Part shown: one piece after another, positions 1 through 64,000 of the stretch | Layout: each line of letters opens with the position of its first letter | Position numbering within the stretch: the stretch's first letter is position 1 | Source of the DNA: an uncultured Bacteroidota bacterium | GTDB lineage: Bacteria; Bacteroidota; Bacteroidia; 2-12-FULL-35-15 | Length of the DNA stretch: 64,000 nt | Assembly: GCA_903847205.1 (NCBI GenBank) | Contig: CAINDA010000028.1 | Span: forward strand, 4,603 to 68,602 | Direction: 5' to 3' | The notes under the pieces: generated by a model | Databases searched by the model: none | The model's input: only the letters and a program-made list of their open reading frames with translations | What the model was told of the DNA's origin: nothing | Program-made: the position numbers and the translations under genes

Positions 1-105
1 AACGGTTCGGCTGCATCAGAGGGCACTTATTTTTACATTATCAAAGCCTCCGATTTTGATTCAAAGCAGTATGATAAGCAGGGAGCATTTCAATTGACTA
101 AATAA
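1..105 (+). CDS. 3' end of an upstream gene. The C-terminal tail (..GTYFYIIKASDFDSKQYDKQGAFQLTK*) resembles a T9SS type-B (CHU_C-like) sorting domain.
   Basis: An open frame enters from the window edge and ends with TAA at 103-105. The GTYFYII motif is typical of gliding-motility-associated C-terminal domains. A terminator follows. Confidence 0.35.
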   Translation, partial: NGSAASEGTYFYIIKASDFDSKQYDKQGAFQLTK

Positions 106-173
106 AAACAATTGGAAAATCAGCAGCCTTAATTTTAAATTACAGAATTATTATAAATCAGTATCAGCACAAA

Positions 174-214
174 ATCCCCCTTCCTCATTTCGAAGAAGGG
201 GGATTTTGATTTTT
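174..214 (+). terminator. Rho-independent terminator for the upstream + strand gene
   Basis: Perfect 9-bp stem tcccccttc/gaaggggga (175-183 pairing with 195-203) and an 11-nt loop, followed by ttttgattttt. Confidence 0.55.
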
Positions 215-427
215 AGAAATGGAGGGATTTACATCCAGCCCATATCTGTTTTGATTTTGTGCCTGCTTCCCTGACAATCTCTATGGCCGCCGCAAGAACT
301 AAACAGCACTGTTGATACTATAAATAAAAATACTAAAATTAGTTTGTTCTTCATGGGATCAGGTTTTTTTGAGTCTTAACGTAGTAAATATGTATTTGTT
401 TCAATTGTTGAAAAACAAAATATTTGT

Positions 428-1672
428 TTAAAAGGCAGCTATCTTATCCGAAATATACTGCCCCGATTTTAATTTGCCGACAATTTTAGAAAACGCATCA
501 ATAGTGTAATTAACATCTTCAAGCGTATGAACAGCTGTAGGGATTATCCGAAGAATAATCATGCCCTTTGGAACAACAGGATAAACAACCATTGAACAGA
601 AAATATTGAAATTTTCGCGCAGATCTAAAATCAGATTGGTAGCTTCAGGAATGGAACCGTTCATAAAAACAGGGGTTACCGGTGAATTGGTTACGCCGAT
701 TTCGAACCCTGCTTTTTTCAAACCGCTCTGCATCGCATGTGTAATTTCCCAAAGTTTATTTTTTAATTCGGGATGATTGCGCATTAATTCAAGGCGTTTC
801 AATGCACCAATCACTAAAGGCATTGGAAGTGATTTTGCGAATATCTGAGAACGCATATTGTATCTAAGGTATTCCACAATCTGCTCATCGCTCGAAATAA
901 AGCCGCCTATCGATGCAAATGATTTGGCAAATGTTCCGAAATAAATATCTATCTGATCCTGACATCCTTGCTCCTGGCCGGTTCCCCCGCCTGTAGCACC
1001 CATTGTGCCGATGCCGTGTGCATCATCAACAAATAAACGGAAATTATATTTTTTCTTTAATGCAGCAATCTCTTTTAATTTACCCTGATCGCCGCGCATA
1101 CCGAATACTCCTTCGGTGATTAATAAAATAGAGCCGTTTTGTTCCTCAGCTAATTTTGTTGCTCTCTGTAATTGTTTTTCGCAGTCTTCAATATCATTGT
1201 GTTTGAATACATAACGTTTACCCATGTGCAGGCGTACACCGTCTAAAATACAGGCATGTGCTTCGGCATCATAAACAATAACATCGTGGCGGTCAACTAA
1301 ACAGTCAATTGCTGAAATCATTGCCTGGTAGCCGAAATTGCAAAGGATGGTATCTTCTTTTTTAACAAATGTTGATAATTCAGACTCTAATTGCTCGTGA
1401 AAATTTGAATTTCCGCTCATCATGCGTGCTCCCATTGGTGTTGCAAAGCCGTACTTTACAGCTGCATCACCGTCTGCCTTGCGCACTTCCGGGTGATTAG
1501 CCAATCCTAAATAATTGTTCAAACTCCAGTTTAAACGTTCTTTACCGCGAAACATCATGCGTGGTGCTATGTCGCCTTCCAATTTTGGAAATGTAAAATA
1601 GCCATGCGATTCTTTTGCGTGCATCCCTATCGGGCCGCGGTTTGCTTTAATCTTTTCAAATAAATCTTTCAT
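428..1672 (-). CDS. PLP-dependent alpha-oxoamine synthase (serine palmitoyltransferase / cysteate-fatty acyltransferase / KBL-BioF family)
   Basis: 414 aa with a GTFAKSFASIGGFI PLP-lysine motif and a DDAHGIG motif. The N-terminal YFTFPKLEG resembles Bacteroides Spt. Length is typical for the family. Confidence 0.85.
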   Translation of the reverse strand: MKDLFEKIKANRGPIGMHAKESHGYFTFPKLEGDIAPRMMFRGKERLNWSLNNYLGLANHPEVRKADGDAAVKYGFATPMGARMMSGNSNFHEQLESELSTFVKKEDTILCNFGYQAMISAIDCLVDRHDVIVYDAEAHACILDGVRLHMGKRYVFKHNDIEDCEKQLQRATKLAEEQNGSILLITEGVFGMRGDQGKLKEIAALKKKYNFRLFVDDAHGIGTMGATGGGTGQEQGCQDQIDIYFGTFAKSFASIGGFISSDEQIVEYLRYNMRSQIFAKSLPMPLVIGALKRLELMRNHPELKNKLWEITHAMQSGLKKAGFEIGVTNSPVTPVFMNGSIPEATNLILDLRENFNIFCSMVVYPVVPKGMIILRIIPTAVHTLEDVNYTIDAFSKIVGKLKSGQYISDKIAAF

Positions 1673-1865
1673 ATTGCTGTTGTTGTTCTTGTTTCAGAAA
1701 TTGCAGTGCGAAGTTAACAGATTCTGCCTGATTTACAAAGGTTTTTTTACCGGCTGTGGTGTATTGTAAATAAGTTTCTTCATCAATGATAGATTTATGT
1801 TCATAAGGTTTAAAACAAGCACGCTGCTTGGTCGTTCGCGGGCGGAAATTCTGCAGCTTAAACAA
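1656..1865 (-). CDS. Small hypothetical ORF (69 aa) that overlaps the Spt-like start by 17 nt
   Basis: ORF track only. I recognise no domain. Q-rich C-terminus. It may be spurious. Confidence 0.2.
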   Translation of the reverse strand: MFKLQNFRPRTTKQRACFKPYEHKSIIDEETYLQYTTAGKKTFVNQAESVNFALQFLKQEQQQQYERFI

Positions 1866-1958
1866 ATTCTAAATTCAAATTTTAATTGAAAATGGCATGA
1901 GTAAATTTTATGTTATGCCTTATATTTGCATACTTAAATTGATTTCAGCTTTAACAAT

Positions 1959-3536
1959 TTGATCTCCATGACAACACTCAATCTTAATCCAATTCAAAAT
2001 CCGATTAATAAAAAAAAGCTTTATGAAATGGAGGAAGCAAGCTCACAGCAGATTGAACAGGTCTTTAAAACAGCCCGCAGGATGCAGGATATTGTAAAAA
2101 ATATGCCCGTTGAAAAACGCGTTGAAGAGATTTTGAAAATCAATGATTATGTTATTGCTCACCGCGAAGAAATAATTACACGTATTGTTGAAGAGACCGG
2201 TAAATCAAGGTTTGATGCATTGAGTTCCGAAATTTTTGAAGTTTGTGACCTAATAGATTATTTAAAAAAAGTTGCTCCGAAATTATTAAAAGATAAAAAG
2301 GTTCATACGCCCATTGTGCTGATGGGCAAAAAATCTAAAGTTGTATTCGAACCATTAGGAACCGTATTGATAATCACTCCCTGGAACTACCCTTTTTATC
2401 AAATGCTGCTGCCTTCTATTTTGGCATTTTTAGCTGGGAATACCGCAATAATAAAACCTTCCGAGCTTACGCCTCTTAAAGGGTTAATAGAAAGAGTGTT
2501 GACCGAAAGCGGTTTTTTGAAAGATGCGATTCAGGTTATTTACGGCGGCAGAGAGACGGGAAAACAGCTGATAGATGCCCAGCCGGATAAAATACATTTT
2601 ACCGGAAGTGTGCAGACAGGAAAAAAAATAATGGCTCAGGCCGCTCAATACCTTATTCCGGTTGACCTAGAGCTTGGGGGGAAAGATCCTGCCATTGTAT
2701 TTGAAGATGTAAATATTGAACGCACCGCAAATGGGCTCCTGTGGGGAAGTTTCACCAACAGCGGTCAGTCATGTACTTCAATAGAGAGAGTGTATGTTCA
2801 GGAAAGTATTTATGATGAGCTGATAAAAAAATTGTATTACAACATCAGTAAACTTAAGGTTTCTGATGAAAATAGAAATTACCTTGAGCCGGGAGAGTGT
2901 GATATGGGATGTATGACTTCTGAATCACAGATTCAGACAGTGGAATCGCATATTCTTGATGCCGTTGAAAAAGGGGCTAAAGTAATTATCGGAGGAAAAA
3001 GGGCGCCGGGCTCACTGCATTTCCCGCCTACTTTAATTGTGGACGTGAACCATACGATGAAAATTGTTATGGATGAAACATTCGGACCTGTGCTGCCCGT
3101 TATGAAATTTAAAACAGAAAAAGAGGCAGTTCAGCTGGCAAATGATTCGCCTTACGGGCTCAGTGCAAGTGTCTGGTCAAAAGACTTAGCCAGAGCGGAA
3201 CGCGTTGCCAAAAATTTAAAAACAGGCAATGTTTCTATTAACAACTGTATGTTGACGGAAGCCAATCCTGCCTTGCCTTTCGGCGGAATAAAAAACAGCG
3301 GGATAGGCCGTACTAAAGGCGAATGGGGCTTATTCAGTTTTGTTAATGTAAAAGCAATACTGATAGACAAACAGAGTTCAATCATTGAAGCGCAGTGGTA
3401 TCCGCATACAAAAACTAAATACGATTTATTAACCAGCCTTATTATTTCGCTTTTTTCACGCTCCAGAAATTTAATTAAATTTGCTGCAGTTGGGATGAAG
3501 CTTGATAAAATAGGTTCTAAAGAAAAAATTAAATAA
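1959..3536 (+). CDS. Aldehyde dehydrogenase family protein with an extended C-terminus
   Basis: ELGGKDPAIVFEDVN and FTNSGQSCTSIERVYV are ALDH catalytic Glu/Cys motifs. 525 aa with a hydrophobic C-terminal tail, as in fatty-aldehyde DH. Confidence 0.85.
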   Translation: MISMTTLNLNPIQNPINKKKLYEMEEASSQQIEQVFKTARRMQDIVKNMPVEKRVEEILKINDYVIAHREEIITRIVEETGKSRFDALSSEIFEVCDLIDYLKKVAPKLLKDKKVHTPIVLMGKKSKVVFEPLGTVLIITPWNYPFYQMLLPSILAFLAGNTAIIKPSELTPLKGLIERVLTESGFLKDAIQVIYGGRETGKQLIDAQPDKIHFTGSVQTGKKIMAQAAQYLIPVDLELGGKDPAIVFEDVNIERTANGLLWGSFTNSGQSCTSIERVYVQESIYDELIKKLYYNISKLKVSDENRNYLEPGECDMGCMTSESQIQTVESHILDAVEKGAKVIIGGKRAPGSLHFPPTLIVDVNHTMKIVMDETFGPVLPVMKFKTEKEAVQLANDSPYGLSASVWSKDLARAERVAKNLKTGNVSINNCMLTEANPALPFGGIKNSGIGRTKGEWGLFSFVNVKAILIDKQSSIIEAQWYPHTKTKYDLLTSLIISLFSRSRNLIKFAAVGMKLDKIGSKEKIK

Positions 3537-3537
3537 G

Positions 3538-4923
3538 ATGGCAGCAACGTATGATTTCATAATTATTGGTTCAGGAACTTCAGGCGGAGTGCTTGCACAC
3601 AACCTTCAAAAATCAGGAGCAAAGTGCCTTTTGATAGAGGCCGGTAAGTATTTCAAAAAAGAGACCTTTCCAAAAAATGAAGCAGATGCTTCTACCCAGC
3701 TGTATTGGGGCGGAGGATTGGAATTTAATGAATCAGCTACAATGGCATTTCTCCGCACAAGGGCGGTAGGAGGTACTTCTATTGTAAACCAGTGTTTGAT
3801 GAACCGCTTTGATGACATCGCTTTCAGGGATTGGAAAACACAATCAGAAGTTGGCTTTTTTAATGAAAAAGATATGTCGTCCTATTATGAAAAGGTTGAA
3901 AAGGCTTTGGTACTGCATACTTTTGATAAAAGTGAATTTAATAACAATGCAAAAAAATTTACGGCAGGATGCGATAAGCTGGGTTATAAATGGGATTACC
4001 TTCAAAGAGGCCAGTCCGACTGTGCTTTAGATAAAGGGAACGACTGCATCGGCTGTTTAGGCGGCTGCCGAAGGGATTCCAAGCAAAGTACTATGGTGGC
4101 GTTTATTCAGAAAGCTGAAAAAATCGGGCTTGAAATTTTAACCGAATTTACTGTTGACAGCGTTGAAAATAAAACTGATTCCGTTCTTGTAAAAGGAGAA
4201 AAAGCTGGGCAGAAACAAGTGCTTACAGCTAAAAAAATAATATTAGCCGGCGGTTCGTTCGGCAGTACCGGTATCCTGCTTCGTTCTGGTTTTAAAGATC
4301 GTCTTCCTGCATTAGGAAAATATTTTTCTTCACATCCGCAGTTTATGTCATTCGGTATTTATGATGAATACATTGATTCTCACAAAGGGGCTTTCCAATC
4401 GGTAGCTTCTAAAGACCCATCATTCAGACAGAAAGGGTTTAAGCTGGAGAATGTATTTGCTTCGCCGATATCAATAGGCATGTTATTCAATTCAGTGGGG
4501 AAACGCCACCAGGAGCTGATGAGGCAGTACCGCAATATGGCATGCATTGAAGTGGCTGTAAGAGATGAGCCTTCCGGAGAAATATTCCTGAATAAAAAAG
4601 GAAAAGTGGTGGTAAGAAAAGAGCTTACAACACGTGATAGGAGCAGAAGGGACCAAGGGTTAGAGGTAATTCAAAATATTTTTTCAAACAGCGGCGCCAA
4701 GGAAGTGGTGCATTCGCCTTATTATTTCGGACTTCACCTGATGGGCGGATGTGTTATCGGCTCCAACGCCCAAACCTCGGTTGTTGATCCCGATTTCAAA
4801 GTGCATGGAATGGATAATATTTATATTTCAGATTCGAGCATTTATCCGAATGCACCCGGTATTAACCCTTCATTAACGATTATGGCTCTTTCACAAAAAT
4901 TAAGTGAACAATTAACACGCTGA
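3538..4923 (+). CDS. GMC-family FAD-dependent oxidoreductase
   Basis: N-terminal DFIIIGSGTSGGVLA Rossmann FAD motif and a C-terminal GMC-like HxxG..D region. Start is 2 nt after the ALDH stop, suggesting translational coupling. Confidence 0.8.
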   Translation: MAATYDFIIIGSGTSGGVLAHNLQKSGAKCLLIEAGKYFKKETFPKNEADASTQLYWGGGLEFNESATMAFLRTRAVGGTSIVNQCLMNRFDDIAFRDWKTQSEVGFFNEKDMSSYYEKVEKALVLHTFDKSEFNNNAKKFTAGCDKLGYKWDYLQRGQSDCALDKGNDCIGCLGGCRRDSKQSTMVAFIQKAEKIGLEILTEFTVDSVENKTDSVLVKGEKAGQKQVLTAKKIILAGGSFGSTGILLRSGFKDRLPALGKYFSSHPQFMSFGIYDEYIDSHKGAFQSVASKDPSFRQKGFKLENVFASPISIGMLFNSVGKRHQELMRQYRNMACIEVAVRDEPSGEIFLNKKGKVVVRKELTTRDRSRRDQGLEVIQNIFSNSGAKEVVHSPYYFGLHLMGGCVIGSNAQTSVVDPDFKVHGMDNIYISDSSIYPNAPGINPSLTIMALSQKLSEQLTR

Positions 4924-4927
4924 TCAC

Positions 4928-5326
4928 ATGTCAAAAATATTAAGCAAATCAGCTCTTATAGCTGTTAACAGAATTGGAGATATTATTATACCTCATTCAA
5001 ATGAATTTCCTTCTTTCTCCGAAGCGGGAGGCATAGAACATATTGATGATATTATGTCATATACTCCGCCTGGTGATGTAAAAGACCTGAACATGGTACT
5101 GTCTATTTTGGCATACTGCCCAGGGTTTGTCCTTAACATACTTGTTAAACAAATGCTTTCCAGCAATAAAAAAACAGGCCCGCTTTCTCCTATTCTACGT
5201 CAGCTTGATATCGGTTTAAGAGGCATTGTATTTACCTGCTATTACTCTGGGAAAACCGGAAGCAGCTACAAGGGTAAAAATCCTTTAGATATTATTGGTT
5301 ACAAGATTACCAGACTTGAGGATTGA
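4928..5326 (+). CDS. Hypothetical small protein, probably an accessory subunit co-transcribed with the GMC oxidoreductase
   Basis: 132 aa. Starts 5 nt after the GMC stop. GMC oxidoreductases in Bacteroidota are commonly paired with a small subunit. Confidence 0.45.
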   Translation: MSKILSKSALIAVNRIGDIIIPHSNEFPSFSEAGGIEHIDDIMSYTPPGDVKDLNMVLSILAYCPGFVLNILVKQMLSSNKKTGPLSPILRQLDIGLRGIVFTCYYSGKTGSSYKGKNPLDIIGYKITRLED

Positions 5327-5424
5327 TATAACCCCGGTTATATTAAATCATTTAAACAATTTCTGCTAATTGTAATTTGACTTATAAAGCTTTTTTCAAT
5401 TTCACCAACGCTTCCTCTGCTTGA

Positions 5425-7842
5425 ATGAAACAAGCTTTAAAATTAGTATTCCTGCCCGCTTTCATTTTTTTATACAGTTATTCCTATTGTCAAAATACGG
5501 TTAAAGGAAAAGTTATTTCAAATACTACTTTAGAGCCTCTGGCTTTTGTAAATGTTCAATTCAATAACGATAATCGTTTAAGAGCATCAACAGATATTAA
5601 CGGTAATTTTGTTTTCAGCCTTCCTCAAAAAATTACCTCACTTACCTGCTGCTACATCGGTTACCAGCAGCTCACTATAACGCTGAATTCAGATATTAAA
5701 GAAAACAAAGAACTCTTGCTGAGAATGGTTCCTGTTTCATTTCAGTTAAATGAAGTTATTATTAAAGCCGGCGAAAACCCCGCTGACAGGATCATCCGGA
5801 AGGTAATTGAAAATAAAGATTTAAACAACCCGGAAAAAATTCCCTCCTTTAAATACAATTGTTACAATAAAACTATTTATGATTTTCTGCCGGCTGATAC
5901 CATTAGTGCAGGAATCGATTCTTCTAGAATAAATAAAAAATTAAAAGGCGGACATCTGCTGATTATGGAATCTGTTACCGAAAGAAAATTTACTGCACCA
6001 GATAACAGCGAAGAAAAGATAATAGGGACAAAGGTTTCGGGATTCAAGCGTCCTTCATTTGCCTCGCTGTCAACAGACTTTCAGCCTTTTTCTTTTTATA
6101 AGGATATTATTAAAATATTTGATATTAATTATCTAAACCCAATCAGCAATGGCAGTTTGAAAAGATACCAGTTCAGGCTGGAGGATACGCTCTTTCAAAA
6201 CAGCGATACAGTTTTTATTATTTCTTTCAAGCCCCTGCCGGGAAAAAATGCGGAGGCTTTAAAAGGAGTGCTTTACATTAATACAAATAAGTATGCGATT
6301 CAAAATGTAATTGCAGAGCCGTTTGAAAAAGGGTTTGTAGATATTAAAATACAGCAGCAGTATTCCTTTGTAGATAATAAACAATGGTTTCCGCAGCAGT
6401 TGAATTTCGAATTAAAAATGATGAAGTATCCTTCCAAAAAGATGGGAACAAAAGCCAACGGAAAAAGTTATATCCAAAACGTTGAGTTAGGGGCTGTCCT
6501 TAACAAAAAAGATTTCGCGCTTGAAGCTGTTTCAATGGATCCTGAAGCAAGCGGCAGAGATGAACTCTTTTGGAATAAATACCGCCCTGAAGCTTTAAGC
6601 AAAAGGGAAATAACTACCTACCAGGTGATAGACAGCTTCGGAAGAAAACATAATTTCGAGGGAATCCTTCATCTGATTGAAAAAATAAACCTGAATAGAA
6701 TCCCTGTTAAGTTTATTGATATTGATGTACCGCAGACACTGGTGTATAATAAATTTGAAGGCACAAGGATCGGCACTGGTATTTATACAAATGAAAAAGT
6801 ATTCAAACCTATTGTTGTTGGTGGTTTTTTCGGGTACGGACTTAAAGATTTACAATGGAAATACGGTGGTGAATTTGTTTGGACAATAAACAAAAATAAA
6901 GAGTTAAAAATAAAAGCGGCTTATAAAAATACCCTTACAGAAACAGGCGGTTCGGGACTTAATTTTTTTAACGGCGGTTTGCTTGACTTCAGGTCGGCAA
7001 TCGCTTCACAGATGGATAGAATACAACAGAACTCTGTTTCTATTGGTTTCCGGGCTTTGAGGTATGCCGAAATTGATCTTGCTCTGAATCATACCATCGT
7101 TACTCCCCAGTATAATTACGCCTTTCAGCTGAACGAGGCGCAGCAAATAAGCAATTATACCAGCAGCGATATTACAGTACACATGCGGTATGCCTACAAA
7201 GAAAAACTGATTACCTCTTTTAACCAAAGAATGAGTATGGGCTCAAACTATCCCGTAGTTTTTTTGGCTTACACTAAAGGAATTAGAAATTTTTACAACA
7301 GCGGATTTGATTTTAATAAAGCCGAAGCAAGGATTGAGAAATCTTTTTTTACAAAAAATATAGGAGAAACAACTTTCAGAATTGAAGGCGGGTTTATTGA
7401 CAAACCTTTGCCTTACGGGCTTTTGTTTACAGGCGAAGGAAGCCTCGACAACAGTTTTCCTTTCCCGCTTAAAAATTCTTTTCAAACGGCTGCCCCGTAT
7501 GAATTTTTATCCGATAAGTATTTCAATTTTCATTTTGCTCATGACTTTGGCGCTCTGCTTTTTAAACTAAATAAATTTAAACCTCATATTTCAATTCATC
7601 AAAGCATAGGCTGGGGAAGCTTATCAGATAAGGAGAGCCAGCAGCTTATTCAATTCAAAACCAAAGAAAAAGGTTTTTATGAAACCAGGCTTCGGGTTGA
7701 CAATATCATTAAGCTGAATTATTTAAACATTGCCTACATAGGTTTAGGCACAGGTATTTACTATAGATACGGCCCTTATTCATACCCAAATCCGGCAGAC
7801 AATTTAGTACTGAAGTTCAGTCTTAGTTTCTCAACAAAATAA
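5425..7842 (+). CDS. Carboxypeptidase-regulatory-like domain / DUF5686-type large outer-membrane-associated protein
   Basis: Signal peptide. N-terminal VKGKVIS..INGNFVF is a CarbopepD_reg-like fold. The ~800-aa size and Y/F-rich beta-like C-terminus are typical of Bacteroidota DUF5686 proteins. Confidence 0.55.
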   Translation: MKQALKLVFLPAFIFLYSYSYCQNTVKGKVISNTTLEPLAFVNVQFNNDNRLRASTDINGNFVFSLPQKITSLTCCYIGYQQLTITLNSDIKENKELLLRMVPVSFQLNEVIIKAGENPADRIIRKVIENKDLNNPEKIPSFKYNCYNKTIYDFLPADTISAGIDSSRINKKLKGGHLLIMESVTERKFTAPDNSEEKIIGTKVSGFKRPSFASLSTDFQPFSFYKDIIKIFDINYLNPISNGSLKRYQFRLEDTLFQNSDTVFIISFKPLPGKNAEALKGVLYINTNKYAIQNVIAEPFEKGFVDIKIQQQYSFVDNKQWFPQQLNFELKMMKYPSKKMGTKANGKSYIQNVELGAVLNKKDFALEAVSMDPEASGRDELFWNKYRPEALSKREITTYQVIDSFGRKHNFEGILHLIEKINLNRIPVKFIDIDVPQTLVYNKFEGTRIGTGIYTNEKVFKPIVVGGFFGYGLKDLQWKYGGEFVWTINKNKELKIKAAYKNTLTETGGSGLNFFNGGLLDFRSAIASQMDRIQQNSVSIGFRALRYAEIDLALNHTIVTPQYNYAFQLNEAQQISNYTSSDITVHMRYAYKEKLITSFNQRMSMGSNYPVVFLAYTKGIRNFYNSGFDFNKAEARIEKSFFTKNIGETTFRIEGGFIDKPLPYGLLFTGEGSLDNSFPFPLKNSFQTAAPYEFLSDKYFNFHFAHDFGALLFKLNKFKPHISIHQSIGWGSLSDKESQQLIQFKTKEKGFYETRLRVDNIIKLNYLNIAYIGLGTGIYYRYGPYSYPNPADNLVLKFSLSFSTK

Positions 7843-8171
7843 TAAGAACCCCACTTCCCTTTCTTATATGCCTTTTCGGGGGAGCTTGTAAAAAAAATAA
7901 TTATTTGTCGTTGATAAATTAATTCCTTTAAAAGCTGAGGTTATTTAATTAACTTTGTTATACAGAAAAAAATATTAGAAGAAAATCATAAAGTCAATGA
8001 CCTTTTTCACTTTCAGAAATTTTTAATTCAATCAATTTTCTTGTCAATACGGCACTTTGTTTGTGAAAAGCATCGACTTTTTTTCATAAATAAGTGGTTT
8101 GAAATTATTTATATTTCAAATAAATATTTCTTAATAGAATCAATTTTAAAATAAAAAAAATATCCGTTCAA

Positions 8172-9074
8172 ATGATGACAAAAAATTATATACTTCTCTC
8201 CATTTTACTTTGTTCATTTTTTTTAAAGCCTGCCAAGGCGCAATCAGATAAGGTGGCTGCAGACAGCAGTAAACTTAAAATAATGACGTGGAATCTGTAC
8301 ATGCGTCCGCGCCAGGTGTTCCACAACGGCCAGCTGAAAAGGGCACATGCTATTGTAACGCAGTTAAAAGATAAAGACTATGATCTGATTGTATTTCAGG
8401 AAACTTTTGACAGAAAGGCAAGAAACATTATCTGGAACGGACTCAAAGAAAAATTTCCTTACCAATCAGGAAGTCCTAAAAAGAAACGTTTATTCAAACT
8501 AAATACTGGTGTTTTTATGATCAGCAAACTCCCTTTAGAAGTGGTTGACAAAATATTTTTTTCAGTATGCGGCGGTTCTGATTGTTTTGCGGTGAAAGGC
8601 GCAGTTCTGATAGACGTTGTTAAAAATAATCATAAAGTTCAAATCATCGGCACCCATCTGCAGGCAGCTGAAGGCAGGCACATGACAGGGCAGAAAATCA
8701 GGCAGATTCAATACGAAGAAATTAAAAACAAATTGATGATTCCTCATGAAGAAAAAGGCGTTCCTCAGTTTTTCGTAGGCGACTTAAATACTTCGAAAGA
8801 TGATAAAGTAAGCTATTCGCAGCTGCTTACTGCTATGGATGTTGAAGACGGAGAAATAACGGGAGACAATCAATTTTCTTCAGCAGGAGTTCAGAACGAT
8901 TTGAAAGAGGCCGGTGATAAACCGCATTTGATAGATTATATTTTATGCAGGAAAAACGGATGTGTTGTTAATTTTAAACAGCGCTGCGTTAAAATTTTTC
9001 AGCAGACATGGGGTAAAAACCATAAAGATCTTTCTGATCACTACGCTGTATATGCAGAGATTGAGCTTAAATAA
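8172..9074 (+). CDS. Secreted endonuclease/exonuclease/phosphatase (EEP) family protein, sphingomyelinase-C-like
   Basis: Signal peptide MMTKNYILLSILLCSFFLKPAKAQ. MTWNLY..DLIVFQETFD and GDLNT are EEP catalytic motifs. Confidence 0.65.
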   Translation: MMTKNYILLSILLCSFFLKPAKAQSDKVAADSSKLKIMTWNLYMRPRQVFHNGQLKRAHAIVTQLKDKDYDLIVFQETFDRKARNIIWNGLKEKFPYQSGSPKKKRLFKLNTGVFMISKLPLEVVDKIFFSVCGGSDCFAVKGAVLIDVVKNNHKVQIIGTHLQAAEGRHMTGQKIRQIQYEEIKNKLMIPHEEKGVPQFFVGDLNTSKDDKVSYSQLLTAMDVEDGEITGDNQFSSAGVQNDLKEAGDKPHLIDYILCRKNGCVVNFKQRCVKIFQQTWGKNHKDLSDHYAVYAEIELK

Positions 9075-9272
9075 ATGAAATTGGTTTTCATTTTTAAAAT
9101 TGCTTCAGGATTATTTTTTTTAAGGACGGTAAATTTATTGTTTACTGTCCTTTTTTCATGTCTGCCGGCGCGGGATAATTTAATTTAATAAAAAGGAGGA
9201 CGCTTTTTGTTCCTAAAATAATTTCGATAAATTTATTCTTTTATTTCTTCATCCAATTTCAATCCCTAATAA

Positions 9273-11120
9273 ATGAGTACTCCGGATAACAGCCAAGCTG
9301 AATCAATTAAGAAAATAGATGAAACAAATCAATTGGTTTGGCGCATGCGCGGCAATCCCCCGAAGGGAATGGATTTGTTTGAGTTATGCACGGAAGCTCT
9401 TGAAAAATCCATATCTATTAATTATCACTTAGGAAAAGCTCAAAGTCTTTTAAATATGGGCATTAGATCCTTTATTGTAAAGCATGATTCTGATTTAGCC
9501 TTGTCGCAGATACAAGAGGCTAATCAGCTGTTTAAAGAGATGAAAAGTGAAAAATGGCTTGCTAATTCTCATCTGACACTTGCAATAATATTTACCAGCA
9601 TTGGTAAATCGGAATCTGCATTATCTAATGCATTAAGAGGAATCAGTTTTTACGAAAAAAGGGAAAATGATACTTTTGATAGAACAATGTCCTTTTATGT
9701 TTTAGGCACTGTTTATAAAGATTTAAAAAAGTACAGCGAGGCAGAGAATTATTACAAAATCGGAGTTTCTGGCGACAATGCAGATGATTCCTTATGGGTA
9801 GGCAGAATATATTCGGGACTTTCCAATATTTATTCCGGCCAGGAAAAATATGATGAAGCAATTGAGATGGGATTTAAAGCTCTTGATATTCTAAAGTCTG
9901 AGAAAAATATTGTCGGGGAAAGCCGTGCTTTAAATGATATCGGAGCCATTTATAAAAAACAAAAAAAATATCCTCAGTCATTGAATTATTTCCTTAAAGG
10001 ATTAGAATTGCGCGAATCTCTTGAACTTGTTCAATTTGCTTTATCAAGCCATGTTGATATTGCCGAATTGTACTGCGAAGTCGGCCAATCGGAAAATGCA
10101 ATTATTCATCTTAAAAAAGCGGAACAAAAAGCAATTGATACCAAGCTTTTTTCGAGGCTTTCTAAAATATATCATGATCTCTCTGCAATTTATAAAAGGG
10201 ATTCGGACTATGAACAGGCGCTTTTTTATAATGAAAAGTATGTTCAAATAACGATTGATACACAGGAAAGTGAAATTGAGAATAAAATTAAAATTCTGCA
10301 ATCGGAACTTTTGCGTGAAAAAGAAGCCGAAATAGAAAGATTAAAAAATGTTGAACTTAAATCTGCTTACGATTTGATTGAATTAAAAAACAAAGAAATT
10401 TTAGATTCAATAAATTATGCAAAACGCATTCAGTATGCACTTTTGGCGCACGAAGAGCTGCTGAACAATAATCTGAAAAAATATTTTATTTTATTTAAGC
10501 CTAAAGACATTGTCAGCGGAGATTTTTACTGGGCGTCAAAAAAAGGCGATGATTTTTTTCTGGCCTGCTGCGATTCCACAGGCCATGGCGTTCCAGGAGC
10601 TTTCATGAGTTTATTGAATGTTTCTTTTTTGAACGAAGCTGTTAATGAAAAAAATATATTAAATCCCGATGAGGTGCTGAACCACATTCGTGACCGCCTG
10701 GTTCAAAGTCTCGACGGCGGACAGGACGGAATGGATGCAACTTTAGTGAAAATTAATGGAAACAAAATAAGTTATGCTTCAGCAAATAATTTTCCTTTGC
10801 TTATACGGGACAAACAGCTGATAATGCTCAATGCAGATAAAATGCCCGTTGGTAAAGGATACAAATCAGAGAGTTTCAGCCTGTTCGAAACTGAGTTAAA
10901 AGAAGGAGACAGTTTGTATTTTTTTACAGATGGTTTCTCAGATCAGTTCGGCGGGCCTGCGGGCAAAAAATATAAGTACAAACAGCTTGCAGATCTTCTC
11001 CTTAAAAATACTGAAGAAGATATGGAAGTTCAAAAAGAAAAATTAAATGAGGCCTTCAATGCCTGGCAGGGAAATTTAGAGCAGGTGGATGATATCTGCA
11101 TTATTGGAATTAAATTTTAA
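9273..11120 (+). CDS. TPR-repeat protein fused to a PP2C/SpoIIE-type serine phosphatase domain
   Basis: N-terminal TPR-like repeats and a coiled coil. C-terminal DFYW..CCDSTGHGVPGAFMS..DGMDATLV..DGFSDQF are PP2C (RsbU/SpoIIE) motifs. Confidence 0.8.
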   Translation: MSTPDNSQAESIKKIDETNQLVWRMRGNPPKGMDLFELCTEALEKSISINYHLGKAQSLLNMGIRSFIVKHDSDLALSQIQEANQLFKEMKSEKWLANSHLTLAIIFTSIGKSESALSNALRGISFYEKRENDTFDRTMSFYVLGTVYKDLKKYSEAENYYKIGVSGDNADDSLWVGRIYSGLSNIYSGQEKYDEAIEMGFKALDILKSEKNIVGESRALNDIGAIYKKQKKYPQSLNYFLKGLELRESLELVQFALSSHVDIAELYCEVGQSENAIIHLKKAEQKAIDTKLFSRLSKIYHDLSAIYKRDSDYEQALFYNEKYVQITIDTQESEIENKIKILQSELLREKEAEIERLKNVELKSAYDLIELKNKEILDSINYAKRIQYALLAHEELLNNNLKKYFILFKPKDIVSGDFYWASKKGDDFFLACCDSTGHGVPGAFMSLLNVSFLNEAVNEKNILNPDEVLNHIRDRLVQSLDGGQDGMDATLVKINGNKISYASANNFPLLIRDKQLIMLNADKMPVGKGYKSESFSLFETELKEGDSLYFFTDGFSDQFGGPAGKKYKYKQLADLLLKNTEEDMEVQKEKLNEAFNAWQGNLEQVDDICIIGIKF

Positions 11121-11192
11121 TATTTGGCAAGGCTCATTGAAAAAGTAAAAACCTTAATCAGAAAAATGAGTAATATGAATTAAAGAGAAAGC

Positions 11193-11231
11193 AAAAAACT
11201 GCAAGACTGTAATAAGTCTTGCAGTTTTTTT
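11193..11231. terminator. Bidirectional rho-independent terminator between convergent genes
   Basis: A6 - ctgcaagac (11199-11207) - 8-nt loop - gtcttgcag (11216-11224) - T7. Confidence 0.7.
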
Positions 11232-11286
11232 ATCAGGTTAACGCTCTGAAAATGCTCTGAAATAAAGCTCTTTAGTAAACAAATTA

Positions 11287-14200
11287 CTATTGTACTATTA
11301 TTTTTTTATTCGCGATTGTTCCTTTTTCAGAAACAATTTGCACAAAATAAATACCGGCAGTCAGTTCTTCTTTTTCGATAACCAGCTTGTTTCCTGAAAA
11401 GTTAATTGTTTTAACTTCTTTACCAACCACATCAATAATTTTTGCAGTTCCGTTTTTTATTTCTTTAGAAAACGAAATTGATGTCTGCGATGAAAATGGA
11501 TTTGGATAAATACCAATCACTGATGCACTGTTTTTTTCTTGTATGCCAAGTGTCTGGTTTATTGAGATAGAATCATTTTGCACTGTAAACATCTGCGTTA
11601 CTCCGGCAGCATTATCTGCCTTAACACAGCATCCGGACAGGTGAAGCACCGCAGGCCCTGTTAATGAATTTTTAATCTGAAATTTAAAGTCTGCAATTTT
11701 TCCGAAACCGCCTGCATCTGTATGGTCAATCCTTGTAACAGCGCCGTAAGCGGTATTTGCTAATTCATCAATTTTAGCAATCTTTATTGCATTGGTACCC
11801 GGTGTGCCTATCCAGCTGGCCGGATAAGAAATACTTTCTGTTCCGGTTTGAATAAGCGACGCATCAAAATTGATATTAAATGAAACACCATATAAGCTGC
11901 TTATCGGCGAACTTGAAGTACCTAGCCATAGTTGGGCATCTATTATGCTTCCAGCTGTATAAGAGCTTCCGGAGATTACAAAATACATATCTGATGTTCT
12001 TATTCCTGAATTATTATTTTGAACCGGTGCAATTGCATGAGTTAAACTGAAATTCAAAGTAATTGCAAGAGTATCACTGGCATCAATCACTCCGTCTCCA
12101 TTGCAGTCAGCATGTTTAATATCATGTCCGTTGGCCTGAGCAGTTCCCCAATTAGCGACAGCAAAAGCCTGCCAGCTGTTATCCACACTTGCTCTTGGTG
12201 TTCCTGTCTGAGAATAAAATAAACCGATAGGTAATAAATCGTCATTGTTTACAATAGAATCGTTATCAGCATCGCCTGGCCAAACTGCCGGACTTACTGT
12301 TACAGTTACTGAAGCGCAGGATGTAGTATTACAGCCGCCAGCAGCTCTTACATAATAAGTAGTGGTTACAAGAGGTGAAACAGAAATTGAACTTCCTGTT
12401 CCAACAAGTGTTCCGCCGCAGCTGCCAGTGAACCAGCTGTAAACAGCACCGCCTCCGCCTAAAGTTCCGCCGGTTTCAGTTAATGTTGATGATAGTCCCG
12501 CATACACAATGTTTGGGCTTGCTGCTGCCGATGCCGGAGCAGTGGATAAAGAATTAACAGTAAGTGCAAGTACGAAATTTGTTGGATTTGTACAGCCGTT
12601 GGCAGAAACAGCATAAATGTAAGTGACATTTATTGGAGAAGCTGTAGTATTGGTAAGTATTTCATTTGGATTGCCCATGCCTGAAGCTGCTGGATTGCTG
12701 ATACCGACAACCATTGCTCTTGTCCATGTAAATGCTGCGCCTGATGTGCCGCTCGCAGGGACATAATTGAATGCAGTTCCGCTGCAGATTGCCGGAGGTG
12801 ATAATGAACTGCTTAATGAAGGTATTGGATTTACTGTTACAGTAACGTTTTGATTAACGCTGCATCCGTTTGCAGTAACTGTATAAACGTAAATAACATT
12901 TATAACATTTTGGCTTGTATTGGTAAGTGTTTCGTTGGGATTGCCAGTACCCGAAGCTGCAGGATTGCTGATACCTGTTATAACAGCCCTTGTCCATGCA
13001 AATGTTGCACCCAATGTGCTGCTTGTAGGTACATAATTGAAAACAGATCCGCTGCAAATTGCAGTCGGCGTTAAGGTGCTGTTTAGGGAGGCACCAGAAG
13101 TGCTGCTGCTTATGCTGTTAGAATTTGAACCGGTAGTGCATCCATTGCCAGCCCGCACGCGGTAATAATAAGTTACGTTTACTGTCAGCCCTGTTACATT
13201 AAAGGTAGTCATATTGCCTGTATTCAAATTATTGTAACCCGTTACAAAATTTGAAAACGCGGGATCAGTTGCAACATCTAAAAAATAAGTGGATGCGCCG
13301 GCTGCAGCAGCCCAATTGGCATCAAAAGAGGAACACATGATGTTGGAAGCAGCTGTTGCCGTTGAAGAAATGGCAGCAGCATTAAATGTTATGGTGTTTG
13401 AATTTAAACTTGTGCCGCAGCCATTCATTGCCCGCACACGGTAATAATAAGTGGTGTTTATTGTTAAGCCTGTGATATTATAAGTAGTAACATTGCCGAC
13501 ATTCAAATTATTATAACCCGAAACAAACGTTGAGAATGCAGCATCAACAGAAACATCCAGAAAATAGGCTGTTGCACTTCCAACTGCTGACCAGTTTGCA
13601 TTTAAAGAAGTGCAGGTTAAGTTGGTAGGTGCTGCTGCAATTGGAGCAGCAGGCAGCGGGTTTACTGTAATAACTACACTAAACGCCGCTGGGTTTGTAC
13701 AGCCGTTAGCGGTAACTGTATATACATAAGTAACATTTACAGGAGCTGCGGATGTATTAACTAGAACTTCATTCGGGTCACCGCTTCCAGAACCTGCAGT
13801 ATTGCTGATGTTTGCAACTGCTGGTCTTGTCCATGCAAATGCTGCACCCGATGTTAAACTTGCGGGAACATAACTAAAAGCAGTACCGCTGCAAATTGCA
13901 GGCGGTGTTAAGGAGCTGTTTAAACCCGGGGTTGGATACACTGTGGCAACAACATTATAAGAGGAAATATTTGTGCAGCCGTTTGCAGAAACAGTGTAAA
14001 TGTAAGTTGTATTCACAGGGGCTGCTGTTGTATTAATTAGTGTTTCGGCTGGGTCGCCAGCGCCGCTGCTGCTGCTGTTGCTGATGCCGGATACGGAAGC
14101 TCTTGTCCATGCAAATGATGCGCCCGATGTTGCACTTCCGGGTGTATAGCTGAAAAGAGAACCGCTGCATGTGCTGGCTGTTAAACTGCTGTTTAAAAAT

Positions 14201-15957
14201 GGCATCGGGTTTACAGTTACGAGCACGTTTTGAGTATCGCTGCATCCACTTGCGTTAAGTGAAAAAGCATAAGTAACATTAATCGGATTTGATGAAGTAT
14301 TGATAAGTGTTTCATTTGCATTGCCCGCTCCAGCAGCCGCAGGCTCCGTGATACCTGAGATAAGAGCTCTTGACCATGAAAAGGTTGTACCTGATGTAAG
14401 GCTTGCAGGTACATAACTGAATACTGATCCGCTGCATAATGCAGACGGTGTTAAAGTGCTGCTTAACGCAGGTATAGGCCTGACTGTTAAAGTTACACTG
14501 TATGCAGATGGGTTTGTACATCCGTTGGCGGTAACTGCATATACATAAGTAACATTTACAGGAGCTGCAGATGTATTAACAAGTACTTCATTCGGGTTGC
14601 CGCTTCCAGAACCTGCAGTATTGCTGATGTTTGAAACTGCTGGTCTTGTCCATGCAAATGTCGCACCCGATGTTAAACTTGCGGGAACATAATTAAATGC
14701 AGTACCGCTGCAAATTGCAGATGGTGCTAAGCTGCTGCTCAAACCCGGAGTTGGATATACTGTGGCAGCAACAATAAAATTGGAGATATTTGAGCAGCCA
14801 TTGGCAGAAACAGTGTAAATGTAAGTTGTATTTACGGGTGATGCTGTTGTATTAATTAGTGTTTCGGCTGGGTCGCCTGCACCGCTGCTGCTGCCGTTGC
14901 TGATGCCTGATACGGAGGCTCTTGTCCATGCAAATGAAGCGCCGGATGTAGCACTTCCGGGTGTATAGCTAAAAAGGGAGCCGCTGCATGTGCTAGCTGT
15001 TAAACTGCTGTTTAAAGCGGGTGTCGGGTTTACAGTTACGATAACATTTTGACCTCCGCTGCATCCATTAGCGTTAAGTGTAAAAACATAAGTAACATTA
15101 ATCGGATTTGATGAAGTATTGGTAAGTGTTTCATTCGGATTGCCCGCTCCTGAAGCCGCAGGCTGTGTGATACCTGAGATAAGAGCCCTTGACCACGAAA
15201 AAGATGTACCTGATGTTAAGCTTGTAGGTACATAACTGAATACTGTACCGCTGCACAATGCAGGTGGTGCTAAAGAGCTGCTTAATGCCGGTATAGGCCT
15301 TACTGTGAAAGTTACACTATATGCAGATGGGTTTGTACATCCGTTGGCCGTAACTGTATATACATAAGTAACATTTACTGGGTTTACTGTTGCGTTGTTA
15401 AGAACTTCGCTTGGATCTCCGCTTCCGCTGGCAGCGCTATTGCTGATACCAGATACTACAGGACGTACCCAGGCGAATGTGGCGCCGGATGTACCGCTTG
15501 CAGGTGAATAATGAAAAGTAACACCGCTGCAAATTGCCGATGGTGATAAGCTGCTGCTTAATGCAGGTATCGGATTTACAATGATTTTTCCGTACGCGAC
15601 AGCAGGGCTGCCTGTTCCGGTTGTAGTAATGGTATAATAAAAAGTGCCGGATACTGAGGGCGCGCCGCTGACAGTATATGTTCCTGCACTATAAAGACCT
15701 GATACACCCGTGGGCAGTCCGGTAATTCCGGCGCCGGTTGCTGTACCGCCTACATTATAGTTAATAACAATTATCAGGCTGTTGTTACAGACAGCCTGGG
15801 TATCTAGGCCTGAAGTCAAATTAATTGTCTGCTGAGCAGAAGCCTTATTAAAACCAGCGAAGGCCATTAACATAATAACTGCTGCCAGTATGTTAAAAGC
15901 CGTGGCTGCTTTTTTTAAGACATTGCTGCTTTTTGAATAGTAGTTTTTCGTTTCCAT
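11287..15957 (-). CDS. Giant T9SS-secreted adhesin-like protein (1556 aa). Contains tandem Ig/PKD-like ~90-aa domains, two FN3-like domains, dockerin-like and cohesin-like modules, and a C-terminal Por secretion tail.
   Basis: Signal peptide. Over 10 repeats of the pattern ..LCSG..F.Y.P...TSG..F.W.R......ANGC... Two ..TYYYRVRA(M/G)NGCG FN3-like ends. DADNDSIVNNDD and DCNGDGVIDASD are dockerin-like Ca loops. C-terminal YPNP...GIYFVQI is a T9SS CTD. Confidence 0.85.
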   Translation of the reverse strand: METKNYYSKSSNVLKKAATAFNILAAVIMLMAFAGFNKASAQQTINLTSGLDTQAVCNNSLIIVINYNVGGTATGAGITGLPTGVSGLYSAGTYTVSGAPSVSGTFYYTITTTGTGSPAVAYGKIIVNPIPALSSSLSPSAICSGVTFHYSPASGTSGATFAWVRPVVSGISNSAASGSGDPSEVLNNATVNPVNVTYVYTVTANGCTNPSAYSVTFTVRPIPALSSSLAPPALCSGTVFSYVPTSLTSGTSFSWSRALISGITQPAASGAGNPNETLTNTSSNPINVTYVFTLNANGCSGGQNVIVTVNPTPALNSSLTASTCSGSLFSYTPGSATSGASFAWTRASVSGISNGSSSGAGDPAETLINTTASPVNTTYIYTVSANGCSNISNFIVAATVYPTPGLSSSLAPSAICSGTAFNYVPASLTSGATFAWTRPAVSNISNTAGSGSGNPNEVLVNTSAAPVNVTYVYAVTANGCTNPSAYSVTLTVRPIPALSSTLTPSALCSGSVFSYVPASLTSGTTFSWSRALISGITEPAAAGAGNANETLINTSSNPINVTYAFSLNASGCSDTQNVLVTVNPMPFLNSSLTASTCSGSLFSYTPGSATSGASFAWTRASVSGISNSSSSGAGDPAETLINTTAAPVNTTYIYTVSANGCTNISSYNVVATVYPTPGLNSSLTPPAICSGTAFSYVPASLTSGAAFAWTRPAVANISNTAGSGSGDPNEVLVNTSAAPVNVTYVYTVTANGCTNPAAFSVVITVNPLPAAPIAAAPTNLTCTSLNANWSAVGSATAYFLDVSVDAAFSTFVSGYNNLNVGNVTTYNITGLTINTTYYYRVRAMNGCGTSLNSNTITFNAAAISSTATAASNIMCSSFDANWAAAAGASTYFLDVATDPAFSNFVTGYNNLNTGNMTTFNVTGLTVNVTYYYRVRAGNGCTTGSNSNSISSSTSGASLNSTLTPTAICSGSVFNYVPTSSTLGATFAWTRAVITGISNPAASGTGNPNETLTNTSQNVINVIYVYTVTANGCSVNQNVTVTVNPIPSLSSSLSPPAICSGTAFNYVPASGTSGAAFTWTRAMVVGISNPAASGMGNPNEILTNTTASPINVTYIYAVSANGCTNPTNFVLALTVNSLSTAPASAAASPNIVYAGLSSTLTETGGTLGGGGAVYSWFTGSCGGTLVGTGSSISVSPLVTTTYYVRAAGGCNTTSCASVTVTVSPAVWPGDADNDSIVNNDDLLPIGLFYSQTGTPRASVDNSWQAFAVANWGTAQANGHDIKHADCNGDGVIDASDTLAITLNFSLTHAIAPVQNNNSGIRTSDMYFVISGSSYTAGSIIDAQLWLGTSSSPISSLYGVSFNINFDASLIQTGTESISYPASWIGTPGTNAIKIAKIDELANTAYGAVTRIDHTDAGGFGKIADFKFQIKNSLTGPAVLHLSGCCVKADNAAGVTQMFTVQNDSISINQTLGIQEKNSASVIGIYPNPFSSQTSISFSKEIKNGTAKIIDVVGKEVKTINFSGNKLVIEKEELTAGIYFVQIVSEKGTIANKKIIVQ
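12880..15400. repeat. Intragenic near-identical DNA super-repeats (~814-bp period, about 3 copies; each encodes 3 Ig-like domains)
   Basis: Near-identical ~50-nt strings gggtttgtaca(g/t)ccgtt(a/g)gc.gtaactg.atatacataagtaacatttac.gg recur at ~13692, ~14507 and ~15320. The protein segments are >85% identical. Confidence 0.8.
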
Positions 15958-16016
15958 AATTGTTATTTTATGATGGTTTAAAAATATTCTATATTATCTT
16001 TGGAAGAATGATGAAA

Positions 16017-16024
16017 CAAATGTA
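16017..16024 (-). promoter_or_regulatory. Candidate Bacteroidota sigma-A -7 box (TAcaTTTG) upstream of the adhesin gene
   Basis: Reverse complement of caaatgta matches the TAnnTTTG consensus ~60 nt upstream of the start. No clear -33 TTG at canonical spacing. Confidence 0.2.
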
Positions 16025-16123
16025 GAATACAAAAACAAATAAAAAACACCTGTTTTGTGTGATGCGGTTTTGGTTTTGTAAACTGCGAATTTTAAAATTG
16101 CAGCATTATTAAGATTAGGAGTT

Positions 16124-16867
16124 TTAACGGGCGTATCTTTTAATCAATTCCGACAATTCTGTTTTTACACTTCTGGAAACAGGAATGTCGCAGTCGTCAA
16201 TCATTTCAATAATACCGCTGTCTTTTGCGGGGCTGAATTTTTTAATATATTCCAGATTTATAAGATGAGAATTATGGCAGCGGAAAAAACTTTCGCCTTC
16301 TAAAGAAGCTTCAAGAGATTTTAAATTTTTAGTGACAAGCCGTATTTTATTATCAATGGTATATACCTTTGAATAACTTCCGTATGCTTCTATCCGGATG
16401 ATGTCTTTAATATTAATATACTCCGAACCATTAGTGGTAGGCAGTGTAAGCTTGCCCGATAATGCAGTTTTTAATTTTTCAGTCTGTACCTGAGGAATAC
16501 CCTGCTTCCCAATTTTTTCAGAAATGCGGCTTACAGCATTTATCAGCTCAATGATATTAATAGGTTTTAATAAATAATCAGCTGCGCTTACCTTAAAAGC
16601 TTTAATGGCAAATTGATTATAAGCTGTAACAAATACCACTTCAAATCTTCTGTTTTCGAACTGTTCTACCAGTTCCAATCCTGTCATCTGAGGCATTTCT
16701 ATATCCACAAAAACCAAGTCAGGATTTTTATTTTGAATTTCTTTAATTCCGTCTTTGGCTGAGAGTGCCGTACCAATTATTTCTACTTCTGGGCAGAATT
16801 CTTTCACAGCTATTTCTAAGGCAGTTACAGCATTCTTTTCGTCATCAATTATTACGGCTTTAATCAT
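16124..16867 (-). CDS. LytTR-family response regulator (CheY receiver + LytTR DNA-binding domain)
   Basis: DDE..D receiver motifs (IIDDE, VFVDIEMP, KP) and a C-terminal LytTR-like region. Sits next to a sensor kinase. Confidence 0.85.
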   Translation of the reverse strand: MIKAVIIDDEKNAVTALEIAVKEFCPEVEIIGTALSAKDGIKEIQNKNPDLVFVDIEMPQMTGLELVEQFENRRFEVVFVTAYNQFAIKAFKVSAADYLLKPINIIELINAVSRISEKIGKQGIPQVQTEKLKTALSGKLTLPTTNGSEYINIKDIIRIEAYGSYSKVYTIDNKIRLVTKNLKSLEASLEGESFFRCHNSHLINLEYIKKFSPAKDSGIIEMIDDCDIPVSRSVKTELSELIKRYAR

Positions 16868-16895
16868 AAATTAATAGGTTGATTTGTTAATTGTT

Positions 16896-19187
16896 TCAAG
16901 CAATATTCAAATTGTTTGATGAACTAAATAAACAGGGTAAAATAAATTCAACTCTTGTTCCGCAGGCATTTCCGGCCTCATCTTTTAAATCAAAATATTT
17001 TAAAGGCATATCTGTATTATATAGTGAATTTAATATTTTTAAGCGCTGGTCGGTTGCCTTAATTCCAAATGATTCACGGTTTTTTTTATTTTCAGTTGTT
17101 TTTAATGATGCAGTCCGGCCGATACCGTTGTCTTCAACAGAACACAGCAGAAATTCTTTGGTTAATTTAATATCAATAGTAAGTTTTCCTTCGCCTTCTT
17201 TAGGCATAAGGCCGTGTCCGATTGCATTTTCAACAAAGGGCTGGAAAATCAATGGGGGGACAAGAAAATTTTCCGGAATAATGCCTTCTTCAATATTAAT
17301 AGAGGCAGTAAACCTGCCGATGAATCTCCTCTCTTCTAAATCTATATAAACCAAAAGGGTGTCAAGCTCTTCTCTAAGCGAGATATGGTCAAGCTGTGAC
17401 TGCTCAAGCACCTTCCGGATTAAGCCCGAAAATTCAGAAAGATAAAGACTTGCCTTTAATTTATCATTCCTGAAAATAAAACTTTGAATGGAATTTAATG
17501 AATTAAAAATGAAATGCGGATTCATTAATTTCCTGACCGATATGAGCATATAATGCGACAAGTCATTCTTCAATGTTTCCTGAAGTTTTTCAGTGTATTT
17601 TAAGTTGTCAACCAGTTTGTCGCGCTGTACGGTTATTTCGCTGTTCTGCTGGTTCAGTTCTGTGTTTTTTTTCTCAATAATGATGTTCTTTTCTTCTAAT
17701 AAATATTTTTGTTTTGTAATCTCTTCGTTTTGTATTTCTACTTTTTCTTTCTGGCTTTCGATAACACGTTTTTGTTTTGTTGTAATGCGAAGTGAGCGCA
17801 AAATTAAAGCGGCAAACAACATTGTTAAAATTAAGCCGCCCATAACCGACCAAATAATTATCTGCTGTTTCTTTTTAGCTGCTTCGTGCAATGTCAACTC
17901 CTTATCATGCGCCGCCTGAATCATCATTTCATTTTTGTTAAATTCATAACTCATCTCTTTATGAACTATCTCATAATTTTTTTCCTCATTAAAAATGGAA
18001 CCCTTTGCAGCGGCAGCTTTTTTATAGTGTTCTAATGCTTTTTTATATTCCCCCATCTTCGTATAAAGTTCACTCAGATTTTCATTGCCGGTTTTTATAT
18101 CTGCCAGACTGCCTATCTGCTCAGCAGTTATTAAGGATCTCTGCAGGTATTTTTCTGCAGCGGGGTATTTTTTTATTGTTGTATAAACTAAGCCGATGTT
18201 ACCGAGTTTGATTGCAATTCCGTTTTTATTTCCCAGGTCTTCATCTATTTTTAATGCCTTGAAATAGTATTCAAGGGCGATTGCATAGTTCTGCTGACCA
18301 TTAAAAACACTTCCTATGTTATCGAAATTATTTGCAATTACTTTTTTATCTCCGAGTTCTTCAGCAAGTTTTAATGATCGGAAATAATAATACAATGCTT
18401 TTGTGTAATCGTTTTGGTTTTCGTATACAATCCCGATATTGCCGAGATTGTTTGTAATGCCGTTTTTATCATTAAGTTCTTCAGAAATTTTTAATGCTTT
18501 GAAAAAATAAGTAAGGGCCTTGGGGTATTTGTTTTGATACTTATATATAATTCCGATATTGTTATATGAAGAAGCTATTCCGGTTTTATTGTCAAGTTCT
18601 TCCGAAATCTGTAATGCTTTGAAATAATAGTCTAAGGCCTTCGAATAATTACCCTGCCTGCTGAAAATAACGCCGATGTTTCCCAGCCATTTTAGAATTA
18701 CTTTTTTATCTCCCAGCTCTTCTGAAATTTTCAAAGTTTTTAAATAACATTCCAAAGCTTTTGGGTAATCGCCCTCTTCATAATAAACGCTGCCAATATT
18801 GCCGTAAGCGCCCGCAATTCCTTTTTTGAAATTCAGCTGCTGCGCAAGTTCTAATGCTGTATTGCCGTAATACATTGCAGTGTCGTAATGCCCTTTTTTA
18901 ATATATTCCCAGCATAATTTGTAAGAATGAATTACTTTATTGGTGTCAGGTTTATCGTTTTGAAAAAGCTTAACGAGGGAGTCTGCTTTATTCTGCTGTG
19001 AAAAAGAAAAACAAGCGGAGACTACAAAGCAGCAAGTGACAATAAGCTTCAAATTTTTTATACGGCCGGATTTGCAAAAATGAATTGTTTCGCAAAATTG
19101 GGAGAAGCGTGGAAAGGCAGACAAAGTTTTATTTCTTTTTAGGTAAGTCATAAAATTGGAAATTGTTCCATTACTACAAATATGCAA
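16896..19187 (-). CDS. TPR-repeat sensor histidine kinase (LytS/His_kinase + HATPase_c) with a TM helix and a coiled coil
   Basis: Multiple TPR units (..YY.KAL.I.EEL.DK.G..). A TM segment, then HFIFNSLNSIQSF (His_kinase H-box) and ENAI.HG..DNGIG ATPase motifs. The true start may be an internal Met. Confidence 0.8.
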   Translation of the reverse strand: MHICSNGTISNFMTYLKRNKTLSAFPRFSQFCETIHFCKSGRIKNLKLIVTCCFVVSACFSFSQQNKADSLVKLFQNDKPDTNKVIHSYKLCWEYIKKGHYDTAMYYGNTALELAQQLNFKKGIAGAYGNIGSVYYEEGDYPKALECYLKTLKISEELGDKKVILKWLGNIGVIFSRQGNYSKALDYYFKALQISEELDNKTGIASSYNNIGIIYKYQNKYPKALTYFFKALKISEELNDKNGITNNLGNIGIVYENQNDYTKALYYYFRSLKLAEELGDKKVIANNFDNIGSVFNGQQNYAIALEYYFKALKIDEDLGNKNGIAIKLGNIGLVYTTIKKYPAAEKYLQRSLITAEQIGSLADIKTGNENLSELYTKMGEYKKALEHYKKAAAAKGSIFNEEKNYEIVHKEMSYEFNKNEMMIQAAHDKELTLHEAAKKKQQIIIWSVMGGLILTMLFAALILRSLRITTKQKRVIESQKEKVEIQNEEITKQKYLLEEKNIIIEKKNTELNQQNSEITVQRDKLVDNLKYTEKLQETLKNDLSHYMLISVRKLMNPHFIFNSLNSIQSFIFRNDKLKASLYLSEFSGLIRKVLEQSQLDHISLREELDTLLVYIDLEERRFIGRFTASINIEEGIIPENFLVPPLIFQPFVENAIGHGLMPKEGEGKLTIDIKLTKEFLLCSVEDNGIGRTASLKTTENKKNRESFGIKATDQRLKILNSLYNTDMPLKYFDLKDEAGNACGTRVEFILPCLFSSSNNLNIA

Positions 19188-19353
19188 TAAAAATTCCTCA
19201 TTATCCAGTACTTCAAATTCTCTTCTGTAAGGGGTTTGGAAACCGGCGGGAGTTTTTTTTAATTTGAATTGTACAGAAAATATTTTTCAAGAAGGGGTTT
19301 AACAAAGCGTCAGCATTATACTTCAGAATTTTCATTGTTAATAATTTTTAAAT

Positions 19354-19378
19354 AAAAAGCCCGGCACTGCGTCCGGGC
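19354..19378 (-). terminator. Rho-independent terminator of lpdA
   Basis: On the minus strand: gcccgg - loop - ccgggc followed by UUUUU. Plus-strand sequence aaaaagcccggcactgcgtccgggc, immediately 3' of the lpdA stop. Confidence 0.65.
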
Positions 19379-19419
19379 TCCTCATTTGTAATTCAATAAA
19401 ATTTATCATTCCTACTGTT

Positions 19420-20805
19420 CTACATGTGTATCACTTCGCCGTAAGCAGCAGCTGCAGCTTCCATAACGGCTTCACTCATAGTTGGGTGAGGGTGAACAGT
19501 TTTAATCAGTTCGTGGCCGGTTATTTCTAATTTACGCGCTGCAACAATTTCAGCAATCATTTCAGTTACGTTTGCACCAATCATGTGAGCGCCTAAAAGT
19601 TCACCGTATTTTGCATCAAAAATTAATTTTACAAAACCGTCTTTTGCCCCTGCAGCGCTTGCTTTACCGCTTGCAGAAAATGGAAATTTACCAACTTTGA
19701 TTTCGTAGCCGGCTTCTTTTGCTTTCGCTTCGGTATAACCTACTGATGCTATTTCTGGCTGACAATAAGTACATCCGGGAATGTTATTGTAATCAAGTGC
19801 TTCAGGAGACTGACCTGCAATTTTTTCTACACAGATAATTCCTTCAGCACTTGCAACATGTGCTAATGCCTGTCCGCCCACACAGTCGCCTATTGCATAA
19901 TAGCCTGGAATATTTGTCTGGTAATATGGGTTTGTTAAAATTTTTCCTTTGTCAGTGGCAATGCCGGCATCTTCCAGTCCTAAATTTTCTAAGTTTGCCT
20001 GAATACCAACAGCAGAAAGCACAATATCACATTCAATAATTTCTTCTCCTTTTTTTGTTTTGATTTTTACTTTGCAGCTGTCACCTTTTGTATCAACACT
20101 TTCAACATTAGAATCAAGCATTACTGTAATCCCGATTTTTTTAAATGAACGTTCCAGCTGCTTAGAAACCTCAGCATCTTCAACAGGGACAATGCTCGGC
20201 ATAAATTCAACCAAAGTAACTTTAGTTCCCATTGCAGCATAAAAATATGCGAACTCACTTCCGATTGCTCCTGAACCAACCACTACCATTGATTTTGGAA
20301 GTTTTGGGAGTGTCATTGCTTCACGGTAACCGATTATTTTTTTACCATCCTGCGGCAGATTAGGTAATGCACGGGAGCGTGCGCCAACAGCCAGTAAAAT
20401 GTTTTTAGCTTCGTATATTGTTGCTTTACCATCGGCAGTTACTTCTACTTTTTTGCCGGGTTTAACTTTGCCTGTTCCGGTGATAACATCAATTTTATTT
20501 TTTTTCATCAAAAATGCAATTCCTTTGCTCATGCCGTCAGCTACATCACGGCTGCGTTTTACTACAGCGCCAAAATCTGCTTCGCCGCCATTCACTTTAA
20601 TGCCGTAATCTGCAGCGTGATTCAGATATTCAAATACCTGCGCGCTTTTTAACAAAGCTTTGGTAGGAATACATCCCCAGTTTAAGCAGATGCCGCCTAG
20701 GTTTTCACGTTCAACAACAGCCGTTTTTAAACCCAGCTGTGAAGCTCTGATGGCTGCCACATATCCGCCGGGACCGCTTCCTATAACTATTAAATCGTAA
20801 TTCAT
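19420..20805 (-). CDS. lpdA: Dihydrolipoyl dehydrogenase (E3)
   Basis: MNYDLIVIGSGPGGYVAA..GGICLNWGCIPTK redox-active disulfide motif. A second NAD Rossmann fold. C-terminal HPHPT..E dimerisation motif. 461 aa. Confidence 0.9.
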   Translation of the reverse strand: MNYDLIVIGSGPGGYVAAIRASQLGLKTAVVERENLGGICLNWGCIPTKALLKSAQVFEYLNHAADYGIKVNGGEADFGAVVKRSRDVADGMSKGIAFLMKKNKIDVITGTGKVKPGKKVEVTADGKATIYEAKNILLAVGARSRALPNLPQDGKKIIGYREAMTLPKLPKSMVVVGSGAIGSEFAYFYAAMGTKVTLVEFMPSIVPVEDAEVSKQLERSFKKIGITVMLDSNVESVDTKGDSCKVKIKTKKGEEIIECDIVLSAVGIQANLENLGLEDAGIATDKGKILTNPYYQTNIPGYYAIGDCVGGQALAHVASAEGIICVEKIAGQSPEALDYNNIPGCTYCQPEIASVGYTEAKAKEAGYEIKVGKFPFSASGKASAAGAKDGFVKLIFDAKYGELLGAHMIGANVTEMIAEIVAARKLEITGHELIKTVHPHPTMSEAVMEAAAAAYGEVIHM

Positions 20806-21085
20806 ATTTTGTAGGTTTAAATATTCAAGATTTATTTTTCAACGCTTCAGACATGCTGTCTTTAAGCACAAGTGTTTGTAATGTTTAGTTTTAATGCGAA
20901 AGGCGAAATTAGCAAATTATTTTGGAATACTGTCGTGCAGGATTTAAGTCAGAAATAAATTTATGAGACGTGCCGATTATTATAATTGGTAAGATTTTTT
21001 GTGATACTTTTAAACTCCGAATGAGGGTATAAAATTCGGTTTTTTTAATTTTTAACTGAAAGGACATACCATAAAACAGCTTAAA

Positions 21086-22840
21086 ATGAAATATATAATT
21101 TCGTATGAAAAACCCCACAATCATTATATCAATATTGAATTCAGAGCTGGTAAAATAAATCAGGAAGAGCTGCTGATTCAGCTTCCATCATGGCGTCCTG
21201 GGAGATATGAACTTGGAAATTTTGCAAAAAATATTCAAAAATTTGCAGTGTCTGATGAAAATGGAAATTCTTTAAGATTTAATAAAATCACAAAAGACTG
21301 CTGGAAGGTCCAGACCACGGGCATTTCGGAAGTTCGGGTGAAATATAATTATTTCGCTTCAGAATTAAATGCAGGCTCAACATTTTTGGATGCATCGCAG
21401 CTGTATATGAACCCCGTTAACTGCTGTGTTTATATCCCGGACCGTATCAATGAATCATGTGAATTAGAATTAATTCTGCCCGCTGATTATTCTGTTGCGG
21501 GCGCGCTTGCCCATTCTCCAGATGGGAAAGCAGGGGAGAAGTGTTTTGTTCTGAGTGATTTTCATGAATTGGCTGATACCCCTTTTATAGCAAGTAATTC
21601 GCTGCAGCATAATCAGTTTATTTGTTTCGGGGTTGAGTTTAATGTTTGGTTTCAAGGTGAGTGTAAGCCCGACTGGCCGAAGCTTACAAGTGATTTTCTG
21701 AAATTTATAAATGAGCAGCTTCTTGTAATGAAAGAATTTCCTTCAAAATCATATCACTTCTTATACCAGATACTTCCTAATAAAATCTATCATGGCGTGG
21801 AGCATAAAGCCTCTACGGTTATTGCACTTGGGCCCGGTTATGAATTAATGAAAGAAAATTTGTATGAAGATTTATTGGGGGTGAGCTGTCATGAATTATT
21901 TCATGCGTGGAATATTAAAACCATCCGCCCGATTGAAATGCAGCCGTATGATTACACGAAAGAAAATTATTCAAAACTGGGTTATGTCTGCGAAGGCGTA
22001 ACAACTTATTACGGCGATTATTTTCTATTTCGTTCGGGTGCATACAGCCAAGAACAGTATTTTACTGCCTTTGATGAACGCATGCAGAAGCACTTTGATA
22101 ATTTCGGGAGATTTAATTTATCTGTGGCCGATTCATCTTATGATACATGGCTGGATGGTTATGTTCCCGGGGTTCCGAACCGCAAAACATCTATTTATGA
22201 TGAAGGCTGCCTGCTTGCTTTTGTAACTGATATTTTTATCAGGAAAAATTCAAAAAATAAATATTCATTAGATGATGTAATGCTTTATTTATATAATGAG
22301 TTTGCTTTAATGGGAAAAGGATATTCGGATACAGACTATAAGTCGGCAGTGGAGCACTTTGCAGGTGCATCATACGATTTAATTTATTATAATTATATCA
22401 GCAGTGCATCTGATTATGAGCCCATACTGCGAGATGCGATGGAATATATCGGCTGCGAACTGGCATTGATTCCGGCAGCAAAATTTCATGAAAGCAGCTT
22501 AGGAGTTAAAGCTTCTGAGGTAAACGGCGCCTGCAGAATAACTGCTGTTTATCCCAATTCTGCTGCTGATTCGGCCGGTATCTCAGTTAATGATGAAGTG
22601 CTTTCTGTGAACGGTATGCAGATTAGGCCTGATGGTTCAGGAACAAATTTTATGGAGTGGTGCAATTATTTTGGTAATATTCCTTTTACTTTGACAGTTT
22701 CATCAAGCGGGATTGTTAAGCAGCTGAAAATAATTCCGCAGTTAAATCAGTATTACAAAAAGGCCTGCATAAAAATACTTGCTTCGCCTGATAAAAATCA
22801 AAAAGATAATTTTAATAAATGGAGCGGCGTTAAATTTTAA
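21086..22840 (+). CDS. M61 family glycyl aminopeptidase-like metallopeptidase with a C-terminal PDZ domain
   Basis: HELFHAWN HEXXH-type motif in M61 context. PDZ-like region (ITAVYPNSAADSAGISVNDEVLSVNG). Confidence 0.75.
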   Translation: MKYIISYEKPHNHYINIEFRAGKINQEELLIQLPSWRPGRYELGNFAKNIQKFAVSDENGNSLRFNKITKDCWKVQTTGISEVRVKYNYFASELNAGSTFLDASQLYMNPVNCCVYIPDRINESCELELILPADYSVAGALAHSPDGKAGEKCFVLSDFHELADTPFIASNSLQHNQFICFGVEFNVWFQGECKPDWPKLTSDFLKFINEQLLVMKEFPSKSYHFLYQILPNKIYHGVEHKASTVIALGPGYELMKENLYEDLLGVSCHELFHAWNIKTIRPIEMQPYDYTKENYSKLGYVCEGVTTYYGDYFLFRSGAYSQEQYFTAFDERMQKHFDNFGRFNLSVADSSYDTWLDGYVPGVPNRKTSIYDEGCLLAFVTDIFIRKNSKNKYSLDDVMLYLYNEFALMGKGYSDTDYKSAVEHFAGASYDLIYYNYISSASDYEPILRDAMEYIGCELALIPAAKFHESSLGVKASEVNGACRITAVYPNSAADSAGISVNDEVLSVNGMQIRPDGSGTNFMEWCNYFGNIPFTLTVSSSGIVKQLKIIPQLNQYYKKACIKILASPDKNQKDNFNKWSGVKF

Positions 22841-22864
22841 GCAGCTAAAAAAAATAAAAAAAAC

Positions 22865-23305
22865 ATGGAAGATCAAGAAATTTTAAATGAAAATCCGGCA
22901 CCAAAGCGTCCGGTTTTTTTAACAGTATTATGTATTTTAACTTTTATTTCTGCCGGTCTTGGAGGACTATCTGAATTGTTAACACCTCTTTATTCAGATG
23001 TGATGATAGATTTTTTGAAGAGCAACCCGAAATATGACGAAGCCGCGATGGGAGAAACCATAGCTATGCTTCATGCAGGCTGGGGATTTTATTTTACGGT
23101 ATTTGTGCTGTCATGCGGGTCTTTCACTGGTGCTTTTTTAATGTGGAAATTAAAAAAAATAGGATTTCATTTTTATTCCCTGTCTAACCTGGCAATTTTA
23201 TTTGTGCCGATGTTAATGATGGGAACAGCAATCAGCTGGGCTGGAATATTACTTACAGCCTCTTTCATTGCGTTGTATGCGCTGAATCTAAAGTATATGA
23301 AATAA
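22865..23305 (+). CDS. Hypothetical polytopic membrane protein (146 aa)
   Basis: Four predicted hydrophobic helices. No recognisable domain. Confidence 0.45.
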   Translation: MEDQEILNENPAPKRPVFLTVLCILTFISAGLGGLSELLTPLYSDVMIDFLKSNPKYDEAAMGETIAMLHAGWGFYFTVFVLSCGSFTGAFLMWKLKKIGFHFYSLSNLAILFVPMLMMGTAISWAGILLTASFIALYALNLKYMK

Positions 23306-23361
23306 ATTATCTGCTGAATTCCTCCGTCTCCTGCAAATGCAATGTGGATGGAGTAATGCAG

Positions 23362-24369
23362 CTACCGCTTCTTCCAATAGCCTACAAAAAAAATTATCAA
23401 ACCAACAAGACCCATCGCGAAAGTGAAGACGGTTTGTCCTGCATGAATGAGTGTTGCCAAGGTTTTTCCGACTATGCCGGTAACTCCATACAGCAGCACA
23501 ACCTGCCCAACCAAAAAATGATAAGCTCCCATTCCCCCGCCTTGTATGGGAATGGAGCGTCCGATTGTGCCGATACTGAGAATAGTGAGACAGGCTCCCC
23601 ATGTTAAAACGGAGGTTTCTTCAAAAACAAAGAACCAGAAGTAGGTCATTAAATAATAACATACCCAAATTAAAAAAGTATAAAATATAAAAAGTTTTTT
23701 TTCTTTAAGTTTTGAAATGCCTGCCAATCCTTCTTTTAAGCCCTGGATGAACTGCAAAAGAATTTTCGGAGATTTTTCGCTGATAGTTTTTCGGAAATAA
23801 AAAAACAAAACAGAACTGCATATTATTACCGCCGAAACCACCATTAAAACTATGCTGTTACCGGCGATAATCTTGACAATAACGCCTTCATAAAAAGGCT
23901 TAAAAACATTGTTCTGGAAAAAATCAATTATTTTATCGAACTGAAGCATAAGCGTGAGAAGCAGCACAATTATTAAGCTGATAATATCAACTACCCGCTC
24001 AATGATCACCGTACCCAGCAGCTGCATAAAAGGAATGTTGTGCTGTTTTTTTATTGATAAACAGCGGGTAATTTCTCCAAGGCGCGGGAAGCAGAAATTT
24101 ACAAAATAGCCGATAGACAGGGCTGCGAAAGTGTTTGAAAATCCGGCTTCATATCCGATTGCTTTGATAAGCATCTGCCAGCGCAATACCCTGAAAACAT
24201 ATACTAACACTGATACGATCATTACCAGGTAACACCATGAATAATTCCCTGTGTTCAATGTCTGCTTTAGTTGCGCAATATTTAAACCGCTGAAGAAGAG
24301 CCACGACAGGGTTAATCCGGTGCCGAGCAAAACAATGTATTGTATTATCTGAAGATGTTTTGGTTTCAA
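23362..24369 (-). CDS. Lysylphosphatidylglycerol-synthase-TM-region / flippase-like (UPF0104) membrane protein
   Basis: 335 aa, about 8 TM helices. An RLGE/RxxR cytoplasmic loop motif (FPRLGEITRCL) typical of the LPG_synthase_TM family. Confidence 0.6.
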   Translation of the reverse strand: MKPKHLQIIQYIVLLGTGLTLSWLFFSGLNIAQLKQTLNTGNYSWCYLVMIVSVLVYVFRVLRWQMLIKAIGYEAGFSNTFAALSIGYFVNFCFPRLGEITRCLSIKKQHNIPFMQLLGTVIIERVVDIISLIIVLLLTLMLQFDKIIDFFQNNVFKPFYEGVIVKIIAGNSIVLMVVSAVIICSSVLFFYFRKTISEKSPKILLQFIQGLKEGLAGISKLKEKKLFIFYTFLIWVCYYLMTYFWFFVFEETSVLTWGACLTILSIGTIGRSIPIQGGGMGAYHFLVGQVVLLYGVTGIVGKTLATLIHAGQTVFTFAMGLVGLIIFFVGYWKKR

Positions 24370-25066
24370 CGTTTTATTTTGGCCTGAAATTACAAGAATA
24401 AATAATACAAATGTGTCAGTTTTAAATCAGTCTGGAATAAAGTTTCTGTGCGTTAAAAGCCGTCATCAGCAATTTAACTAATTGAAGAAATCTTTTTAGA
24501 AAGATGCATCTCATTTGGCGTACTGAGTTTTTCGCAAAGGTTGATGTTTTTATTTTTGCTGCCTCATATAATTAAACAAACACCCATTGGCGAAAGTCAA
24601 TAGGTACAGTATTTTCAGTAAAAGCAGAATTTAAATTTATCATCAGTATTTTGTCAGCAATGAATTTTGGCAGTAAAACTTTCGACCTGATTTAAAACGG
24701 CTGTTAATGAAATAGGTTAATATTTATCTGTATTCATAGGCCTTTCATGAATACTGAATAAATCGTGCCTAGCAATAAAATGAGTTTAAAGTCGTAAATG
24801 CACTGTTTACAGCTATTTCGGGCTGTATTAAGTGGAATTCAAGTATCAATGTTGAAAAAGACGTTTACTTTAACTATTATTAACATTTGGTTTATAACTT
24901 TTTTTTTACATCTTTGCAAATCTTTAATCGGAAATGAAATATAATTCAATATATTTTGTTAGTAGTAATTAAAACACACCCGGAGTGATTTTCATTTGAG
25001 CACTGAATGCTGTAAATAAAACCTCTGCTTCACAAGAGTGCCGGTGTGCAGTAAATTTTATTTATA

Positions 25067-25966
25067 ATGAAAAAAATCAATTTAATACTTTTTCTCTTTT
25101 TTGCTTTCTGTACTGCATTTGCAGGCACTAAAGGCGGTGCTATGATTGCACATCACGAAAGAACCGGAACTGATACTGTTCCCTATTCAATAGATTTAGA
25201 AGAAATTTCTGATTATTATGATTCATTAGTTTCTTTCCCTGCTTATGATCTATACTGCGGCTGGGATACAGTAAATACCCACTCCATTAAATTTAATATT
25301 GAATCATTAAAAAACGGCGAAAAACAAATTGTTTTGAATAATAAAAACAGCTGTGGTTTTGTACAGCCTTTTTTGGGAAATATAACTTCTTCTTTCGGGC
25401 CCCGAAAAAGACGTTTCCATTATGGAACCGACATTAATTTAGAAACCGGCGATGCTGTCGGCGCTGCATTTGACGGCAAAGTACGCATCGCTAAAAAAAG
25501 CAGCACTTACGGCAATCTGGTTGTGATACGCCACAGCAATGGCTTGGAAACATATTACGCACATTTATCGAAAATTAATGTGGAAACGGGGCAGGAAGTA
25601 TTTGCAGGGCAGATTATCGGATTAGGTGGAAACACCGGCCATTCACATGGGAGCCACCTGCATTTTGAAGTTCGTTATTTGGGCCAGCCCATCAATCCTC
25701 AGGATATTATTTCTTTTACTGAACATAAATTGGTTTCTGATACACTTTGTTTGAGTGAAAAAACCTTTGATTATATTTCAGAAATTAAAAAGACCGGCGG
25801 CAGAAATTTCGCAGGCTCCAAAGCTGCAAAAGTTTACGTTGTAAAAAAAGGAGATACATTGTTTGCAATTGCCCGTAAATACGGCTCTTCGCCGAAAGAT
25901 CTCTGCCACAAAAACAAATTGAAAACTTCTTCTAAACTGCACCCAGGCCAAAGAATTAAAATTTGA
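25067..25966 (+). CDS. M23 family metalloendopeptidase with a C-terminal LysM domain
   Basis: HYGTDIN..D and GNTGHSHGSHLHFEV zinc-ligand motifs. C-terminal YVVKKGDTLFAIARKYG..KLHPGQRIKI is LysM. Confidence 0.85.
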   Translation: MKKINLILFLFFAFCTAFAGTKGGAMIAHHERTGTDTVPYSIDLEEISDYYDSLVSFPAYDLYCGWDTVNTHSIKFNIESLKNGEKQIVLNNKNSCGFVQPFLGNITSSFGPRKRRFHYGTDINLETGDAVGAAFDGKVRIAKKSSTYGNLVVIRHSNGLETYYAHLSKINVETGQEVFAGQIIGLGGNTGHSHGSHLHFEVRYLGQPINPQDIISFTEHKLVSDTLCLSEKTFDYISEIKKTGGRNFAGSKAAKVYVVKKGDTLFAIARKYGSSPKDLCHKNKLKTSSKLHPGQRIKI

Positions 25967-26019
25967 TTTTTGTATTTGAATTTCGGATAGAGACCACATC
26001 AGTACGTTACAGAAATCTT

Positions 26020-28137
26020 TTAATACCCTTCTTCTTTCAATAGATATTCCTTTGTCTGGGAATTATAATAGGCAATTTTTGAATCCTTCTCTAATTTCAG
26101 AATGCTGCCTTTATATACTGTAACAGCAGCTAATTCGCATGGTATCACTAATGCACCTGATTCATCAATGAAGCCCGTTTTATTTTCAATTACAACTTTG
26201 CACAATCCATTTTTAAACTCATCTGCTTCATCAAATAAAAAATCTATAGCTGTTTTTCCTTCTTTGTTAATGAAACCGATTTTTCCGTTCTTATCAGAGA
26301 CTTTAGCAAGGCCGTTAGTAAATTCATCAGCGGATTGGTAAGCATACCGTATCTGTAATTTCATTTTCATGTCGATATACCCCCATTTGTTTTTCCGCTG
26401 CACAGCAGCCAAACCTTCGTTATATGGTTCAATGCGGTCGAAATCTTTTGGTGTAACGTATTTACCGGTTTTGTCAATCAATCCCTGTTTTTTATTTTTT
26501 ACTGCCACAGCTAACCCGTCTTTAAATTTAATTGCCAGCATTGAAGTGCTGTTGTAATCATAATCAAGAGGAATAAAAATTTTTCCGTTACGGTCGGCAA
26601 AACCATATTTGTTGTCATTCACAACCATGATTGCATCTTCAGCCAATTCGCCTAATACATCATATTCACAGGGAATTAAATATTCGCCGTTTTTTTTGAT
26701 GATTCCGTATTTCCCTTCCGATTTTACTTTGGCAGTTCCATTAATAAATTTCCCAACCCATTCATAAATGCAGGGAATTATAAAGATGCCCGAAGAATTT
26801 ATAAAACCGCTTTTGCCGCCTGATTCAACGCCTGCAAGGCCTTCGCTGAAATCATCTGCTTTGCTGAATTTAATTGGTATTACAGTATTTCCAGTTTCAT
26901 CCAGATAACCATATTTTTCTTGCTTGGAAGCGGCAGCAAGCCCTTCGGAGAATTCATAAATTTCATCATACACTAAAGGAGTAATTAGTTTACCGTTTTT
27001 ATTTATAATTCCAGATTTTTTGTTTTGCTGTACAACCGATAAGCCATGCTTAAAATCCTCTACCTGGTCGTAAATAAATGGAATAGCAACTTTACCGGAT
27101 TTATTTATAAAACCTGATTTGCCGTTCATTCCGCATTCTGCATAGCCTTCCGAAAAATCCTCAACCCATTCAAAGGCGCACGGAACCATTATAACGCCCG
27201 TACTGTCGGCAAAGCCCCATTTTCCATTTTGGCGGAATGGAAATAGTTGCTTCTGCGATAATTCAATATCCTTATCTACAATTTTAGAAAACGGCGAATC
27301 AGGAAAATCAATTTTAAATTCAACCAGGGATTCTGTTTTATAATCGGCCGAGTAGATGCCGTAAATATTATGCCATGCAATATCGACATTCTGATTTTTG
27401 GGGTATTTTTTTATAAAATTATGATATTCATCAATTGTGCCATTGGGTGTAGAAAGCGCATAAATTGAATTTTCTACTTCATCGATGTAAGGGCTTTTGG
27501 GATATTTTGCCATGTACTTTTCATACTCGTCGATTGTATTGTTTTTTGTTGATGCCTGGAAAAGCTTGTAGGTATAGAGATCCTGGGCTTCATGAAGTTC
27601 CTTGGCCAATGGATATTTCTCAATAAATTGTTTGTAGTCCTGGTAAGTATCTTTCTTTTTTGCTTCCTGGAAAGCAATGCTGTTGCGAAGATCAATTGCA
27701 TCAAAACATTCTGGTGCGGTACAATATTGTTCAATAAATTTATCAAGCTTAGCAATGGTGTTCTGACTTTTATAAATTTCAAATGCTTTATGATGTATTT
27801 CTTTCTTTAATGAGTCGATGGTTTTCTGGGTGACATTAAAACTTAAATAAAATGCTTTTTGTTTTGGTGTAACGGTAAGGAAAGAAATATCGGAGATAAT
27901 AATATACTTATAAGCACTGTCGATATTGGAGAAGGGGTTATCGCTGCGGAAATAAATGATACTTAATCCGTAAGCAGCGGCGCATTTTTCTTTTTTTACA
28001 GTTTTTTCGAAAAGACGTTTCGCTTCGAAATAATTGTAAGCTTTCAGTGCGGAAAAAGCTTTTGAAATTGTTTTACCGCTTACGGCATTTACAGAACAAA
28101 ACAAAACAAATAAAAAAGCAATTTTTAATCTGTGCAT
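26020..28137 (-). CDS. WG-repeat (KWG-type beta-repeat) containing protein with an N-terminal TPR-like region
   Basis: Signal peptide. Over 12 repeats of GKWGFID..G..VIP..YD.V..F.EGLA. Confidence 0.7.
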   Translation of the reverse strand: MHRLKIAFLFVLFCSVNAVSGKTISKAFSALKAYNYFEAKRLFEKTVKKEKCAAAYGLSIIYFRSDNPFSNIDSAYKYIIISDISFLTVTPKQKAFYLSFNVTQKTIDSLKKEIHHKAFEIYKSQNTIAKLDKFIEQYCTAPECFDAIDLRNSIAFQEAKKKDTYQDYKQFIEKYPLAKELHEAQDLYTYKLFQASTKNNTIDEYEKYMAKYPKSPYIDEVENSIYALSTPNGTIDEYHNFIKKYPKNQNVDIAWHNIYGIYSADYKTESLVEFKIDFPDSPFSKIVDKDIELSQKQLFPFRQNGKWGFADSTGVIMVPCAFEWVEDFSEGYAECGMNGKSGFINKSGKVAIPFIYDQVEDFKHGLSVVQQNKKSGIINKNGKLITPLVYDEIYEFSEGLAAASKQEKYGYLDETGNTVIPIKFSKADDFSEGLAGVESGGKSGFINSSGIFIIPCIYEWVGKFINGTAKVKSEGKYGIIKKNGEYLIPCEYDVLGELAEDAIMVVNDNKYGFADRNGKIFIPLDYDYNSTSMLAIKFKDGLAVAVKNKKQGLIDKTGKYVTPKDFDRIEPYNEGLAAVQRKNKWGYIDMKMKLQIRYAYQSADEFTNGLAKVSDKNGKIGFINKEGKTAIDFLFDEADEFKNGLCKVVIENKTGFIDESGALVIPCELAAVTVYKGSILKLEKDSKIAYYNSQTKEYLLKEEGY

Positions 28138-28263
28138 AAACTAATTTCAATTTTTCCCAAAATTAACAATATCAGCTGAGTGCTGCATTTCTTTTTACCA
28201 ACAGGATTGTTTTAGTTGTATTTTTGGAGAATAGTTTTATGATTTTAATTAATTAAACATATC

Positions 28264-28461
28264 ATGTTTTCGAAAGGACAGCTGGTTTTTGCGCTCTTGT
28301 TTTTTGTTGCTTTTGTGATAGCCATATCATGGGCGTATATCAAAGATAAAAAAGGAAATTCTTTTTTCTTTAAAGGAACTTATAAAATATTATTGTTTGT
28401 TGTTTTTGTTTTTTTCGCGCTTTTCGGCGTCGTAAAAATAAAACATCATTTTTTCCCTTAG
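28264..28461 (+). CDS. Small hypothetical membrane protein (65 aa)
   Basis: Two hydrophobic helices. ORF track only. Confidence 0.3.
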   Translation: MFSKGQLVFALLFFVAFVIAISWAYIKDKKGNSFFFKGTYKILLFVVFVFFALFGVVKIKHHFFP

Positions 28462-28592
28462 TTGATTTTGGTTAGAGCCCAAAACAATATTCCTCTCTGA
28501 GAGTTATGTATGATTATTGAAGAAACCTTGTGAGAAGGAAGCGGAAAATTATACCGCAGCCAAAATTCTCTTTTGGATTTTAAATAAAATTA

Positions 28593-29864
28593 TCAGCTTG
28601 AAAATTTTCTGCGTGGAGGAAACCGCTTACTGCCGCCAGCCGGATTTTTATTTGCTGCAGTTCCGCTATCAGGTTTTTTTGCTGGTCTGTTAAAACTTCT
28701 TCTTTCTGGGCGCTCTGCTTCTGCCTTTCTTGGGTTATTAAACGCAGGGCCTTCCATTACATCCATTTTATTTCCGAGCAGTTTAAGTATGTCTTTAAAA
28801 TATGCTTTCTCTTCTGATGCGCAGAATGAAATTGCGGTTCCTCCGGCTCCGGCTCTGCCTGTTCTGCCAATGCGGTGAATATAAGTCTCGGCAACCTCCG
28901 GCAGTTCATAGTTTATTACATGAGAAAGTTTATCAACATCAATTCCTCTGGAAGCTATATCGGTTGCTATCAGCAGACGTACTGTTCTGTTTTTAAATCC
29001 TTCAAGCGCCCTTTGTCTGGCGTTCTGTGATTTGTTCCCGTGAATAGCTTCTGCTTTAATACCGACTTTAACTAAATCTTTCACTAATTTATCAGCCCCG
29101 TGTTTTGTTCTGGTAAATACAAGTGCATGATCAATTTTTTCTTTTTCAAGAACAAATTTCAATAAATCTTTTTTGTCCTGTTTTTCAACATAATAAACTG
29201 ATTGTTTTACTGCTTCGGCAGGAGCTGAAATAGTTGCTACCTGCACCGCTACCGGATTTTGTAAAAGTCCGTCGGCTAATTTTCTGATTTCGGGAGGAAC
29301 AGTTGCAGAGAAAAAAACAGTCTGGCGTTTCGGCGGGAGTTTAGTTATGATTCTTTGTATATCCCTGATAAAGCCCATGTCCAGCATTCTGTCCACTTCG
29401 TCAAGCACAAAAAATTCAACTGTATGTAGTTTTATAATACCCTGATTCATCAAATCAAGTAATCTTCCGGGTGTAGCAATTAGCACATCAATCCCGCTGT
29501 CCAAAGCCTTTATCTGGTGATGCTGAGAAACGCCGCCGAAAATAACTGTGTGTTTTATGTTCAGATTTTTTCCGTAATCGGAAAAGCTTTGTCCGATTTG
29601 AATTGCTAATTCCCTTGTAGGCGCAAGAATCAAAGCTTTAATTCCGAAAGATTTCCGAATCAATTGTTTTGCGTGAAATAATTGTAATATCGGCAATGCA
29701 AAAGCTGCTGTTTTACCAGTACCTGTCTGTGCACAGCCAAATACATCTTTTCCCTGGAGTATATATGGTATTGATTTTTCCTGAATAGGGCTGGGGCTTG
29801 TGTAGCCTTTTTGTTTCAAAGCCCGGCAAAGCGGTTCAATTATATTTAAATTTTCGAATGTCAT
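28593..29864 (-). CDS. DEAD-box ATP-dependent RNA helicase (RhlE-like)
   Basis: Q-motif. AQTGTGKT (motif I), PTRELA, DEVD (motif II), SAT, HRIGRTGRAG (motif VI). Basic RG-rich C-terminal tail. Confidence 0.9.
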   Translation of the reverse strand: MTFENLNIIEPLCRALKQKGYTSPSPIQEKSIPYILQGKDVFGCAQTGTGKTAAFALPILQLFHAKQLIRKSFGIKALILAPTRELAIQIGQSFSDYGKNLNIKHTVIFGGVSQHHQIKALDSGIDVLIATPGRLLDLMNQGIIKLHTVEFFVLDEVDRMLDMGFIRDIQRIITKLPPKRQTVFFSATVPPEIRKLADGLLQNPVAVQVATISAPAEAVKQSVYYVEKQDKKDLLKFVLEKEKIDHALVFTRTKHGADKLVKDLVKVGIKAEAIHGNKSQNARQRALEGFKNRTVRLLIATDIASRGIDVDKLSHVINYELPEVAETYIHRIGRTGRAGAGGTAISFCASEEKAYFKDILKLLGNKMDVMEGPAFNNPRKAEAERPERRSFNRPAKKPDSGTAANKNPAGGSKRFPPRRKFSS

Positions 29865-30095
29865 TTTTTTTGTTTTAAAATTAGTAAATGTGAGCCGGCT
29901 GTATGAATAATACAGCTGTAGATAAACTTTTTGTTATCAATAAAAAGGGTTGTGAAATTTAAAGAGGTGTGAGAAGGAGCGATGCAAAACAGTCTTTAAA
30001 ATACAAATCTAATATTCTCTAGCTCAAAGATACGTATTTAATTTAAGTATGGATGAGATTGACTGAAGAGGGATAAAATAATTAAAAAAAATATT

Positions 30096-31376
30096 TTATT
30101 TAAAGAGCGCATTGATATGATTGCGCAGGAGTTTTTGTTCTGTTTTCGACTGAGTTAATTTCAACGCAAGTTCAAAATTTCTTTTGGCTTCCTCCGTCTG
30201 GTTCAGTTTTAACGAGATTTCGCCGAGCAGGCTGTAATATAAATAATATGATTCTAATTTTTGTCTGCCTTGTACTGCCTCTAATTCAGTTTGTGCAGCA
30301 ACTGCGCCGTTCAGCTGCAGCACGGCAACAATACGGTTTAATTCTGTAACAGGCGATGGCGAAATCCGCTGCAGCCATTCATAATATCCAAGAATATTTT
30401 TCCAATTTGTTTTTTCAAAACTTTGCGCTGTGCAGTGTTCAAAAGCGATTGCAGCTTCTAAGTGATAACTGCTGATGGTACTGCCGAAAGCCGCTTTGTT
30501 CATATATGAATTTCCTTCGCTTATTAAAACTTTGTTCCATTTGCTGCGGTCCTGTAAAGGAAGTAAAATTATTTCTCCTTCAGAGCTGAGGCGGCTGCCG
30601 CTTCTGGAAGAATGAAAACACATCAGTGCAAGCAGTGCATATACTTCAGGTAACTGCGTGTACTCGTTTTCTGCGAGGAGCCTGCAAAGGGTGACAGCCT
30701 CTTCAATTATATCATTTCTAATTAAATTTTCGGAATGAGTTGAATTATATCCTTCGTTAAAAATGAGGTAAATGCTGTTTAATACACTATTAATCCTATT
30801 ATTTATTTCATCCTTGCTGGGGATTACCAGCCTGATTTTATTCTGTCTGAAAAACTCTCTTGTTCTGTAAAGCCTCTTAGAAACGGTATCTTCAGAGGTA
30901 AGGAAGGCTTTAGCAATTTCGCTGGTGCTGAAACCGCAGAGTGTTTTAAGAATAAGGGTGATTTGATTTTCTTCAGAAATATCAGGATGGCAGCAGGCGA
31001 ACATCATTCTTAACTGATCATCTTTTATTAAATGTTCTTCAAACAATTGATTAAAGGTTGTTTCAACGGTGTAACCCGAAGCAAGCAAAAAGTGAGTTTC
31101 GCTGTCGCCGAATGAAATACTGCTTTTTTGTTTTTTGATTAAGTTGAGGGCTTTATTTTTTGCAGCGATAAACAGCCATGCTTCCGGCTTTGCGGGGATG
31201 CCTTTTAATTTCCAGTGCTCAAGAGCAGAAATCAACACATCCTGAACTACATCTTCGGCGAGCTCAATATTATGAGAACCGAATATGCGTGTAAGCACAG
31301 AAACCATCTTTCCCGCCTGGTGACGGAAAAGATGGTTAACAGTGCTTTCTACAATTTGATCAGAGGAACTTGACAT
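30096..31376 (-). CDS. Sigma-70/ECF-type RNA polymerase sigma factor with a long C-terminal (DUF6596-like, TPR-like) extension
   Basis: Region 2 (VQDVLISALEHW) and region 4 HTH (CGFSTSEIAKAFLTSEDTVSKRLYRTR), followed by a ~230-aa helical domain. This type often neighbours YciI-like genes. Confidence 0.75.
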   Translation of the reverse strand: MSSSSDQIVESTVNHLFRHQAGKMVSVLTRIFGSHNIELAEDVVQDVLISALEHWKLKGIPAKPEAWLFIAAKNKALNLIKKQKSSISFGDSETHFLLASGYTVETTFNQLFEEHLIKDDQLRMMFACCHPDISEENQITLILKTLCGFSTSEIAKAFLTSEDTVSKRLYRTREFFRQNKIRLVIPSKDEINNRINSVLNSIYLIFNEGYNSTHSENLIRNDIIEEAVTLCRLLAENEYTQLPEVYALLALMCFHSSRSGSRLSSEGEIILLPLQDRSKWNKVLISEGNSYMNKAAFGSTISSYHLEAAIAFEHCTAQSFEKTNWKNILGYYEWLQRISPSPVTELNRIVAVLQLNGAVAAQTELEAVQGRQKLESYYLYYSLLGEISLKLNQTEEAKRNFELALKLTQSKTEQKLLRNHINALFK

Positions 31377-31394
31377 TTAGTAATGTCAAATTAA

Positions 31395-31778
31395 TTAATT
31401 ATTGGAATGTAATCCAACTTTGTTTCCTTCGGTATCCAGGAAAAATGCCATGTGGCCCATCTTGTTGCCGATATCAGTTTTAGGCATCAGTACTTTGCCT
31501 CCGGCTTTTTCAATTTTACTTAATGCTGTTCCAAGATCAGGATTAGCATTTAAATAAATTACCGCACCGTCTCCGCTTGGTTTATGCATTGGCCCTTGCA
31601 CTAATGCACCTGCAACTTTTCCGTTCGCTCCTTCACCTGGGAAAAATGCCATCTGCATTCCCATGTTTTCCTGCTGCTGCATCTTAACAGAAAAAACTTC
31701 TTCATAAAATTTTTTTGCTCTGGCGATATCACTTGCTGCAATTTCGAACCAGTTTAGAATGTTTACTTTTTCGTTCAT
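31395..31778 (-). CDS. VOC/glyoxalase-family protein
   Basis: 127 aa. Paired beta-alpha-beta-beta-beta pattern with an N-terminal WFEI..D motif. Family-level call only. Confidence 0.65.
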   Translation of the reverse strand: MNEKVNILNWFEIAASDIARAKKFYEEVFSVKMQQQENMGMQMAFFPGEGANGKVAGALVQGPMHKPSGDGAVIYLNANPDLGTALSKIEKAGGKVLMPKTDIGNKMGHMAFFLDTEGNKVGLHSNN

Positions 31779-31902
31779 GTTGGTTTTGGTTTTAAATTAT
31801 TATTTATTATTTGTTGAAATCAGGCTTTGTAGAATTAAATGAGATGCTTAAAAAATCGCCCCTGCCCCTACAAAAAAGAAGGGGGACAAAAAAATTGTAA
31901 AA

Positions 31903-32583
31903 TTACCATTCAACCCACTCTCCTTTGGGATGAACCCACATAGAGGAAGCTGGTTTGGATGCATATATATTATATAATCCAGAGTTTTGAAATTCAGGAC
32001 TCATGTAATGTTTCATCATGCCATCAGCACTCATCCAAACATCAACTCCTAATATCTCCAATGCTTCCGGAGAGCTGGGTGCAGCCATTCTTGAATAAAA
32101 TGCGTGAGAAACCATTCCGTTTGCACGTGCTATTTTTACAGTTCCTTCCATTGCCGGATTATGAATTGCAGCGGCTTCTTCAAGAGATTTAACTGTTCCG
32201 CGCACCAAGCCGATAAATTTTTCGTTTTTGCCGGTTGGGGCAGGGAAATTGAAATTCAAAAAGTCGTCTATCTTGGTCCATACAATTGCTTCTCTGGAGG
32301 CAAACATCATCTCGGCTCCTCCCTGTACCTGCGGGTCGCTGAAAAACTGATTAAGGCCTTCCATGCTGTTCCATATGTCCATGAATAATAAATCGCCCTT
32401 AAACGATTTTTCTGCGTCAACTGGCATAAATGTCATATGGCTCATGTCGCCAAGTGATTTGGCAGCTGCCACTCCGCCGGGGTTTCCGGCAGTTTGATTA
32501 TGAAGCTCGCATGCGGCTTCAATACTTGAAGGCTTAACTTTGCCCATAACGGTAAGCAGATTAAAAGTCATTTTTTGTTTCAT
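31903..32583 (-). CDS. Hypothetical protein with two internally duplicated ~100-aa halves. The likely start is the internal Met at 32583, not 32697.
   Basis: The upstream 38 codons of the long ORF look like AT-rich non-coding sequence and would overlap the neighbouring small ORF. The halves ..MSHMTFMPVD..DIWNSMEGLNQF and ..MVSHAFYSRM..DVWMSADGMMKHY are similar. Confidence 0.45.
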   Translation of the reverse strand: MKQKMTFNLLTVMGKVKPSSIEAACELHNQTAGNPGGVAAAKSLGDMSHMTFMPVDAEKSFKGDLLFMDIWNSMEGLNQFFSDPQVQGGAEMMFASREAIVWTKIDDFLNFNFPAPTGKNEKFIGLVRGTVKSLEEAAAIHNPAMEGTVKIARANGMVSHAFYSRMAAPSSPEALEILGVDVWMSADGMMKHYMSPEFQNSGLYNIYASKPASSMWVHPKGEWVEW

Positions 32584-32653
32584 GGGGATTTTTTTGTTTT
32601 TAGGATTTTTTTTTAAATAATTTTGAGTGTTCAATTTTGGCAGATTCAGAAAA

Positions 32654-32902
32654 TTATTTACTGCTGTTTTTAGCTTCATTGTACCCGTCTGCAGCAAAGC
32701 AGATATTAATAATTAAAACAGCGGCAAACATTATGTTATGAAGTAAAGGACTCAAAGCCTGAAGCTGCAGTTCCACATAAGTGAGTGCTATCGCGCCAAG
32801 TGTAAAACCAATACCTAGTACGGTGCGTTTTTGGTTGTAAATGTAACCGGCACCCATAAAGAAAAAATTAAGTACTGCTGCGATCCAAGGGTTCTTTTTC
32901 AT
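32654..32902 (-). CDS. Small hypothetical membrane protein (82 aa)
   Basis: Two or three hydrophobic helices. ORF only. Confidence 0.35.
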   Translation of the reverse strand: MKKNPWIAAVLNFFFMGAGYIYNQKRTVLGIGFTLGAIALTYVELQLQALSPLLHNIMFAAVLIINICFAADGYNEAKNSSK

Positions 32903-32982
32903 TTTGGTTGTTTTTTAGTTTATATTCTGATGGTTTATATACTAAAGACAAACAAGACTTTAAAATTTGGACAAATTTTTAA

Positions 32983-33381
32983 TTATTTTTTCAAATATTT
33001 TTTCATTGGTGTCCAGTAATATTCTTTCCATCCGCTTTTTAGCGATTCCACGCTAATTTCAGGGACTTCGGCTTGAGTGAAGGTTAGTTTTGTTCCTTTG
33101 TCTTTCTTTTCGAAAAGGAAAGTGCAAGTTGTATAATAATCATCAGGCCAGCCGTTTTCGGCGAAATGCCATGCCTGTATAATTTTTTTGCCGTCTTCTA
33201 ATTCGATGTTATAACCTGTGCAGTAACCGTCAAACACTTCAAATTTTCCTTTAATTTTTTTACTGACTTTTACATCGCCGCCTACAAAAGCAGCGTATTT
33301 TTTTTTATCCATTAGTAAGTCATACACTTCCTTTGGAGAAGCGGCAAATGTTACCGTCTGTTTAATTGTTTTAGTTTTCAT
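32983..33381 (-). CDS. SRPBCC-superfamily protein (Aha1/AHSA1-like)
   Basis: 132 aa with typical Aha1-like SRPBCC spacing (..ASPKEVYDLLMD..FVGG..W..). Adjacent to stress genes. Confidence 0.65.
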   Translation of the reverse strand: MKTKTIKQTVTFAASPKEVYDLLMDKKKYAAFVGGDVKVSKKIKGKFEVFDGYCTGYNIELEDGKKIIQAWHFAENGWPDDYYTTCTFLFEKKDKGTKLTFTQAEVPEISVESLKSGWKEYYWTPMKKYLKK

Positions 33382-33446
33382 GTGTCAATAATTTTATTTG
33401 ATTTTTATTTTTTTTCTGGATTTTACATTGTGAAATAAAAAGAAAA

Positions 33447-33800
33447 TTATACTGCACTCATAGTACCTATTTCGCGGATCTCTACCGTTCCGCTTTCTGC
33501 TTCAAGGTTGGGACAGCCTTCTGAAATTTTAACGGCTTCATTAAAGCCTGCAGCTTTTATCAGTACATAGCCTCCAAGAATTTCTTTGCCTTCCATAAAA
33601 GGGCCGTCGGTCAACTTCTTTTGGCTTCCTTTTATAACCCTTCCTTCGTTTGTTAAAGGCTGGGCGCCGGTTAAGTGACCGCTTTGTGCAATTCCGCCGA
33701 TCCATTCCTGCCAGCGTTTCATGTGAGCTTCAATTTCGTTTGGTGATAATTGTTTACGTTCCGCATCGCCCCCGCGGAATAATAAAAGATATTCTTTCAT
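33447..33800 (-). CDS. YciI-like (YCII-related) protein
   Basis: 117 aa. MKEYLLLFRGG N-terminus and a conserved His/Asp pattern typical of the YCII family. Confidence 0.75.
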   Translation of the reverse strand: MKEYLLLFRGGDAERKQLSPNEIEAHMKRWQEWIGGIAQSGHLTGAQPLTNEGRVIKGSQKKLTDGPFMEGKEILGGYVLIKAAGFNEAVKISEGCPNLEAESGTVEIREIGTMSAV

Positions 33801-34108
33801 GATGTTTGGTTTTAAGATTTATATACTAAAGACAAACTAAAAGATAATAATAGGACAATTTAGGAAAATATTTTTTAATCGGCATTCAGGCGAAGTTAAC
33901 AAATCATAAAATCTTTTAGCAAAGTCTTATCAAAACTCTGAGGAAGCTTCAAACAGGATGATTTAAACTTTGATTTGTTTTTTTAAGAATGATTTCTATT
34001 TACCTGTGGCTCCCAAAAAAATTGGATAAGCTTTTTTGGCATTATGGAATAAGGAGAGAAATTGTTTTAGTTGTCCATTAGGCATGGACTAATTGTACAT
34101 TACTTGAA

Positions 34109-34453
34109 TTATTTACCGTACATCTTTTTTCGGTGCTGGATACCCCAGTCCTTTAGGGCATCAATTACTTTTTCAAGTGACTCTGCGTAAGGTGTAAGAA
34201 CGTACTCAATGGTTACCGGCAGCGAATCATAAACAGTCCTTTTGACCAGCAGGTTAATTTCGAGCTCTTTTAATTCTTTTGACAGCATTCTTGAGGTGAT
34301 TTTCGGGATTTGTCTTTCTATTTCCTTAAATCTTGTATTGCCGGCCGACATAGCAATAATTATCTGGAGTTTCCATTTGCCGTTTATTACATCAAGCGCA
34401 TCTCTTATAGGTAAAAGAGATTTAAGGCAGGCAGTATGATTTTTATTTTCCAT
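34109..34453 (-). CDS. HxlR-family winged-helix transcriptional regulator
   Basis: 114 aa. C..L..I.GKWK..I (HxlR signature). Divergent from a DsbA-like gene, which is a common pairing. Confidence 0.8.
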   Translation of the reverse strand: MENKNHTACLKSLLPIRDALDVINGKWKLQIIIAMSAGNTRFKEIERQIPKITSRMLSKELKELEINLLVKRTVYDSLPVTIEYVLTPYAESLEKVIDALKDWGIQHRKKMYGK

Positions 34454-34627
34454 CGAAGTTTAACTTGGTATATTCGAGTATAGCGGTATATTATTGTATA
34501 TCACTTACATTTGTATAGCAAATGTATGTAATTTTGTGTTTAGGAATATAAGTGCATAAAAATATTTTAAAATTTTCCTCTCACGGCATTAGGTGAGAAA
34601 TAAAATTTCTTAAAATAAAAAAGACAA

Positions 34628-35266
34628 ATGAAAATAGAAATATGGAGTGATGTAATGTGCCCTTTCTGCTATATCGGGAAACGAAAATTTGAAACCGCTT
34701 TAGAAGGATTTGAGCACAAAGACAAGGTGGAAGTTGTCTGGAAAAGCTTTCAGCTGAACCCTGATATGAAAACAGAACCTGGCAAAAATATTAATCAATA
34801 TCTGGCTGAAATTAAAGGCTGGTCATTGGAGCAGGCGGAAAAAATTAACAAGCAGGTAACAGAAACTGCGAAAGCAGCCGGTCTAAATTACAATTTTGAT
34901 AAAGCTGTAATTGCTAATTCTTTTGATGCACACAGGCTTATTCAATTGGCAAAAAAAAATAATAGAGGTGATGCAGCTGAAGAGCGATTGTTTAAAGCAT
35001 ATTTTACTGAAGGAAAAAACATTGCTGATGCTGAAATATTAGTTCATTTGGGTATTGACATTGGGCTTGACGCTACTGATGTAAAAACCATGCTGGCGGG
35101 CCAAGATTATACTGACGAAGTAAAAAAAGATATTTATGAAGCGCAGCAAGTTGGTGTAAGAGGAGTTCCTTTTTTTGTAATTGACCGCAAATATGCAGTT
35201 TCGGGAGCTCAGGAGAGTGCTGTATTTACTCAGGCTTTGAATAAGGCCTGGGCCGAAAAAGTATAA
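34628..35266 (+). CDS. DsbA-family dithiol-disulfide isomerase (FrnE-like)
   Basis: N-terminal CPFCY active site at residues 11-15. 212 aa thioredoxin fold with a helical insert. Confidence 0.8.
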   Translation: MKIEIWSDVMCPFCYIGKRKFETALEGFEHKDKVEVVWKSFQLNPDMKTEPGKNINQYLAEIKGWSLEQAEKINKQVTETAKAAGLNYNFDKAVIANSFDAHRLIQLAKKNNRGDAAEERLFKAYFTEGKNIADAEILVHLGIDIGLDATDVKTMLAGQDYTDEVKKDIYEAQQVGVRGVPFFVIDRKYAVSGAQESAVFTQALNKAWAEKV

Positions 35267-35282
35267 GATTTACAGAAAACAA

Positions 35283-37280
35283 TTAATTGCAGTATCTCTT
35301 CATAACGTTATAAGCCTCTTTCATGCCCAATTCGCCGGCTTTGCTTAAATCAATGCAGCCTTTTTCTCTCTGCTCCATAAAAATAAGCACTAAACCTTCG
35401 TTGTAAAACGCTTCCGGAAAATCAGGCTCAGAGCCCAATGATTTTGAAAGGTCGCTGAGTGCAGCTGGGAAGTCGCCCAAAGAGATTTTTACAGCAGCCC
35501 TGTTGAAATAGGCAAACGTAAAATTCGGGTCTAATTTTAATGCTTTAGAATAATCATTAATAACTAAATCATAGCTGGGATCATAAACCGATTTCTGCGC
35601 TTTGCCCGACGCGTTGCCGTTTAAAGAGATCTGCGTAGTTTCTTTATCGAAAGAATGAATAAGTGTAAGCAGCTTAAAACGCGTATTCGCCCTGCTGAAA
35701 TAACCAACAATGTTGTTTGTATCAAGAGATATTGCTTTATCATAATCGGCAAGGGATTGGTTGTAGTTTTTTATAGAACTATTTAAAACGGCCCTCTCTA
35801 AATAATAGGCCGCATTTAATTTGATGCTCTTAACAGAGTCCATCCGGCCTATTTTTTCTGAAGTCTTCATTTGATTAACACTGTCGGCTGAACTAACAAG
35901 GGTTACCATATCATTGTTATAATATTTCTTTTTTCGGGTATCATACACTTTTATTTTTTTTCCTGATTCAGGAAATAATGCTATTTCATATATTGGCAGA
36001 GGCTGTATATCAATATTGTTATACTGAACTTTTGAAGACGGATTTTCTTTGCTTCCAAAATCGCTGTTCAAGGCTGTGAGCTTAATCAGTTTAATACCTT
36101 CGCTGAAATTCATGCTGTCGTTTTTGGAATAATTATGATGCTTTACCGCTTCGGATTTTTTATAATCTTCCATCGCGCCTTTTATATTATGAAGGTCTTT
36201 TTTGATCAGCGATCTGTTGTAGTAAGCATCCGCAAATTCGGGGAACAGTTCAATCACTTTATCATAATCTTTTAATGCACTTTTTTTATCGCCGATTTTA
36301 TATTTTACTCCTCCGCGGTTATAGTATGCCTGAATATTATTAGGGTTTAAAATCAGTACTTCATCATAATCATCAATAGCGGATTTATATTTTTCAATAT
36401 CGCATTTTAAAATTGCCCTGTTAAAATAAGCAGCTGCATTGAAAGGGGAGAGGCGGATTACTTTGTTCAAATCTGTCATAGCCTCTTCAAATTTTTTGTC
36501 CTGCATTTTTAGCAATGCCCGCTGCATCAAAGCAGGACCATTAGCAGAATCCTGGCTGAGAACGAAATTAAAATCAATCAGGGCTAAATCTTTTTTTGAA
36601 AGCGCATTTAACGCCATTCCGCGCTGTATATAGGCATATAGGTTGTTTCTGTTAATTTTTATTGTTTTATTAAAATCTTCAATTGCTTCTTCATGTCTGC
36701 CCAAGCCATCTTTGGCTGCACCTCTGATTATATAAAGAGTTTCGTCTTTCATCTTTAATCTTAGTGCATGGGTGCAGTCATTAATCGCTGATTCATTTTG
36801 ATTGAGTGTAAGAAACAGCACAGCACGGTTCGAATAAATTCTGGCATCATTAGAATCAATTGAAATGGCAATTTGGTAATCATCAAACGCACCTGAAAAA
36901 TCATATAATTTATCGCGTGTAACTGCTCTGTAAAAAAATAATTCTTCAAGGTGCGGGAATATGGATATCGCCTTGGTATAGTCTTTTTCAGCACCCATAA
37001 AATCATCCAGCTGGAACTTAGCAAAGGCTCTTAAAAAATATCCTTCGTAAAGTTCAGGCTCAACCTGGATAGCAATATTGAGTTTTTCGATTGCTTCGGT
37101 GTAATTGTTTTTACTTAATTCATATCTGCCAAGCTGCAGATAACTTCCTTTTATCTGAGCATCGGCATTTGAAAGAAAAAACAAAATAAAAACGAGTGTG
37201 ATTATATTTCCTTGACTCTTAAACATAGTATACATCTGTTTTTCAGGAAAATTAATTTTTTCAATTAAAGAAGTCTGCAA
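35283..37280 (-). CDS. Secreted tetratricopeptide-repeat protein (665 aa)
   Basis: Signal peptide after an internal Met. More than 12 canonical TPR units (AxxYxxRGxxxxxLxxxxxAIxDF..). Confidence 0.7.
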   Translation of the reverse strand: MQTSLIEKINFPEKQMYTMFKSQGNIITLVFILFFLSNADAQIKGSYLQLGRYELSKNNYTEAIEKLNIAIQVEPELYEGYFLRAFAKFQLDDFMGAEKDYTKAISIFPHLEELFFYRAVTRDKLYDFSGAFDDYQIAISIDSNDARIYSNRAVLFLTLNQNESAINDCTHALRLKMKDETLYIIRGAAKDGLGRHEEAIEDFNKTIKINRNNLYAYIQRGMALNALSKKDLALIDFNFVLSQDSANGPALMQRALLKMQDKKFEEAMTDLNKVIRLSPFNAAAYFNRAILKCDIEKYKSAIDDYDEVLILNPNNIQAYYNRGGVKYKIGDKKSALKDYDKVIELFPEFADAYYNRSLIKKDLHNIKGAMEDYKKSEAVKHHNYSKNDSMNFSEGIKLIKLTALNSDFGSKENPSSKVQYNNIDIQPLPIYEIALFPESGKKIKVYDTRKKKYYNNDMVTLVSSADSVNQMKTSEKIGRMDSVKSIKLNAAYYLERAVLNSSIKNYNQSLADYDKAISLDTNNIVGYFSRANTRFKLLTLIHSFDKETTQISLNGNASGKAQKSVYDPSYDLVINDYSKALKLDPNFTFAYFNRAAVKISLGDFPAALSDLSKSLGSEPDFPEAFYNEGLVLIFMEQREKGCIDLSKAGELGMKEAYNVMKRYCN

Positions 37281-37538
37281 AGGTTATGATATTATTGTAA
37301 AGATAAAAATCGAATAAATATTTTTCCAGAATATCTAGGTTAAAAATTTTAAACTTGAAAAGGTTTTGATCAAGCGGGTTTTACAGAATAGTATTAAATT
37401 CTATTTTTGCAGATATCCAAAATGCTTGTTTATGTTTTTGTACATCTACACAATAAGCCCGCTTATATATTAAATCATTCTTTTTGCATATTTGGATGTC
37501 CGGTTATTAATTAAGTAAATATCTTTGAGAGACAATAA

Positions 37539-38576
37539 TTGAATATGAATAAAAAACAAATTATAACCGCCATTATTCACATACTTGTGTGGGCTCTTTT
37601 TTTGTCTATTCCTATTTTGTTTTTCAGTAATCCGCAGGGTGAACACGCTCCTCCCTTTCATAAAGATTTTTTCGGGCTAACAGAAATTATTTCATATTTA
37701 ACCTTTATAGGATTTTTTTATCTGAATGCTTATGTTCTTATTCCGGTTCTTTTATCGAAGAAAAAAACTATCGTTTATATTGCAACAGTAGTAGTTTTAA
37801 TTATCCTGATTGCTTCTGTTAATGCGGCAGTGAGTGATTTTTACAAGCCTCATCTGCATCCCAGAACTTTTATGCGGTTATTTGGTTTTAAATTATTTCC
37901 CTGCATTTTTAATTTCGCTATCAGCACAAGTTATAGAATTATTATAGATAATGTTGAAGCAGCAAAAACCAGAAAAGAAAAAGAGAATGAAAATTTAAAA
38001 AGCGAACTTTCTTTTTTACGGTCGCAGGTGAGCCCGCATTTTATGTTTAATGTTTTAAACAATATGGTGGCTCTTGCCCGAAAAAAATCGGATCGTTTGG
38101 AGCCGGCTTTAATTGAGCTGTCTAATTTAATGAGATATATGTTATATGAATCCGGTGAAGAAAAAGTAAGCGTCAATAAGGAAATTGAATATCTTAAAAG
38201 TTATATTGATTTGCAGATGCTGCGTTTTGGCGATGATGTTAAAGTTAATTTTGATGCAGTCCGTAAAACGGATACAGATAATTTTATTGAACCTATGCTG
38301 TTTATCCCTTTGGTTGAAAATGCTTTTAAGCATGGAATGGGCTTAGTAGAGAATCCTGAAATAAACATACAGCTGATCATAAATGAAGAGTCTATTTTTA
38401 TCCGCGTTATAAATAAATTCAACAGCCGTGAAACTTCAGGCAAAACTGGTAATTCAGGTATTGGACTGAGTAATTTAGAACGTCGTTTGAATTTGTTGTA
38501 TCCCGGTAAATATGAGCTCAAACTCTCAAATGAGAATAATCAATTTATCGCCGCTTTAAACTTAAATTTGAAATGA
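37539..38576 (+). CDS. LytS/YpdA-type membrane sensor histidine kinase
   Basis: Four N-terminal TM helices, then SPHFMFNVLNNMVALARK (His_kinase H-box) and NAFKHG..GIGLSN ATPase motifs. Stop overlaps the regulator start. Confidence 0.8.
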   Translation: MNMNKKQIITAIIHILVWALFLSIPILFFSNPQGEHAPPFHKDFFGLTEIISYLTFIGFFYLNAYVLIPVLLSKKKTIVYIATVVVLIILIASVNAAVSDFYKPHLHPRTFMRLFGFKLFPCIFNFAISTSYRIIIDNVEAAKTRKEKENENLKSELSFLRSQVSPHFMFNVLNNMVALARKKSDRLEPALIELSNLMRYMLYESGEEKVSVNKEIEYLKSYIDLQMLRFGDDVKVNFDAVRKTDTDNFIEPMLFIPLVENAFKHGMGLVENPEINIQLIINEESIFIRVINKFNSRETSGKTGNSGIGLSNLERRLNLLYPGKYELKLSNENNQFIAALNLNLK

Positions 38577-39289
38577 TGCGCTGCCTGGCAATAGATGATG
38601 AAACACTTGCGCTGGATCTGCTTGAAGATAATATCAGGCAGATTCCCTTTTTGCATCTGGTAAAGCGCTGCAAGAATGCTTATGAAGCAATTGAAGTATT
38701 ACAAAAGGAAGAAATTGATTTAATATTTTTGGATATTCAGATGCCCGGAATTACCGGCCTGCAGTTTCTGAAAAGCTTGAAGTCGCCTCCGATGGTGATT
38801 TTTATTACTGCCTATAAAGAACATGCACTTGAAAGTTTTAATTTGGATGTGCTGGATTACCTTGTTAAACCGGTTTCTTTTGAACGTTTTTTGAAAGCAT
38901 CAAATAAAGCTTTGGATTATTATAATTTGAAACAAAAGCTGGTACACACATCGTCGCCAGCTGCTGATTTTATATTTGTAAACGCTGAATATAGTCTTGT
39001 GAAAATTACAATTGCAGACATATCTTATGTAGAAGGATTAAAAGATTATATTAAAATTCACCTTGTAAATGCTGTAAAACCGGTTATTACGAGGATGAGT
39101 TTAAAAGGTATTGAGGAAAAACTGCCATTCGGGAAATTTTTTAGGATACATAAATCGTTTATTATTTCAATTGATAAAATTACTTCCATCCGAAAAAACC
39201 GGCTTTTTATAAAAGAGACAGAACTGCCTCTGAGCGATCTTTACAAAGATAATTTGTATAAAATTATAAGCCCAGAAAATATAATATAA
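38573..39289 (+). CDS. LytTR-family response regulator
   Basis: Receiver motifs (AIDDE, DLIFLDIQMP, KP) and a C-terminal LytTR domain. Overlaps the kinase stop by 4 nt. Confidence 0.85.
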   Translation: MMRCLAIDDETLALDLLEDNIRQIPFLHLVKRCKNAYEAIEVLQKEEIDLIFLDIQMPGITGLQFLKSLKSPPMVIFITAYKEHALESFNLDVLDYLVKPVSFERFLKASNKALDYYNLKQKLVHTSSPAADFIFVNAEYSLVKITIADISYVEGLKDYIKIHLVNAVKPVITRMSLKGIEEKLPFGKFFRIHKSFIISIDKITSIRKNRLFIKETELPLSDLYKDNLYKIISPENII

Positions 39290-39367
39290 AACCTTTTACA
39301 AATTGTTAGTGGACACCCAAGTTGTTCTCAAAAAAATGCTTTTATATAAATTGGATTCCAAATTTAT

Positions 39368-40438
39368 TTATAATCCAATTAAAAATTCTAAAGTGTCCAC
39401 ACCGTCGGCATAATCCGATAACGAAGGACATTGAGCTGTCCCGAAGGGTATAGAATTGTTGATTTGAGAAGTTTTAGAAACAACGCACTGCAGTAATTCT
39501 TTATCCGCTTCGATTCTTTTATTCAGACTTTTCAAATCATGATAAAATTCATAAAATAAAACACCTATCGGAGATGAATACGCACTGTCTTCTTTTAATA
39601 ATAAAAAATTATTATCTAATAATGATGGCTGGCTGCTCATCAAATAAACTGTGCGGTTGTATTCGTAATTATTCCCGTACTTATTATTGTTTACAATGTT
39701 TTTGAATTGAAAAATTGATTCGTAAAAAGTTTCAAAATTATACCCTCTCGGAACAAATAGTTTAGATACATTCCGGCAGCCTAAACCAAAATATTGAAAA
39801 ATATCTTTTCCCAAAAGTTTCATATCGCCTCTTTCTTCTGCACCTGTGAGAACTGCAGCCGAATTCCGATTTTTGCGGATGATGTGAGGATATTTTCCAA
39901 AATAATATTCAAAATAACGTGATGAATTATTACTGCCTGTTGCTATAACTGCGTCGATGTTTTTTAAGGGGCCTTCCGTAAATTCAATAAAACTGCTGAA
40001 TTCAGGTTCAATAACAATTAATATTTTTGAAATAAACGGCAGCAGCAATTTATCCTCCGATGATAATTTGCCGATAAATTTATTTCCTGATAACAGAACA
40101 CACAACATATCGTGGAAGCCTGCCATTGGGATGTTTCCTGCCATGATAACGGCAACACTCAGTGCTTCTTTTTTCTCATTTAAGTTTTTTATGTATTTCG
40201 AAAGCCAATCTATCATTGGTTCTGGATTCAGGCTGAATGCAATTGAAGCAATTGCATTGCGGACATTATCCTCGGTAAACCAGCCGTTGTGAAAGTGGAC
40301 CGACTGAATAAGGCTGTTAAAATCGCTGTAAAATCTTTCGTTTAGAGCATTATCAATCTGTTTTTCCTCTTGTTCAGAAAACTGTTTTAAAAAAGTTCCT
40401 AATGTTACAAAGGTTTTTATTCGGTTATCTATTGTCAT
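39368..40438 (-). CDS. Acyl-CoA reductase (LuxC-like) family protein
   Basis: 356 aa. Its size and its divergent pairing with a 4Fe-4S ferredoxin gene match the Flavobacteriia/Sphingobacteriia acyl-CoA reductase loci I recall. Family assignment only. Confidence 0.45.
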   Translation of the reverse strand: MTIDNRIKTFVTLGTFLKQFSEQEEKQIDNALNERFYSDFNSLIQSVHFHNGWFTEDNVRNAIASIAFSLNPEPMIDWLSKYIKNLNEKKEALSVAVIMAGNIPMAGFHDMLCVLLSGNKFIGKLSSEDKLLLPFISKILIVIEPEFSSFIEFTEGPLKNIDAVIATGSNNSSRYFEYYFGKYPHIIRKNRNSAAVLTGAEERGDMKLLGKDIFQYFGLGCRNVSKLFVPRGYNFETFYESIFQFKNIVNNNKYGNNYEYNRTVYLMSSQPSLLDNNFLLLKEDSAYSSPIGVLFYEFYHDLKSLNKRIEADKELLQCVVSKTSQINNSIPFGTAQCPSLSDYADGVDTLEFLIGL

Positions 40439-40526
40439 TTTTTTATAATTCTAAACTTGCTGTTCAAGCTTTGTAGTATATTTGTGAAATATTTTTTTAC
40501 AAAACTAACAAAAACAAAAGACTCCT

Positions 40527-40877
40527 ATGGCGATTAAAATAACAGAAGAGTGCATTAACTGCGGGGCATGCGAACCTGAATGTCCAAATAATGCAATATA
40601 TGAAGGCGGAAACGAATGGCGTTTCTCAGACGGCACTTCTATAAAAGGAATGTTTACAGCAAAAAGCGGTTTATCCGCTGACGGCGATGCGGCACAGACA
40701 CCTGTGGCAATGGATATATATTATATTGTTGCGGATAAGTGTACTGAGTGCACTGGATTTCATGACGAGCCTCAATGTGCGGCCGTGTGTCCGGTTGACT
40801 GCTGTGTTGATGACGAAAACTGGAGAGAAAGCAAAGAAGATTTAATGGAGAAAAAAAATGCGATGCATATTTCCTAA
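40527..40877 (+). CDS. 4Fe-4S dicluster ferredoxin
   Basis: [12 protein letters not shown] and [21 protein letters not shown] cluster motifs. Confidence 0.8.
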
Positions 40878-40896
40878 AATATAATTATTGAATATT

Positions 40897-40937
40897 AAAA
40901 TGCCGTCGGGTTAAGCCACAGACGGCATTTTTATTTT
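40897..40937 (+). terminator. Rho-independent terminator after the ferredoxin gene
   Basis: tgccgtc (40901-40907) pairs with gacggca (40921-40927). tttttatttt follows. Confidence 0.55.
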
Positions 40938-41081
40938 ATTGTAAACTTGAATTTATTCTTTAGAAACCTTTGCATAATTAAACAGTTTTATCAAGAAAAT
41001 TAGAAGGTGTTTGATGAATCTTAAAAATAGAAAGAAATAATCCATTCACAATTCCGTTTATAATTTCATACTTTTGAGTAA

Positions 41082-42059
41082 ATGAATAAACTATTTTTCC
41101 TGTTTTTGTTTTTATTTTCATTAAATGCCGCTGCACAGGATAAAAATGCAGACAGATTGTTATTGCGCTTATACAGCGATACTTTAAAAATGTGCTCCAC
41201 TAAATTATACAGCGCAAAAACCGATCAGGATAAAAAGAAATATAACCAGCTGCTGCTTAACACTTTTGGAAGAGCCTTGAATGTTGATAATTCATTTGAC
41301 TATCCATTTGATTCATTAAATTTTGCTGAAATACTGCAGCCTCCGGATAAAACATTCAGAATAATAAATTGGAATGTTCCTTATGAGGACGGTACTCAAG
41401 AGTATTTTGGATTTATTCAGGAAAAATTTACTGTAGTAAAAAAGGGAGGCCTTTTCAAGACAGAAAAAAAGGAAACAATGCTGCTATTCCCTTTAATTGA
41501 CAAGTCAGCCGAAAATAATAATCCAGAAAATTCCATCAGCGATAATACAAAATGGTATGGTATGCTTTACAGTAAAATTATTGTAAAAAAAACGAAGAAT
41601 AAAACATATTATACCCTTCTGGCGTGGGACGGAAATGATAAGTTCACTAAGAAAAAAATTATTGATGTTCTTACATTTGATAAAAAGGGTATACCTCATT
41701 TCGGAGCAGCTATTTTTAATATGCAGAAAAAATTTCCCAAGAGGGTGATTTTTGAATGTGCGGCTTCTTGCTCAATGTCCTTAAGGTATAACTCCAAAAA
41801 GGATTCTATTGTATTCGATCACCTGGCGCCCGATCAGCCAGGGTTAGAAGGGCAGTTTCAATATTATTGCACCGATATGAGTTATGATGGTTTTGGTTTC
41901 AAACATGGCAAATGGAATTACGGTGTAGATTTGAATGCCGTAAATGATAAAGATGCAAATGATAAATATTATAATGACCCTCATAAAGCAAATGCTGCCG
42001 GGCGCGAAAGCAAAACAATTATTCCGGCAGCCAAAAAGAAAAAGAAAAAGAAAAAGTAG
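41082..42059 (+). CDS. Secreted hypothetical protein with a poly-lysine C-terminal tail
   Basis: Signal peptide MNKLFFLFLFLFSLNAAAQ. Ends AAKKKKKKKK, encoded by (aaaaag)4. Confidence 0.5.
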   Translation: MNKLFFLFLFLFSLNAAAQDKNADRLLLRLYSDTLKMCSTKLYSAKTDQDKKKYNQLLLNTFGRALNVDNSFDYPFDSLNFAEILQPPDKTFRIINWNVPYEDGTQEYFGFIQEKFTVVKKGGLFKTEKKETMLLFPLIDKSAENNNPENSISDNTKWYGMLYSKIIVKKTKNKTYYTLLAWDGNDKFTKKKIIDVLTFDKKGIPHFGAAIFNMQKKFPKRVIFECAASCSMSLRYNSKKDSIVFDHLAPDQPGLEGQFQYYCTDMSYDGFGFKHGKWNYGVDLNAVNDKDANDKYYNDPHKANAAGRESKTIIPAAKKKKKKKK

Positions 42060-42114
42060 CCTGCTTTAGAATGATGATTTTTTATACTTTATGTTTTAAG
42101 ACCTATTCTGGTTA

Positions 42115-43272
42115 CTAATAAAATGTTTCTCCCTTTTTAGCCATTGTTTTTAATAACACGCAGGGCCTGTATCGGTCTTCAGAATAGAGATTGTATAAAT
42201 TTTCGAGGATGTCTAATATATTCTGAAGCCCTAATTCATCTGCCCATTTCAATAATCCTTTTGGATAATTTACACCTTTGGTCATTGCCGTATCTATATC
42301 TTCTTTTGATGCCAGCTGAAGATAAAAGGCATCAACAGCTTCATTCATCAGCATTGCAACAACACGGTAAAAAATAGTTTTACCTAATTCTTCATTCTGC
42401 TTAGGCTTTGGCATCACAGAACCTTCGGCATAATTGTAATAACCTTGTCCAGACTTTCGTCCGAACCATTTTGCTTCGTATAAGCGTTTTTGTGTTAATG
42501 AAGGTTTGAAACGCGGCTCGTAAAAAAACTGCGTCCATACACTTTCTGTAACTTTATAATTTATATCGTTTCCAATAAAATCCATGAGTTCAAACGGTCC
42601 CATTTTAAAACCGCCGAATGTTTTCATTGCCCAGTCAATCGTTGCAAAATCTGCAATGCCTTCTTCATAAATGCGGATGGATTCCCCGTAGAATGAACGT
42701 GCAACGCGGTTAACAATAAAGCCTGGAGTATCTTTTGTAAGAACAGTTATTTTGCCCCAACTGTCAATCAACTTTTTTGAATTTACTGTAACCGCTTCAC
42801 CCGTTGTGAGCGCAGGAATAATCTCCACCAAAGGCATTAAAGGAACAGGATTAAAGAAATGAATGCCGATTACACGTGCAGCATTTTTGCATACAGAAGC
42901 AATTGAAGCAATTGATAATGAAGATGTGTTACTTGCTAATATGCAGTTTTCGGAAACAGTGGCTTCTAAATCAACAAACAGTTTTTGCTTTATTTCTAAA
43001 TTTTCAACTACTGCTTCAATAATTAAATCGCAGTTTTTAAATTGGTTTAAATCAGTGGCAAATTGTATTCTTCCGAAAATTTCTTTCGCAGCCTGCTCTG
43101 TGATTTTTTGTTTCTCAGATAATTTTTTTAAGGTGATTTCTAAATTGCCTTTTGCTTTATCAAGCGCTGCTTGATTCGTATCAAATACAATTACCTGATG
43201 CCCTGCAGTTGCTGCTACTTGAGCAATTCCTGCCCCCATTGCGCCAGATCCTATTATTCCTATCATAATCAA
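42115..43272 (-). CDS. 3-hydroxyacyl-CoA dehydrogenase (NAD-binding), PaaH/PaaC-like, with a C-terminal extension
   Basis: GIIGSGAMGAGIAQV Rossmann motif, 3HCDH N and C domains. Located in the paa cluster. Confidence 0.85.
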   Translation of the reverse strand: MIMIGIIGSGAMGAGIAQVAATAGHQVIVFDTNQAALDKAKGNLEITLKKLSEKQKITEQAAKEIFGRIQFATDLNQFKNCDLIIEAVVENLEIKQKLFVDLEATVSENCILASNTSSLSIASIASVCKNAARVIGIHFFNPVPLMPLVEIIPALTTGEAVTVNSKKLIDSWGKITVLTKDTPGFIVNRVARSFYGESIRIYEEGIADFATIDWAMKTFGGFKMGPFELMDFIGNDINYKVTESVWTQFFYEPRFKPSLTQKRLYEAKWFGRKSGQGYYNYAEGSVMPKPKQNEELGKTIFYRVVAMLMNEAVDAFYLQLASKEDIDTAMTKGVNYPKGLLKWADELGLQNILDILENLYNLYSEDRYRPCVLLKTMAKKGETFY

Positions 43273-43371
43273 ATACTAATCTCCCGGAAAGGGAATGATG
43301 GTTTTAATTAATAAATTTTGCATAAACTATTACATCCTGAATATCCCTCTTCCTAAGAGAAGTGAGGAATT

Positions 43372-44151
43372 CTACTCTCCTTTAAAAACAGGTTTTCTCT
43401 TTTCAAAAAAAGCACTCACGCCTTCATTGTAATCGTAAGTCTGCGCTGCGCGCACCTGCATATCAGCTTCACATTCCAGCTGCTCGCTTAACGTATTATT
43501 CAATGAATTGTTTAACATGCGTTTGGTAAAACCTAAAGCTTTGGTTGGCAGGTCTGCAAGTGTTTTTGCAATGACCATTGCTTCAGTGTGGAGCATATCA
43601 TCGGCAGCTGTTTTATAAATCATACCCATTTTTTCAGCATCAGCTGCGGAAACTTTATCACCTAACATCATCAATGCAGAAGCCTTTCCAAAGCCCACCA
43701 GACGGGGGAGAAAGAAGCTTCCGCCGTTATCGGGAACGAGACCTATTTTACTAAATGCTTGAATGAAAGCGACTGAGCTGGCTGCAATTACAATGTCACA
43801 TGCTAAAGCTATGTTTGCTCCAGCTCCGGCAGCAACTCCGTTAACGGCGCAGATAACGGGTTTTTCGATGGCACGTATTTTTAGAACAATCGGATTGTAA
43901 TGCTCACGGACAATGCGTTCAATGCCTGGGCCGCTTTTATCTAAAGCTTCAGATAAATCCTGCCCAGCACAAAATGCTTTTCCTTCACCCGTAAGATAAA
44001 CAGCGCGGATTGTTTTATCCGAGGCGGCTCTGTCTAATGCATCCTGAAGCAGCAATGCCATTTCGCGGTTAAAGCTGTTGAATTTATCAGGGCGGTTAAG
44101 CGTAATTTTTAAAACGCTTCCATCAGTTTCTGTTTTAATAAATGCTGACAT
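43372..44151 (-). CDS. Enoyl-CoA hydratase/isomerase (crotonase) family, PaaG/PaaF-like
   Basis: 259 aa. An oxyanion-hole AFCAGQDL motif. Paa-cluster context. Confidence 0.85.
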   Translation of the reverse strand: MSAFIKTETDGSVLKITLNRPDKFNSFNREMALLLQDALDRAASDKTIRAVYLTGEGKAFCAGQDLSEALDKSGPGIERIVREHYNPIVLKIRAIEKPVICAVNGVAAGAGANIALACDIVIAASSVAFIQAFSKIGLVPDNGGSFFLPRLVGFGKASALMMLGDKVSAADAEKMGMIYKTAADDMLHTEAMVIAKTLADLPTKALGFTKRMLNNSLNNTLSEQLECEADMQVRAAQTYDYNEGVSAFFEKRKPVFKGE

Positions 44152-44247
44152 AATTTATGGATTGATTTGGATTCAAATATAATCTTTTGGGAACAAAGCC
44201 AAATGTACAAACTTTGTAATTCATCTATGAATGAGAACAATTATTCA

Positions 44248-44739
44248 TCAAATACATTTAAAATAATCGAAAGGTTCTTTGCAGTCCAGACAGCGGTATA
44301 AGGCTTTACAAGCTGTGGAACCGAACTGCGAAATCATTTCTGTGTTTTTTGATCCGCACTGAGGGCATTTTAATTCGCGGGATTTTCCCATCAATACTCC
44401 TTTATCAATGGAGCTGTGATCTGGAGGTGCGATACCGTATGCACGCAGTTTTTCTTTTGCCGCATCGCTTATCCAGTCAGTTGTCCAGGCGGGTGAATAA
44501 ACTAATTCAATTTTTACATTGGTTATTCCGATTTCTTTGAGTTTGATTTTAATATCATCTTCAATTACTTTCATTGCCGGGCAGCCACTGTAAGTAGGCG
44601 TAATTACAATGGTACAAAGAGAGCCGTCCCATTTTACATCCTGCAGAATGCCTAATTCAATAATATTTATGACAGGTATTTCCGGGTCAGGAATTTCAGA
44701 AAGAAGATTGAATATTTGATCTTTGGTATGTAAGGCCAT
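44248..44739 (-). CDS. paaD: Phenylacetate-CoA oxygenase subunit PaaD (PaaJ in the older nomenclature)
   Basis: 163 aa. N-terminal SUF/Mrp-like domain and a C-terminal CPQCGS..C..C zinc ribbon. Follows paaC. Confidence 0.8.
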   Translation of the reverse strand: MALHTKDQIFNLLSEIPDPEIPVINIIELGILQDVKWDGSLCTIVITPTYSGCPAMKVIEDDIKIKLKEIGITNVKIELVYSPAWTTDWISDAAKEKLRAYGIAPPDHSSIDKGVLMGKSRELKCPQCGSKNTEMISQFGSTACKALYRCLDCKEPFDYFKCI

Positions 44740-44902
44740 TTGTAAATATATCTTAACCCAATTTTAATATTACTATTTTCAGACAGAGCCTGAAATGCTT
44801 AGTTTCGCTTTGTTAAAGCAAGACCTGTCAGGTTTTTAAAACCTGACAGGTCTATTACCCAAAAAAATATTTCTATTCTTTACAAACTGGCTTTTGCCGA
44901 TT

Positions 44903-45661
44903 TTACCAATTGGCATTAGGATAAGATCTTGGTATATACTGCATTTCGGCGAGCAGAAAACCTAAATGTTCACTGTGTCTGCCTTCTCTGCTGCCTTTTT
45001 GTTTAATGTTAGCGGCGGGAATCTCCAGCTTCGCTTCAGAAATTACTTCTCTCACACGTTTTTCCCAGGCTTCTTTTACTTTATTTAAATCAACAGCAAT
45101 GCCTTCATTAATCAATATTGCATCAACTTCATTCATATCAAATAAATCAGGAGTATACATCCACAAATCATTTAGTGCAGTCTGCATCCTCTTATGACTT
45201 TCTTCTGTACCATCGCCTAAGCGGTACATCCATTCGGTTGTGTGACGCAGGTGATAGGTAATTTCTTTATGTGATTTAACTGCAATGGCGGCAATGGTTT
45301 CATCCTTGCTTGTTTTTAATTCTTCGTATAAAAAGAAAGTATAAACATCATATAAGAACTGGCGGGCAATGGTAACAGCATAATCGCCGTTAGGCTGCTC
45401 TGTTAATAATAAATTGCGGTATTCCCGTTCGCTGCGTAAATACGCCAAATCATCTTCTGTACGGCCTTTCCCTTCCACCTGTGCAGCATAAGTTAATAGT
45501 GCTGATGCGTTGCCGACAAAATCCAAAGCGATATTTATCAATGCAATATCTTCTTCCAGAATGGGGCCGTGTCCGCACCATTCAGAAAGCCGGTGGCCTA
45601 TTATCAAACTGCTATCGCCTAAGCGGAGAAGGTATTCAAATTTTGCTTCTTGTAAATTCAT
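44903..45661 (-). CDS. paaC: 1,2-phenylacetyl-CoA epoxidase subunit PaaC
   Basis: 252 aa with a ferritin-like fold. Gene order paaB-paaC-paaD. Confidence 0.8.
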   Translation of the reverse strand: MNLQEAKFEYLLRLGDSSLIIGHRLSEWCGHGPILEEDIALINIALDFVGNASALLTYAAQVEGKGRTEDDLAYLRSEREYRNLLLTEQPNGDYAVTIARQFLYDVYTFFLYEELKTSKDETIAAIAVKSHKEITYHLRHTTEWMYRLGDGTEESHKRMQTALNDLWMYTPDLFDMNEVDAILINEGIAVDLNKVKEAWEKRVREVISEAKLEIPAANIKQKGSREGRHSEHLGFLLAEMQYIPRSYPNANW

Positions 45662-45752
45662 TTTTTTAAAGTATTATGTATTTAGTATTATGTATTATGA
45701 ACCGGGTATTCTATTATCTTAATACTCCGTACTTAGTACTTAATACTTTCAA

Positions 45753-46040
45753 CTATAAATATTTCACCCCTTCCGGGATTTTATAAAATGTCGGGTGGCG
45801 GTAAGGTTTATCATTTGCCGGTTCAAAAAATGCACCCTGATCTTCGGGGCTTGATGCCGATATTGCTGCAGCAGGAACTACCCAGATGCTTATTCCTTCG
45901 CTTCTGCGCGTATATACATCGCGTGCATTCTGCATTGCCATTTCCGCATCAGGAGCATGAACGCTTCCTACATGTTTGTGCGGTATTCCGGGATTCCCTT
46001 GTACAAATACTTCCCATAAAGGCCATTGTGTATCACTCAT
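45753..46040 (-). CDS. paaB: 1,2-phenylacetyl-CoA epoxidase subunit PaaB
   Basis: 95 aa. Conserved WPLWEVF..HVGSVHA..A motif. Confidence 0.85.
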   Translation of the reverse strand: MSDTQWPLWEVFVQGNPGIPHKHVGSVHAPDAEMAMQNARDVYTRRSEGISIWVVPAAAISASSPEDQGAFFEPANDKPYRHPTFYKIPEGVKYL

Positions 46041-46092
46041 AATTAAACTTTTTTAATAATTATTTTTGAAGATTATATATGTTTTGTATGTT

Positions 46093-46707
46093 TTATTTTA
46101 TTTCATTTTGCTTCATCATCGAAGCAATTATTTTTTCATTGTCATGACTGCTTTTTTCAAATGCCGAAATTATCCGCTGCTTTTCAGTTTCTTTTTTGTC
46201 CTGGCTTAATTTTTTCGTTGCTTGAATATCGGTTATTGTAATTTGAAATGCCGTAATTCCTTTTAACATTTTTGTTTTATAATCCATTGGAAGTTTATCC
46301 CATTGAGTTTTGTATTCTTTTTCAAAATTGTTAATCATACTTTCCAAAACAGCAAATGATTCTTTTTGTTCAGTAATTATTCTCCCTTTCCCGTAAACAT
46401 GCACTGCCATGTAATTCCAGGTGGGAACATTTATTTCGCTGTCGTAGTATTGGGGAGAAATATAGGCATGGGGCTCTGTGAAAACTACTAATACATTATT
46501 GTTTGTTATCTGCTTCCACTGCGGATTAGCTTTTGCAAAATGCGAAGTCAAAATAATTTCGTTTTCAGTTTCTGTAACAACAAAAGGTAAATGCGATGCA
46601 GTTTGAAAATTATCTTTTACTGTTATAATTGATGCAAAGCTGTATGTCCTGATGAAATTTAAAATTTCTTTTTTATCCGCTGCTAAATAATCTTTAGGAA
46701 TATACAT
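46093..46707 (-). CDS. PaiB-family FMN-binding putative transcriptional regulator
   Basis: MYIPKDY...EILNFIR..SFA.IIT.......ASHLPF closely matches the B. subtilis PaiB N-terminus. Confidence 0.75.
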   Translation of the reverse strand: MYIPKDYLAADKKEILNFIRTYSFASIITVKDNFQTASHLPFVVTETENEIILTSHFAKANPQWKQITNNNVLVVFTEPHAYISPQYYDSEINVPTWNYMAVHVYGKGRIITEQKESFAVLESMINNFEKEYKTQWDKLPMDYKTKMLKGITAFQITITDIQATKKLSQDKKETEKQRIISAFEKSSHDNEKIIASMMKQNEIK

Positions 46708-46808
46708 TACCAGATAATTTTTATTTTTTTAATTGTTAAACCGTAGTATAAACAGTCTTATTCTTGAATGATAAAAGATAATTATAAAATCGAAAAAAAA
46801 TTTTGATT

Positions 46809-47375
46809 CTAATTTTCCGCCAATGGTTTTGCGGGCAGATTAATTTCAAATGCTTCCCATTTGTGTGCCCCTCCATTCCAGAAATATTGGATCGATTTTC
46901 CGCCGTTGGTATCATAAACTAAATAATATCCTTTGCCGTCATTTGAATCGTAATAACTTTTCATCATAACTTCTCCTGTTGCGCCCGGCAGAGGGGTTTC
47001 AGGTAAGTTAATTTCGAATGCATCATATTTATGAGCACCGCCGTTCCAGGAATACTGGATAGATTTTCCAGTTTTTGTATCCCAGGCTATGTAATATGAT
47101 TTACCGTCGTTGTGATCAAAATATACATCAAACATTATATTACCCAGCGCCCCTGCAACTGGTTTTTCCGGAATATTAATTTTAAAAGATTCCCATTTGT
47201 GTTCGCCGCCGTTCCAGCTGTATTGAATCGACTTTCCTGTTTTAATATCCCATGAAATGTAATAGGCTTTTTTATCGTTGATATCATAAAAGGATGTCAT
47301 CCGGATATTATTTTGGGCTTTAATGCAGGTGCTGCTGAGAATGATGAAGAATAATATAAGTTTTAAAATTTTCAT
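46809..47375 (-). CDS. Secreted hypothetical protein made of three tandem ~58-aa repeats
   Basis: Signal peptide. Three repeats of YY(I/L).(W/Y)D.KTGKSIQY.WNGG.HKW..F.INLPE.P. Confidence 0.55.
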   Translation of the reverse strand: MKILKLILFFIILSSTCIKAQNNIRMTSFYDINDKKAYYISWDIKTGKSIQYSWNGGEHKWESFKINIPEKPVAGALGNIMFDVYFDHNDGKSYYIAWDTKTGKSIQYSWNGGAHKYDAFEINLPETPLPGATGEVMMKSYYDSNDGKGYYLVYDTNGGKSIQYFWNGGAHKWEAFEINLPAKPLAEN

Positions 47376-47428
47376 ATTTAATTTGTTTTTTGTGATTTAT
47401 TATAAAAGAATTTATAATACGTCTTCTC

Positions 47429-48370
47429 TTATGCCATAGCTTTTTCCTTTGCCTGCTTTGCTGCATACGCAGTTGCAGCCTCGCGCACCCATTGTCCCTT
47501 TTTGTCGGCTTCTACTCGTGCTTTCAGTCTTATTGCATTGCATACTCCATTGCCTTTGATGACTTCAAAAAATTCTTCCCAGTTAATTGGGCCGTGTTCA
47601 TAGTGGCCGGTCTTCTCATTAAATTTCATTGCAGGATCAGGTACTTTAAGTCCGATGAAATCAGCCTGCGGAACAGTGCGGTCAATAAAGCGTTCCCGGA
47701 TTGCATCATTGCTTTCCATCTTCACTTTCCATCGCATCAGCTGTTCACTGTTCGGCGATTGATCGTCGCTTGGACCGAGCATCATTATAGAAGGCCACCA
47801 CCAGCGGTTAAACGCATCCTGAGCCATTTCTTTCTGCTCTGGCGTACCTTGTGCAAGGTGCATCATTATTTCATATCCCTGACGGTTGTGAAAACTTTCT
47901 TCTTTGCAGATACGCACCATTGCACGGGAGTAGGGGCCGTAAGAACCGCGTGCCAATGCAGTCTGGTTCATTATGGCTGCGCCGTCCACTAACCAGCCTA
48001 TTGCGCCGATATCAGCCCATGTAAGAGTCGGATAATTAAAAATGCTTGAATATTTTGCCTTGCCGGAATGCAATTGTTCTAACAGCTCTTTGCGGTCAAT
48101 ACCAAGGGTTTCAGCAGCACTGTATAAGTACAAACCATGCCCGCCTTCATCCTGAACCTTTGCCAATAAAATTGCTTTTCTGCGAAGGCTTGGAGCACGT
48201 GTAATCCAATTGCCTTCGGGAAGCATCCCTACAATTTCTGAATGAGCGTGCTGACTCATCATTCTAATCAATTGTTTGCGGTATGCTTCGGGCATCCAAT
48301 CTTTGGGTTCTATTTTCTGACCTGCAGCAATTTTTGCTTCAAATTGTTCCAGCTGTTTCGACTCTTCCAT
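47429..48370 (-). CDS. paaA: 1,2-phenylacetyl-CoA epoxidase catalytic subunit PaaA
   Basis: 313 aa. Di-iron ferritin-like ligand motifs (..E..GH.. x2). Confidence 0.85.
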
Positions 48371-48473
48371 TGGCTCTTGATTTTCTTCTGCAATTAAGTT
48401 TTAAAAATAGTTATAAAAATAGGGTTTTTATCCGCAATTACAAATTACATTTGGATATCAAAAAATATTTTAA

Positions 48474-50771
48474 ATGAAAAGTATTAGAAAAATATACTGC
48501 CTCTGTTTTTTTAATACAGCTGTATTGATGATTATCAACGGCGCAGCAACAGCTCAAATTAAAAACTTGCTTGTAAACAGTTACGATAATATTGTAAAAC
48601 TGAACTTCGAAACAGCATCTCCTTCTCTCACTTATACCGGCATTAATCATGGGTTTGAAGCTGTTTCTCATGCTGAAGACGGCTTAGGAAATATTTTATT
48701 TTTTGTGAATGCTGATGGAGTGTATAATGCTCATAATGTTTTAATGCCCGGCTCCGGAAAAATTTATGCGAATTCATCTGCCACTGAAATCGATATCTGC
48801 CCCTTTCCGGATAATCCGAATAAATTTTATATTTTTTATAATGCTGAACTCTGTTCCAGCTTATACTACAGCGTGGTTGATATGAAATTAGATCATGGAC
48901 TCGGCGATGTGGTGAGCTTAAATACTGAAATAGATTCAGCAAATGTTTCAGAAGGACTTGAAGTTATTAAACGCCCCTGCCGCAATAGTTATTGGCTGCT
49001 GGCCTATGTGTGTGATATAGGTTTTAAGAGATATTTAATTGATGAAAAAGGTGTTTCTGAAGGAACAATTATTTATGATTATTCCGGTCCGGAAATTTTT
49101 GTGGGACGCGGTGAACTGGATTATAACAATGGCAGAATGGGAATGTCGTTTGCTAACAGCCCCATCTCTACTGCCTTTGTATGTGATTTTGATGCGTCTT
49201 CAGGAATTATTACTAATCCTAAAACAATCATCCTGCCTGATGGAGGGCAAGGGCTTTACGGAATGGAATTTTCGCCTGACGGATCAAAAGCATACATGTC
49301 TAACTGGTATGAAAACAAAAAAGATAATTTATTTCAGTATGATTTTGCGACAGAAAAAATCAATTCATTTTTTATTACTTCAACACCTGCCGATAAAATT
49401 GAAGCTGTAACAGGGCCGGGACAGATTGAATTAGGTACTGATGGGAAATTATATATCCCGTTTGATAAGGGAAATCAAATTACTGTTGTAAGTAATCCGA
49501 ATTCCCTGACTCCGGAGTTTTCGAAAATTACTACTACTTCTAAATTAGCTTTAGGGGTTTCTGACCATATTCAATCGGAAATGTATAAGACACAGAATAA
49601 TTTTACATTCAGCCATGTTTGCCTAGGTGAAACAACTAATTTTATTTCTAAAGCTTCTGAATGTTCTGATCATCTTCCAAAAGTAATATGGAATTTCGGC
49701 GATAATGCCAGCGGAAAGAAAAACACTTCAACAGCTTTAAGCCCTTCTCATTATTACGCTTCAGCTGGTGATTATAAAGTAAATTTGTATTTAACAGATT
49801 CAATCGGCACCGATACTATTTCTCATATTGTTTCAATCTCAGCACATCCAAAAGTAAATCTTGGAAATGACACATCCATATGCAAAGGGATGACAATTGT
49901 ATTAAATCCGCACACAGCGGCTTCCAGTTTCAGCTGGTCCACTTCTGAATACCAGCCGAAAATTAAAGTTTATGATGCAGGAAAGTATTGGGTAAATGCT
50001 GCTAATAAAGGATGTTCAAGCTCCGATACAATCCTGATTAAAGCAAGACCGTTACCTGTTGTTAATATCGGACCGGATTTATATCTCTGCGATAGTCTGC
50101 CGCAGACATTAGATGCAGGGCCGGATTTTAAATCATATATATGGTCAACTGGAGAAAAAACTCAGAGCATAAACGCTCCCGGGATTAAATACTGGGTTTC
50201 GGTTTCAAATGGGCTGTGCTGGGCTTCCGACAGCATTGAAATAACATATCAGGCGGTGCCAAAGGTATATCTGGGGAAAGATATTATCCTTTGCGGAAAT
50301 GATTCGGCAGTATTGAATGCAGGTAATATAGGTGCTGAATTTTTGTGGTCAACAGGCGATACTTCCCGTATTATAAAAGTGAATAGAACCGGAACATATT
50401 ATGTTACTGCAAACAACGGCTTATGCACTTTTTCAGATACCGTAAATGTGATTAACCGCGGTTTTATTCCAGTAATTAAAGTTCCGAATAAATTTAAAAT
50501 CGACAGCAGCAACGTTAATCCTTCATTAAAAATTATCACTGAAAATTTAAAATACTTTCATATTAAAATACTTAACACCGCAGGTAAATTGGTGTATGAA
50601 TCACTCGACTTGGCAAAAGGCTGGAATGGTAAAACGCTTGATTCAAAGAAAGCCGCAGACGGCATCTATCATTATACAATTGAATACAATACTCCTTGTA
50701 AAGATGAGAAAGAGATAAAGAAAGGCGTGTTTACTTTAGCGAGAGAAGTGATTGAAAATCAAAAAAAATAA
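48474..50771 (+). CDS. T9SS type-B (CHU_C / gliding-motility-associated C-terminal) sorting-domain protein with a PKD domain
   Basis: Signal peptide. PKD-like WNFGD..S....SHYY..G.Y.V.L. Repeated LG.D..(I/L)C Ig-like modules. C-terminal IPN.F....NVNP.L.I..E.L.Y....I.N..G.LVYES.D..KGWNG......A.DG.Y.Y. Confidence 0.75.
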   Translation: MKSIRKIYCLCFFNTAVLMIINGAATAQIKNLLVNSYDNIVKLNFETASPSLTYTGINHGFEAVSHAEDGLGNILFFVNADGVYNAHNVLMPGSGKIYANSSATEIDICPFPDNPNKFYIFYNAELCSSLYYSVVDMKLDHGLGDVVSLNTEIDSANVSEGLEVIKRPCRNSYWLLAYVCDIGFKRYLIDEKGVSEGTIIYDYSGPEIFVGRGELDYNNGRMGMSFANSPISTAFVCDFDASSGIITNPKTIILPDGGQGLYGMEFSPDGSKAYMSNWYENKKDNLFQYDFATEKINSFFITSTPADKIEAVTGPGQIELGTDGKLYIPFDKGNQITVVSNPNSLTPEFSKITTTSKLALGVSDHIQSEMYKTQNNFTFSHVCLGETTNFISKASECSDHLPKVIWNFGDNASGKKNTSTALSPSHYYASAGDYKVNLYLTDSIGTDTISHIVSISAHPKVNLGNDTSICKGMTIVLNPHTAASSFSWSTSEYQPKIKVYDAGKYWVNAANKGCSSSDTILIKARPLPVVNIGPDLYLCDSLPQTLDAGPDFKSYIWSTGEKTQSINAPGIKYWVSVSNGLCWASDSIEITYQAVPKVYLGKDIILCGNDSAVLNAGNIGAEFLWSTGDTSRIIKVNRTGTYYVTANNGLCTFSDTVNVINRGFIPVIKVPNKFKIDSSNVNPSLKIITENLKYFHIKILNTAGKLVYESLDLAKGWNGKTLDSKKAADGIYHYTIEYNTPCKDEKEIKKGVFTLAREVIENQKK

Positions 50772-50802
50772 AAATAGTTTTGAGGTCTGTTTTAATATTT
50801 TC

Positions 50803-50893
50803 CGATAAAGCTGCCCGCATATTTCGACCGGCTCAATATGACAGCACGCGGTCAGTCTGAGCTTGTCGAAGACTGTGCGTTGGAGACAGCAAT
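50803..50893. repeat. Dispersed intergenic repeat family 2, copy A (modules in M2-M1 order)
   Basis: aagctgcccgcatatttcgaccggctcaatatgacagcacgc + ggtcagtctgagcttgtcgaagactgtgcgt. The matching copy is at 61541-61618. Confidence 0.7.
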
Positions 50894-50921
50894 GTTTTTT
50901 TATAAAATCTAAACAGACTCC

Positions 50922-52100
50922 TTAAATTGATACTAAGTTTTCCTTTTGATTTACACCTGCGGTTCCATTATCCATAATTATTTTCCAGCTGTCCCATTGT
51001 ATCTTAAACCAGATTAGAACAACTGGTAATGCCTTTATTTTATAGGGTTCAAAAAATTCCTGGCGGATGAAACGCGGGATTAAATCTGTAGGTGCAAATT
51101 CACAGAATATAATTAAGAAAATAAATAATCCAGTATTTACTTTTGAGGATGGTGCATTAAAAAACCATATTACTGCGCCGGTTACAGCTACTATATACGT
51201 TGCCGATTCTGCCATTTGATTGAAGGCGCATAAAAAAGTAAGCACCGAACAGATTAACAGCCCCTGCAATTTTAATTTTATTTCTTCTGATTTAAACATT
51301 CCAGGAAGTATGGGAGCGCATACTATCAGCAGGGCAGGGACTTGTATTATTAAATCATTAAACTGCAGTCCAAACCAGGAGCGGAGAATTCCCATGAATG
51401 AAAACGGAACTGAATAAGCTGCAATGGAAGAAAATTCGCTTTTATATAAAGCGGCTAATTCGGGAATTGAAATAAAAATTAAAGGCAGCGCCATGAAACC
51501 TATAAAGCTTAATGCTGATGCACTGATGAAGGCAGGTTTTCTTTTTGCCATAAAGAATAATGCCGCTGCTGCGAAGCCGTATATTTTTATAAATAAATTG
51601 AGCATACATAATACTGCCGCCCAGGCTTCTTTTTTATAAATAAAACATGCGTAAGAAAACAGCATGACTGCCGTAACCAAAGCATTTATTTGTATGTTCT
51701 GAATGGATGTTACTAATTCGGGAAGTATAGAAAGCAATATCAAAGAGCCTTTGCGCTCATCGTTTTTGAAAACATATTTAAGCGCATAAAACAGCGCTGC
51801 CGAATTTATAATGTTCCATATTAAAACACCTACGGATACAGGCATAAATGAGAATGGCGCTGCAAGTATTGCAAATGAAGGACTGTAGCGGTAGAGATCG
51901 TAATATAAATCGGGATGGAGGAGATAAGGGTTCTGGTGATGACGCAGTAAATCGAAAGAATCAACGAAGATTAAATAGTTATTATATTTTCCTAAAATAA
52001 TTTTCGGAATTGTAGCTCCTATTGTTACTATCAGATACAGCCAGAATAATGTTTTATAATTAAAACCAATGCGCTGTTTCAGGGAATTCAAAAAACTCAT
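50922..52100 (-). CDS. DUF2029/GT87-like polytopic membrane glycosyltransferase (GT-C type)
   Basis: 392 aa, about 10 TM helices. Conserved N-terminal region typical of DUF2029 membrane mannosyl/glycosyl-transferases. Translationally coupled to the GT2 gene (4-nt gap). Confidence 0.55.
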   Translation of the reverse strand: MSFLNSLKQRIGFNYKTLFWLYLIVTIGATIPKIILGKYNNYLIFVDSFDLLRHHQNPYLLHPDLYYDLYRYSPSFAILAAPFSFMPVSVGVLIWNIINSAALFYALKYVFKNDERKGSLILLSILPELVTSIQNIQINALVTAVMLFSYACFIYKKEAWAAVLCMLNLFIKIYGFAAAALFFMAKRKPAFISASALSFIGFMALPLIFISIPELAALYKSEFSSIAAYSVPFSFMGILRSWFGLQFNDLIIQVPALLIVCAPILPGMFKSEEIKLKLQGLLICSVLTFLCAFNQMAESATYIVAVTGAVIWFFNAPSSKVNTGLFIFLIIFCEFAPTDLIPRFIRQEFFEPYKIKALPVVLIWFKIQWDSWKIIMDNGTAGVNQKENLVSI

Positions 52101-52103
52101 TGC

Positions 52104-52856
52104 TTAATTAATTTTATAATAACCTTTTATGCGGCGGATAAATATTTTTATTAAACTTCCGAATAAATTGAAGGAGTCAGATATAAAAGCTACAGTAGTT
52201 GTTTCCTGGTCGTATTTAAAATTAACGGGCATTCCTTTTATCGACAGGTTGTTTGCACGCACCATCACCAGCAGTTCTAAATCAAAACTAAAATCATTCT
52301 GCTGCGATTTAAATAACAAAGGTTTTATATCATCAACAAAAAACATTTTTAATCCTGCCTGATTATCTTCTATGCCCGGTATCAATAATATCTGCGCAAG
52401 CTTGTTGTAGATACGGCTGCTTAAATGCCTTGTAAATATATATCTGAAAAAAGAAGGAGGTATTAAATACCGAGAATCGGGATGAACACGGTTTGCGATA
52501 AGCAGTTCTTTGGCTGAAATGTTTTTGTAAAAGAAATCGATGTTGGATAAATCGTAAGCTAAATCGGGGTCGGTAAAAACCATGAGCTCGGTGGGGCATA
52601 CCGCTATTGCATGTTTTATTGTTCCGCCTTTACCTAAGTTGTGTTCGTTTTTTAAAACTGTATATCTTGCTTTATTCGGCGATGCTGCAGCTGTTTCGTT
52701 GAGTATGGCAAGCGTGTTATCGGTTCCGCCGTCTTCGATAAATAGTACCTGCACATGCTCTCTGCTGTTTAAATAAGCATCAATAACTGCAAATGATTCT
52801 CGTATAAATGAACTTGAATTATAGCAGGGGAAAACGATGGTTAATTTAGGAGCCAT
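52104..52856 (-). CDS. GT2-family glycosyltransferase, polyprenyl-phosphate sugar synthase-like (ArnC/DPM1/GtrB-like)
   Basis: LTIVFPCYN..S......I......EVIFVEDGGTD, a DxD (DPD) motif. 250 aa. Confidence 0.75.
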   Translation of the reverse strand: MAPKLTIVFPCYNSSSFIRESFAVIDAYLNSREHVQVLFIEDGGTDNTLAILNETAAASPNKARYTVLKNEHNLGKGGTIKHAIAVCPTELMVFTDPDLAYDLSNIDFFYKNISAKELLIANRVHPDSRYLIPPSFFRYIFTRHLSSRIYNKLAQILLIPGIEDNQAGLKMFFVDDIKPLLFKSQQNDFSFDLELLVMVRANNLSIKGMPVNFKYDQETTTVAFISDSFNLFGSLIKIFIRRIKGYYKIN

Positions 52857-53628
52857 AAATTTTAGTAAGCGGTACTATTCGGGCGTTAAGATAGATAAAA
52901 TCTTTCAATTCTGATAAAACCTGCATCTCATTTACTCGCTGTTTATTGTAACTGTCAGCAAAATCGACGCTGGTTGTTTCGTAACCGGGATGCACAATCC
53001 ATAAAGCTTTTGTTACATTATTTGCATGCAGAAACTGGAACTGTTTTTTAAGTTTTTCGGAGGTAAAGTTTTCTCCCATTATATTTAAGCCGAATACGGG
53101 AAGCTCATTTTTTAAGGAAGACGCCGAATTATTAAACAGCCATTTTTTTATTCCCCCGTCAGGAGAAATTTCTCTGCCTAAGCGCACATAAGGTATGTTG
53201 TGCTGCTTCGCGAATTCGTTTAACAAGCCTGCAACCTTGGGTATAATATGTATGTGCTGGTGTGTATCAATATGTGTAATAGGCCGGCTGTATGTCCGTT
53301 TTAGCTGATTATACTGCGCTTCAAGTTCTTTTTCGAGCGTGCTGAGCTTTAGTTTTTTGAAATAAAACTGCTGTGCTATTTTAAAAGGACTGTTTAAAAA
53401 GGGCGTGAAATTATTTTTTGTGCTTGCCAGATTAAAATGAAGTCCCACTGATATGTTTTCCTTTTCGGAAAGTAATTTCATGCGGGCATCATCTGCATTC
53501 TGCACCATTACACTGGTTGATGAAACCAAACCCTGCTTCATCATTTCTAAAATACCATCGGAAATAGGTGTGCTGAAACCGTAATCATCGGCATTGATGC
53601 ATAAATCTATTTTGCTGAGGGTATTCAT
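52846..53628 (-). CDS. YdjC/ChbG/HpnK-family carbohydrate deacetylase
   Basis: ADDYGFS..I..GI..L...G.V.STS.M metal-binding N-terminal motif. Overlaps the GT2 start by 11 nt. Confidence 0.75.
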   Translation of the reverse strand: MNTLSKIDLCINADDYGFSTPISDGILEMMKQGLVSSTSVMVQNADDARMKLLSEKENISVGLHFNLASTKNNFTPFLNSPFKIAQQFYFKKLKLSTLEKELEAQYNQLKRTYSRPITHIDTHQHIHIIPKVAGLLNEFAKQHNIPYVRLGREISPDGGIKKWLFNNSASSLKNELPVFGLNIMGENFTSEKLKKQFQFLHANNVTKALWIVHPGYETTSVDFADSYNKQRVNEMQVLSELKDFIYLNARIVPLTKIYGS

Positions 53629-53699
53629 TCGGGCAAAAATAAGGGTTTTTATTTTGCTGTGTATTTTAATGTGTTAGATTGCAGACGGATTTTCTGGAT

Positions 53700-53800
53700 G
53701 TGTTATGCGCAGTTAATCTTTACAAATGACAGAAAGTATCTGTGTTCCTGCTAAGTCTAAACCTCCCGCTCACTCGGCGCGGCCTGCCTGTTTCAGCAGG
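53700..53800. repeat. Dispersed intergenic repeat family 1, copy a (partial)
   Basis: ttatgcgcag..tctttacaaatgacagaaag..ctcactcggcgcg shares motifs with the copies at 54969-55060 and 56880-57050. Confidence 0.5.
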
Positions 53801-53850
53801 AATTATTTTTTCTATTTATATTTCTATAAATTTTCTATCTTCGCTGGTAT

Positions 53851-54948
53851 ATGAAAACAAATCAAATTCAGGAATTTTACCAGCTGCTTAAAAGCGACAA
53901 TCTTTCATTTATATATCAAGGTGATTTTAGCGACGGTATTACCGACAAAATAATTGCCCTGAGCGAATACAGTCTTGAAGACAAACATGAAATGGGAGAA
54001 ATAAGGAGAAAAGTTTCTTTTGTTATTATAGAGTGTTTTCAAAACATTGTAAGACATGGAAATGACGCCCGGAATAAATCCAACAGAACAGTAACATCTC
54101 CAGGCCTATTTTCTACTAGAAATACGAAAGACTGTATTTATATTGCTTCGGCTAATTTGATTGAAAAAGAAAATGTTGCTCAACTGACGGAAAAACTCGA
54201 AAGCCTGAACAAATTGAATAAAGAACAAAAGAAAGATCTGCATATTGATATTTTGAAAAATGGCAAACTTTCGGATAAAGGCGGTGCTGGCCTTGGATTT
54301 ATTGAGATGGCAAGAAAATCTGAGAACCCGCTGGAATTTACTTTTGAGAATGAGAATGATAAACTTTCGTTATTTTACCTGATGTTGAAAATGCATAGTA
54401 AAGGTGTGGTAAGCGAAAAATACGTTTCGATGCAAAGCGTAATTGAATCGTACGATTTAATGCGGAAAGAAAATATATTAATGATTTACAAAGGGGATTT
54501 TTCGCAGGAAACTGTTATTCCTATGCTTAAAATGGTTGAACATAATTTAAACAAGCATAAAGAAGGGCTTCATTTTACAAAGAAAATAGTGCTGGTGCTT
54601 ATTGAAATGCTGCAAAATATATCGAAACATGCTATTGAACTGAATGGTAAAAGAGATTCGATATTTATGATTGGTAAAAACAACAATAAATACATTATTT
54701 GTACCGGCAATATGGTTGACTCTGCTTCTTCAGAAAAATTAAAAACTAAAATAGATGCAGTTAACAATTTGAACCCGGAAGACTTGGTTGTTTTATACAA
54801 GAAGAAATTGAAAGAAAACGCATCCACTGAAAGGGGAGCCGGGCTGGGGATAATAGATATTGCCAGAGAAAGCACTGAAAAAATAGTATTCGATTTACAG
54901 CCGGTAGAAGGCGGGTTGCAATTTTTTTCATTATGTGTTCAAATATGA
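53851..54948 (+). CDS. Protein made of two tandem SiaB/RsbW-like GHKL ATPase (anti-sigma-factor-type Ser kinase-like) halves
   Basis: Each ~180-aa half has I(Y/K)GDFS, an N-box-like E.FQNIVRHG / EMLQNISKHA, and a G2-box GGAGLGFIEMARKS / ERGAGLGIIDIARES. Confidence 0.5.
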   Translation: MKTNQIQEFYQLLKSDNLSFIYQGDFSDGITDKIIALSEYSLEDKHEMGEIRRKVSFVIIECFQNIVRHGNDARNKSNRTVTSPGLFSTRNTKDCIYIASANLIEKENVAQLTEKLESLNKLNKEQKKDLHIDILKNGKLSDKGGAGLGFIEMARKSENPLEFTFENENDKLSLFYLMLKMHSKGVVSEKYVSMQSVIESYDLMRKENILMIYKGDFSQETVIPMLKMVEHNLNKHKEGLHFTKKIVLVLIEMLQNISKHAIELNGKRDSIFMIGKNNNKYIICTGNMVDSASSEKLKTKIDAVNNLNPEDLVVLYKKKLKENASTERGAGLGIIDIARESTEKIVFDLQPVEGGLQFFSLCVQI

Positions 54949-54968
54949 ATTTATCAAGCATTAATGCT

Positions 54969-55060
54969 GATATATGATATTCTGTGCATCGTAGCTTTTA
55001 CAAAGATTCAGTTACCTATCTCCTGCTGTTTTCATTAAACTTCGCGCCTACCTGGGCATT
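54969..55060. repeat. Dispersed intergenic repeat family 1, copy b
   Basis: gatattctgtg..cttttacaaa..aacttcgcgcctacctggg. It overlaps the last codons of the downstream lipoprotein gene. Confidence 0.6.
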
Positions 55061-55416
55061 TTAATAATAGTATTTTTATCGGCTTTCCCTAGCTCATAAA
55101 ATATCGGCTTGTAGTTTTCCTTGGTTAAATAAATGCTCACCTTTTTATTGATACACTTTCTGACTACTGCAGGGATATGCAATTCAAAGTTTCCATTTTT
55201 ATCGGATGAAGTATTCACAACTATACTTGGCATACAATTGTAATTCTGGAGCGTAATTGTTACGTTTTCTAAAGGAATGCTGTCATGTTCTGATACCACC
55301 TGCCCCTTGTAAACTGCACTGCATCCCAAATTGAATAATAATACTATAGGCATAATTATTATCGAGTATAAGTATTTGGTTTTTTTCACCTTTTTATCAA
55401 TGACTTTATTATTCAA
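55048..55416 (-). CDS. Small lipoprotein with a carboxypeptidase-regulatory-like (CarbopepD_reg) fold
   Basis: Lipobox LFNLGC. GQVVSEHDSIPLENVTITLQNY..DKNGNFEL pattern. Paralogous N-terminus to the next gene. Confidence 0.5.
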   Translation of the reverse strand: MNNKVIDKKVKKTKYLYSIIIMPIVLLFNLGCSAVYKGQVVSEHDSIPLENVTITLQNYNCMPSIVVNTSSDKNGNFELHIPAVVRKCINKKVSIYLTKENYKPIFYELGKADKNTIIKMPR

Positions 55417-55432
55417 TATTTGCCGATTTTGA

Positions 55433-55486
55433 AAGTTCGTCAGTATGCCGGTTAAATTAAGCGCAGCTGTATGCTGCGCTTAAGGG
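55433..55486. repeat. Conserved leader motif with a 10-bp hairpin (copy 1), directly upstream of the lipoprotein gene
   Basis: aagttcgtcagtatgccggttaaattaagcgcagctgtatgctgcgcttaaggg. Stem taagcgcagc (55458-55467) pairs with gctgcgctta (55473-55482). Confidence 0.75.
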
Positions 55487-55521
55487 CAAATGAAAATAAT
55501 AATTAATAATCAATTATTAAA

Positions 55522-56010
55522 TCAACGCACTGCATCTGCAATTAATTTTTCGAAAACTCCGGTACTTTTTATTTCTATATTGGGGATAGCTGTGTTGTAG
55601 CATTTTATCTCCATCAAAGTTGCAATTACTGCAGTTTTTTCTCCCGCTTTTTTCACTCTGATATTCCATTCTCCGGTGATATATAAATACTTTTCCTTAT
55701 CAAGTGAATTAACCACAACAAAGGCGTTTGGATTAATTAAATGCCCGTCAACTTCGGTGGAAAATGTTAAAGAACTTTCTTTAGATACTATTAACCCGCT
55801 GGGTTCTTCAATAATTCTGATGGATATTCCTTTGGCGGCTAGTAAATCAATTACCTCTGACCAAACTTCATCTACCGTTTTGGCTGATTCAATATGAAAC
55901 GATGAATCTTGATATTTTCCGATAAGAGCCGTACGCTGTACATTACATGATGTGAAAAGTAATACTATCGGCAACATTATTACAGAGTAAATGTGTATTG
56001 TTTTTTTCAT
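55522..56010 (-). CDS. Hypothetical lipoprotein (162 aa), paralogous signal region to 55048..55416
   Basis: Lipobox LLFTSC. Shares the Y.YS.IM.PIVLLF N-terminus with the neighbouring gene. An A10 tract lies immediately 5' of the start codon. Confidence 0.5.
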   Translation of the reverse strand: MKKTIHIYSVIMLPIVLLFTSCNVQRTALIGKYQDSSFHIESAKTVDEVWSEVIDLLAAKGISIRIIEEPSGLIVSKESSLTFSTEVDGHLINPNAFVVVNSLDKEKYLYITGEWNIRVKKAGEKTAVIATLMEIKCYNTAIPNIEIKSTGVFEKLIADAVR

Positions 56011-56054
56011 TTTTTTTTTGGTTAATTGTTATTACTATTTTTTATGATTTTAAA

Positions 56055-56110
56055 AAGTTCGGCAGGATGCCGGTTAAAGAAAGCGCAGCGGGATGCTGCG
56101 CTTAACGGGG
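56055..56110. repeat. Conserved leader motif with a hairpin (copy 2)
   Basis: aagttcggcaggatgccggttaaagaaagcgcagcgggatgctgcgcttaacgggg. About 80% identical to copy 1, with the same stem. Confidence 0.75.
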
Positions 56111-56116
56111 GTGCAG

Positions 56117-56503
56117 TTAAGGATTTTCTTTAATAATAAGCAGAATTGCCTTTTTTAATTTAGGAATAAAATCAGTACAAATTTCAAAGACAATCTCAGA
56201 TTGAAGCTTTTCATAATGATGAGAAATAATATCACGCAGACGAATAATTTTCACCCACTCAATTTCTGTATGCTTATCCAGTATTTCAGGATACTTTTCT
56301 TCAATTTTCTTTAAATTTTCACCTATTGCCTGCAAACGCATCATAGTTGCATCAAATAAGGTAATACCATGCGAAGACGAATCATAATCACCAGGATTTT
56401 TAATATCTTTTGTACATATATTTATCCTATGAATATGCTCAAGAATATATTCTAATTTTGAAATAAGAACATCATTTTTAGGCATAGATAATTTCTTTTT
56501 CAA
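56117..56503 (-). CDS. hepT: HepT-like (DUF86) HEPN ribonuclease toxin
   Basis: 128 aa. C-terminal RDIISHHY (Rx4HxY HEPN motif). Overlaps the upstream nucleotidyltransferase gene by 26 nt. Confidence 0.75.
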   Translation of the reverse strand: MKKKLSMPKNDVLISKLEYILEHIHRINICTKDIKNPGDYDSSSHGITLFDATMMRLQAIGENLKKIEEKYPEILDKHTEIEWVKIIRLRDIISHHYEKLQSEIVFEICTDFIPKLKKAILLIIKENP

Positions 56504-56768
56504 TAATTGTAAGAAAACGTGTAGATAAACTGCGGCTTTTAGTTACCAAGTCTACTTTTTTGTTCAACAGCTTTTCTAAATACAAATAAGCACCCATCAA
56601 TGAATCAAAAGATGGTTTTTTAAATTGAATTAAAATATCCACATCACTTTCGGCGGTTTCATCACCTCTGGCATAAGAGCCAAATACTCCAATTTCTTCA
56701 ACTCCAAAAGCATTCGAAAGATAATTTTTTTGGGATCTGATTGATTCTATGACGCTTTGATTCTTCAT
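56478..56768 (-). CDS. mntA: MntA-like minimal nucleotidyltransferase antitoxin
   Basis: 96 aa. GSYARG...SDVDIL is the pol-beta NTase signature. Confidence 0.8.
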   Translation of the reverse strand: MKNQSVIESIRSQKNYLSNAFGVEEIGVFGSYARGDETAESDVDILIQFKKPSFDSLMGAYLYLEKLLNKKVDLVTKSRSLSTRFLTIIEKEIIYA

Positions 56769-56879
56769 GTGAAAACAAATTTACAAAAAATAGCAAAGGA
56801 GCACTATGATGAATGAATAATTTATGGGGGAAGGCGGGGTTTAGTTTTTTTATTTTAGTATTTTGGTTGAACTGTCGTT

Positions 56880-57050
56880 GCGCGCTATATGTGATATTCT
56901 GTGTAGGATAAGCGCAGCTTACCTTTTACAAATGACACGAAGCAGCTGCCATCTTGCTTTCGCCGAACTTCGCGCCTACTGGGGCTATTCAATAAACTGT
57001 GTAAGTGTTATCTGCCCTCTTGCTTTCGCTGAACTTCGCGCCTAGTGGGA
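56880..57050. repeat. Dispersed intergenic repeat family 1, copy c, with an internal 45-nt tandem duplication
   Basis: gatattctgtgtaggataagcgcagc..cttttacaaatgacacgaag..cttgctttcgccgaacttcgcgcctactgggg, then cttgctttcgctgaacttcgcgcctagtggg. Confidence 0.65.
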
Positions 57051-57063
57051 TATTATAATCTTT

Positions 57064-57585
57064 TTAATTAAGCCTATCATACTTTCTTTTATATTCGTTG
57101 ATAACCTCTCCCTTTTTTGCTTCTAAAGTTCTTTCTAATTGTAATAACTTTACCAACTCTTCATCAGAAAAATTTGTGGATCTATGATCTGATCGATTTA
57201 TTCCAATTAATTCTAAAATTTCACTTTCATACTTAAGCTGTTTATAGCCATATCTTTTATTATATCTAAATATCATAATCACATATAGCTTGTCTTCGAT
57301 CGGTTTAATTGTTTTTTTTAACTCCAGTTTCCAATCATTTTTCAAAAAACTATTCATTTTATATTTTTTATCGACCAATTTCCTCGCACTATTTATTAGG
57401 TCAGGCAAGTCTTCGGGTGAACTGATTGTTTGCCCCCATTTATTTTTTATATTCATACCAGTTGCCCATGAACTAAGCATATAAACTCCTCCACCTATAA
57501 TGAGTATAAAAATTAAAATTAAAATCCCTTCCATACGAATTTGAGTTTTGTTTCTGATCGATTTACATCGGCGGCAATTTTTCAA
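57064..57585 (-). CDS. Hypothetical single-pass membrane protein. A 173-aa ORF; the likely start is Met17 at ~57537.
   Basis: A TM helix ILILIFILIIGGGVYMLSSW followed by a charged K/E-rich soluble domain. Very AT-rich. Overlaps or abuts the upstream HEPN-like gene. Confidence 0.4.
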   Translation of the reverse strand: MKNCRRCKSIRNKTQIRMEGILILIFILIIGGGVYMLSSWATGMNIKNKWGQTISSPEDLPDLINSARKLVDKKYKMNSFLKNDWKLELKKTIKPIEDKLYVIMIFRYNKRYGYKQLKYESEILELIGINRSDHRSTNFSDEELVKLLQLERTLEAKKGEVINEYKRKYDRLN

Positions 57586-58024
57586 AAAATTCCTTCACTA
57601 AATAGCGAAGGATTGGTGTAGTTATTGAAAGTATTTCTTTATCTCTCTTAGAATTTAAGCCCTTATTTCCATGAAATAGATTACATCTTACTTGATATAA
57701 ACACCACATTACAGTTGATAAATCTACAACTTCAATTTTTACTTGATTATTCTTTTTGGGGCGCTCGTCTTTTATTGATTTTAAAGATAAAATTTTATCA
57801 AACTCATTTTTATATTGTTTATAAACCCGATTAAAAATTTCTTTTGTATCCGAATCTTGAATAATCATTTTTATGGCGGTTCTTTCGGTTTCAGTTGTAA
57901 CTGCGACATAATAGCAATTAAAGGCTATCCAATAACAAATAAATTTATTTACATCTTCTTGTTCATTTTCGCCTTTTTTAATCCAATCATTCATTATTCC
58001 ACAAGTAATTTCTGCTGATGCCAT
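57563..58024 (-). CDS. Hypothetical protein with a HEPN-like Rx4HG motif (153 aa)
   Basis: QVRCNLFHGNKG at residues ~111-122 fits the HEPN Rx4-6H catalytic motif. The rest is predicted all-alpha. No closer family call is possible. Confidence 0.35.
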   Translation of the reverse strand: MASAEITCGIMNDWIKKGENEQEDVNKFICYWIAFNCYYVAVTTETERTAIKMIIQDSDTKEIFNRVYKQYKNEFDKILSLKSIKDERPKKNNQVKIEVVDLSTVMWCLYQVRCNLFHGNKGLNSKRDKEILSITTPILRYLVKEFFEKLPPM

Positions 58025-58072
58025 AGAATTTATTTTAGTCCGTTTTAATTAATTCTAAACAGTGTGATAATC

Positions 58073-58276
58073 TTAAAGGTTCGGTTCTTCCAAAAAATTT
58101 TTATCAAGGTTATTACATAAGCATAGAATGGGACTTCCATTTTCATTCAAGGAAGGGCCAAATTTAAAGTATTGCTGTCCTTCTTTGATTACAACATCTA
58201 TTATTTGATAAATATTATTATCATTAGAATTTCTACGCGTATATTTCTTTCCTTTTTTTTTCTTATTTTCTTTCAT
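58073..58276 (-). CDS. Small basic hypothetical protein (67 aa)
   Basis: Lys/Arg-rich N-terminus (MKENKKKKGKKYTRR). First gene downstream of a -7-like promoter box. ORF only. Confidence 0.3.
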   Translation of the reverse strand: MKENKKKKGKKYTRRNSNDNNIYQIIDVVIKEGQQYFKFGPSLNENGSPILCLCNNLDKNFLEEPNL

Positions 58277-58328
58277 TAGTTGAATAATTTATGATGTTGT
58301 ATATTTTATATAACTATATGTTTAAAGA

Positions 58329-58336
58329 CAAATATA
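58329..58336 (-). promoter_or_regulatory. Candidate -7 promoter box TAtaTTTG for the 67aa / HEPN-like / TM operon
   Basis: Reverse complement of caaatata matches the Bacteroidota TAnnTTTG consensus ~53 nt upstream of the start codon. Confidence 0.3.
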
Positions 58337-58343
58337 TCCAAAT

Positions 58344-58374
58344 AAAAAAGACGAAGCCCCCGGCTTCGTCTTTT
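58344..58374. terminator. Bidirectional rho-independent terminator ending the 58395..59048 gene
   Basis: A6 - gacgaagcc (58350-58358) - ccc - ggcttcgtc (58362-58370) - tttt. A 9-bp perfect stem. Confidence 0.65.
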
Positions 58375-58394
58375 AAAGTTTTATAAAAACATAA

Positions 58395-59048
58395 TTAATT
58401 CTGTACAAATACCGAACGTGTAATACTTGCCGGGCCGGTACCTGCGGCGTTATGAGCAAATACTTTAATATTTATTCCGGCGCCAAGAGGGAGGCCGCTT
58501 AAAGTTTCGTGTGAAGTAGCATTTGCAATAAAACTTATAGGTGCGGCACCTGCAGCAATATTTATCTGTTTATTGTTGCTTAATGTAACTGCAGCTTCGG
58601 CACCCACAAAAGCAATAATGCTGTATTTTTCAACACCTGCCATTGGTATTATCTGCACAACTATATTACCGTTTTTAGAAGTTAAATCTTTTATAACAGC
58701 CTGTCCGGGTAAAACAGAAGGTGTGCGTTCAGTGGCAGTGTTTTCGAAACCTGCACTGTGAATTTTAGCAACATCTTCACCGCAGTTTAATGTTACATAT
58801 TCGCCTACCTCAGTAAGCATAGTGCATGAATCGATTAAAGTACTATCATACACATCTTTATCAGCTTTTCTGTTGTTATAGGCATTTAAGCATACAACGC
58901 CTTGAGCTGTTATAGCAGCCGGTGTATGAGGCGGGTTAGGATAAGCGGCATTGTTAAGCATTTCGGTGCCCACGTTTGAGAGGATGCCTGCTGTTATAAG
59001 GCCGTTTTTTCTTGTCCAAGTATCTTTAACTTTTGGTTTTAGTGACAT
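58395..59048 (-). CDS. Hypothetical protein with a C-terminal fibronectin-type-III-like domain and no signal peptide
   Basis: The C-terminus ..GAGINIKVFAHNAAGTGPASITRSVFV resembles FN3 F-G strands. The N-terminal ~110 aa are unassigned. The gene is monocistronic, with its own terminator. Confidence 0.45.
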   Translation of the reverse strand: MSLKPKVKDTWTRKNGLITAGILSNVGTEMLNNAAYPNPPHTPAAITAQGVVCLNAYNNRKADKDVYDSTLIDSCTMLTEVGEYVTLNCGEDVAKIHSAGFENTATERTPSVLPGQAVIKDLTSKNGNIVVQIIPMAGVEKYSIIAFVGAEAAVTLSNNKQINIAAGAAPISFIANATSHETLSGLPLGAGINIKVFAHNAAGTGPASITRSVFVQN

Positions 59049-59177
59049 ATTTCTTTTGTTAAATGTTTTCGAAACAAAGAAAAAGAGTCCCTGAAATTTA
59101 TTTTATGATACTGCTCATAATCATTTCTGCTTTTTCGCAAGTTTTAAAATAGAGAATAAATTTTTTGGCAGCGAGCA

Positions 59178-59199
59178 TTTTTGGCAGTTTCTGCCAAAA
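59178..59199. promoter_or_regulatory. Operator-like palindrome ttttggcag-ttt-ctgccaaaa, with a partial upstream direct copy
   Basis: 9-bp arms (59179-59187 / 59191-59199). ttttttggcagcgagc precedes it at 59161-59176. Confidence 0.4.
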
Positions 59200-59226
59200 T
59201 AAATTCTGAACAAGGCTGTAAAAACA

Positions 59227-59406
59227 TTATCATAGCTATGATAATGTTTATCATAGGTATGATAGAAGTTATCATAGCTATGATAAACTCTTTCAAAGGT
59301 ATGATAGAAGTTATCATAGCTATGATAACGTTTATCAAAGGTATGATAGCTGTTATCATAGCTATGATAAACTCTTTCAAAGGTATGATAGACTTTATCA
59401 TAGCTT
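59227..59406. repeat. Phased tandem array of 8.5 x 21-bp palindromic units (42-bp higher-order period)
   Basis: The perfect 18-bp palindrome TTATCATAGCTATGATAA occurs at 59227, 59269, 59311, 59353 and 59395 (truncated). It alternates with TTTATCATAGGTATGATAG-like half-degenerate units at +21. Confidence 0.9.
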
Positions 59407-59425
59407 GTTTAAACATCCTGCAAGA

Positions 59426-59607
59426 CCTCACCCCCGGCCCCTCTCCTTGAAAAAGGAGAGGGGAGCCATAATTTTAAGAATTTGAATGGATACAGAATAG
59501 AACCCCTCTCCTTTTTCAAGGAGAGGGGCAGGGGTGAGGTGAATGAGTGTTTTGGTTTATGTGATAGAACCCCTCTCCTTTTTCAAGGAGAGGGGCAGGG
59601 GTGAGGT
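59426..59607. repeat. Three REP-like hairpin elements (copy 1 inverted relative to copies 2 and 3)
   Basis: cctcacccc.gcccctctcctt-GAAA-aaggagagggg has an 11-bp stem and a GNRA loop. Copy 1 is at 59426-59466; reverse-complement copies are at 59499-59541 and 59567-59607. Confidence 0.85.
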
Positions 59608-59694
59608 AAATTAATAATTGCTCGTCTTGTATAAAAGAATTAAATTGCAGTGCAAATCGAAAGAATTATAAATTAATTTCTAATCTATCACGAT

Positions 59695-61425
59695 ATGAAA
59701 AAACATATACTCTTATCAGCTTTAGCATTTTTAACTTTTATAACTATTGAATGCCATGCACAGCTGCCAACCGGCAGTATAGCTCCCGATTGGACTTTTA
59801 CTGACATAAACGGTGTAAGTCATCATTTGTATGCCGATTTAGATGCAGGTAAAACTGTTTATCTTGATTTATCAACTACATGGTGTGCCGGATGCTGGGA
59901 TTGGCATACGAGCGGTTATATTGAAACACTCTGGCAGAATCACGGCCCTATTGGTCAGCCAGGGGTTAGCCCGAGTTCAACAAATGATATTCTTTTTTAT
60001 CTGATGGAATGCGACGGCTCAAATAATTATGCCTGCCTTATAGGCGATAATGTTAATTGTACAAATGTTTACAATGAAGCAAGCATGGGCAATTGGGTTA
60101 CAGGAACCAATTATCCGATAATTGATCCGCCGTCGCCTGCCATTGATGTATTCAATACTAATTACCAGAGCGGCAGTTACCCTACAATTTTTGTGATTTG
60201 TCCCGACCGCTCCTTAACAAACTATTGGAATAATGCTCCGCCGGATATGTATCAGGCTGCAACCTGCGCCACTGCTTCAGCAGGAGCCGATGCCCGTATG
60301 AGAGTAATGGATTTATTTCCGCCCCTGCTCGAATCCTGCGACAGCGTTATACCGGCATTTCATATTTCAAATAATGGAAGCAGTACGTTAACCTCGGCCA
60401 ATATTGCCTTTAAAGTGGATGGTATAACTCAAAAAAATTATCATTGGACAGGCAGCCTTCCCACTTATCACGATGCATTAATCAGCGGCATCAAAGTAGG
60501 TTCATCAGTGCCGGGCCATCATACTGCTTCAGTTGTAGTTTCCAGCCCCAACGGACTCACTGACCCTACACCATCAAACAATACTGCAGCACTGTCATTT
60601 AATATTTATCCTTCCGTTGGCCCGCTGGTTTCAGAATCATTCGAAGCTTCCGGAATACCATCTTCCTGGACTATCGGCAATGGCGGACATGCGCCAACCT
60701 GGACAACAGGTTCTGTAGGCTATAATTCTTCGAAATCTGCTTTTTTAAATTGGAACGACAGCATTCCTGATATGTATGAAGTAGATTTGTTTAATATTAA
60801 AGCGCAGTCGTTTGCCAATGCAGGTTCTGCTTCATTAACGTTTGATGTTGCTTATTGCGAAAGCTTTTATCAATATAATCTTGCAGAATTAGATGTTGAA
60901 ATTTCTACCGACTGCGGTATTACATGGCTATCAAAATATGCGAAAATCGGCAATGCTTTGGCCACAAAGCCCTATAGCAACAACCCTTTTGTCCCTGCAT
61001 CTGCAGCAGATTGGAGACATGAAACAGTAAATTTAACATCCGCTGCCGGGCAGTCGCATGTGTTAATTCGCTTTAAAGCAACTTCAGCTAACGGCAATAA
61101 TTTATATATCGATAATATTAATGTAACCGCTGCAGTTACCACAGGCATTGAAGAAGCAGGAAGGATTAATACAATAAATGTTTATCCTAATCCGATAACA
61201 AATAATGCAACTATTGATTTTAACTTAGTTAAAGATGCTGATAATGTATCAATTTTGCTGGTGAATGAACTTGGCCAGGAAGTATTAAATAAAAATCTCG
61301 GGCATTTAAGTTCAGGAGAACAAAATTATAATCTTAATGTTTCCGCATTAAATAATGGATTGTATTTATTGAAAATTAAAACCGGCGAAAATATAATCAC
61401 CAAAAAAGTATTTATAGATAAATAA
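59695..61425 (+). CDS. T9SS-secreted protein with an N-terminal thioredoxin-fold (CxxC) domain and a C-terminal Por secretion tail
   Basis: Signal peptide. DWTFTDINGVSHHLYADLDAGKTVYLDLSTTWCAGCW is a redoxin-like motif. C-terminal VYPNP..N.ATIDF......V.I.LVN.LGQEV......GLYLLKIKTG is a T9SS CTD. Confidence 0.7.
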   Translation: MKKHILLSALAFLTFITIECHAQLPTGSIAPDWTFTDINGVSHHLYADLDAGKTVYLDLSTTWCAGCWDWHTSGYIETLWQNHGPIGQPGVSPSSTNDILFYLMECDGSNNYACLIGDNVNCTNVYNEASMGNWVTGTNYPIIDPPSPAIDVFNTNYQSGSYPTIFVICPDRSLTNYWNNAPPDMYQAATCATASAGADARMRVMDLFPPLLESCDSVIPAFHISNNGSSTLTSANIAFKVDGITQKNYHWTGSLPTYHDALISGIKVGSSVPGHHTASVVVSSPNGLTDPTPSNNTAALSFNIYPSVGPLVSESFEASGIPSSWTIGNGGHAPTWTTGSVGYNSSKSAFLNWNDSIPDMYEVDLFNIKAQSFANAGSASLTFDVAYCESFYQYNLAELDVEISTDCGITWLSKYAKIGNALATKPYSNNPFVPASAADWRHETVNLTSAAGQSHVLIRFKATSANGNNLYIDNINVTAAVTTGIEEAGRINTINVYPNPITNNATIDFNLVKDADNVSILLVNELGQEVLNKNLGHLSSGEQNYNLNVSALNNGLYLLKIKTGENIITKKVFIDK

Positions 61426-61540
61426 AAAAGCAGTAGTCCTCTTTTATAATTCCAAAACATTTTCTGAAAATAATAACCTTCAAATGCTCTCGATATAGTT
61501 TATCCTGAGTGAAGCCGAAGGACTCGAACTAACTCGGCGT

Positions 61541-61618
61541 GTTGTCACTCTGAGCTTGTCGAAGAGTGTGCGTAAGCTCCCCCGCATGTTTCGACAGGCT
61601 TAACATGACAGCGCACAT
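61541..61618. repeat. Dispersed intergenic repeat family 2, copy B (modules in M1-M2 order, imperfect inverted symmetry)
   Basis: gtcactctgagcttgtcgaagagtgtgcgt + aagctcccccgcatgtttcgacaggcttaacatgacagcgcac. Confidence 0.7.
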
Positions 61619-61636
61619 AAAAATATTTTAATCAAA

Positions 61637-61672
61637 AAAAAGAACCTCCCCGTTTCCGGGAAGGTTCAATTC
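61637..61672 (-). terminator. Probable groEL terminator
   Basis: Minus strand: ccttccc-ggaaac-ggggagg (one mismatch) followed by UUCUUUUUUUU. Confidence 0.45.
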
Positions 61673-61698
61673 ATAAAATTAATATAAGCTTTTGATGA

Positions 61699-63345
<1,647 letters not shown>

Positions 63346-63512
63346 TTATTTATTGATTAATTATTTGTTTGTTGTTTTTTGTTTAGTCCCCCTTGTGGGT
63401 TTTAGCTTGTGTGATAGAGAAAGGGGGAGCGCTGGCTCTGTGTGCTGCAGGGGGATGTTACCCGCTTCGCTTTTCTCCATTTCTCCAACTCTCTAATTCT
63501 CTATTTCCCTAA

Positions 63513-63815
63513 TTATACTATCGCGAAAATATCAGTCTCGCGCATAATCAAATAATCTTTGCCTTCAATTTGTACTTCAGTACCGGCATATTTTCCGTAC
63601 AATACGGTATCGCCAACTTTCACTGCTGGTTTGTTGCCTTTTTCATCAATATCGCTTACTGCAATAACTTTTCCTCTTTGAGGTTTTTCTTTTGCAGTAT
63701 CAGGAATAATAATTCCTCCTTTTGTTTTTTCTTCAGCTGCAGCAGCTTCAACTACTACTCTGTTTTGAGTACCTGCAACAGGCTCAATGTTTACTTTTGT
63801 GTGTGCTTTTGCCAT
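63513..63815 (-). CDS. groS: Co-chaperonin GroES
   Basis: 100 aa. [14 protein letters not shown] mobile loop and [16 protein letters not shown]. Confidence 0.9.
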
Positions 63816-63960
63816 TTTTATTTATTGTTTTAAAGGTTAATTAGTTTATAGTCCCGCATGTGCGGGATTTAAATGCTCCCGACTTTGTCAGTTATTATGC
63901 CAAAGCAGGTATTCATAGTTATAAAGGACAATTTTGCAGTTCAACGGTTAATTGCAATAA

Positions 63961-63995
63961 AAAATGTCAGACTTTGGTGACAGTCTGACATTTTA
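63961..63995. repeat. Perfect 13-bp inverted repeat aaaatgtcagact-ttggtga-cagtctgacatttt at the window edge
   Basis: Read directly from the sequence. It may be a terminator or operator for a gene beyond the window. Confidence 0.5.
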
Positions 63996-64000
63996 AATAT

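Follow-up and report, generated by a model that had tools for sequence, protein, structure and literature searches.

A YdjC-family deacetylase, a DPMS/ArnC-type GT2 and a GT87 protein encoded together in an uncultured Bacteroidota bacterium: a candidate module for aminosugar decoration of the cell envelope

The three-gene operon described here lies in a 64,000-nucleotide stretch of DNA from an uncultured Bacteroidota bacterium, the whole of which is called the window below. It is read as a self-contained module that would add a de-N-acetylated hexosamine (glucosamine, GlcN, or galactosamine, GalN) to an envelope molecule by way of a polyprenyl-phosphate carrier, a reading to which we give an even chance of being right. 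The trio is judged to be a variant, so far uncharacterised, of the NaxD/Lgm/Arn scheme; it spans distant bacterial phyla yet has previously gone unstudied. From upstream to downstream, its features are:

53629..53850, no strand: presumed promoter region, intergenic, 222 bp, upstream of gene 1 (ORF map and sequence)
53628..52846, minus strand: gene 1, de-N-acetylase of the YdjC/ChbG-HpnK family, 260 aa (Pfam PF04794)
52856..52104, minus strand: gene 2, GT2 of DPMS/GtrB/ArnC type, 250 aa (Pfam PF00535)
52100..50922, minus strand: gene 3, polytopic GT87/DUF2029 membrane protein, 392 aa (Pfam PF09594)
50772..50921, no strand: spacer, 150 bp, from the end of gene 3 to the convergent gene (operon end)

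The ORF map and Pfam agree on a three-gene operon in the order YdjC, GT2, DUF2029, as a preliminary description of this DNA had proposed; all three genes are on the minus strand. The 11-nt overlap that it gave for the first two genes is present (ATGGCTCCTAA, 52856..52846), and its 4-nt gap between the last two is corrected to 3 nt (52103..52101) from the gene 2 stop codon to the gene 3 ATG. The start codons are consistent with the N-termini of homologues. The gene overlaps, 11 nt in the window and 4 nt in two related Bacteroidota loci (L009 and L011), suggest translational coupling. Upstream, gene 1 shares the 222-bp intergenic region with a divergent DUF6272 gene (53851-54948, plus strand). 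Here TATTTTTG (53641..53634, minus strand), 6 nt before the gene 1 ATG, fits by eye the Bacteroidota -7 box TAnnTTTG and is a weak candidate for that element in the presumed promoter region; a sigma-70 scan of the upstream region gave nothing above shuffled background. Downstream, the convergent neighbour of gene 3 encodes a T9SS-secreted PKD/CHU_C protein (48474-50771, plus strand), and a scan of the spacer between them found no convincing intrinsic terminator.

The first gene product belongs to the YdjC/ChbG type, the family originally assigned to it, matching PF04794 over residues 9-239 (E=8.6e-42, 144.2 bits, cut-off 29.7; Pfam). Its closest solved relative is a chitooligosaccharide deacetylase (7vi8, E=2e-16). 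In ChbG and the solved YdjC structures, an N-terminal Asp-Asp and a His cluster provide the catalytic base and the metal ligands. The motifs ADDYG (D14/D15), GLH (H63) and H119-x-D-x-H-x-H-x-H127 align with 7vi8 and 2i5i, and ADD[FY]G, G-L-H, H-x-D-x-H-x-H-x-H (119-127) and HPG are kept in all YdjC proteins of the trios and in the fusion protein. The protein has no signal peptide or TM segment, and the hydropathy scan found no hydrophobic segment; it is predicted to be cytoplasmic. Since its catalytic motifs are complete and a signal peptide is absent, it would have to act before the carrier is flipped.

The adjacency of the three genes is not due to chance, because the same trio is found again in unrelated genomic contexts. 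It occurs in four further Bacteroidota loci (L009, L011, L092 and L097) with unrelated flanks, in a Planctomycetota MAG in the order GT87-GT2-YdjC (L100, 71% GC), and in another MAG as GT2-YdjC with a convergent GT87 gene (L101, 62% GC); every carrier seen is an uncultured MAG or a metagenome contig. Identities to the window proteins range over 34-55% for GT2, 24-48% for YdjC and 25-51% for GT87, and all three proteins have diverged together. Gene fusions link the same functions. Among the best 150 cluster representatives of the GT2 subfamily, nine are GT2-YdjC fusions (P0265, P0290, P0293, P0296, P0301, P0313, P0321, P0330 and P0378) and six join GT2 to a PMT_2 (GT-C) domain (P0311, P0314, P0318, P0324, P0359 and P0413). 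These fusions argue for YdjC acting on what GT2 makes, and for GT2 feeding a GT-C.

Related arrangements occur at other loci. A Chryseobacterium cluster combines GT87 with an ArnC/PgfS-like GT2 bearing two clear TM segments, a CE4 deacetylase and a GT4; this deacetylase belongs to another family, non-homologous to YdjC, and is weakly ArnD-like. Elsewhere, a CE4 gene lies immediately upstream of GT87 (L033), and one GT2-YdjC fusion gene adjoins a gene for an MMPL lipid transporter (L094). Most GT87 relatives, across 80 GTDB loci, have no neighbouring YdjC or GT2 of the window type, which indicates that the GT-C is not dedicated to this donor throughout its family.

This recurrence bears on the view that the three genes are unrelated or catabolic, YdjC being a ChbG-like chitobiose deacetylase and the transferases unrelated housekeeping genes. 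The best NCBIfam and PDB matches of the YdjC protein are indeed chitin-disaccharide and chitooligosaccharide deacetylases. However, the ChbG equivalog (NCBIfam NF002559) was rejected at 109.1 bits, far under its cut-off of 227, there is no chb operon context, and the cluster has no chb, PTS or chitinase genes as neighbours. The conservation of the trio across phyla and the repeated fusion of YdjC to GT2 weigh strongly against this view, which can hardly be right.

The second gene product matches Glycos_transf_2 (PF00535, E=1.4e-15; Pfam). When its family profile is compared with PDB sequences, the top seven matches are GtrB, DPMS and ArnC (E about 1e-18), and the alignment to DPMS covers positions 2-213. 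Structural models of the cluster proteins were built on shallow alignments (19 and 27 sequences); the AlphaFold model of GT2 has a pLDDT of 91.9, and its 16 best PDB structural matches are all ArnC, DPMS or GtrB, with ArnC at the top and about 245-260 columns aligned (against 5mlz, TMq 0.75 and rmsd 2.8). Enzymes of this group have a GT-A catalytic domain with a DxD motif and, after it, juxtamembrane helices that hold the lipid phosphate. The DxD motif of the window GT2, D96-x-D98, is invariant, as are D42, R143-H-x-x-x-R148 and D164-x-Q-A-G-L-K170 among others. The enzyme is predicted from profile and fold to be a polyprenyl-phosphate glycosyltransferase, which bears out the polyprenyl-phosphate sugar synthase-like GT2 of the preliminary description. 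Its predicted product is a polyprenyl-phosphate N-acetylhexosamine, the fusions to YdjC and GT-C domains being what points to this sugar. Hydropathy revealed no C-terminal TM helices, only a marginal amphipathic stretch (222-240), and GT2 is therefore predicted to be peripheral to the membrane. Such helices are present in GtrB, ArnC and archaeal DPMS, and absent from PpgS and human DPM1.

The third gene product belongs to GT87 (PF09594, formerly DUF2029; E=5.8e-18, 65.9 bits, cut-off 25; Pfam). Its AlphaFold model (pLDDT 84, pTM 0.86) has about 12 helices in the membrane and further juxtamembrane ones, and the hydropathy scan has 8-9 strong peaks; of the ten-TM protein first described, the polytopic character holds and the helix number is approximate. 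The best PDB folds for the model are PimE (9dm7/9dm5, TM 0.67-0.71), followed by PIGU, ALG6 and GPI mannosyltransferase I (GPI-MT-I). In profile searches of the PDB, GPI mannosyltransferase 1 is best (E=4e-7), with PimE at 1.7e-3. The ArnT/PMT_2 family (GT83) was rejected: ArnT (5ezm) reaches a TM of only 0.40 (E=0.054), and Pfam gave no match to PF13231 (PMT_2/ArnT) or PF02366 at E<=0.1. The comparison with GT-C structures that the preliminary description suggested thus yields a PimE-like GT-C fold, in keeping with its statement that DUF2029 is not the usual ArnT family. The score against the PimE equivalog (NCBIfam NF009915) is 14.4 bits against 413. The protein is predicted to be a transferase working at the periplasmic face.

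Residues for holding a lipid-linked donor are conserved. In PimE, the donor polyprenyl phosphate is bound by Y92, Q163, K195 and W319 (PMC12041525). Y72, Q137, N139 and K172 of the GT87 protein pair with PimE Y92, Q163, N165 and K195 in the HMM alignment, and Y72, Q137 and K172 are invariant among the family members aligned; W312 would correspond to W319, judging from spacing only. With these ligands, several more polar residues in loops and membrane are invariant (the set includes D68, E128, Q137, N139, K172, E298 and D339), a pattern typical of an active site.

The catalytic position itself may be unusual. Juxtamembrane helix JM1 canonically carries the catalytic Asp at its tip (PimE D58, equivalent to Gpi14 D39, ALG6 D69, ArnT D55 and PglB D56), and PimE D58N is inactive (PMC12041525). 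In the GT87 protein an invariant Asn, N41 (motif N-N-Y-x-I-F), appears to take this place, the equivalence with D58 being one of sequence register rather than of 3D superposition. GPI-MT-I D-Y-F-V-F falls opposite N41-Y-L-I-F45 at low posterior probability; invariant D68 lies 27 residues downstream of N41, the same distance as from D58 to D85 in PimE, and the JM1 helix of the model spans residues 40-53. Because the canonical Asp appears to be replaced by Asn, the chemistry of this enzyme may be atypical. No flippase gene is found among the three operon genes; this point and the Asn were both absent from the preliminary description.

The same two features could suggest that the GT87-like protein is not a glycosyltransferase, and that, like PIGU, it binds, flips or hands over polyprenyl-P-HexN for another enzyme to transfer. 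The invariance of N41 at the inferred catalytic position, the inactivity of PimE D58N and the otherwise flippase-free operon would fit, as would the non-catalytic nature of PIGU, a top structural match in which the DxD motif is replaced by SSW. On the other hand, the donor-phosphate ligands and the polar set listed above are invariant and active-site-like, the equivalence of N41 with D58 is one of sequence register, and we know of no GT-C fold that acts as a flippase. Such a non-catalytic role is regarded as highly unlikely.

A different order of events would place deacetylation on the acceptor side, as in GPI and PIM synthesis. GT2 would put GlcNAc directly on a membrane lipid other than the carrier (a phospholipid, ceramide, inositol lipid or hopanoid), and on the cytoplasmic side YdjC would turn the product into GlcN-lipid, in the manner of PIG-L or HpnK. 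Once this had been flipped, a PIG-M/PimE-like GT87 would add a hexose from the housekeeping pool of polyprenyl-P-mannose or -glucose, giving Hex-GlcN-lipid. We consider this possible but unlikely. GPI-MT-I, the best PDB profile match of GT87, mannosylates GlcN-(acyl)PI, and the model has PimE and PIGU among its top structural matches. To our knowledge, every GT87 or GT50 enzyme characterised so far transfers mannose, with a glycolipid as acceptor, which counts against a hexosamine donor. The topology, with a deacetylase in the cytoplasm and then a GT-C on the periplasmic side, is equally suitable, and the GT2-YdjC fusions are as compatible with acceptor-side deacetylation as with a carrier. 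The MMPL gene beside one such fusion would also fit, as would the extra GT4 in Chryseobacterium, which belongs to the family of PimA, PIG-A, MshA and BshA. Against this, GT2 is nearest by profile and fold to enzymes with polyprenyl or dolichyl phosphate as acceptor, and the repeated GT-C fusions of its subfamily suit a donor synthase. HpnI gives no match and HpnK falls far below its cut-off; an extra, unlinked polyprenyl-P-hexose synthase would be needed, whereas the donor-side model requires only a flippase.

For the carrier-linked reading, what is directly observed is the family and fold of the proteins and their genomic associations; from these we infer the sugar, the acceptor and the catalytic activity as follows. 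First, as its fold and fusions suggest, the soluble, peripheral GT2 would use UDP-HexNAc to load undecaprenyl phosphate with HexNAc on the cytoplasmic side. Second, the cytoplasmic YdjC enzyme would strip the N-acetyl group to give polyprenyl-P-HexN, like NaxD of Francisella; family chemistry, fusions and topology point to this step. Third, a flippase encoded elsewhere, unlinked to the operon, would carry the lipid-linked sugar to the periplasmic face. Finally, the PimE-like GT87 would hold polyprenyl-P-HexN through Y72, Q137, K172 and W312 and transfer the aminosugar to an acceptor, for which a glycolipid, the LPS core or lipid A, or another envelope glycan are candidates. The order GT2, YdjC, GT-C had been put forward in the preliminary description, and it gains from the fold and profile match of GT2, the fusions, the cross-phylum trio and the Chryseobacterium CE4 module.

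The hallmark of the Lgm, Nax and Arn systems, a carrier GT2, a de-N-acylase and a GT-C encoded together, is found here in one operon. The roles in Francisella FlmF2/NaxD/FlmK and Bordetella LgmA/LgmC/LgmB are the same, namely an Und-P-HexNAc GT2, a YdjC-superfamily deacetylase and a periplasmic-face GT-C (PMC11279074, PMC4993483). NaxD, of the YdjC superfamily, deacetylates Und-P-GalNAc (PMC11279074), and Bordetella needs all of lgmA, lgmB and lgmC to have GlcN on its lipid A (PMC4993483). The window deacetylase is in the same Pfam family, its likeness to NaxD/LgmC being at superfamily level. In contrast, the window GT-C is GT87/PimE-like where theirs are ArnT-like, and GT2 is without the two C-terminal TM helices of ArnC-type enzymes. 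The host belongs to the Bacteroidota, and the trio is found in Planctomycetota and other phyla as well.

These parallels raise the question of the acceptor. In a narrow version, which follows the Bordetella parallel of the preliminary description, the module would act on the lipid A phosphate; this is a special case of the carrier-linked aminosugar explanation. As an analogue of LgmABC or FlmF2/NaxD/FlmK, the operon would make the surface less negative and the cell resistant to polymyxin and cationic peptides. The Lgm, Nax and Arn systems have the same three enzymatic roles, the Chryseobacterium analogue employs ArnC-like and weakly ArnD-like enzymes, and the replacement of the catalytic base by Asn would, on our reasoning, be tolerable if the nucleophile were an already ionised phosphate. 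This acceptor is nevertheless distinctly unlikely. The GT-C falls outside the ArnT/PMT_2 family by both Pfam and fold, and its characterised relatives, PimE and GPI-MT-I, act on the sugar hydroxyls of glycolipids and not on the phosphates of lipid A. In the window the cluster has no LPS genes (lpx, ept or other) at its flanks, nor do any lie beside the trio in the Bacteroidota and Planctomycetota loci examined. Moreover, characterised Bacteroidota lipid A is already under-phosphorylated, which would leave less need for such a modification.

The L-Ara4N pathway of E. coli and Salmonella, ArnC-ArnD-ArnT (with ArnE/F), follows the same scheme of GT2, cytoplasmic de-N-acylation, flipping and GT-C transfer. 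It differs in that ArnD is a CE4 enzyme and the window deacetylase a YdjC protein, and in its GT-C family; the window operon has no ArnE/F-like flippase, and its GT2 is below the ArnC equivalog (NF007986, 17.8 bits against 529). The Chryseobacterium variant, with its ArnC-like GT2 and CE4 enzyme, is nearer to Arn than the window module is.

The mycobacterial PpgS (Rv3631)/Rv3779 system offers a likeness of another kind. PpgS is a short, TM-less GT2 that makes polyprenyl-P-GalNAc, and the window GT2 is likewise short and soluble; the deacetylated sugar is moved by a GT-C to a cell-envelope glycan, not to lipid A (PMC9671496). GalN reaches the arabinogalactan of M. tuberculosis through PpgS and Rv3779, by way of a deacetylase that has yet to be identified (PMC9671496), whereas the window operon encodes its own. 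The window GT2 is below the PpgS equivalog (NF058614, 14.5 bits against 370).

The GT-C itself resembles enzymes of glycolipid mannosylation. PimE (GT87), which works with Ppm1, is its best fold match, with donor-phosphate residues conserved, and GPI-MT-I (PIG-M/Gpi14, GT50), which works with DPM1 and PIG-L, is its best profile match. Both systems need a DPM1-type GT2 donor synthase, as the window module would, and in the GPI pathway de-N-acetylation of GlcNAc likewise precedes flipping. These enzymes transfer mannose to glycolipid hydroxyls with an Asp base (PimE D58, Gpi14 D39), where the window protein apparently has Asn; PIG-L belongs to the LmbE family, the window deacetylase to YdjC, and a Pbn1-like partner is absent.

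A parallel with HpnI/HpnK in hopanoid glucosaminylation, also drawn in the preliminary description, proved weak. GT2 has no HpnI match at E<=0.1 in NCBIfam, the HpnK equivalog (TIGR03473) was rejected for YdjC at 63 bits against a cut-off of 232.6, with an alignment covering only residues 9-154, and no hopanoid (hpn) genes were seen in the window. The window GT2 has the DPMS/ArnC type of fold, and the hopanoid system is without a GT-C. The two do share an order of steps, with a GT2 first and a YdjC-family deacetylase then working on its product, and the MMPL transporter gene beside one GT2-YdjC fusion recalls HpnN.

Three minus-strand genes of the window form a compact operon, the trio, encoding a YdjC deacetylase, a GT2 glycosyltransferase and a GT-C glycosyltransferase of family GT87 (former DUF2029):

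53628..52846, minus strand, YdjC deacetylase gene (260 aa; PF04794, E=8.6e-42, over the gathering score)
52856..52104, minus strand, GT2 gene (250 aa; Glycos_transf_2 PF00535, E=1.4e-15, over the gathering score)
52100..50922, minus strand, GT87 gene (392 aa; PF09594, the former DUF2029 family, E=5.8e-18, over the gathering score)

Pfam agrees with the three family assignments of the preliminary description. The 11-nt overlap of the YdjC and GT2 genes that it reported is present (ATGGCTCCTAA); the gap between the GT2 and GT87 genes is 3 nt, not 4 nt. The GC content of the trio is that of the surrounding sequence (window GC 36-38%). This GC, the T9SS cargo genes of the window and the names that sources give to homologues mark the host as a Bacteroidota MAG.

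The trio recurs as a unit. The same genes, in the same order and with 4-nt or 11-nt overlaps, are found in the Bacteroidota contigs L009 (GCA_016195025.1), L011, L097 and L092, where the flanks are wholly different, and contigs of equal length shared among the three homologue searches suggest further instances. In a Planctomycetota MAG of 71% GC (L100) the order is GT87-GT2-YdjC; a 62%-GC MAG (L101) carries GT2-YdjC plus a convergent GT87. Identity to the window proteins in these two loci is 34-35% for GT2, 24-26% for YdjC and 25-29% for GT87, and the three proteins have diverged jointly.

Gene fusions connect the same activities. Searching the full library with the GT2 profile HMM gives 4,854 cluster representatives at E<=1e-30; the best 150 of them include nine GT2-YdjC fusions, which link the GT2 product to the deacetylase, and six fusions of GT2 to a PMT_2-type GT-C, which link the subfamily to lipid-carrier-dependent GT-C transferases. 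The PMT_2 fusions (proteins P0311, P0314, P0318, P0324, P0359 and P0413) are ~850-900 aa long. Other members are fused to SAM-dependent methyltransferase domains (P0306, P0382) or to a second GT2 domain (P0287, P0316, P0364). Together, the fusions suggest that carrier-sugar tailoring modules form a wider family. In a Deltaproteobacteria MAG (locus L094, 3113-6742), the last part of a gene for an MMPL protein (RND-type lipid transporter) is overlapped by a GT2-YdjC fusion gene; the arrangement is reminiscent of HpnN beside hopanoid genes. The contig stops inside the fusion gene, short of any GT-C gene that might follow.

The GT2 protein has the characteristics of a carrier sugar synthase. A profile was required to see this in PDB sequences, as a single-sequence search gives matches limited to N-terminal GT-A regions. 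With a profile built from 27 subfamily members, the seven best PDB sequences are those of GtrB (5ekp), archaeal DPMS (5mlz) and ArnC (9hwj, 9bhc, 8vxh), at E ~1e-18, and the alignments to DPMS and ArnC run through positions 189-213, well past the nucleotide-binding half. The AlphaFold model (pLDDT 91.9) matches ArnC, DPMS or GtrB in all 16 of its 16 best PDB matches, essentially over the full length. The preliminary description had proposed a polyprenyl-phosphate sugar synthase, and this fold bears the proposal out; it is not that of a cytosolic non-polyprenyl glycosyltransferase. The protein scores below the NCBIfam equivalogs for ArnC (17.8 vs a cut-off of 529) and PpgS (14.5 vs 370). It has no true TM helix, and hydrophobicity is confined to one amphipathic helix at the C-terminus. 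PpgS and human DPM1 likewise lack TM helices, in contrast to GtrB and ArnC. From profile matches, fold matches and hydropathy, we conclude that the window GT2 is probably a peripheral polyprenyl-phosphate sugar synthase.

The window YdjC protein retains the Asp-Asp, His and His-cluster motifs known from solved YdjC/ChbG enzymes and lies far under the NCBIfam equivalog cut-offs for both ChbG and HpnK. Lacking both a signal peptide and TM segments, it should act in the cytoplasm. A metagenome scan with this protein found two close loci only. In the same organism, a sibling contig (L008, 2193-2195) carries a single T-to-A change that turns TTG (Leu241) into TAG, at YdjC codon 241 (window 52906-52908). 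The stop cuts YdjC to 240 aa, so that its gene no longer overlaps that of the GT2; the missing 20 residues lie outside the Pfam domain. Further copies with this stop are grouped as P0121, from three contigs including an NCBI assembly. A paper on a Bacteroides "carbohydrate deacetylase" was set aside as not relevant, since the enzyme there is CE4.

The GT-C protein is not ArnT-like in fold. As the preliminary description held, it falls outside the usual ArnT family: the nearest fold to the model (pLDDT 84) is mycobacterial PimE (TM 0.67-0.71), with PIGU, ALG6 and GPI mannosyltransferase I (GPI-MT-I) next, whereas ArnT and PglB match at ~0.40 TM only. The family profile finds GPI-MT-I (E=4e-7) and PimE (1.7e-3) among PDB sequences; the profile was required here too, as a single-sequence search gives a spurious FliP match. 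The family-invariant residues Y72, Q137, N139 and K172 align with PimE Y92, Q163, N165 and K195, and the alignment of K195 with invariant K172 indicates that the PimE chain index equals the published residue numbering. PimE Y92, Q163 and K195 are essential residues, part of the group that the authors tie to the donor phosphate (PMC12041525). Going by their match to Y72, Q137 and K172, the predicted polyprenyl-phosphate site appears intact.

The catalytic position appears to be altered. The canonical catalytic Asp is D58 at the JM1 tip in PimE, where the D58N variant is inactive (PMC12041525); in Gpi14 it is D39, within the DxD motif. In the window GT87 protein, this position appears to be occupied by N41, an Asn that is invariant and belongs to the motif N-N-Y-x-I-F. 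The register is supported by three observations: "D-Y-F-V-F" of GPI-MT-I aligns to N41-Y-L-I-F45, the spacing is 27 residues both in PimE (D58-D85) and in the window protein (N41-D68), and the JM1 helix of the model begins at residue 40. An N-terminal-only GT87 profile aimed at aligning the PimE D58 region gave spurious CspZ matches only, so the N41/D58 equivalence is drawn from sequence register. N41 is invariant across all family members examined, other phyla included. D68, also invariant, lies four residues ahead of the phosphate-binding Tyr; a role for it in place of the base, or in binding the amine of the sugar, is speculative.

A carrier-linked aminosugar pathway can be proposed from these parts. 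GT2 would form polyprenyl-P-HexNAc at the cytoplasmic face, YdjC would de-N-acetylate it, a flippase encoded away from the operon would translocate the product, and the GT87 protein would move HexN onto an envelope acceptor. Topology constrains the order of steps, with the two soluble enzymes in the cytoplasm and the GT-C active site predicted on the periplasmic side. Precedents are NaxD (PMC11279074), LgmABC (PMC4993483), ArnCD and mycobacterial PpgS/Rv3779 (PMC9671496). The deacetylase of the mycobacterial GalN pathway is unidentified, and the YdjC of the trio suggests a candidate type for it.

The main rival places the aminosugar on the acceptor side, as in GPI and PIM synthesis. In such a scheme a GlcNAc-lipid would be turned into a GlcN-lipid, and a PIG-M-like GT-C would then extend it. 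Both the nearest relatives of the GT-C and the topology agree with such logic; the fold affinities of GT2 and the GT2-GT-C fusions are at odds with it. We consider it improbable that the trio is a bacterial counterpart of early GPI anchor/PIM synthesis, with cytoplasmic GlcNAc-lipid de-N-acetylation, flipping and extension by a PIG-M/PimE-like GT-C bearing Asn for the universal catalytic Asp. If it were, diderm bacteria, among them Bacteroidota and Planctomycetota, would produce glycolipid anchors that contain GlcN. Step order, GT-C enzyme and DPM1-type donor synthase would then be shared with eukaryotic GPI synthesis, whereas the eukaryotic de-N-acetylase is the LmbE-type PIG-L and that of the trio belongs to the YdjC family. 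A minority possibility is that lipid A is the acceptor, with cationic-peptide resistance as the outcome. An Asn at the base position is compatible with a phosphate nucleophile, yet the GT-C is not ArnT-like, its relatives use sugar hydroxyls as acceptors and LPS genes are not linked to the trio.

Parallel modules around GT87 relatives bear on the carrier-linked aminosugar pathway. A Chryseobacterium GT87 homologue (33% identity) adjoins a GT2, a CE4 deacetylase and a GT4. This GT2 (309 aa, two TM helices) matches ArnC and PgfS over its full length, and the CE4 deacetylase is weakly ArnD-like. The cluster is an Arn-like analogue of the window module with a non-homologous deacetylase. The four genes are conserved next to his genes (L001-L003, 6001-9977), and Chryseobacterium is cultivable, so the cluster could be an experimental entry point. 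At another locus (L033, 7055-9032), a CE4 gene lies immediately upstream of GT87. Pairing of one GT-C clade with a carrier GT2 and with de-N-acylases of two unrelated families would be expected if the donor is a de-N-acylated carrier-linked aminosugar.

The GT87 family as a whole has wider associations. GTDB species-representative genomes contain at least 585 confirmed GT87 stretches. Among 80 GTDB loci found with the GT87 profile (31-40% identity), gene neighbours vary widely, and phmmer and custom HMMs detect no adjacent YdjC or trio-subfamily GT2 in most. The family is therefore broad, with only some clades wired to this donor pathway, and the idea that all Bacteroidota GT87 proteins sit in such modules was dropped. 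Two Hymenobacter GT87 loci have an adjacent ArnC-like GT2. GT87 proteins at P0014, L007 and L013 adjoin a different GT2 and a Wzy_C gene; the GT2 in L007/L013 is of a separate subfamily (17-18% identical), and its reading as a WaaE-like LPS-core enzyme was rejected for want of NCBIfam support.

Candidate flippases for the carrier-linked sugar are LPG_synthase_TM proteins (PF03706, related to the MprF flippase domain). One is encoded in the window 27 kb from the trio (23362-24369, minus strand). Others adjoin a GT87 homologue (P0025 loci; L004-L006, 7141-8226) and a trio-type GT2 (L099, 2010-3059). At the last locus (GCA_030841465.1, 1-11630) the trio-type GT2 has no YdjC partner. The cluster there also encodes a TMEM260-family GT-C, a GT2-GtrA fusion, a spermine-synthase-like protein of 988 aa and a protein of 600 aa that has no annotation, and it resembles a further lipid-carrier glycosylation locus.

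The carrier-linked aminosugar scheme itself is already known. New are GT87 as terminal transferase, the retention of the exact trio in different phyla, and a canonical catalytic Asp that appears to have been lost; the last raises the mechanistic question of how a GT-C functions with Asn at that position. In the literature searched, no paper links DUF2029/GT87 with YdjC, two papers in all mention DUF2029, almost nothing concerns DUF2029 outside mycobacteria, and no GT87 member characterised outside Actinobacteria was found. In Proteobacteria and mycobacteria, lipid-carrier aminosugar decoration is a known means of changing surface charge, resisting peptides and polymyxin, and evading immunity; the trio would carry the scheme into Bacteroidota, Planctomycetota and other phyla with a different GT-C family. 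A testable function would result for a "DUF2029" clade and for a GT2 subfamily of thousands of cluster representatives.

Immediately beside the trio lie a DUF6272 gene in divergent orientation, a gene for T9SS cargo in convergent orientation, and a paa cluster. They were rejected as system members because their adjacency is not conserved at other trio loci. Features of this setting are:

11287-15957, 48474-50771 and 59695-61425, T9SS cargo genes with CHU_C or Por_Secre_tail domains
53851-54948, plus strand, divergent neighbour of 365 aa with two DUF6272 domains, sharing a presumed promoter region of 222 bp with the trio
42115-48370, minus strand, phenylacetate-CoA oxygenase-type cluster just downstream of the T9SS gene

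The last comprises PaaA/PaaC-like, PaaD-like, FMN_bind_2, enoyl-CoA hydratase and 3-hydroxyacyl-CoA dehydrogenase genes and is unrelated to the trio. A sigma-70 promoter/terminator scan of 50600-54000, of a kind unsuited to Bacteroidota, gave no signal over shuffled background, and Rfam and tRNA scans of the whole window gave no matches. The T9SS cargo protein encoded at 11287-15957 (minus strand) has 1556 aa with PKD_5, Ig_7, fn3 and Por_Secre_tail domains, and GC over this gene is clearly raised (0.43-0.45 vs ~0.36 elsewhere in the window). At two separate places, 16124-19187 (minus strand) and 37539-39289 (plus strand), a His_kinase sensor (PF06580) is paired with a LytTR response regulator, and one of the two sensors carries long TPR arrays.

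Follow-up and report, generated by a model that had tools for sequence, protein, structure and literature searches.

Gene content and base composition of the interval

In the analysed window of 64,000 nt, an interval of about 6 kb (53629-59650) lies between the YdjC-GT2-GT87 glycosyltransferase cluster and groESL. In this part of an uncultured Bacteroidia genome, small lineage-specific genes form a patchwork grouped around a toxin-antitoxin (TA) pair and a lone HEPN-like gene whose family is associated with defence; the stretch is fairly ordinary. Its gene content as listed in the preliminary description was borne out by Pfam, NCBIfam, ORF and motif checks:

53851..54948, plus strand: orphan with two tandem SiaB-family (DUF6272, GHKL-like) kinase domains (Pfam DUF6272 1.5e-66, two stretches)
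55048..55416, minus strand: small lipoprotein, 122 aa, with an N-terminal hydrophobic segment with LGC/S
55522..56010, minus strand: lipoprotein, 162 aa, signal peptide with a TSC/N lipobox-like site
56117..56503, minus strand: HepT-like HEPN RNase toxin, type VII TA (Pfam HepT-like 2.3e-16)
56478..56768, minus strand: MntA-like minimal nucleotidyltransferase antitoxin (Pfam NTP_transf_2 7.6e-15)
57064..57534, minus strand: TM156, orphan, 156 aa, with a single N-terminal membrane segment and a Lys/Glu-rich tail
57563..58024, minus strand: p153, lone HEPN-like protein, 153 aa, with an invariant ...YQVRCNLFHGxK... (Rx4H) motif
58073..58276, minus strand: p67, small basic orphan ORF, 67 aa, pI 9.2, upstream of p153
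58395..59048, minus strand: p217, orphan, 217 aa, monocistronic unit
59695-61425: T9SS gene, just beyond the interval

The interval has a GC content of 33.5% and the whole window one of 36.8%; among 6-kb windows this is a deviation of about 2 sd. A stretch at 35.7-41.7 kb is equally low (33.3%) and holds ordinary genes for a TPR protein, a LytS/LytTR two-component system, a LuxC-like protein and a ferredoxin. Outliers in composition are only the five adjacent genes of HepT, MntA, TM156, p153 and p67 (56117-58276; 27-32% GC), with z-values of -1.9 to -3.5 for GC (HepT gene: 27.6%, z -3.3) and of -1.8 to -3.3 for GC3 against the other 44 genes. The SiaB-like gene (GC z -1.4), both lipoprotein genes and p217 are within about 1.7 sd. 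Furthermore, GC3 of groEL (0.24) and groES (0.21) is as low as in the outliers, and of the nine island genes, all but the short lipoprotein gene (55048-55416; z -3.3) have a host-like synonymous codon choice. The interval had been described as an AT-rich island between conserved loci, with a lower GC content than its flanks. This holds in part only: real outliers are just the five genes named, and the low GC is less marked than stated.

These values bear on the possibility that the interval is ordinary core chromosome, consisting of small Lys/Asn/Ile-rich genes and intergenic DNA in a poorly syntenic genome, with a GC dip caused by amino-acid composition. The ordinary genes of the equally low 6 kb, the host-like codon choice and the low GC3 shared with groES and groEL agree with this, as does the dependence of GC on protein type in the window (secreted PKD/FN3 giant at 11.3-16 kb, 43-47%; p217, 40.8%; T9SS gene, 39.8%). 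The GC3 of the five adjacent genes speaks against it, and so does a gene content of the flexible-genome type (a TA pair, a family embedded in restriction-modification (RM) loci, orphans). This explanation is rather unlikely.

The MntA-HepT pair and p153

The Pfam domains of the pair (HepT-like and NTP_transf_2) are those of type VII TA systems of the HepT/MntA type, which combine a DUF86 HEPN RNase with a minimal nucleotidyltransferase. The characteristic motifs are likewise the same and intact, with RX4HXY at residues 90-97 of HepT and GSX10DXD starting at residue 30 of MntA, and the antitoxin gene is located upstream of the toxin gene and overlaps it. The island pair, whose toxin and antitoxin activities are predicted, differs in its NCBIfam scores (HepT_toxin 31.8 bits, MntA 44 bits), which are both under the equivalog cut-off of 60. 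By analogy to characterised type VII pairs, MntA would AMPylate the HepT RNase and so silence the toxin until the antitoxin is lost or overwhelmed. Additionally, MntA matched the PADLOC candidate PDC-S09 (3.1e-29). Beside this candidate and a weak DzbB match, PADLOC recognised no validated defence system in the interval.

p153, whose own motif is RCNLFH, belongs to an uncharacterised family of 551 cluster representatives (E<=1e-3), in which F28, N36, Y110, R113, N115, H118, G119 and K121 are invariant. The AF2 model (pLDDT 93.7) is all-alpha with a short hairpin. Foldseek searches against solved and viral structures gave no significant match, no sequence relative was found in the PDB, and comparing the family profile with the adjacent HepT revealed no similarity. 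Pfam MauJ (PF17419) was matched by 10 of 50 family members (best 6.4e-9), and p153 itself reached 17.4 bits, below the threshold of 28. The sole named HEPN family touched was HEPN_Apea. Fifteen of the 50 members matched the C-terminal part of DzbB (PADLOC PDLC03836, ~248-336 of 341; best 1.7e-6). The resemblance to Dazbog is restricted to this tail of DzbB; Dazbog has a DUF262 component (PMC10952713), and no DUF262 DzbA-type partner is present near p153.

In other genomes, p153 homologues are encoded between hsdM and hsdS (L123), before hsdS-hsdM (L121), after Eco57I-type methylases (L100, L108), adjoining Mrr and PD-(D/E)XK nucleases (L099, L097) and beside CBASS (L092). Lone HEPN and abortive-infection genes occur embedded in RM operons and defence islands. 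p153 resembles their products in being small and all-alpha with an invariant Rx4H, and its homologues resemble them in their location, which is between hsdM and hsdS or next to CBASS. It differs in lacking a structural match and in that a named HEPN family was matched by only one of the 50 members. Most likely, p153 would dimerise and, with R113-x4-H118, act as a second toxin of the RNase type or as an abortive-infection effector. The upstream partners of the homologues are highly varied (class II amidotransferase-like, AIG2-like, nucleases, unknowns) and therefore do not indicate a single mechanism. A 77% orthologue of p153 stands alone in an unrelated context, and the DNA homology ends exactly at the borders of the p153 gene. 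The latter argues against ordinary core chromosome. p153 would travel as a single-gene cassette.

p67, p153 and TM156 share one strand, are spaced by 48 and 28 nt, and are bounded by a terminator and a gap of 295 nt. Such an arrangement could point to a dedicated system in which three components, a small regulator that binds DNA or RNA, a HEPN RNase and an effector in the membrane, work together. That reading is very doubtful, since p67 and TM156 accompany p153 neither at the locus of the 77% orthologue, where both are absent, nor at about 70 other loci, and an all-against-all BLAST of 200 neighbour proteins of p153 homologues revealed no recurrent partner family. Moreover, p67 and TM156 each had no family match (Pfam, PADLOC, NCBIfam, PHROG) and form singleton clusters at the 90% identity level. 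They are local orphans and not conserved partners of p153; that p67 is a real gene is uncertain.

The preliminary description had also proposed a defence or TA islet. This fits the 2.2-kb core, with its intact MntA-HepT motifs and a p153 family found near RM and CBASS genes. The core (56117-58276), the only part with deviant composition, would be a toxin-antitoxin/defence module.

Adjacent cassettes, repeats and hairpins

The SiaB-like gene is divergent from the YdjC-GT2-GT87 cluster. Both halves of its product match the model of the SiaB family, to which the SiaB kinase of the SiaABCD partner-switch pathway belongs (NCBIfam SiaB_fam_kinase 2.9e-80; 268 bits, cut-off 85). The island protein differs from SiaB in the fusion of two kinase domains, and no SiaC-like ORF was found in the window (phmmer). 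Of the two lipoproteins, the 122-aa protein has a weak CarboxypepD_reg-like domain (Pfam CarboxypepD_reg 3.8e-4, below the cut-off), and the gene callers set the start of its gene at 55353. For the 162-aa protein, no significant Pfam, NCBIfam or PHROG match was obtained. Both genes share a 5' element and the start of the signal peptide and represent paralogous cassettes, which stem from a local duplication of these parts.

p217 had no family match in profile searches. The PDB yielded weak matches to FN3 (E 0.03-0.14), which suggest that its C-terminal half is possibly FN3/Ig-like; the AF2 model is poor (pLDDT 33). Among 5.8 billion proteins a sole homologue cluster was found, with 88% identity and a different gene context.

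The repeat families and hairpins reported previously are real and exceed chance expectation. The following elements were located:

55427..55486, no strand: D3 repeat copy 1, hairpin TTAAGCGCAGC..GCTGCGCTTAA, -21.1 kcal/mol, z -5.0
56049..56108, no strand: D3 repeat copy 2, hairpin, -18.3 kcal/mol, z -3.4
56818..57060, no strand: D2 repeat region within the 295-nt gap between TM156 and MntA
58346..58374, minus strand: canonical intrinsic terminator after p217, 13-bp stem and U-tract, -18.7 kcal/mol, z -4.3
59227..59405, no strand: array of nine 21-bp units (TRF period 21/42/84)
59432..59611, no strand: three GC-rich hairpins CCCCTCTCCTT-N4-AAGGAGAGGGG between the array and the T9SS gene

The two copies of the 60-nt D3 repeat are 85% identical to each other, and no copy was found outside the interval. 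In the direction of transcription, copy 1 separates the two lipoprotein genes, following the 162-aa and preceding the 122-aa one, and copy 2 comes immediately after HepT and before the gene of the 162-aa lipoprotein. D2 has three to four local copies: a 38-nt unit occurs twice (56946 and 57012; 92% identical), with weaker copies at 55018 and 53740, and no conserved RNA structure was detected in the D2 region. The terminator at 58346..58374 separates p217 from the p67-p153-TM156 unit. Terminator-like hairpins in the interval range from -18 to -24 kcal/mol (z -3.4 to -5).

The array, 180 nt upstream of p217, consists of perfect 18-bp palindromes (TTATCATAG/CTATGATAA) alternating with an imperfect variant (8.5 copies; 0.08 matches expected by chance from shuffles). 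The units vary only in the 6-nt linker that separates the palindromes, and this variation does not follow codon third positions. The array had been likened to a centromere or to iterons; the repeat is real, but a Rep or Par partner is missing nearby. Plasmid iterons and ParR-type centromeres are phased tandem repeats, and the array is similar to them in its nine tandem copies phased at 21 bp, i.e. about two helical turns. It differs in that each unit is itself a dyad. Most simply, the dyads would be operator-type sites for a putative dimeric DNA-binding protein.

The first of the three GC hairpins is inverted with respect to the other two, which lie inside a 67-bp direct repeat. Each has about -23 kcal/mol, the whole block has a z-value of -11.7, and the three occurrences compare with 0 expected. 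Rfam gave just generic hairpin matches below threshold for the block, and neither the other loci nor the viral collection contained a copy of the hairpin. The hairpins would insulate the array from the T9SS gene. Further assemblies of the same strain carry both the array and the hairpins without a single base change; for the array, these are L002 and L007.

Genomic context and origin of the interval

The preliminary description named a decayed integrative element as the other possibility. In such a case, a remnant of a prophage, an ICE or an integrated plasmid would lie between the glycosyltransferase cluster and groESL, with the array as former centromere or iterons. A GC content below the average of the window, with a 2.2-kb core that is clearly AT-rich, many orphan genes, the phased iteron-like array and an arrangement absent from all relatives examined are in line with such an origin. 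The marks of an element did not appear. The window has no tRNA gene. The gene calls that start at ~44.8 kb and run past groES include no integrase, transposase, Rep or Par, and a scan of the genes at 34.6-44.7 kb likewise gave no integrase or transposase. No direct repeats bounding the interval were found. PHROG gave no match, p153, p217, TM156 and the whole 6 kb had no phage or plasmid match, and the array showed no similarity to plasmid or phage DNA, the viral collection yielding one chance-level single match. In addition, half of the interval has a normal composition, and the p153 (77%) and p217 (88%) orthologues each stand by themselves in a context unrelated to the island, so the pieces of the island are not one element. 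A decayed element is thus improbable.

The flanking genes are themselves conserved but not as neighbours. In four relatives, the YdjC cluster has a different upstream neighbour in each, and island genes are missing from all of the 80 nearest GroEL loci. In the relatives, synteny is absent on either side of the YdjC cluster and not on the island side only, which would also be expected for ordinary chromosome in a poorly syntenic genome. The island was not found syntenic and equally AT-rich in the available relatives, because nothing around it is syntenic there; this gives weak support to an accessory island. No empty site was present in these relatives, all of which have different neighbours, so acquisition is inferred and not demonstrated.

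On balance, we favour, with a probability of roughly 0.55, that the interval is not one insertion but a patchwork of small, separately transcribed, lineage-specific cassettes without conserved gene order in relatives. The host-like synonymous codon usage of the AT-rich genes counts against this view. Around the core module, this patchwork would comprise the SiaB-like orphan, the two lipoprotein cassettes and the possibly FN3-like p217 with its own terminator. In a 67% relative, a pair of a single-domain DUF6272 protein and SiaC is encoded on the opposite side of the same glycosyltransferase cluster.

Gene content, base composition and mobility of the interval

A lineage-specific patchwork makes up the interval at 53629–59650, and its small core is of the toxin-antitoxin or defence type. 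Apart from the gene of the SiaB-like protein, all remaining genes of the interval are located on the minus strand. The small genes p67, p153, TM156 (a single-pass membrane protein) and p217 are named according to the size of their products, and D2 and D3 are local DNA repeat families.

Genes and repeats of the interval and its right-hand neighbour
53851–54948, plus strand: SiaB-like protein with two SiaB-family (DUF6272) kinase domains
55416–55048 and 56010–55522, minus strand: two lipoprotein genes, each preceded by a 60-nt D3 element with a hairpin
56768–56117, minus strand: MntA overlapping HepT
295-nt gap between TM156 and MntA: D2 repeats
58276–57064, minus strand: p67, p153 and TM156, with intergenic gaps of 48 and 28 nt
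58395–59048, minus strand: p217, followed by a canonical terminator at 58346–58374
59227–59405, between p217 and the T9SS gene: nine 21-bp dyad units
59432–59611, between p217 and the T9SS gene: GC hairpin in three copies
59695–61425: T9SS gene

The inventory of the preliminary description was accurate; all listed items are present, and the repeats occur well over chance expectation and are unchanged in the strain's other assemblies. The same description regarded the region as an AT-rich island of lower GC content than its flanks. The interval has indeed a GC content of 33.5% in comparison to 36.8% for the window (standard deviation of 6-kb windows 1.7 points). The stretch at 35.7–41.7 kb, which encodes a TPR protein, a LytS/LytTR two-component system, a LuxC-like reductase and a ferredoxin, is equally AT-rich (33.3% GC). 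When the individual genes were compared to the 44 other genes of the window (GC 38.1 ± 3.2%; GC3 33.9 ± 4.4%), only the five adjacent genes HepT, MntA, TM156, p153 and p67 (56117–58276) were outliers (27–32% GC, z −1.9 to −3.5; GC3 z −1.8 to −3.3), whereas the SiaB-like gene, the lipoprotein genes and p217 lay within about 1.7 standard deviations. Apart from the short lipoprotein gene, all island genes use synonymous codons in a host-like manner, and the GC3 values of groEL and groES are as low as those of the island. Since only these five genes deviate, the compositional signal is that of a 2.2-kb core and not of a 6-kb island, and the composition of this core alone is a weak indication of foreign origin. 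In the window, GC content tracks the protein type, as seen for a giant secreted PKD/FN3 protein (11.3–16 kb; 43–47% GC). The strongest composition anomaly of the window is GC-rich and comprises this 1556-aa T9SS-secreted PKD/FN3/Ig protein (11287–15957, minus strand). The cumulative GC skew has its maximum at 54–55 kb, and 64 kb are too short to separate a replication landmark from gene orientation.

A decayed integrative element, which had been proposed as one origin of the region, found no support. No tRNA gene occurs in the window, no direct repeats bounding the interval were found, and Pfam revealed no integrase, transposase, Rep or Par protein among the predicted genes between about 44.8 kb and the far side of groES; the same holds for the genes scanned at 34.6–44.7 kb. 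Searches of phage and plasmid collections with p153, p217, TM156 or the whole 6 kb gave no match, and neither did PHROG. Rfam yielded nothing at the gathering threshold and, when the limit was relaxed to E ≤ 1, nothing beyond generic hairpin similarity to models of microRNA precursors and to one sRNA model. An RNA element formed by the D2 repeats was rejected, as neither a consensus structure nor covariation was found.

The loci on both sides had been described as conserved. The YdjC-GT2-GT87 glycosyltransferase cluster is in fact kept as a three-gene unit in relatives with 81, 74, 67 and 48% identity, but the flanking loci are not kept as neighbours. The upstream neighbour of YdjC is different in each of the four relatives: non-homologous non-coding DNA up to the contig end with an Illumina adapter (81%), a divergently transcribed Methyltransf_30 gene (74%), a T9SS NHL-repeat protein (67%) and a CarbopepD_reg_2 protein (48%). 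The downstream side differs, too. The adapter of the 81% relative occupies positions 1–26 of its contig L009 and reads AGATCGGAAGAGCACACGTCTGAACT on the reverse strand. A YdjC scan of the species-representative genomes found no relative. The closest GroEL among 185,579 of these genomes shows 87% identity, and in the 80 loci with the most similar GroEL (up to 87% identity), none of the island genes, YdjC or the T9SS gene is located within 10 kb; the island boundaries therefore cannot be set from them.

Two genes were found elsewhere. For p217, a single homologue cluster was detected among 5.8 billion proteins (88% identity), and the neighbours of this orthologue are GH44-T9SS, DCC1-like and hydrolase genes, without groESL, p67 or p153. 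The DNA homology of the 77% orthologue of p153 is limited to window positions 58059–57573, which is the gene plus 35 nt, and this stretch contains neither p67 nor TM156. Because the two orthologues occur in separate and different contexts, pieces of the interval move or persist independently. The island arrangement is absent from the relatives, but all their flanks differ as well and their data contain no empty site. Relatives lacking shared flanks neither refute the accessory status of the interval nor prove an insertion.

Strain variation was rejected for the p153 contigs of 0.9–1.4 kb from four samples, as they match the window with 100% identity. The ERR4193932 contigs L001, L003 and L008 break off at repeats (D3, D2, the terminator and the triple hairpin), and the breaks of contigs L004–L006 fall within the p67 and TM156 genes. 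A second strain represented by contigs L002 and L007 was likewise dismissed, as both are identical to the window at 49.7–62.0 kb (100% in L007) and then continue into a foreign groEL; the switch of L007 inside groEL probably reflects a chimeric metagenome assembly where a gene is conserved. L007 (ERZ27313292) shows more than 300 differences (mismatches and gap positions) inside groEL at about 12300–13660, which corresponds to window positions 62000–63350.

The MntA-HepT pair and the p153 family

HepT contains a HEPN/DUF86 toxin domain (PF01934, 2.3e-16) with the RX4HXY motif RDIISHHY at residues 90–97. The gene directly upstream, which overlaps with it at 56478–56503, encodes MntA with a minimal nucleotidyltransferase domain (NTP_transf_2, PF01909, 7.6e-15) and the GSX10DXD motif GSYARGDETAESDVD starting at residue 30. 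The NCBIfam equivalog cut-offs of 60 bits were not reached by either protein (HepT_toxin 31.8 bits; MntA_antitoxin 44 bits). Judged by their sequences, the two proteins are therefore members of the type VII toxin-antitoxin family at the Pfam level only. If the pair works like the type VII pairs already characterised, HepT would be AMPylated by MntA and thereby kept silent. Of the suggested defence or toxin-antitoxin islet, this pair with its motifs was confirmed, but PADLOC reported for the interval nothing besides the candidate PDC-S09 for MntA and a weak DzbB match for p153.

An exhaustive HMMER search assigned 551 cluster representatives (E ≤ 1e-3), mostly of 145–175 aa, to the p153 family. 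In 50 aligned members, F28, N36, Y110, R113, N115, H118, G119 and K121 are invariant, and the signature FxxWIAFN...YQVRCNLFHGxK...RD includes an Rx4H motif that falls within the Rx4–6H pattern of HEPN proteins. From this motif only, we infer a putative RNase activity of p153. The AF2 model (pLDDT 93.7) is all-alpha with seven helices and a two-strand hairpin. Foldseek revealed nothing significant for this model (best PDB E 1.6; BFVD E 0.72), a sequence search of the PDB gave no relative, and hhalign of the family against HepT found no relationship (probability 0.2). Among the 50 members, 10 matched Pfam MauJ, 15 the C-terminal region of DzbB and one HEPN_Apea (E 0.004); a literature search for MauJ and HEPN found nothing relevant. 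These proteins would form an uncharacterised family of HEPN-like proteins that occur alone and are distant relatives of MauJ and the DzbB C-terminal region.

The connection of p153 with defence comes from the genes around its homologues, and these are more telling than the weak family links. The 148 proteins encoded up to two genes away from about 70 homologues included N6_Mtase (5), Eco57I (5), Methylase_S (4), ResIII (3), Mrr (2) and HsdM_N (2), as well as GmrSD, a Cas3-like protein and PD-(D/E)XK (once each). In two loci the homologue sits between or beside the hsdM and hsdS genes of a type I restriction-modification operon, with the order hsdM-homologue-hsdS (L123, 1522–4745) or homologue-hsdS-hsdM (L121, 7977–11199). 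In addition, it follows immediately after Eco57I-type methylases (L100 and L108) or adjoins a CBASS operon (L092) or an MNT gene (L095). A Panacea-type antitoxin suspected upstream of the L092 homologue had no Pfam support. There is no recurrent partner family, and p153 would spread, without a fixed partner, as a cassette of one gene that enters restriction-modification operons and defence islands. From these neighbourhoods, we interpret p153 as a solitary HEPN-like cassette belonging to the gene pool of defence islands. Viral contigs rarely carry the family, with four weak relatives in 2.9 million of them.

Compact (about 550 clusters of about 150 aa), carrying an invariant Rx4H and recurrent inside restriction-modification operons, the p153 family has neither a solved structure nor a tested function and is therefore a cheap candidate for a defence screen. 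In some loci the homologue shows tight coupling to a gene upstream of it that resembles class II glutamine amidotransferases or AIG2/GGACT proteins (L120, 152–925; L170, 4349–5137; L168, 1617–2051), partners that would not usually be expected for a HEPN-type protein.

The 21-bp array and p217

The array was previously compared to centromeres or iterons. It consists of nine phased tandem units of 21 bp, and phased tandem repeats are common to both kinds of array; no cognate Rep or Par gene was found next to it, the neighbours being p217 and the T9SS protein, and the centromere reading is not supported. The units differ solely in the 6-nt linker separating the palindromes, and this restriction fits DNA-level binding sites rather than a coding repeat. 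The array is an unusually regular putative protein-binding array. Directly before it, TTTTGGCAG occurs twice at 59164–59200, followed by the inverted copy CTGCCAAAA (9-bp stem). The binding sites of LytTR regulators are classically 9-bp repeats with 12-bp spacers, and the array has the same period of 21 bp. A LytS-type histidine kinase and a LytTR response regulator are encoded at 37539–39289 of the window, and a LytTR-type regulator as a possible ligand of the array is a lead. In viral contigs, the array palindrome had one chance-level match and the GC hairpin none; the triple hairpin is confined to the present spot.

In the sister genome, the p217 orthologue has an upstream 100-aa ORF without Pfam match, whose distance and strand agree with those of the ORF which the palindromic array creates in the window (59144–59431). 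This agreement in position is a lead that the nine-unit array and p217 may travel together as a self-contained regulated module. The AF2 model of p217, built from two sequences, reached a pLDDT of only 33 and is therefore unusable.

The joint reading, in which p153 represents a partnerless family of anti-phage or abortive-infection RNases and, separately, the array travels with p217, is tentative, with a probability of roughly 0.3. If the working model is true, the interval is another small toxin-antitoxin or defence patch in the flexible genome of a Bacteroidia lineage that has hardly been sampled. The understanding of such regions is unchanged by the present findings, and their overall interest is modest; a follow-up is worthwhile solely for the p153 family and the dyad array.

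The SiaB-like protein and the lipoproteins

The SiaB-like protein matched NF038262 in two stretches with 268 bits (cut-off 85). No SiaC or SiaA partner is encoded alongside, and the window contains no SiaC-like ORF. A TPR-SpoIIE (PP2C) phosphatase encoded 43 kb away (9273–11120, plus strand) could be the SiaA-type partner of this orphan protein. Directly downstream of YdjC-GT2-GT87, the 67% relative carries a DUF6272 gene with a single domain and a SiaC gene (L010, 10814–11792), which hints at a recurrent link of SiaB-type signalling to this glycosyltransferase cluster. Because of this arrangement, the SiaB-like gene may belong functionally with the cluster rather than with the island. A homologue of the TPR-SpoIIE phosphatase is the first gene of L010, near the YdjC cluster.

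The two lipoprotein genes have a common 5' element (85% identity) and a common signal-peptide start, which indicates a local duplication of a cassette.

What the first reader, a model, noticed from the sequence alone, without database searches (positions are those of the whole stretch)
57064..58336. Uncharacterised three-gene operon (small basic protein, HEPN-like Rx4HG protein, membrane protein) in very AT-rich DNA next to HepT/MntA: a candidate abortive-infection / toxin module
A TAtaTTTG -7 box (58329-58336, minus strand) precedes three tightly packed minus-strand ORFs. The 67-aa protein is Lys/Arg-rich. The 153-aa protein has QVRCNLFHGNKG, which fits the HEPN Rx4-6H(G) RNase motif in an otherwise all-helical protein. 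The ~160-aa protein has a single TM helix and a charged tail, and it overlaps or abuts the HEPN-like gene. The segment is visibly more AT-rich than flanking housekeeping genes. It is flanked by dispersed repeats and lies 300 bp from a bona fide HepT/MntA pair. HEPN RNases paired with small membrane effectors or antitoxins are a recurring logic in defence and abortive-infection systems. I cannot place this combination in any named family.
Basis: inference. Interest (0 to 1): 0.65.

Follow-up and report, generated by a model that had tools for sequence, protein, structure and literature searches.

The report
Small HEPN-like gene with orphan neighbours
Only the middle gene of the proposed three-gene operon is conserved: it belongs to a large uncharacterised family with a nuclease-like motif that often sits among anti-phage genes, while its two neighbours are found in no other organism, so this is an ordinary stray defence or toxin gene rather than a new three-part system.

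Summary
The sequence features are real: three packed minus-strand ORFs (67, 153 and 156 aa) behind a terminator and a TATATTTG box. They lie in the most AT-rich stretch of the window, 295 bp from a genuine MntA/HepT pair.

The trio is not a conserved unit. The 67-aa and 156-aa proteins matched only themselves among 5.8 billion proteins. No relative of the 153-aa gene has similar neighbours. DNA homology to the closest relative (77% aa identity) covers the 153-aa gene alone.

The 153-aa protein is an outlying member of a large family: 1,839 clusters at 50% identity, across bacteria and archaea. The family overlaps Pfam MauJ (PF17419) and matches the C-terminal part of the PADLOC model for DzbB, a Dazbog defence protein.

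Its invariant Y-x2-R-C-N-L-F-H-G-x-K signature sits at the end of the third core helix, where HEPN RNases carry Rx4-6H, and an Ex3K lies at helix 2. However, Foldseek and profile-profile comparisons with known HEPN proteins gave nothing significant.

Family genes have highly variable, tightly linked partners. Roughly one in five or six immediate neighbours is a restriction-modification gene.

Best reading: a solitary HEPN-like effector or toxin gene in a small low-GC islet. Interest is modest.

The parts
58346..58374 (-). Intrinsic-terminator-like hairpin (13 bp stem, T-run) ending the upstream 217-aa gene. It marks the upstream edge of the unit.
   Evidence: sequence
58329..58336 (-). TATATTTG, a match to the Bacteroidota-type -7 promoter box, 52 nt before the first ATG.
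   Evidence: The motif is not enriched in the window (72 found, about 100 expected), so only its position is suggestive.
58073..58276 (-). 67-aa ORF with a Lys-rich N-terminus (pI 9.2). It is a lineage-specific orphan of unknown role.
   Evidence: Only a self hit among 5.8e9 proteins. No Pfam, PADLOC, NCBIfam or PHROG match. Weakest coding score of the three.
57563..58024 (-). 153-aa gene, the only conserved element. It belongs to the MauJ-like / DzbB-C-terminal-like family and is a putative HEPN-like nuclease.
57662..57697 (-). Codons for Y110-Q-V-R113-C-N115-L-F-H118-G119-N-K121. This is the invariant family signature (Rx4H) at the end of the helix spanning residues 102-118 and the start of the following loop.
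   Evidence: HEPN definition from PMC3710099
57944..57958 (-). Codons for E23-x3-K27 at the N-cap of helix 2. The family has D/E in 67% and K/R in 75% of members at these columns, matching the Ex3[KR] element of many HEPN families.
57064..57534 (-). 156-aa ORF (an alternative TTG start at 57585 gives 173 aa). It has one N-terminal hydrophobic helix and a charged helical remainder, and is a lineage-specific orphan.
56946..57049 (.). Two 38-nt direct repeats (56946-56983 and 57012-57049, 92% identical) between the unit and MntA. One metagenome contig ends here.
56478..56768 (-). MntA-type nucleotidyltransferase antitoxin with its own TAAATTTG box at 56783-56776. It is a separate neighbouring unit in the same low-GC islet.
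56117..56503 (-). HepT-type HEPN toxin carrying RDIISHHY (RX4HXY). It overlaps mntA by 26 nt.

Best explanation
The interval holds one conserved gene and two lineage-specific ORFs.

**The family (shown).**
- The 153-aa gene encodes an outlying member of a very large family of roughly 150-170-aa all-helical proteins, spread across bacteria and archaea.
- The family overlaps Pfam MauJ (PF17419).
- Its C-terminal half resembles the C-terminal domain of DzbB of the Dazbog anti-phage system.

**The architecture (shown at the level of motifs and helix order).** The family has the layout that defines HEPN domains.
- A helix 1-helix 2 hairpin with an [DE]x3[KR] element.
- A 60-residue insert.
- A third helix ending in an invariant Y-x2-R-[CN]-N-L-F-H-G-x-K (Rx4H).
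- A fourth helix.

**Mechanism (inferred).**
- The protein is a small metal-independent RNase of the HEPN type. It probably acts as a dimer with R113 and H118 as catalytic residues.
- It serves as a toxic effector of an addiction or abortive-infection-type module.
- It arrived by horizontal transfer, with or next to MntA/HepT, in a 2.2-kb low-GC islet between housekeeping genes.

**Family behaviour (shown).** The gene travels alone and plugs into very different operons. These include restriction-modification systems, a trypsin-like protease, a Cthe_2314 HEPN protein, an ABC-3C-like system and a CBASS neighbourhood.

**The neighbours here (unsupported).** The 67-aa and 156-aa ORFs are probably co-transcribed with it. 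One of them may restrain or localise it, but nothing supports this beyond adjacency.
For: **Family size and spread.**
- 1,839 representatives at E <= 1e-3 and 496 at E <= 1e-10.
- 218 loci in GTDB species genomes, from Bacteroidota, CPR, Firmicutes, Proteobacteria, Cyanobacteria and archaea.

**Named-family links.**
- MauJ: 19 of 100 members at E <= 0.01. P0004, a close relative in the family (33-36% identical to the 153-aa protein), scores 37.1 bits against the 28-bit cut-off. The family consensus scores 25.3 bits over the full model.
- DzbB model: 54 of 100 members, best E = 1.7e-6. The window protein scores 1.5e-5 on model positions 248-336 of 341.

**Motif and model.**
- Invariant F28, Y110, R113, N115, H118, G119 and K121.
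- C114 in 90% and N in the other 10%, which gives the canonical RN.
- D/E at position 23 in 67% and K/R at position 27 in 75%.
- AlphaFold model: pLDDT 95.1, pTM 0.90. Helices span 4-20, 24-42, (47-56, 58-70, 72-81, hairpin 83-96), 102-118 and 126-149.

**Weak independent links to HEPN.**
- HEPN_Apea in 4 of 100 members (best 0.0042) and RiboL-PSP in 1.
- CARF_HEPN or Csx1/Csm6 PADLOC models in 3 members (best 6.4e-5).
- HepT (7bxo_F, 5yep_B) and Csm6 (5yjc_B) at ranks 2, 17 and 18 of the Foldseek list.

**Genomic context.**
- Upstream same-strand neighbour within 20 nt in 34 of 75 loci.
- Neighbours include N6_Mtase, Eco57I, MmeI, ResIII, HsdR, DUF1156, DUF4391, AAA_21/15, T5orf172-ResIII, DUF4365 and FRG.
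- Individual loci: CBASS next door, a Cthe_2314 HEPN protein, and DpnII R-M plus SMEK/DUF2326 on a plasmid.

**The islet.** Lowest GC in the window.
Against: **No significant similarity to any solved HEPN structure.**
- Best Foldseek E = 2.1, TM about 0.3.
- No PDB sequence or profile hit.

**Profile comparisons were negative.**
- hhalign against a 37-sequence HepT alignment (36 relatives plus the window protein) gave 0.2% probability.
- hhalign against a Cthe_2314 HEPN protein gave 0.05%.

**Departures from the usual HEPN pattern.**
- The residue after R is Cys in 90% of members, not the usual N/D/H.
- No catalytic activity is known for any member.

**Named relatives do not clearly point to a toxin.**
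- MauJ sits in a methylamine-utilisation operon.
- Deletion of dzbB could not be transformed. That pattern is more like an antitoxin than a toxin.

**Local weaknesses.**
- No conserved immunity partner exists at this locus.
- Many family loci lie among housekeeping genes.
- The enrichment for R-M neighbours was not tested against a formal background.
Confidence: 0.55

Rival explanations
1. The 153-aa protein is a non-catalytic regulator or neutraliser, not a toxin. Like DzbB in Dazbog, it would bind and restrain another protein, or sense a signal. The conserved R/N/H/K patch would then be a ligand- or nucleic-acid-binding site.
For: - The strongest named-model link is to DzbB (54 of 100 members).
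- The dzbB deletion could not be transformed, 'possibly due to toxicity', alongside known antitoxin deletions.
- Partners of the family are large enzymes (methylases, helicase-nucleases, a protease) that could themselves be the effectors.
- HEPN domains that only bind substrates are known (PMC3710099).
Against: - Per PMC3710099, the non-catalytic HEPN domains fused to nucleotidyltransferases and part of the MtlR family have lost the Rx4-6H motif entirely or partly. Here R and H are invariant in 100 of 100 members, together with Y, N and K.
- Only the C-terminal 90 positions of the DzbB model are matched.
- No DUF262 partner occurs in any sampled locus.
Confidence: 0.2
2. One reading: the three ORFs form one dedicated abortive-infection or toxin module, with a basic small protein, a HEPN toxin and a membrane effector or antitoxin working together.
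For: - Tight packing (48-nt and 28-nt gaps), a single upstream promoter-like box and terminator.
- All three ORFs have coding-like codon usage.
- Shared low GC.
- Antitoxins and immunity proteins can evolve fast enough to look like orphans.
Against: - Both flanking proteins matched only themselves among 5.8 billion proteins.
- They have no counterpart beside 84 family loci.
- The 77%-identical relative has a different downstream gene, and homology ends at the gene borders.
- Neighbours of relatives share almost no homology with each other.
- Only 6 of 74 tight neighbours have a membrane helix.
Confidence: 0.07
3. The family has a housekeeping or accessory role unrelated to conflict, as implied by the name MauJ (a gene in methylamine dehydrogenase operons). 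Its presence here would be incidental.
For: - The Pfam family that captures the relatives is MauJ.
- Many second neighbours are ordinary metabolic genes.
- In the window the flanks are groES/groEL, glycosyltransferases and secreted proteins.
Against: - Patchy distribution across all phyla, with hypervariable tightly linked partners.
- Repeated insertion inside R-M operons and beside CBASS, ABC-3C, HEPN and REase-like genes.
- Low-GC islet shared with a TA pair.
- No function of MauJ could be found in the searchable literature.
Confidence: 0.1
4. The gene is a stranded, functionless remnant of a mobile cassette. The two flanking ORFs would be chance open frames in AT-rich DNA.
For: - Orphan status of both flanks.
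- Weak coding score of the 67-aa ORF.
- Contigs from several metagenomes break at fixed points around the gene.
Against: - The 153-aa ORF is full length and keeps every invariant family residue.
- The 156-aa ORF has a coding score equal to that of HepT and MntA. In DNA this AT-rich, long open frames are unlikely by chance, because stop codons are AT-rich.
Confidence: 0.08

Closest known systems
Pfam PF17419 'MauJ' (methylamine utilization protein MauJ; function unknown)
   Same: - Whole-domain profile match. Relative P0004 scores 37.1 bits (cut-off 28) over model positions 4-115 of 116.
- The family consensus scores 25.3 bits over positions 7-114.
- 19-35 of 100 family members match.
- Same size class and all-helical.
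   Different: - The window protein itself scores only 17.4 bits, below the cut-off.
- Most of the family (65-81 of 100) is not captured by the Pfam model.
- The context here and in most relatives is defence or R-M, not a mau operon.
- No function is attached to the name.
DzbB, second protein of the Dazbog anti-phage system (DzbA carries DUF262; abortive infection triggered by a phage cytosine methylase)
   Same: - Residues 45-148, including the Rx4H signature, match positions 248-336 of the 341-position PADLOC DzbB model (E = 1.5e-5).
- 54 of 100 family members match it.
- Both occur in defence contexts.
   Different: - The DzbB model (341 positions) is more than twice as long, and only its C-terminal part is matched.
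- No DUF262 (DGQQR) protein occurs in the window or in any of the 89 loci examined.
- The role of DzbB is unknown, and its deletion behaved like loss of an antitoxin.
HEPN superfamily, especially the small stand-alone or R-M-embedded families (ApeA, RiboL-PSP, MAE_18760, pEK499_p136 and others; Anantharaman et al. 2013)
   Same: [quoted passage not shown]
- An insert between helices 2 and 3.
- Ex3K at helix 2.
- Frequent embedding in R-M operons and defence islands.
- Weak profile hits to HEPN_Apea, RiboL-PSP and CARF-HEPN models.
   Different: - No significant structure or profile-profile match.
- Cys rather than N/D/H follows the Arg in 90% of members, with an invariant Asn one position later.
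- Additional invariant Y (R-3), G and K (H+1, H+3).
Type VII toxin-antitoxin pair HepT/MntA (the neighbouring genes 56117-56768)
   Same: - A small helical protein with Rx4H about 40 residues from the C-terminus.
- Located in the same low-GC islet.
   Different: - The 153-aa gene has no nucleotidyltransferase partner.
- It has no Tyr at H+2 (RX4HXY), which to my knowledge is the residue MntA modifies.
- hhalign probability against the HepT family is 0.2%.
- It is a separate transcription unit with its own promoter-like box.

Membership tests
HEPN superfamily | Conserved Rx4-6H motif | tested here: met
   R113-x4-H118 is invariant in 100 of 100 divergent family representatives.
HEPN superfamily | Motif located at the end of core helix 3 and the start of the loop to helix 4, within a four-helix up-down core with an insert between helices 2 and 3 | tested here: met
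   The AlphaFold model (pLDDT 95.1) has H1 4-20, H2 24-42, an insert at 43-101, H3 102-118 and H4 126-149. The definition comes from PMC3710099. This was met at the level of helix order only, because model coordinates could not be superposed.
HEPN superfamily | Polar residue (N/D/H) immediately after the conserved Arg | tested here: not met
   Position 114 is Cys in 90% of members, including the window protein, and Asn in 10%. An invariant Asn sits at R+2 instead. The source describes this feature as typical, not obligatory.
HEPN superfamily | Second conserved acidic residue in helix 2, typically Ex3[KR] | tested here: met
   The window protein has E23-x3-K27 at the N-cap of helix 2. The family has D/E in 67% and K/R in 75% of members at these columns. 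The element is conserved but not invariant.
HEPN superfamily | Significant structure or profile similarity to an established HEPN family | tested here: inconclusive
HEPN superfamily | Metal-independent RNase activity that depends on R and H | not testable with these tools
   Needs biochemistry.
Pfam PF17419 MauJ | Score at or above the gathering cut-off (28 bits) | tested here: not met
   The window protein scores 17.4 bits, E = 0.0087. Relative P0004 (33-36% identical) scores 37.1 bits and the family consensus 25.3 bits. The window protein is therefore an outlier of the same superfamily, not a member by Pfam's own rule.
Dazbog defence system | DzbA (DUF262) gene adjacent to DzbB | tested here: not met
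   No DUF262 among the Pfam hits to window neighbours. No DGQQR-motif protein in any of the 89 loci.
Dazbog defence system | Full-length DzbB (PADLOC model of 341 positions) | tested here: not met
   Only model positions 248-336 are matched, by residues 45-148.
Conserved multi-gene toxin-antitoxin or abortive-infection module (the proposed trio) | Partner genes co-occur with the core gene in other genomes | tested here: not met
   The 67-aa and 156-aa proteins have only self hits. No similar ORF was found in 84 family loci. Neighbours of relatives are mutually unrelated. Homology to L009 is confined to 58059-57573.
Type VII TA HepT/MntA (neighbouring pair, for context) | HepT-like HEPN toxin with RX4HXY, plus an overlapping upstream MNT nucleotidyltransferase gene | tested here: met
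   PF01934 at E = 2.3e-16 and PF01909 at E = 7.6e-15. RDIISHHY is present and the genes overlap by 26 nt. NCBIfam equivalog scores fall below their cut-offs.

The most novel reading that the evidence does not exclude
The MauJ-like / DzbB-C-terminal domain may be an unrecognised clade of minimal HEPN ribonucleases. It would serve as a shared plug-in effector in three settings:
- in Dazbog;
- inside many restriction-modification operons;
- as stand-alone genes with fast-evolving, lineage-specific restrainers.

In this Bacteroidota genome the restrainer or localiser would be one of the two orphan proteins, possibly the membrane-anchored one.
Probability: 0.3. Interest if true: 0.55.

Novelty: new member of a known kind. 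Interest (0 to 1): 0.33.

Why it matters
- **A testable idea for two unknowns.** If the family is a HEPN-type RNase, that gives a concrete hypothesis for the effector domain of Dazbog, whose mechanism is unknown in the literature I could search. It would also explain a widespread 'hypothetical' gene found inside R-M operons.
- **For this locus the practical result is negative.** There is no new three-component system here.
- **What is actually there.** A small low-GC islet carries a HepT/MntA pair and one stray effector-like gene with two unverifiable orphan ORFs.

Tried and rejected
**Library and structure searches**
1. Direct searches of the three proteins in Pfam, NCBIfam, PADLOC and PHROGs. 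The 67-aa and 156-aa proteins gave nothing.
2. PDB by sequence and by family profile. Only chance hits such as grancalcin.
3. Foldseek of the high-confidence model against PDB and BFVD. Nothing at E < 1.

**Profile-profile comparisons**
5. hhalign of the family against a HepT alignment built from 36 metagenome relatives plus the window protein, and against a Cthe_2314 HEPN protein. No relation detected; both targets were shallow.
6. The window HepT against PDB, to collect HEPN sequences. Only a coiled-coil artefact.

**Other collections and literature**
7. tblastn of the family consensus against plasmids and phages. No match, probably because of low-complexity masking.
8. tblastn of the real protein. 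One weak plasmid hit and no phage hit.
9. Source names for cluster members. Only 'hypothetical protein'.
10. Literature on MauJ or PF17419. Nothing usable.

**The flanking ORFs**
11. A possible shared small partner among the 67-aa ORF and the 88-aa ORFs next to relatives. No similarity.
12. My guess that the 258-aa upstream protein in L001 is Panacea/SocA-like. No Pfam hit, so dropped.
13. Single-sequence AlphaFold of the 156-aa protein. Unreliable (best model 71.9, the others 37-48) and no fold match.
14. The related contig L002, to look for selection on the orphan ORFs. It is 100% identical across the region, so uninformative.

**Motif look-alikes considered and rejected by eye** (inference only)
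15. Fic/Doc (HxFx[DE]GNGR): the spacing does not match.
16. PLD HKD motif: the spacing and the fold class differ.
Full report
**1. What is in the sequence**

The minus strand of 57064-58336 carries three ORFs.
- 67 aa, 58276-58073.
- 153 aa, 58024-57563.
- A third ORF that reads 173 aa from TTG 57585 (23-nt overlap) or 156 aa from ATG 57534 (28-nt gap). Public gene calls use the 156-aa form.

Upstream, a 13-bp terminator-like hairpin (58374-58346) closes the preceding 217-aa gene. TATATTTG follows at 58336-58329, 52 nt before the first ATG. TANNTTTG is not over-represented in the window (72 found, about 100 expected). Its position is therefore suggestive, but the match itself is not.

The interval has 27.6% GC. 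That is essentially the lowest value for any stretch of that length in the window (mean 36.8%, sd 3.1%). Together with the adjacent MntA/HepT genes it forms the lowest-GC 2.2 kb.

MntA (PF01909, E = 7.6e-15) and HepT (PF01934, E = 2.3e-16, RDIISHHY) are real. They overlap by 26 nt and start 295 bp downstream of the third ORF. All three ORFs score as coding only in their own frame, with the 67-aa ORF weakest.

- Downstream there is a pair of 38-nt direct repeats at 56946-57049.
- The upstream arrays lie more than 800 bp away, beyond another gene.

**2. The trio is not a conserved unit**

The 156-aa and 67-aa proteins matched only themselves among 5.8 billion clustered proteins. That search needs shared 5-residue words, so very remote relatives could be missed. 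However, phmmer at E <= 10 also found no similar ORF in the loci that carry relatives of the 153-aa gene.

The closest relative of the 153-aa protein from another organism is 77% identical (L009).
- It shares DNA homology only over window 58059-57573, which is the gene itself.
- It is followed by an unrelated 88-aa ORF.

More distant relatives have different neighbours every time. All-against-all BLAST of 150-odd neighbours gave only a few small clusters. Membrane partners are rare, at 6 of 74 tightly linked neighbours.

**3. The 153-aa protein belongs to a large family**

A word-based search found only five proteins. A full HMMER search with their alignment found far more.
- 1,839 representatives (50% identity clusters) at E <= 1e-3.
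- 496 representatives at E <= 1e-10.
- Almost all are 145-175 aa stand-alone proteins.

A scan of one genome per species found 218 loci. They come from Bacteroidota, candidate phyla radiation bacteria, Firmicutes, Proteobacteria, Cyanobacteria, Planctomycetes and several archaeal groups.

In an alignment of 100 representatives that are 20-42% identical to the window protein, conservation is as follows.
- Invariant: F28, Y110, R113, N115, H118, G119 and K121.
- Conserved in 90% or more: W14, F35, N36, C114, L116, F117 and D128.

**4. Named relatives**

*Pfam MauJ (PF17419).*
- It matches 19 of 100 members at E <= 0.01 and 35 at E <= 5.
- Relative P0004 passes the curated cut-off (37.1 against 28 bits) over the whole model.
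- The family consensus reaches 25.3 bits.
- The window protein itself reaches 17.4 bits.

*The PADLOC model for DzbB of the Dazbog system.*
- It matches 54 of 100 members (best 1.7e-6).
- It matches the window protein at 1.5e-5, but only over model positions 248-336 of 341.
- In Dazbog, DzbA carries DUF262. The system aborts infection when a phage cytosine methylase is present.
- A dzbB deletion could not be transformed.
- I found no description of what DzbB does.
- No DUF262-type protein occurs in the window or in any locus examined, so this is not a Dazbog system.

**5. Is it HEPN?**

The AlphaFold model built on the 100-sequence alignment is confident (pLDDT 95.1, pTM 0.90). Its helices span 4-20, 24-42, 47-56, 58-70, 72-81 and, after a hairpin at 83-96, 102-118 and 126-149.

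Anantharaman et al. 2013 define the HEPN domain as follows (PMC3710099).
- A four-helix up-down bundle with frequent inserts between helices 2 and 3.
- A polar residue after R.
- Often an Ex3[KR] element in helix 2.

Three of these features are present here.
- R113-x4-H118 closes the helix spanning 102-118.
- Residues 43-101 form the insert.
- E23-x3-K27 caps helix 2. The family has D/E in 67% and K/R in 75% of members at these columns.

One feature deviates. The residue after R is Cys in 90% of members and Asn in the remaining 10%, with an invariant Asn one position later.

Independent but weak links to HEPN are these.
- HEPN_Apea in 4 members and RiboL-PSP in 1.
- Three CARF-HEPN or Csm6 PADLOC models, best 6.4e-5.
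- Two HepT structures and one Csm6 structure among the top 18 Foldseek hits.

Against this, several tests failed.
- None of those Foldseek hits is significant (E >= 2, TM about 0.3).
- PDB sequence searches are empty.
- hhalign against a HepT alignment built here gives 0.2%.
- hhalign against a Cthe_2314 HEPN protein gives 0.05%.

I therefore rate 'HEPN-like nuclease' as probable (about 0.6-0.7) but not demonstrated.

**6. Context of the family**

Linkage is tight in many loci.
- In 34 of 75 loci a same-strand gene ends within 20 nt upstream.
- In 23 of 77 loci a same-strand gene starts within 20 nt downstream.

These partners range from 61 to 1,156 aa and are mostly unrelated to each other.
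- Of 58 upstream partners: 5 carry N6_Mtase, 3 Eco57I, 3 MmeI, 3 ResIII. Single cases carry HsdR, SWI2/SNF2, DUF4391, DUF1156 and HsdS domains. Two each carry AAA_21, AAA_15 and SMC_N.
- Of 43 downstream partners: 3 are T5orf172-ResIII helicases. Others carry N6_Mtase, N6_N4_Mtase, DUF1156, FRG or DUF4365.
- Second neighbours again lead with DNA methylases, and include AbiEii and KwaB alongside ordinary metabolic genes.

Individual loci show the same picture.
- CBASS genes next door (L001).
- A Cthe_2314-type HEPN protein 2 nt downstream (L010).
- A trypsin-like protease-like partner (L011 and L012).
- An Eco57I methylase - family gene - helicase/nuclease arrangement in L021 and L035. L031 shares the downstream helicase, but its contig ends before the upstream gene.
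- A plasmid locus with DpnII R-M and SMEK/DUF2326 genes (L090).

No phage record matched.

So roughly one immediate neighbour in five or six is an R-M component. That is high, but I did not test it against a formal background.

**7. Best reading and rivals**

The 153-aa gene is most likely a self-contained, horizontally mobile, HEPN-like effector or toxin gene. It landed beside MntA/HepT in a small low-GC islet between housekeeping genes (groES/groEL, glycosyltransferases, secreted proteins).

By analogy with HEPN RNases it would cleave RNA through R113 and H118, probably as a dimer, and cause growth arrest. These steps are inferred.

The 67-aa and 156-aa ORFs are probably co-transcribed. Either could restrain it, but only adjacency supports that.

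The rivals are:
- a non-catalytic, DzbB-like regulator (0.2);
- a non-conflict accessory role, as the MauJ name implies (0.1);
- a stranded remnant (0.08);

**8. Novelty and score**

The protein is a new, outlying member of a family that is already catalogued but functionally blank.
- The HEPN-like reading of that family, and its link to the DzbB C-terminus, may be unrecognised in the literature I could search. It is a family-level hypothesis rather than a property of this locus.
- The locus itself is ordinary.
- Interest: 0.33.

Noticed in passing
window 58148 and 56913-58357; loci L003-L006: Three independent metagenome assemblies give short contigs that all start at window 58148, inside the 67-aa ORF. 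A fourth contig spans exactly 58357-56913, from the terminator hairpin to the 38-nt repeats. Fixed break points suggest strain variants or repeats at the edges of the unit.
   Followed up: partly
window 59199-59408: A tandem array of at least seven 21-bp units rich in the palindrome ATCATAGCTATGAT. It gives long open frames on both strands (95 and 89 aa) that score poorly as coding. Only chance-level Rfam microRNA hits.
   Followed up: partly
window 59432-59611: Three copies of a GC-rich hairpin element (CCCCTCTCCTT...AAGGAGAGGGG, 26-48 nt, 85-98% identical). They lie between the tandem array and the 576-aa Por-secretion-tail protein gene.
   Followed up: no
window 55048-56108: Two adjacent lipoprotein-like ORFs (122 and 162 aa) have similar signal-peptide regions. 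Each is followed by an 85%-identical 60-nt element that contains a hairpin (55427-55486 and 56049-56108). This looks like a local duplication.
   Followed up: no
window 62000-63352 versus L002: A public contig is 100% identical to the window from 49563 to about 62000. It then differs at 349 positions within the groEL gene. This is either a recombination boundary or a chimeric metagenome assembly at a conserved gene.
   Followed up: partly
window 58159-58166 (minus strand): A second TAAATTTG box lies inside the 67-aa ORF, 135 nt upstream of the 153-aa start codon. It could be an internal promoter that lets the 153-aa gene be expressed without the 67-aa ORF.
   Followed up: no
window 57591-57612 (minus strand): A terminator-like hairpin (9-bp stem followed by a T-run) lies inside the last codons of the 153-aa gene, just before the 156-aa ORF. 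It may be a chance match, or it may be an attenuator between the two.
   Followed up: no
L021, L035 (and L031): about 3400-8300 in each locus: A recurring arrangement in gut Bacteroidaceae and Dialister genomes: Eco57I-type methylase, then the family gene, then a roughly 968-aa T5orf172 + ResIII helicase. A gut Clostridia locus (L031) shares the downstream helicase, but its contig ends before the upstream gene. This is the only clearly conserved context found for the family.
   Followed up: partly
L011 2513-3328 and L012 13-762: In two Bacteroidia genomes the family gene is preceded, 2-11 nt upstream, by a 250-272-aa protein with trypsin-like protease hallmarks (TASHV ... GLSGCGLW). The two proteins are 71% identical to each other and have no Pfam hit.
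   Followed up: partly
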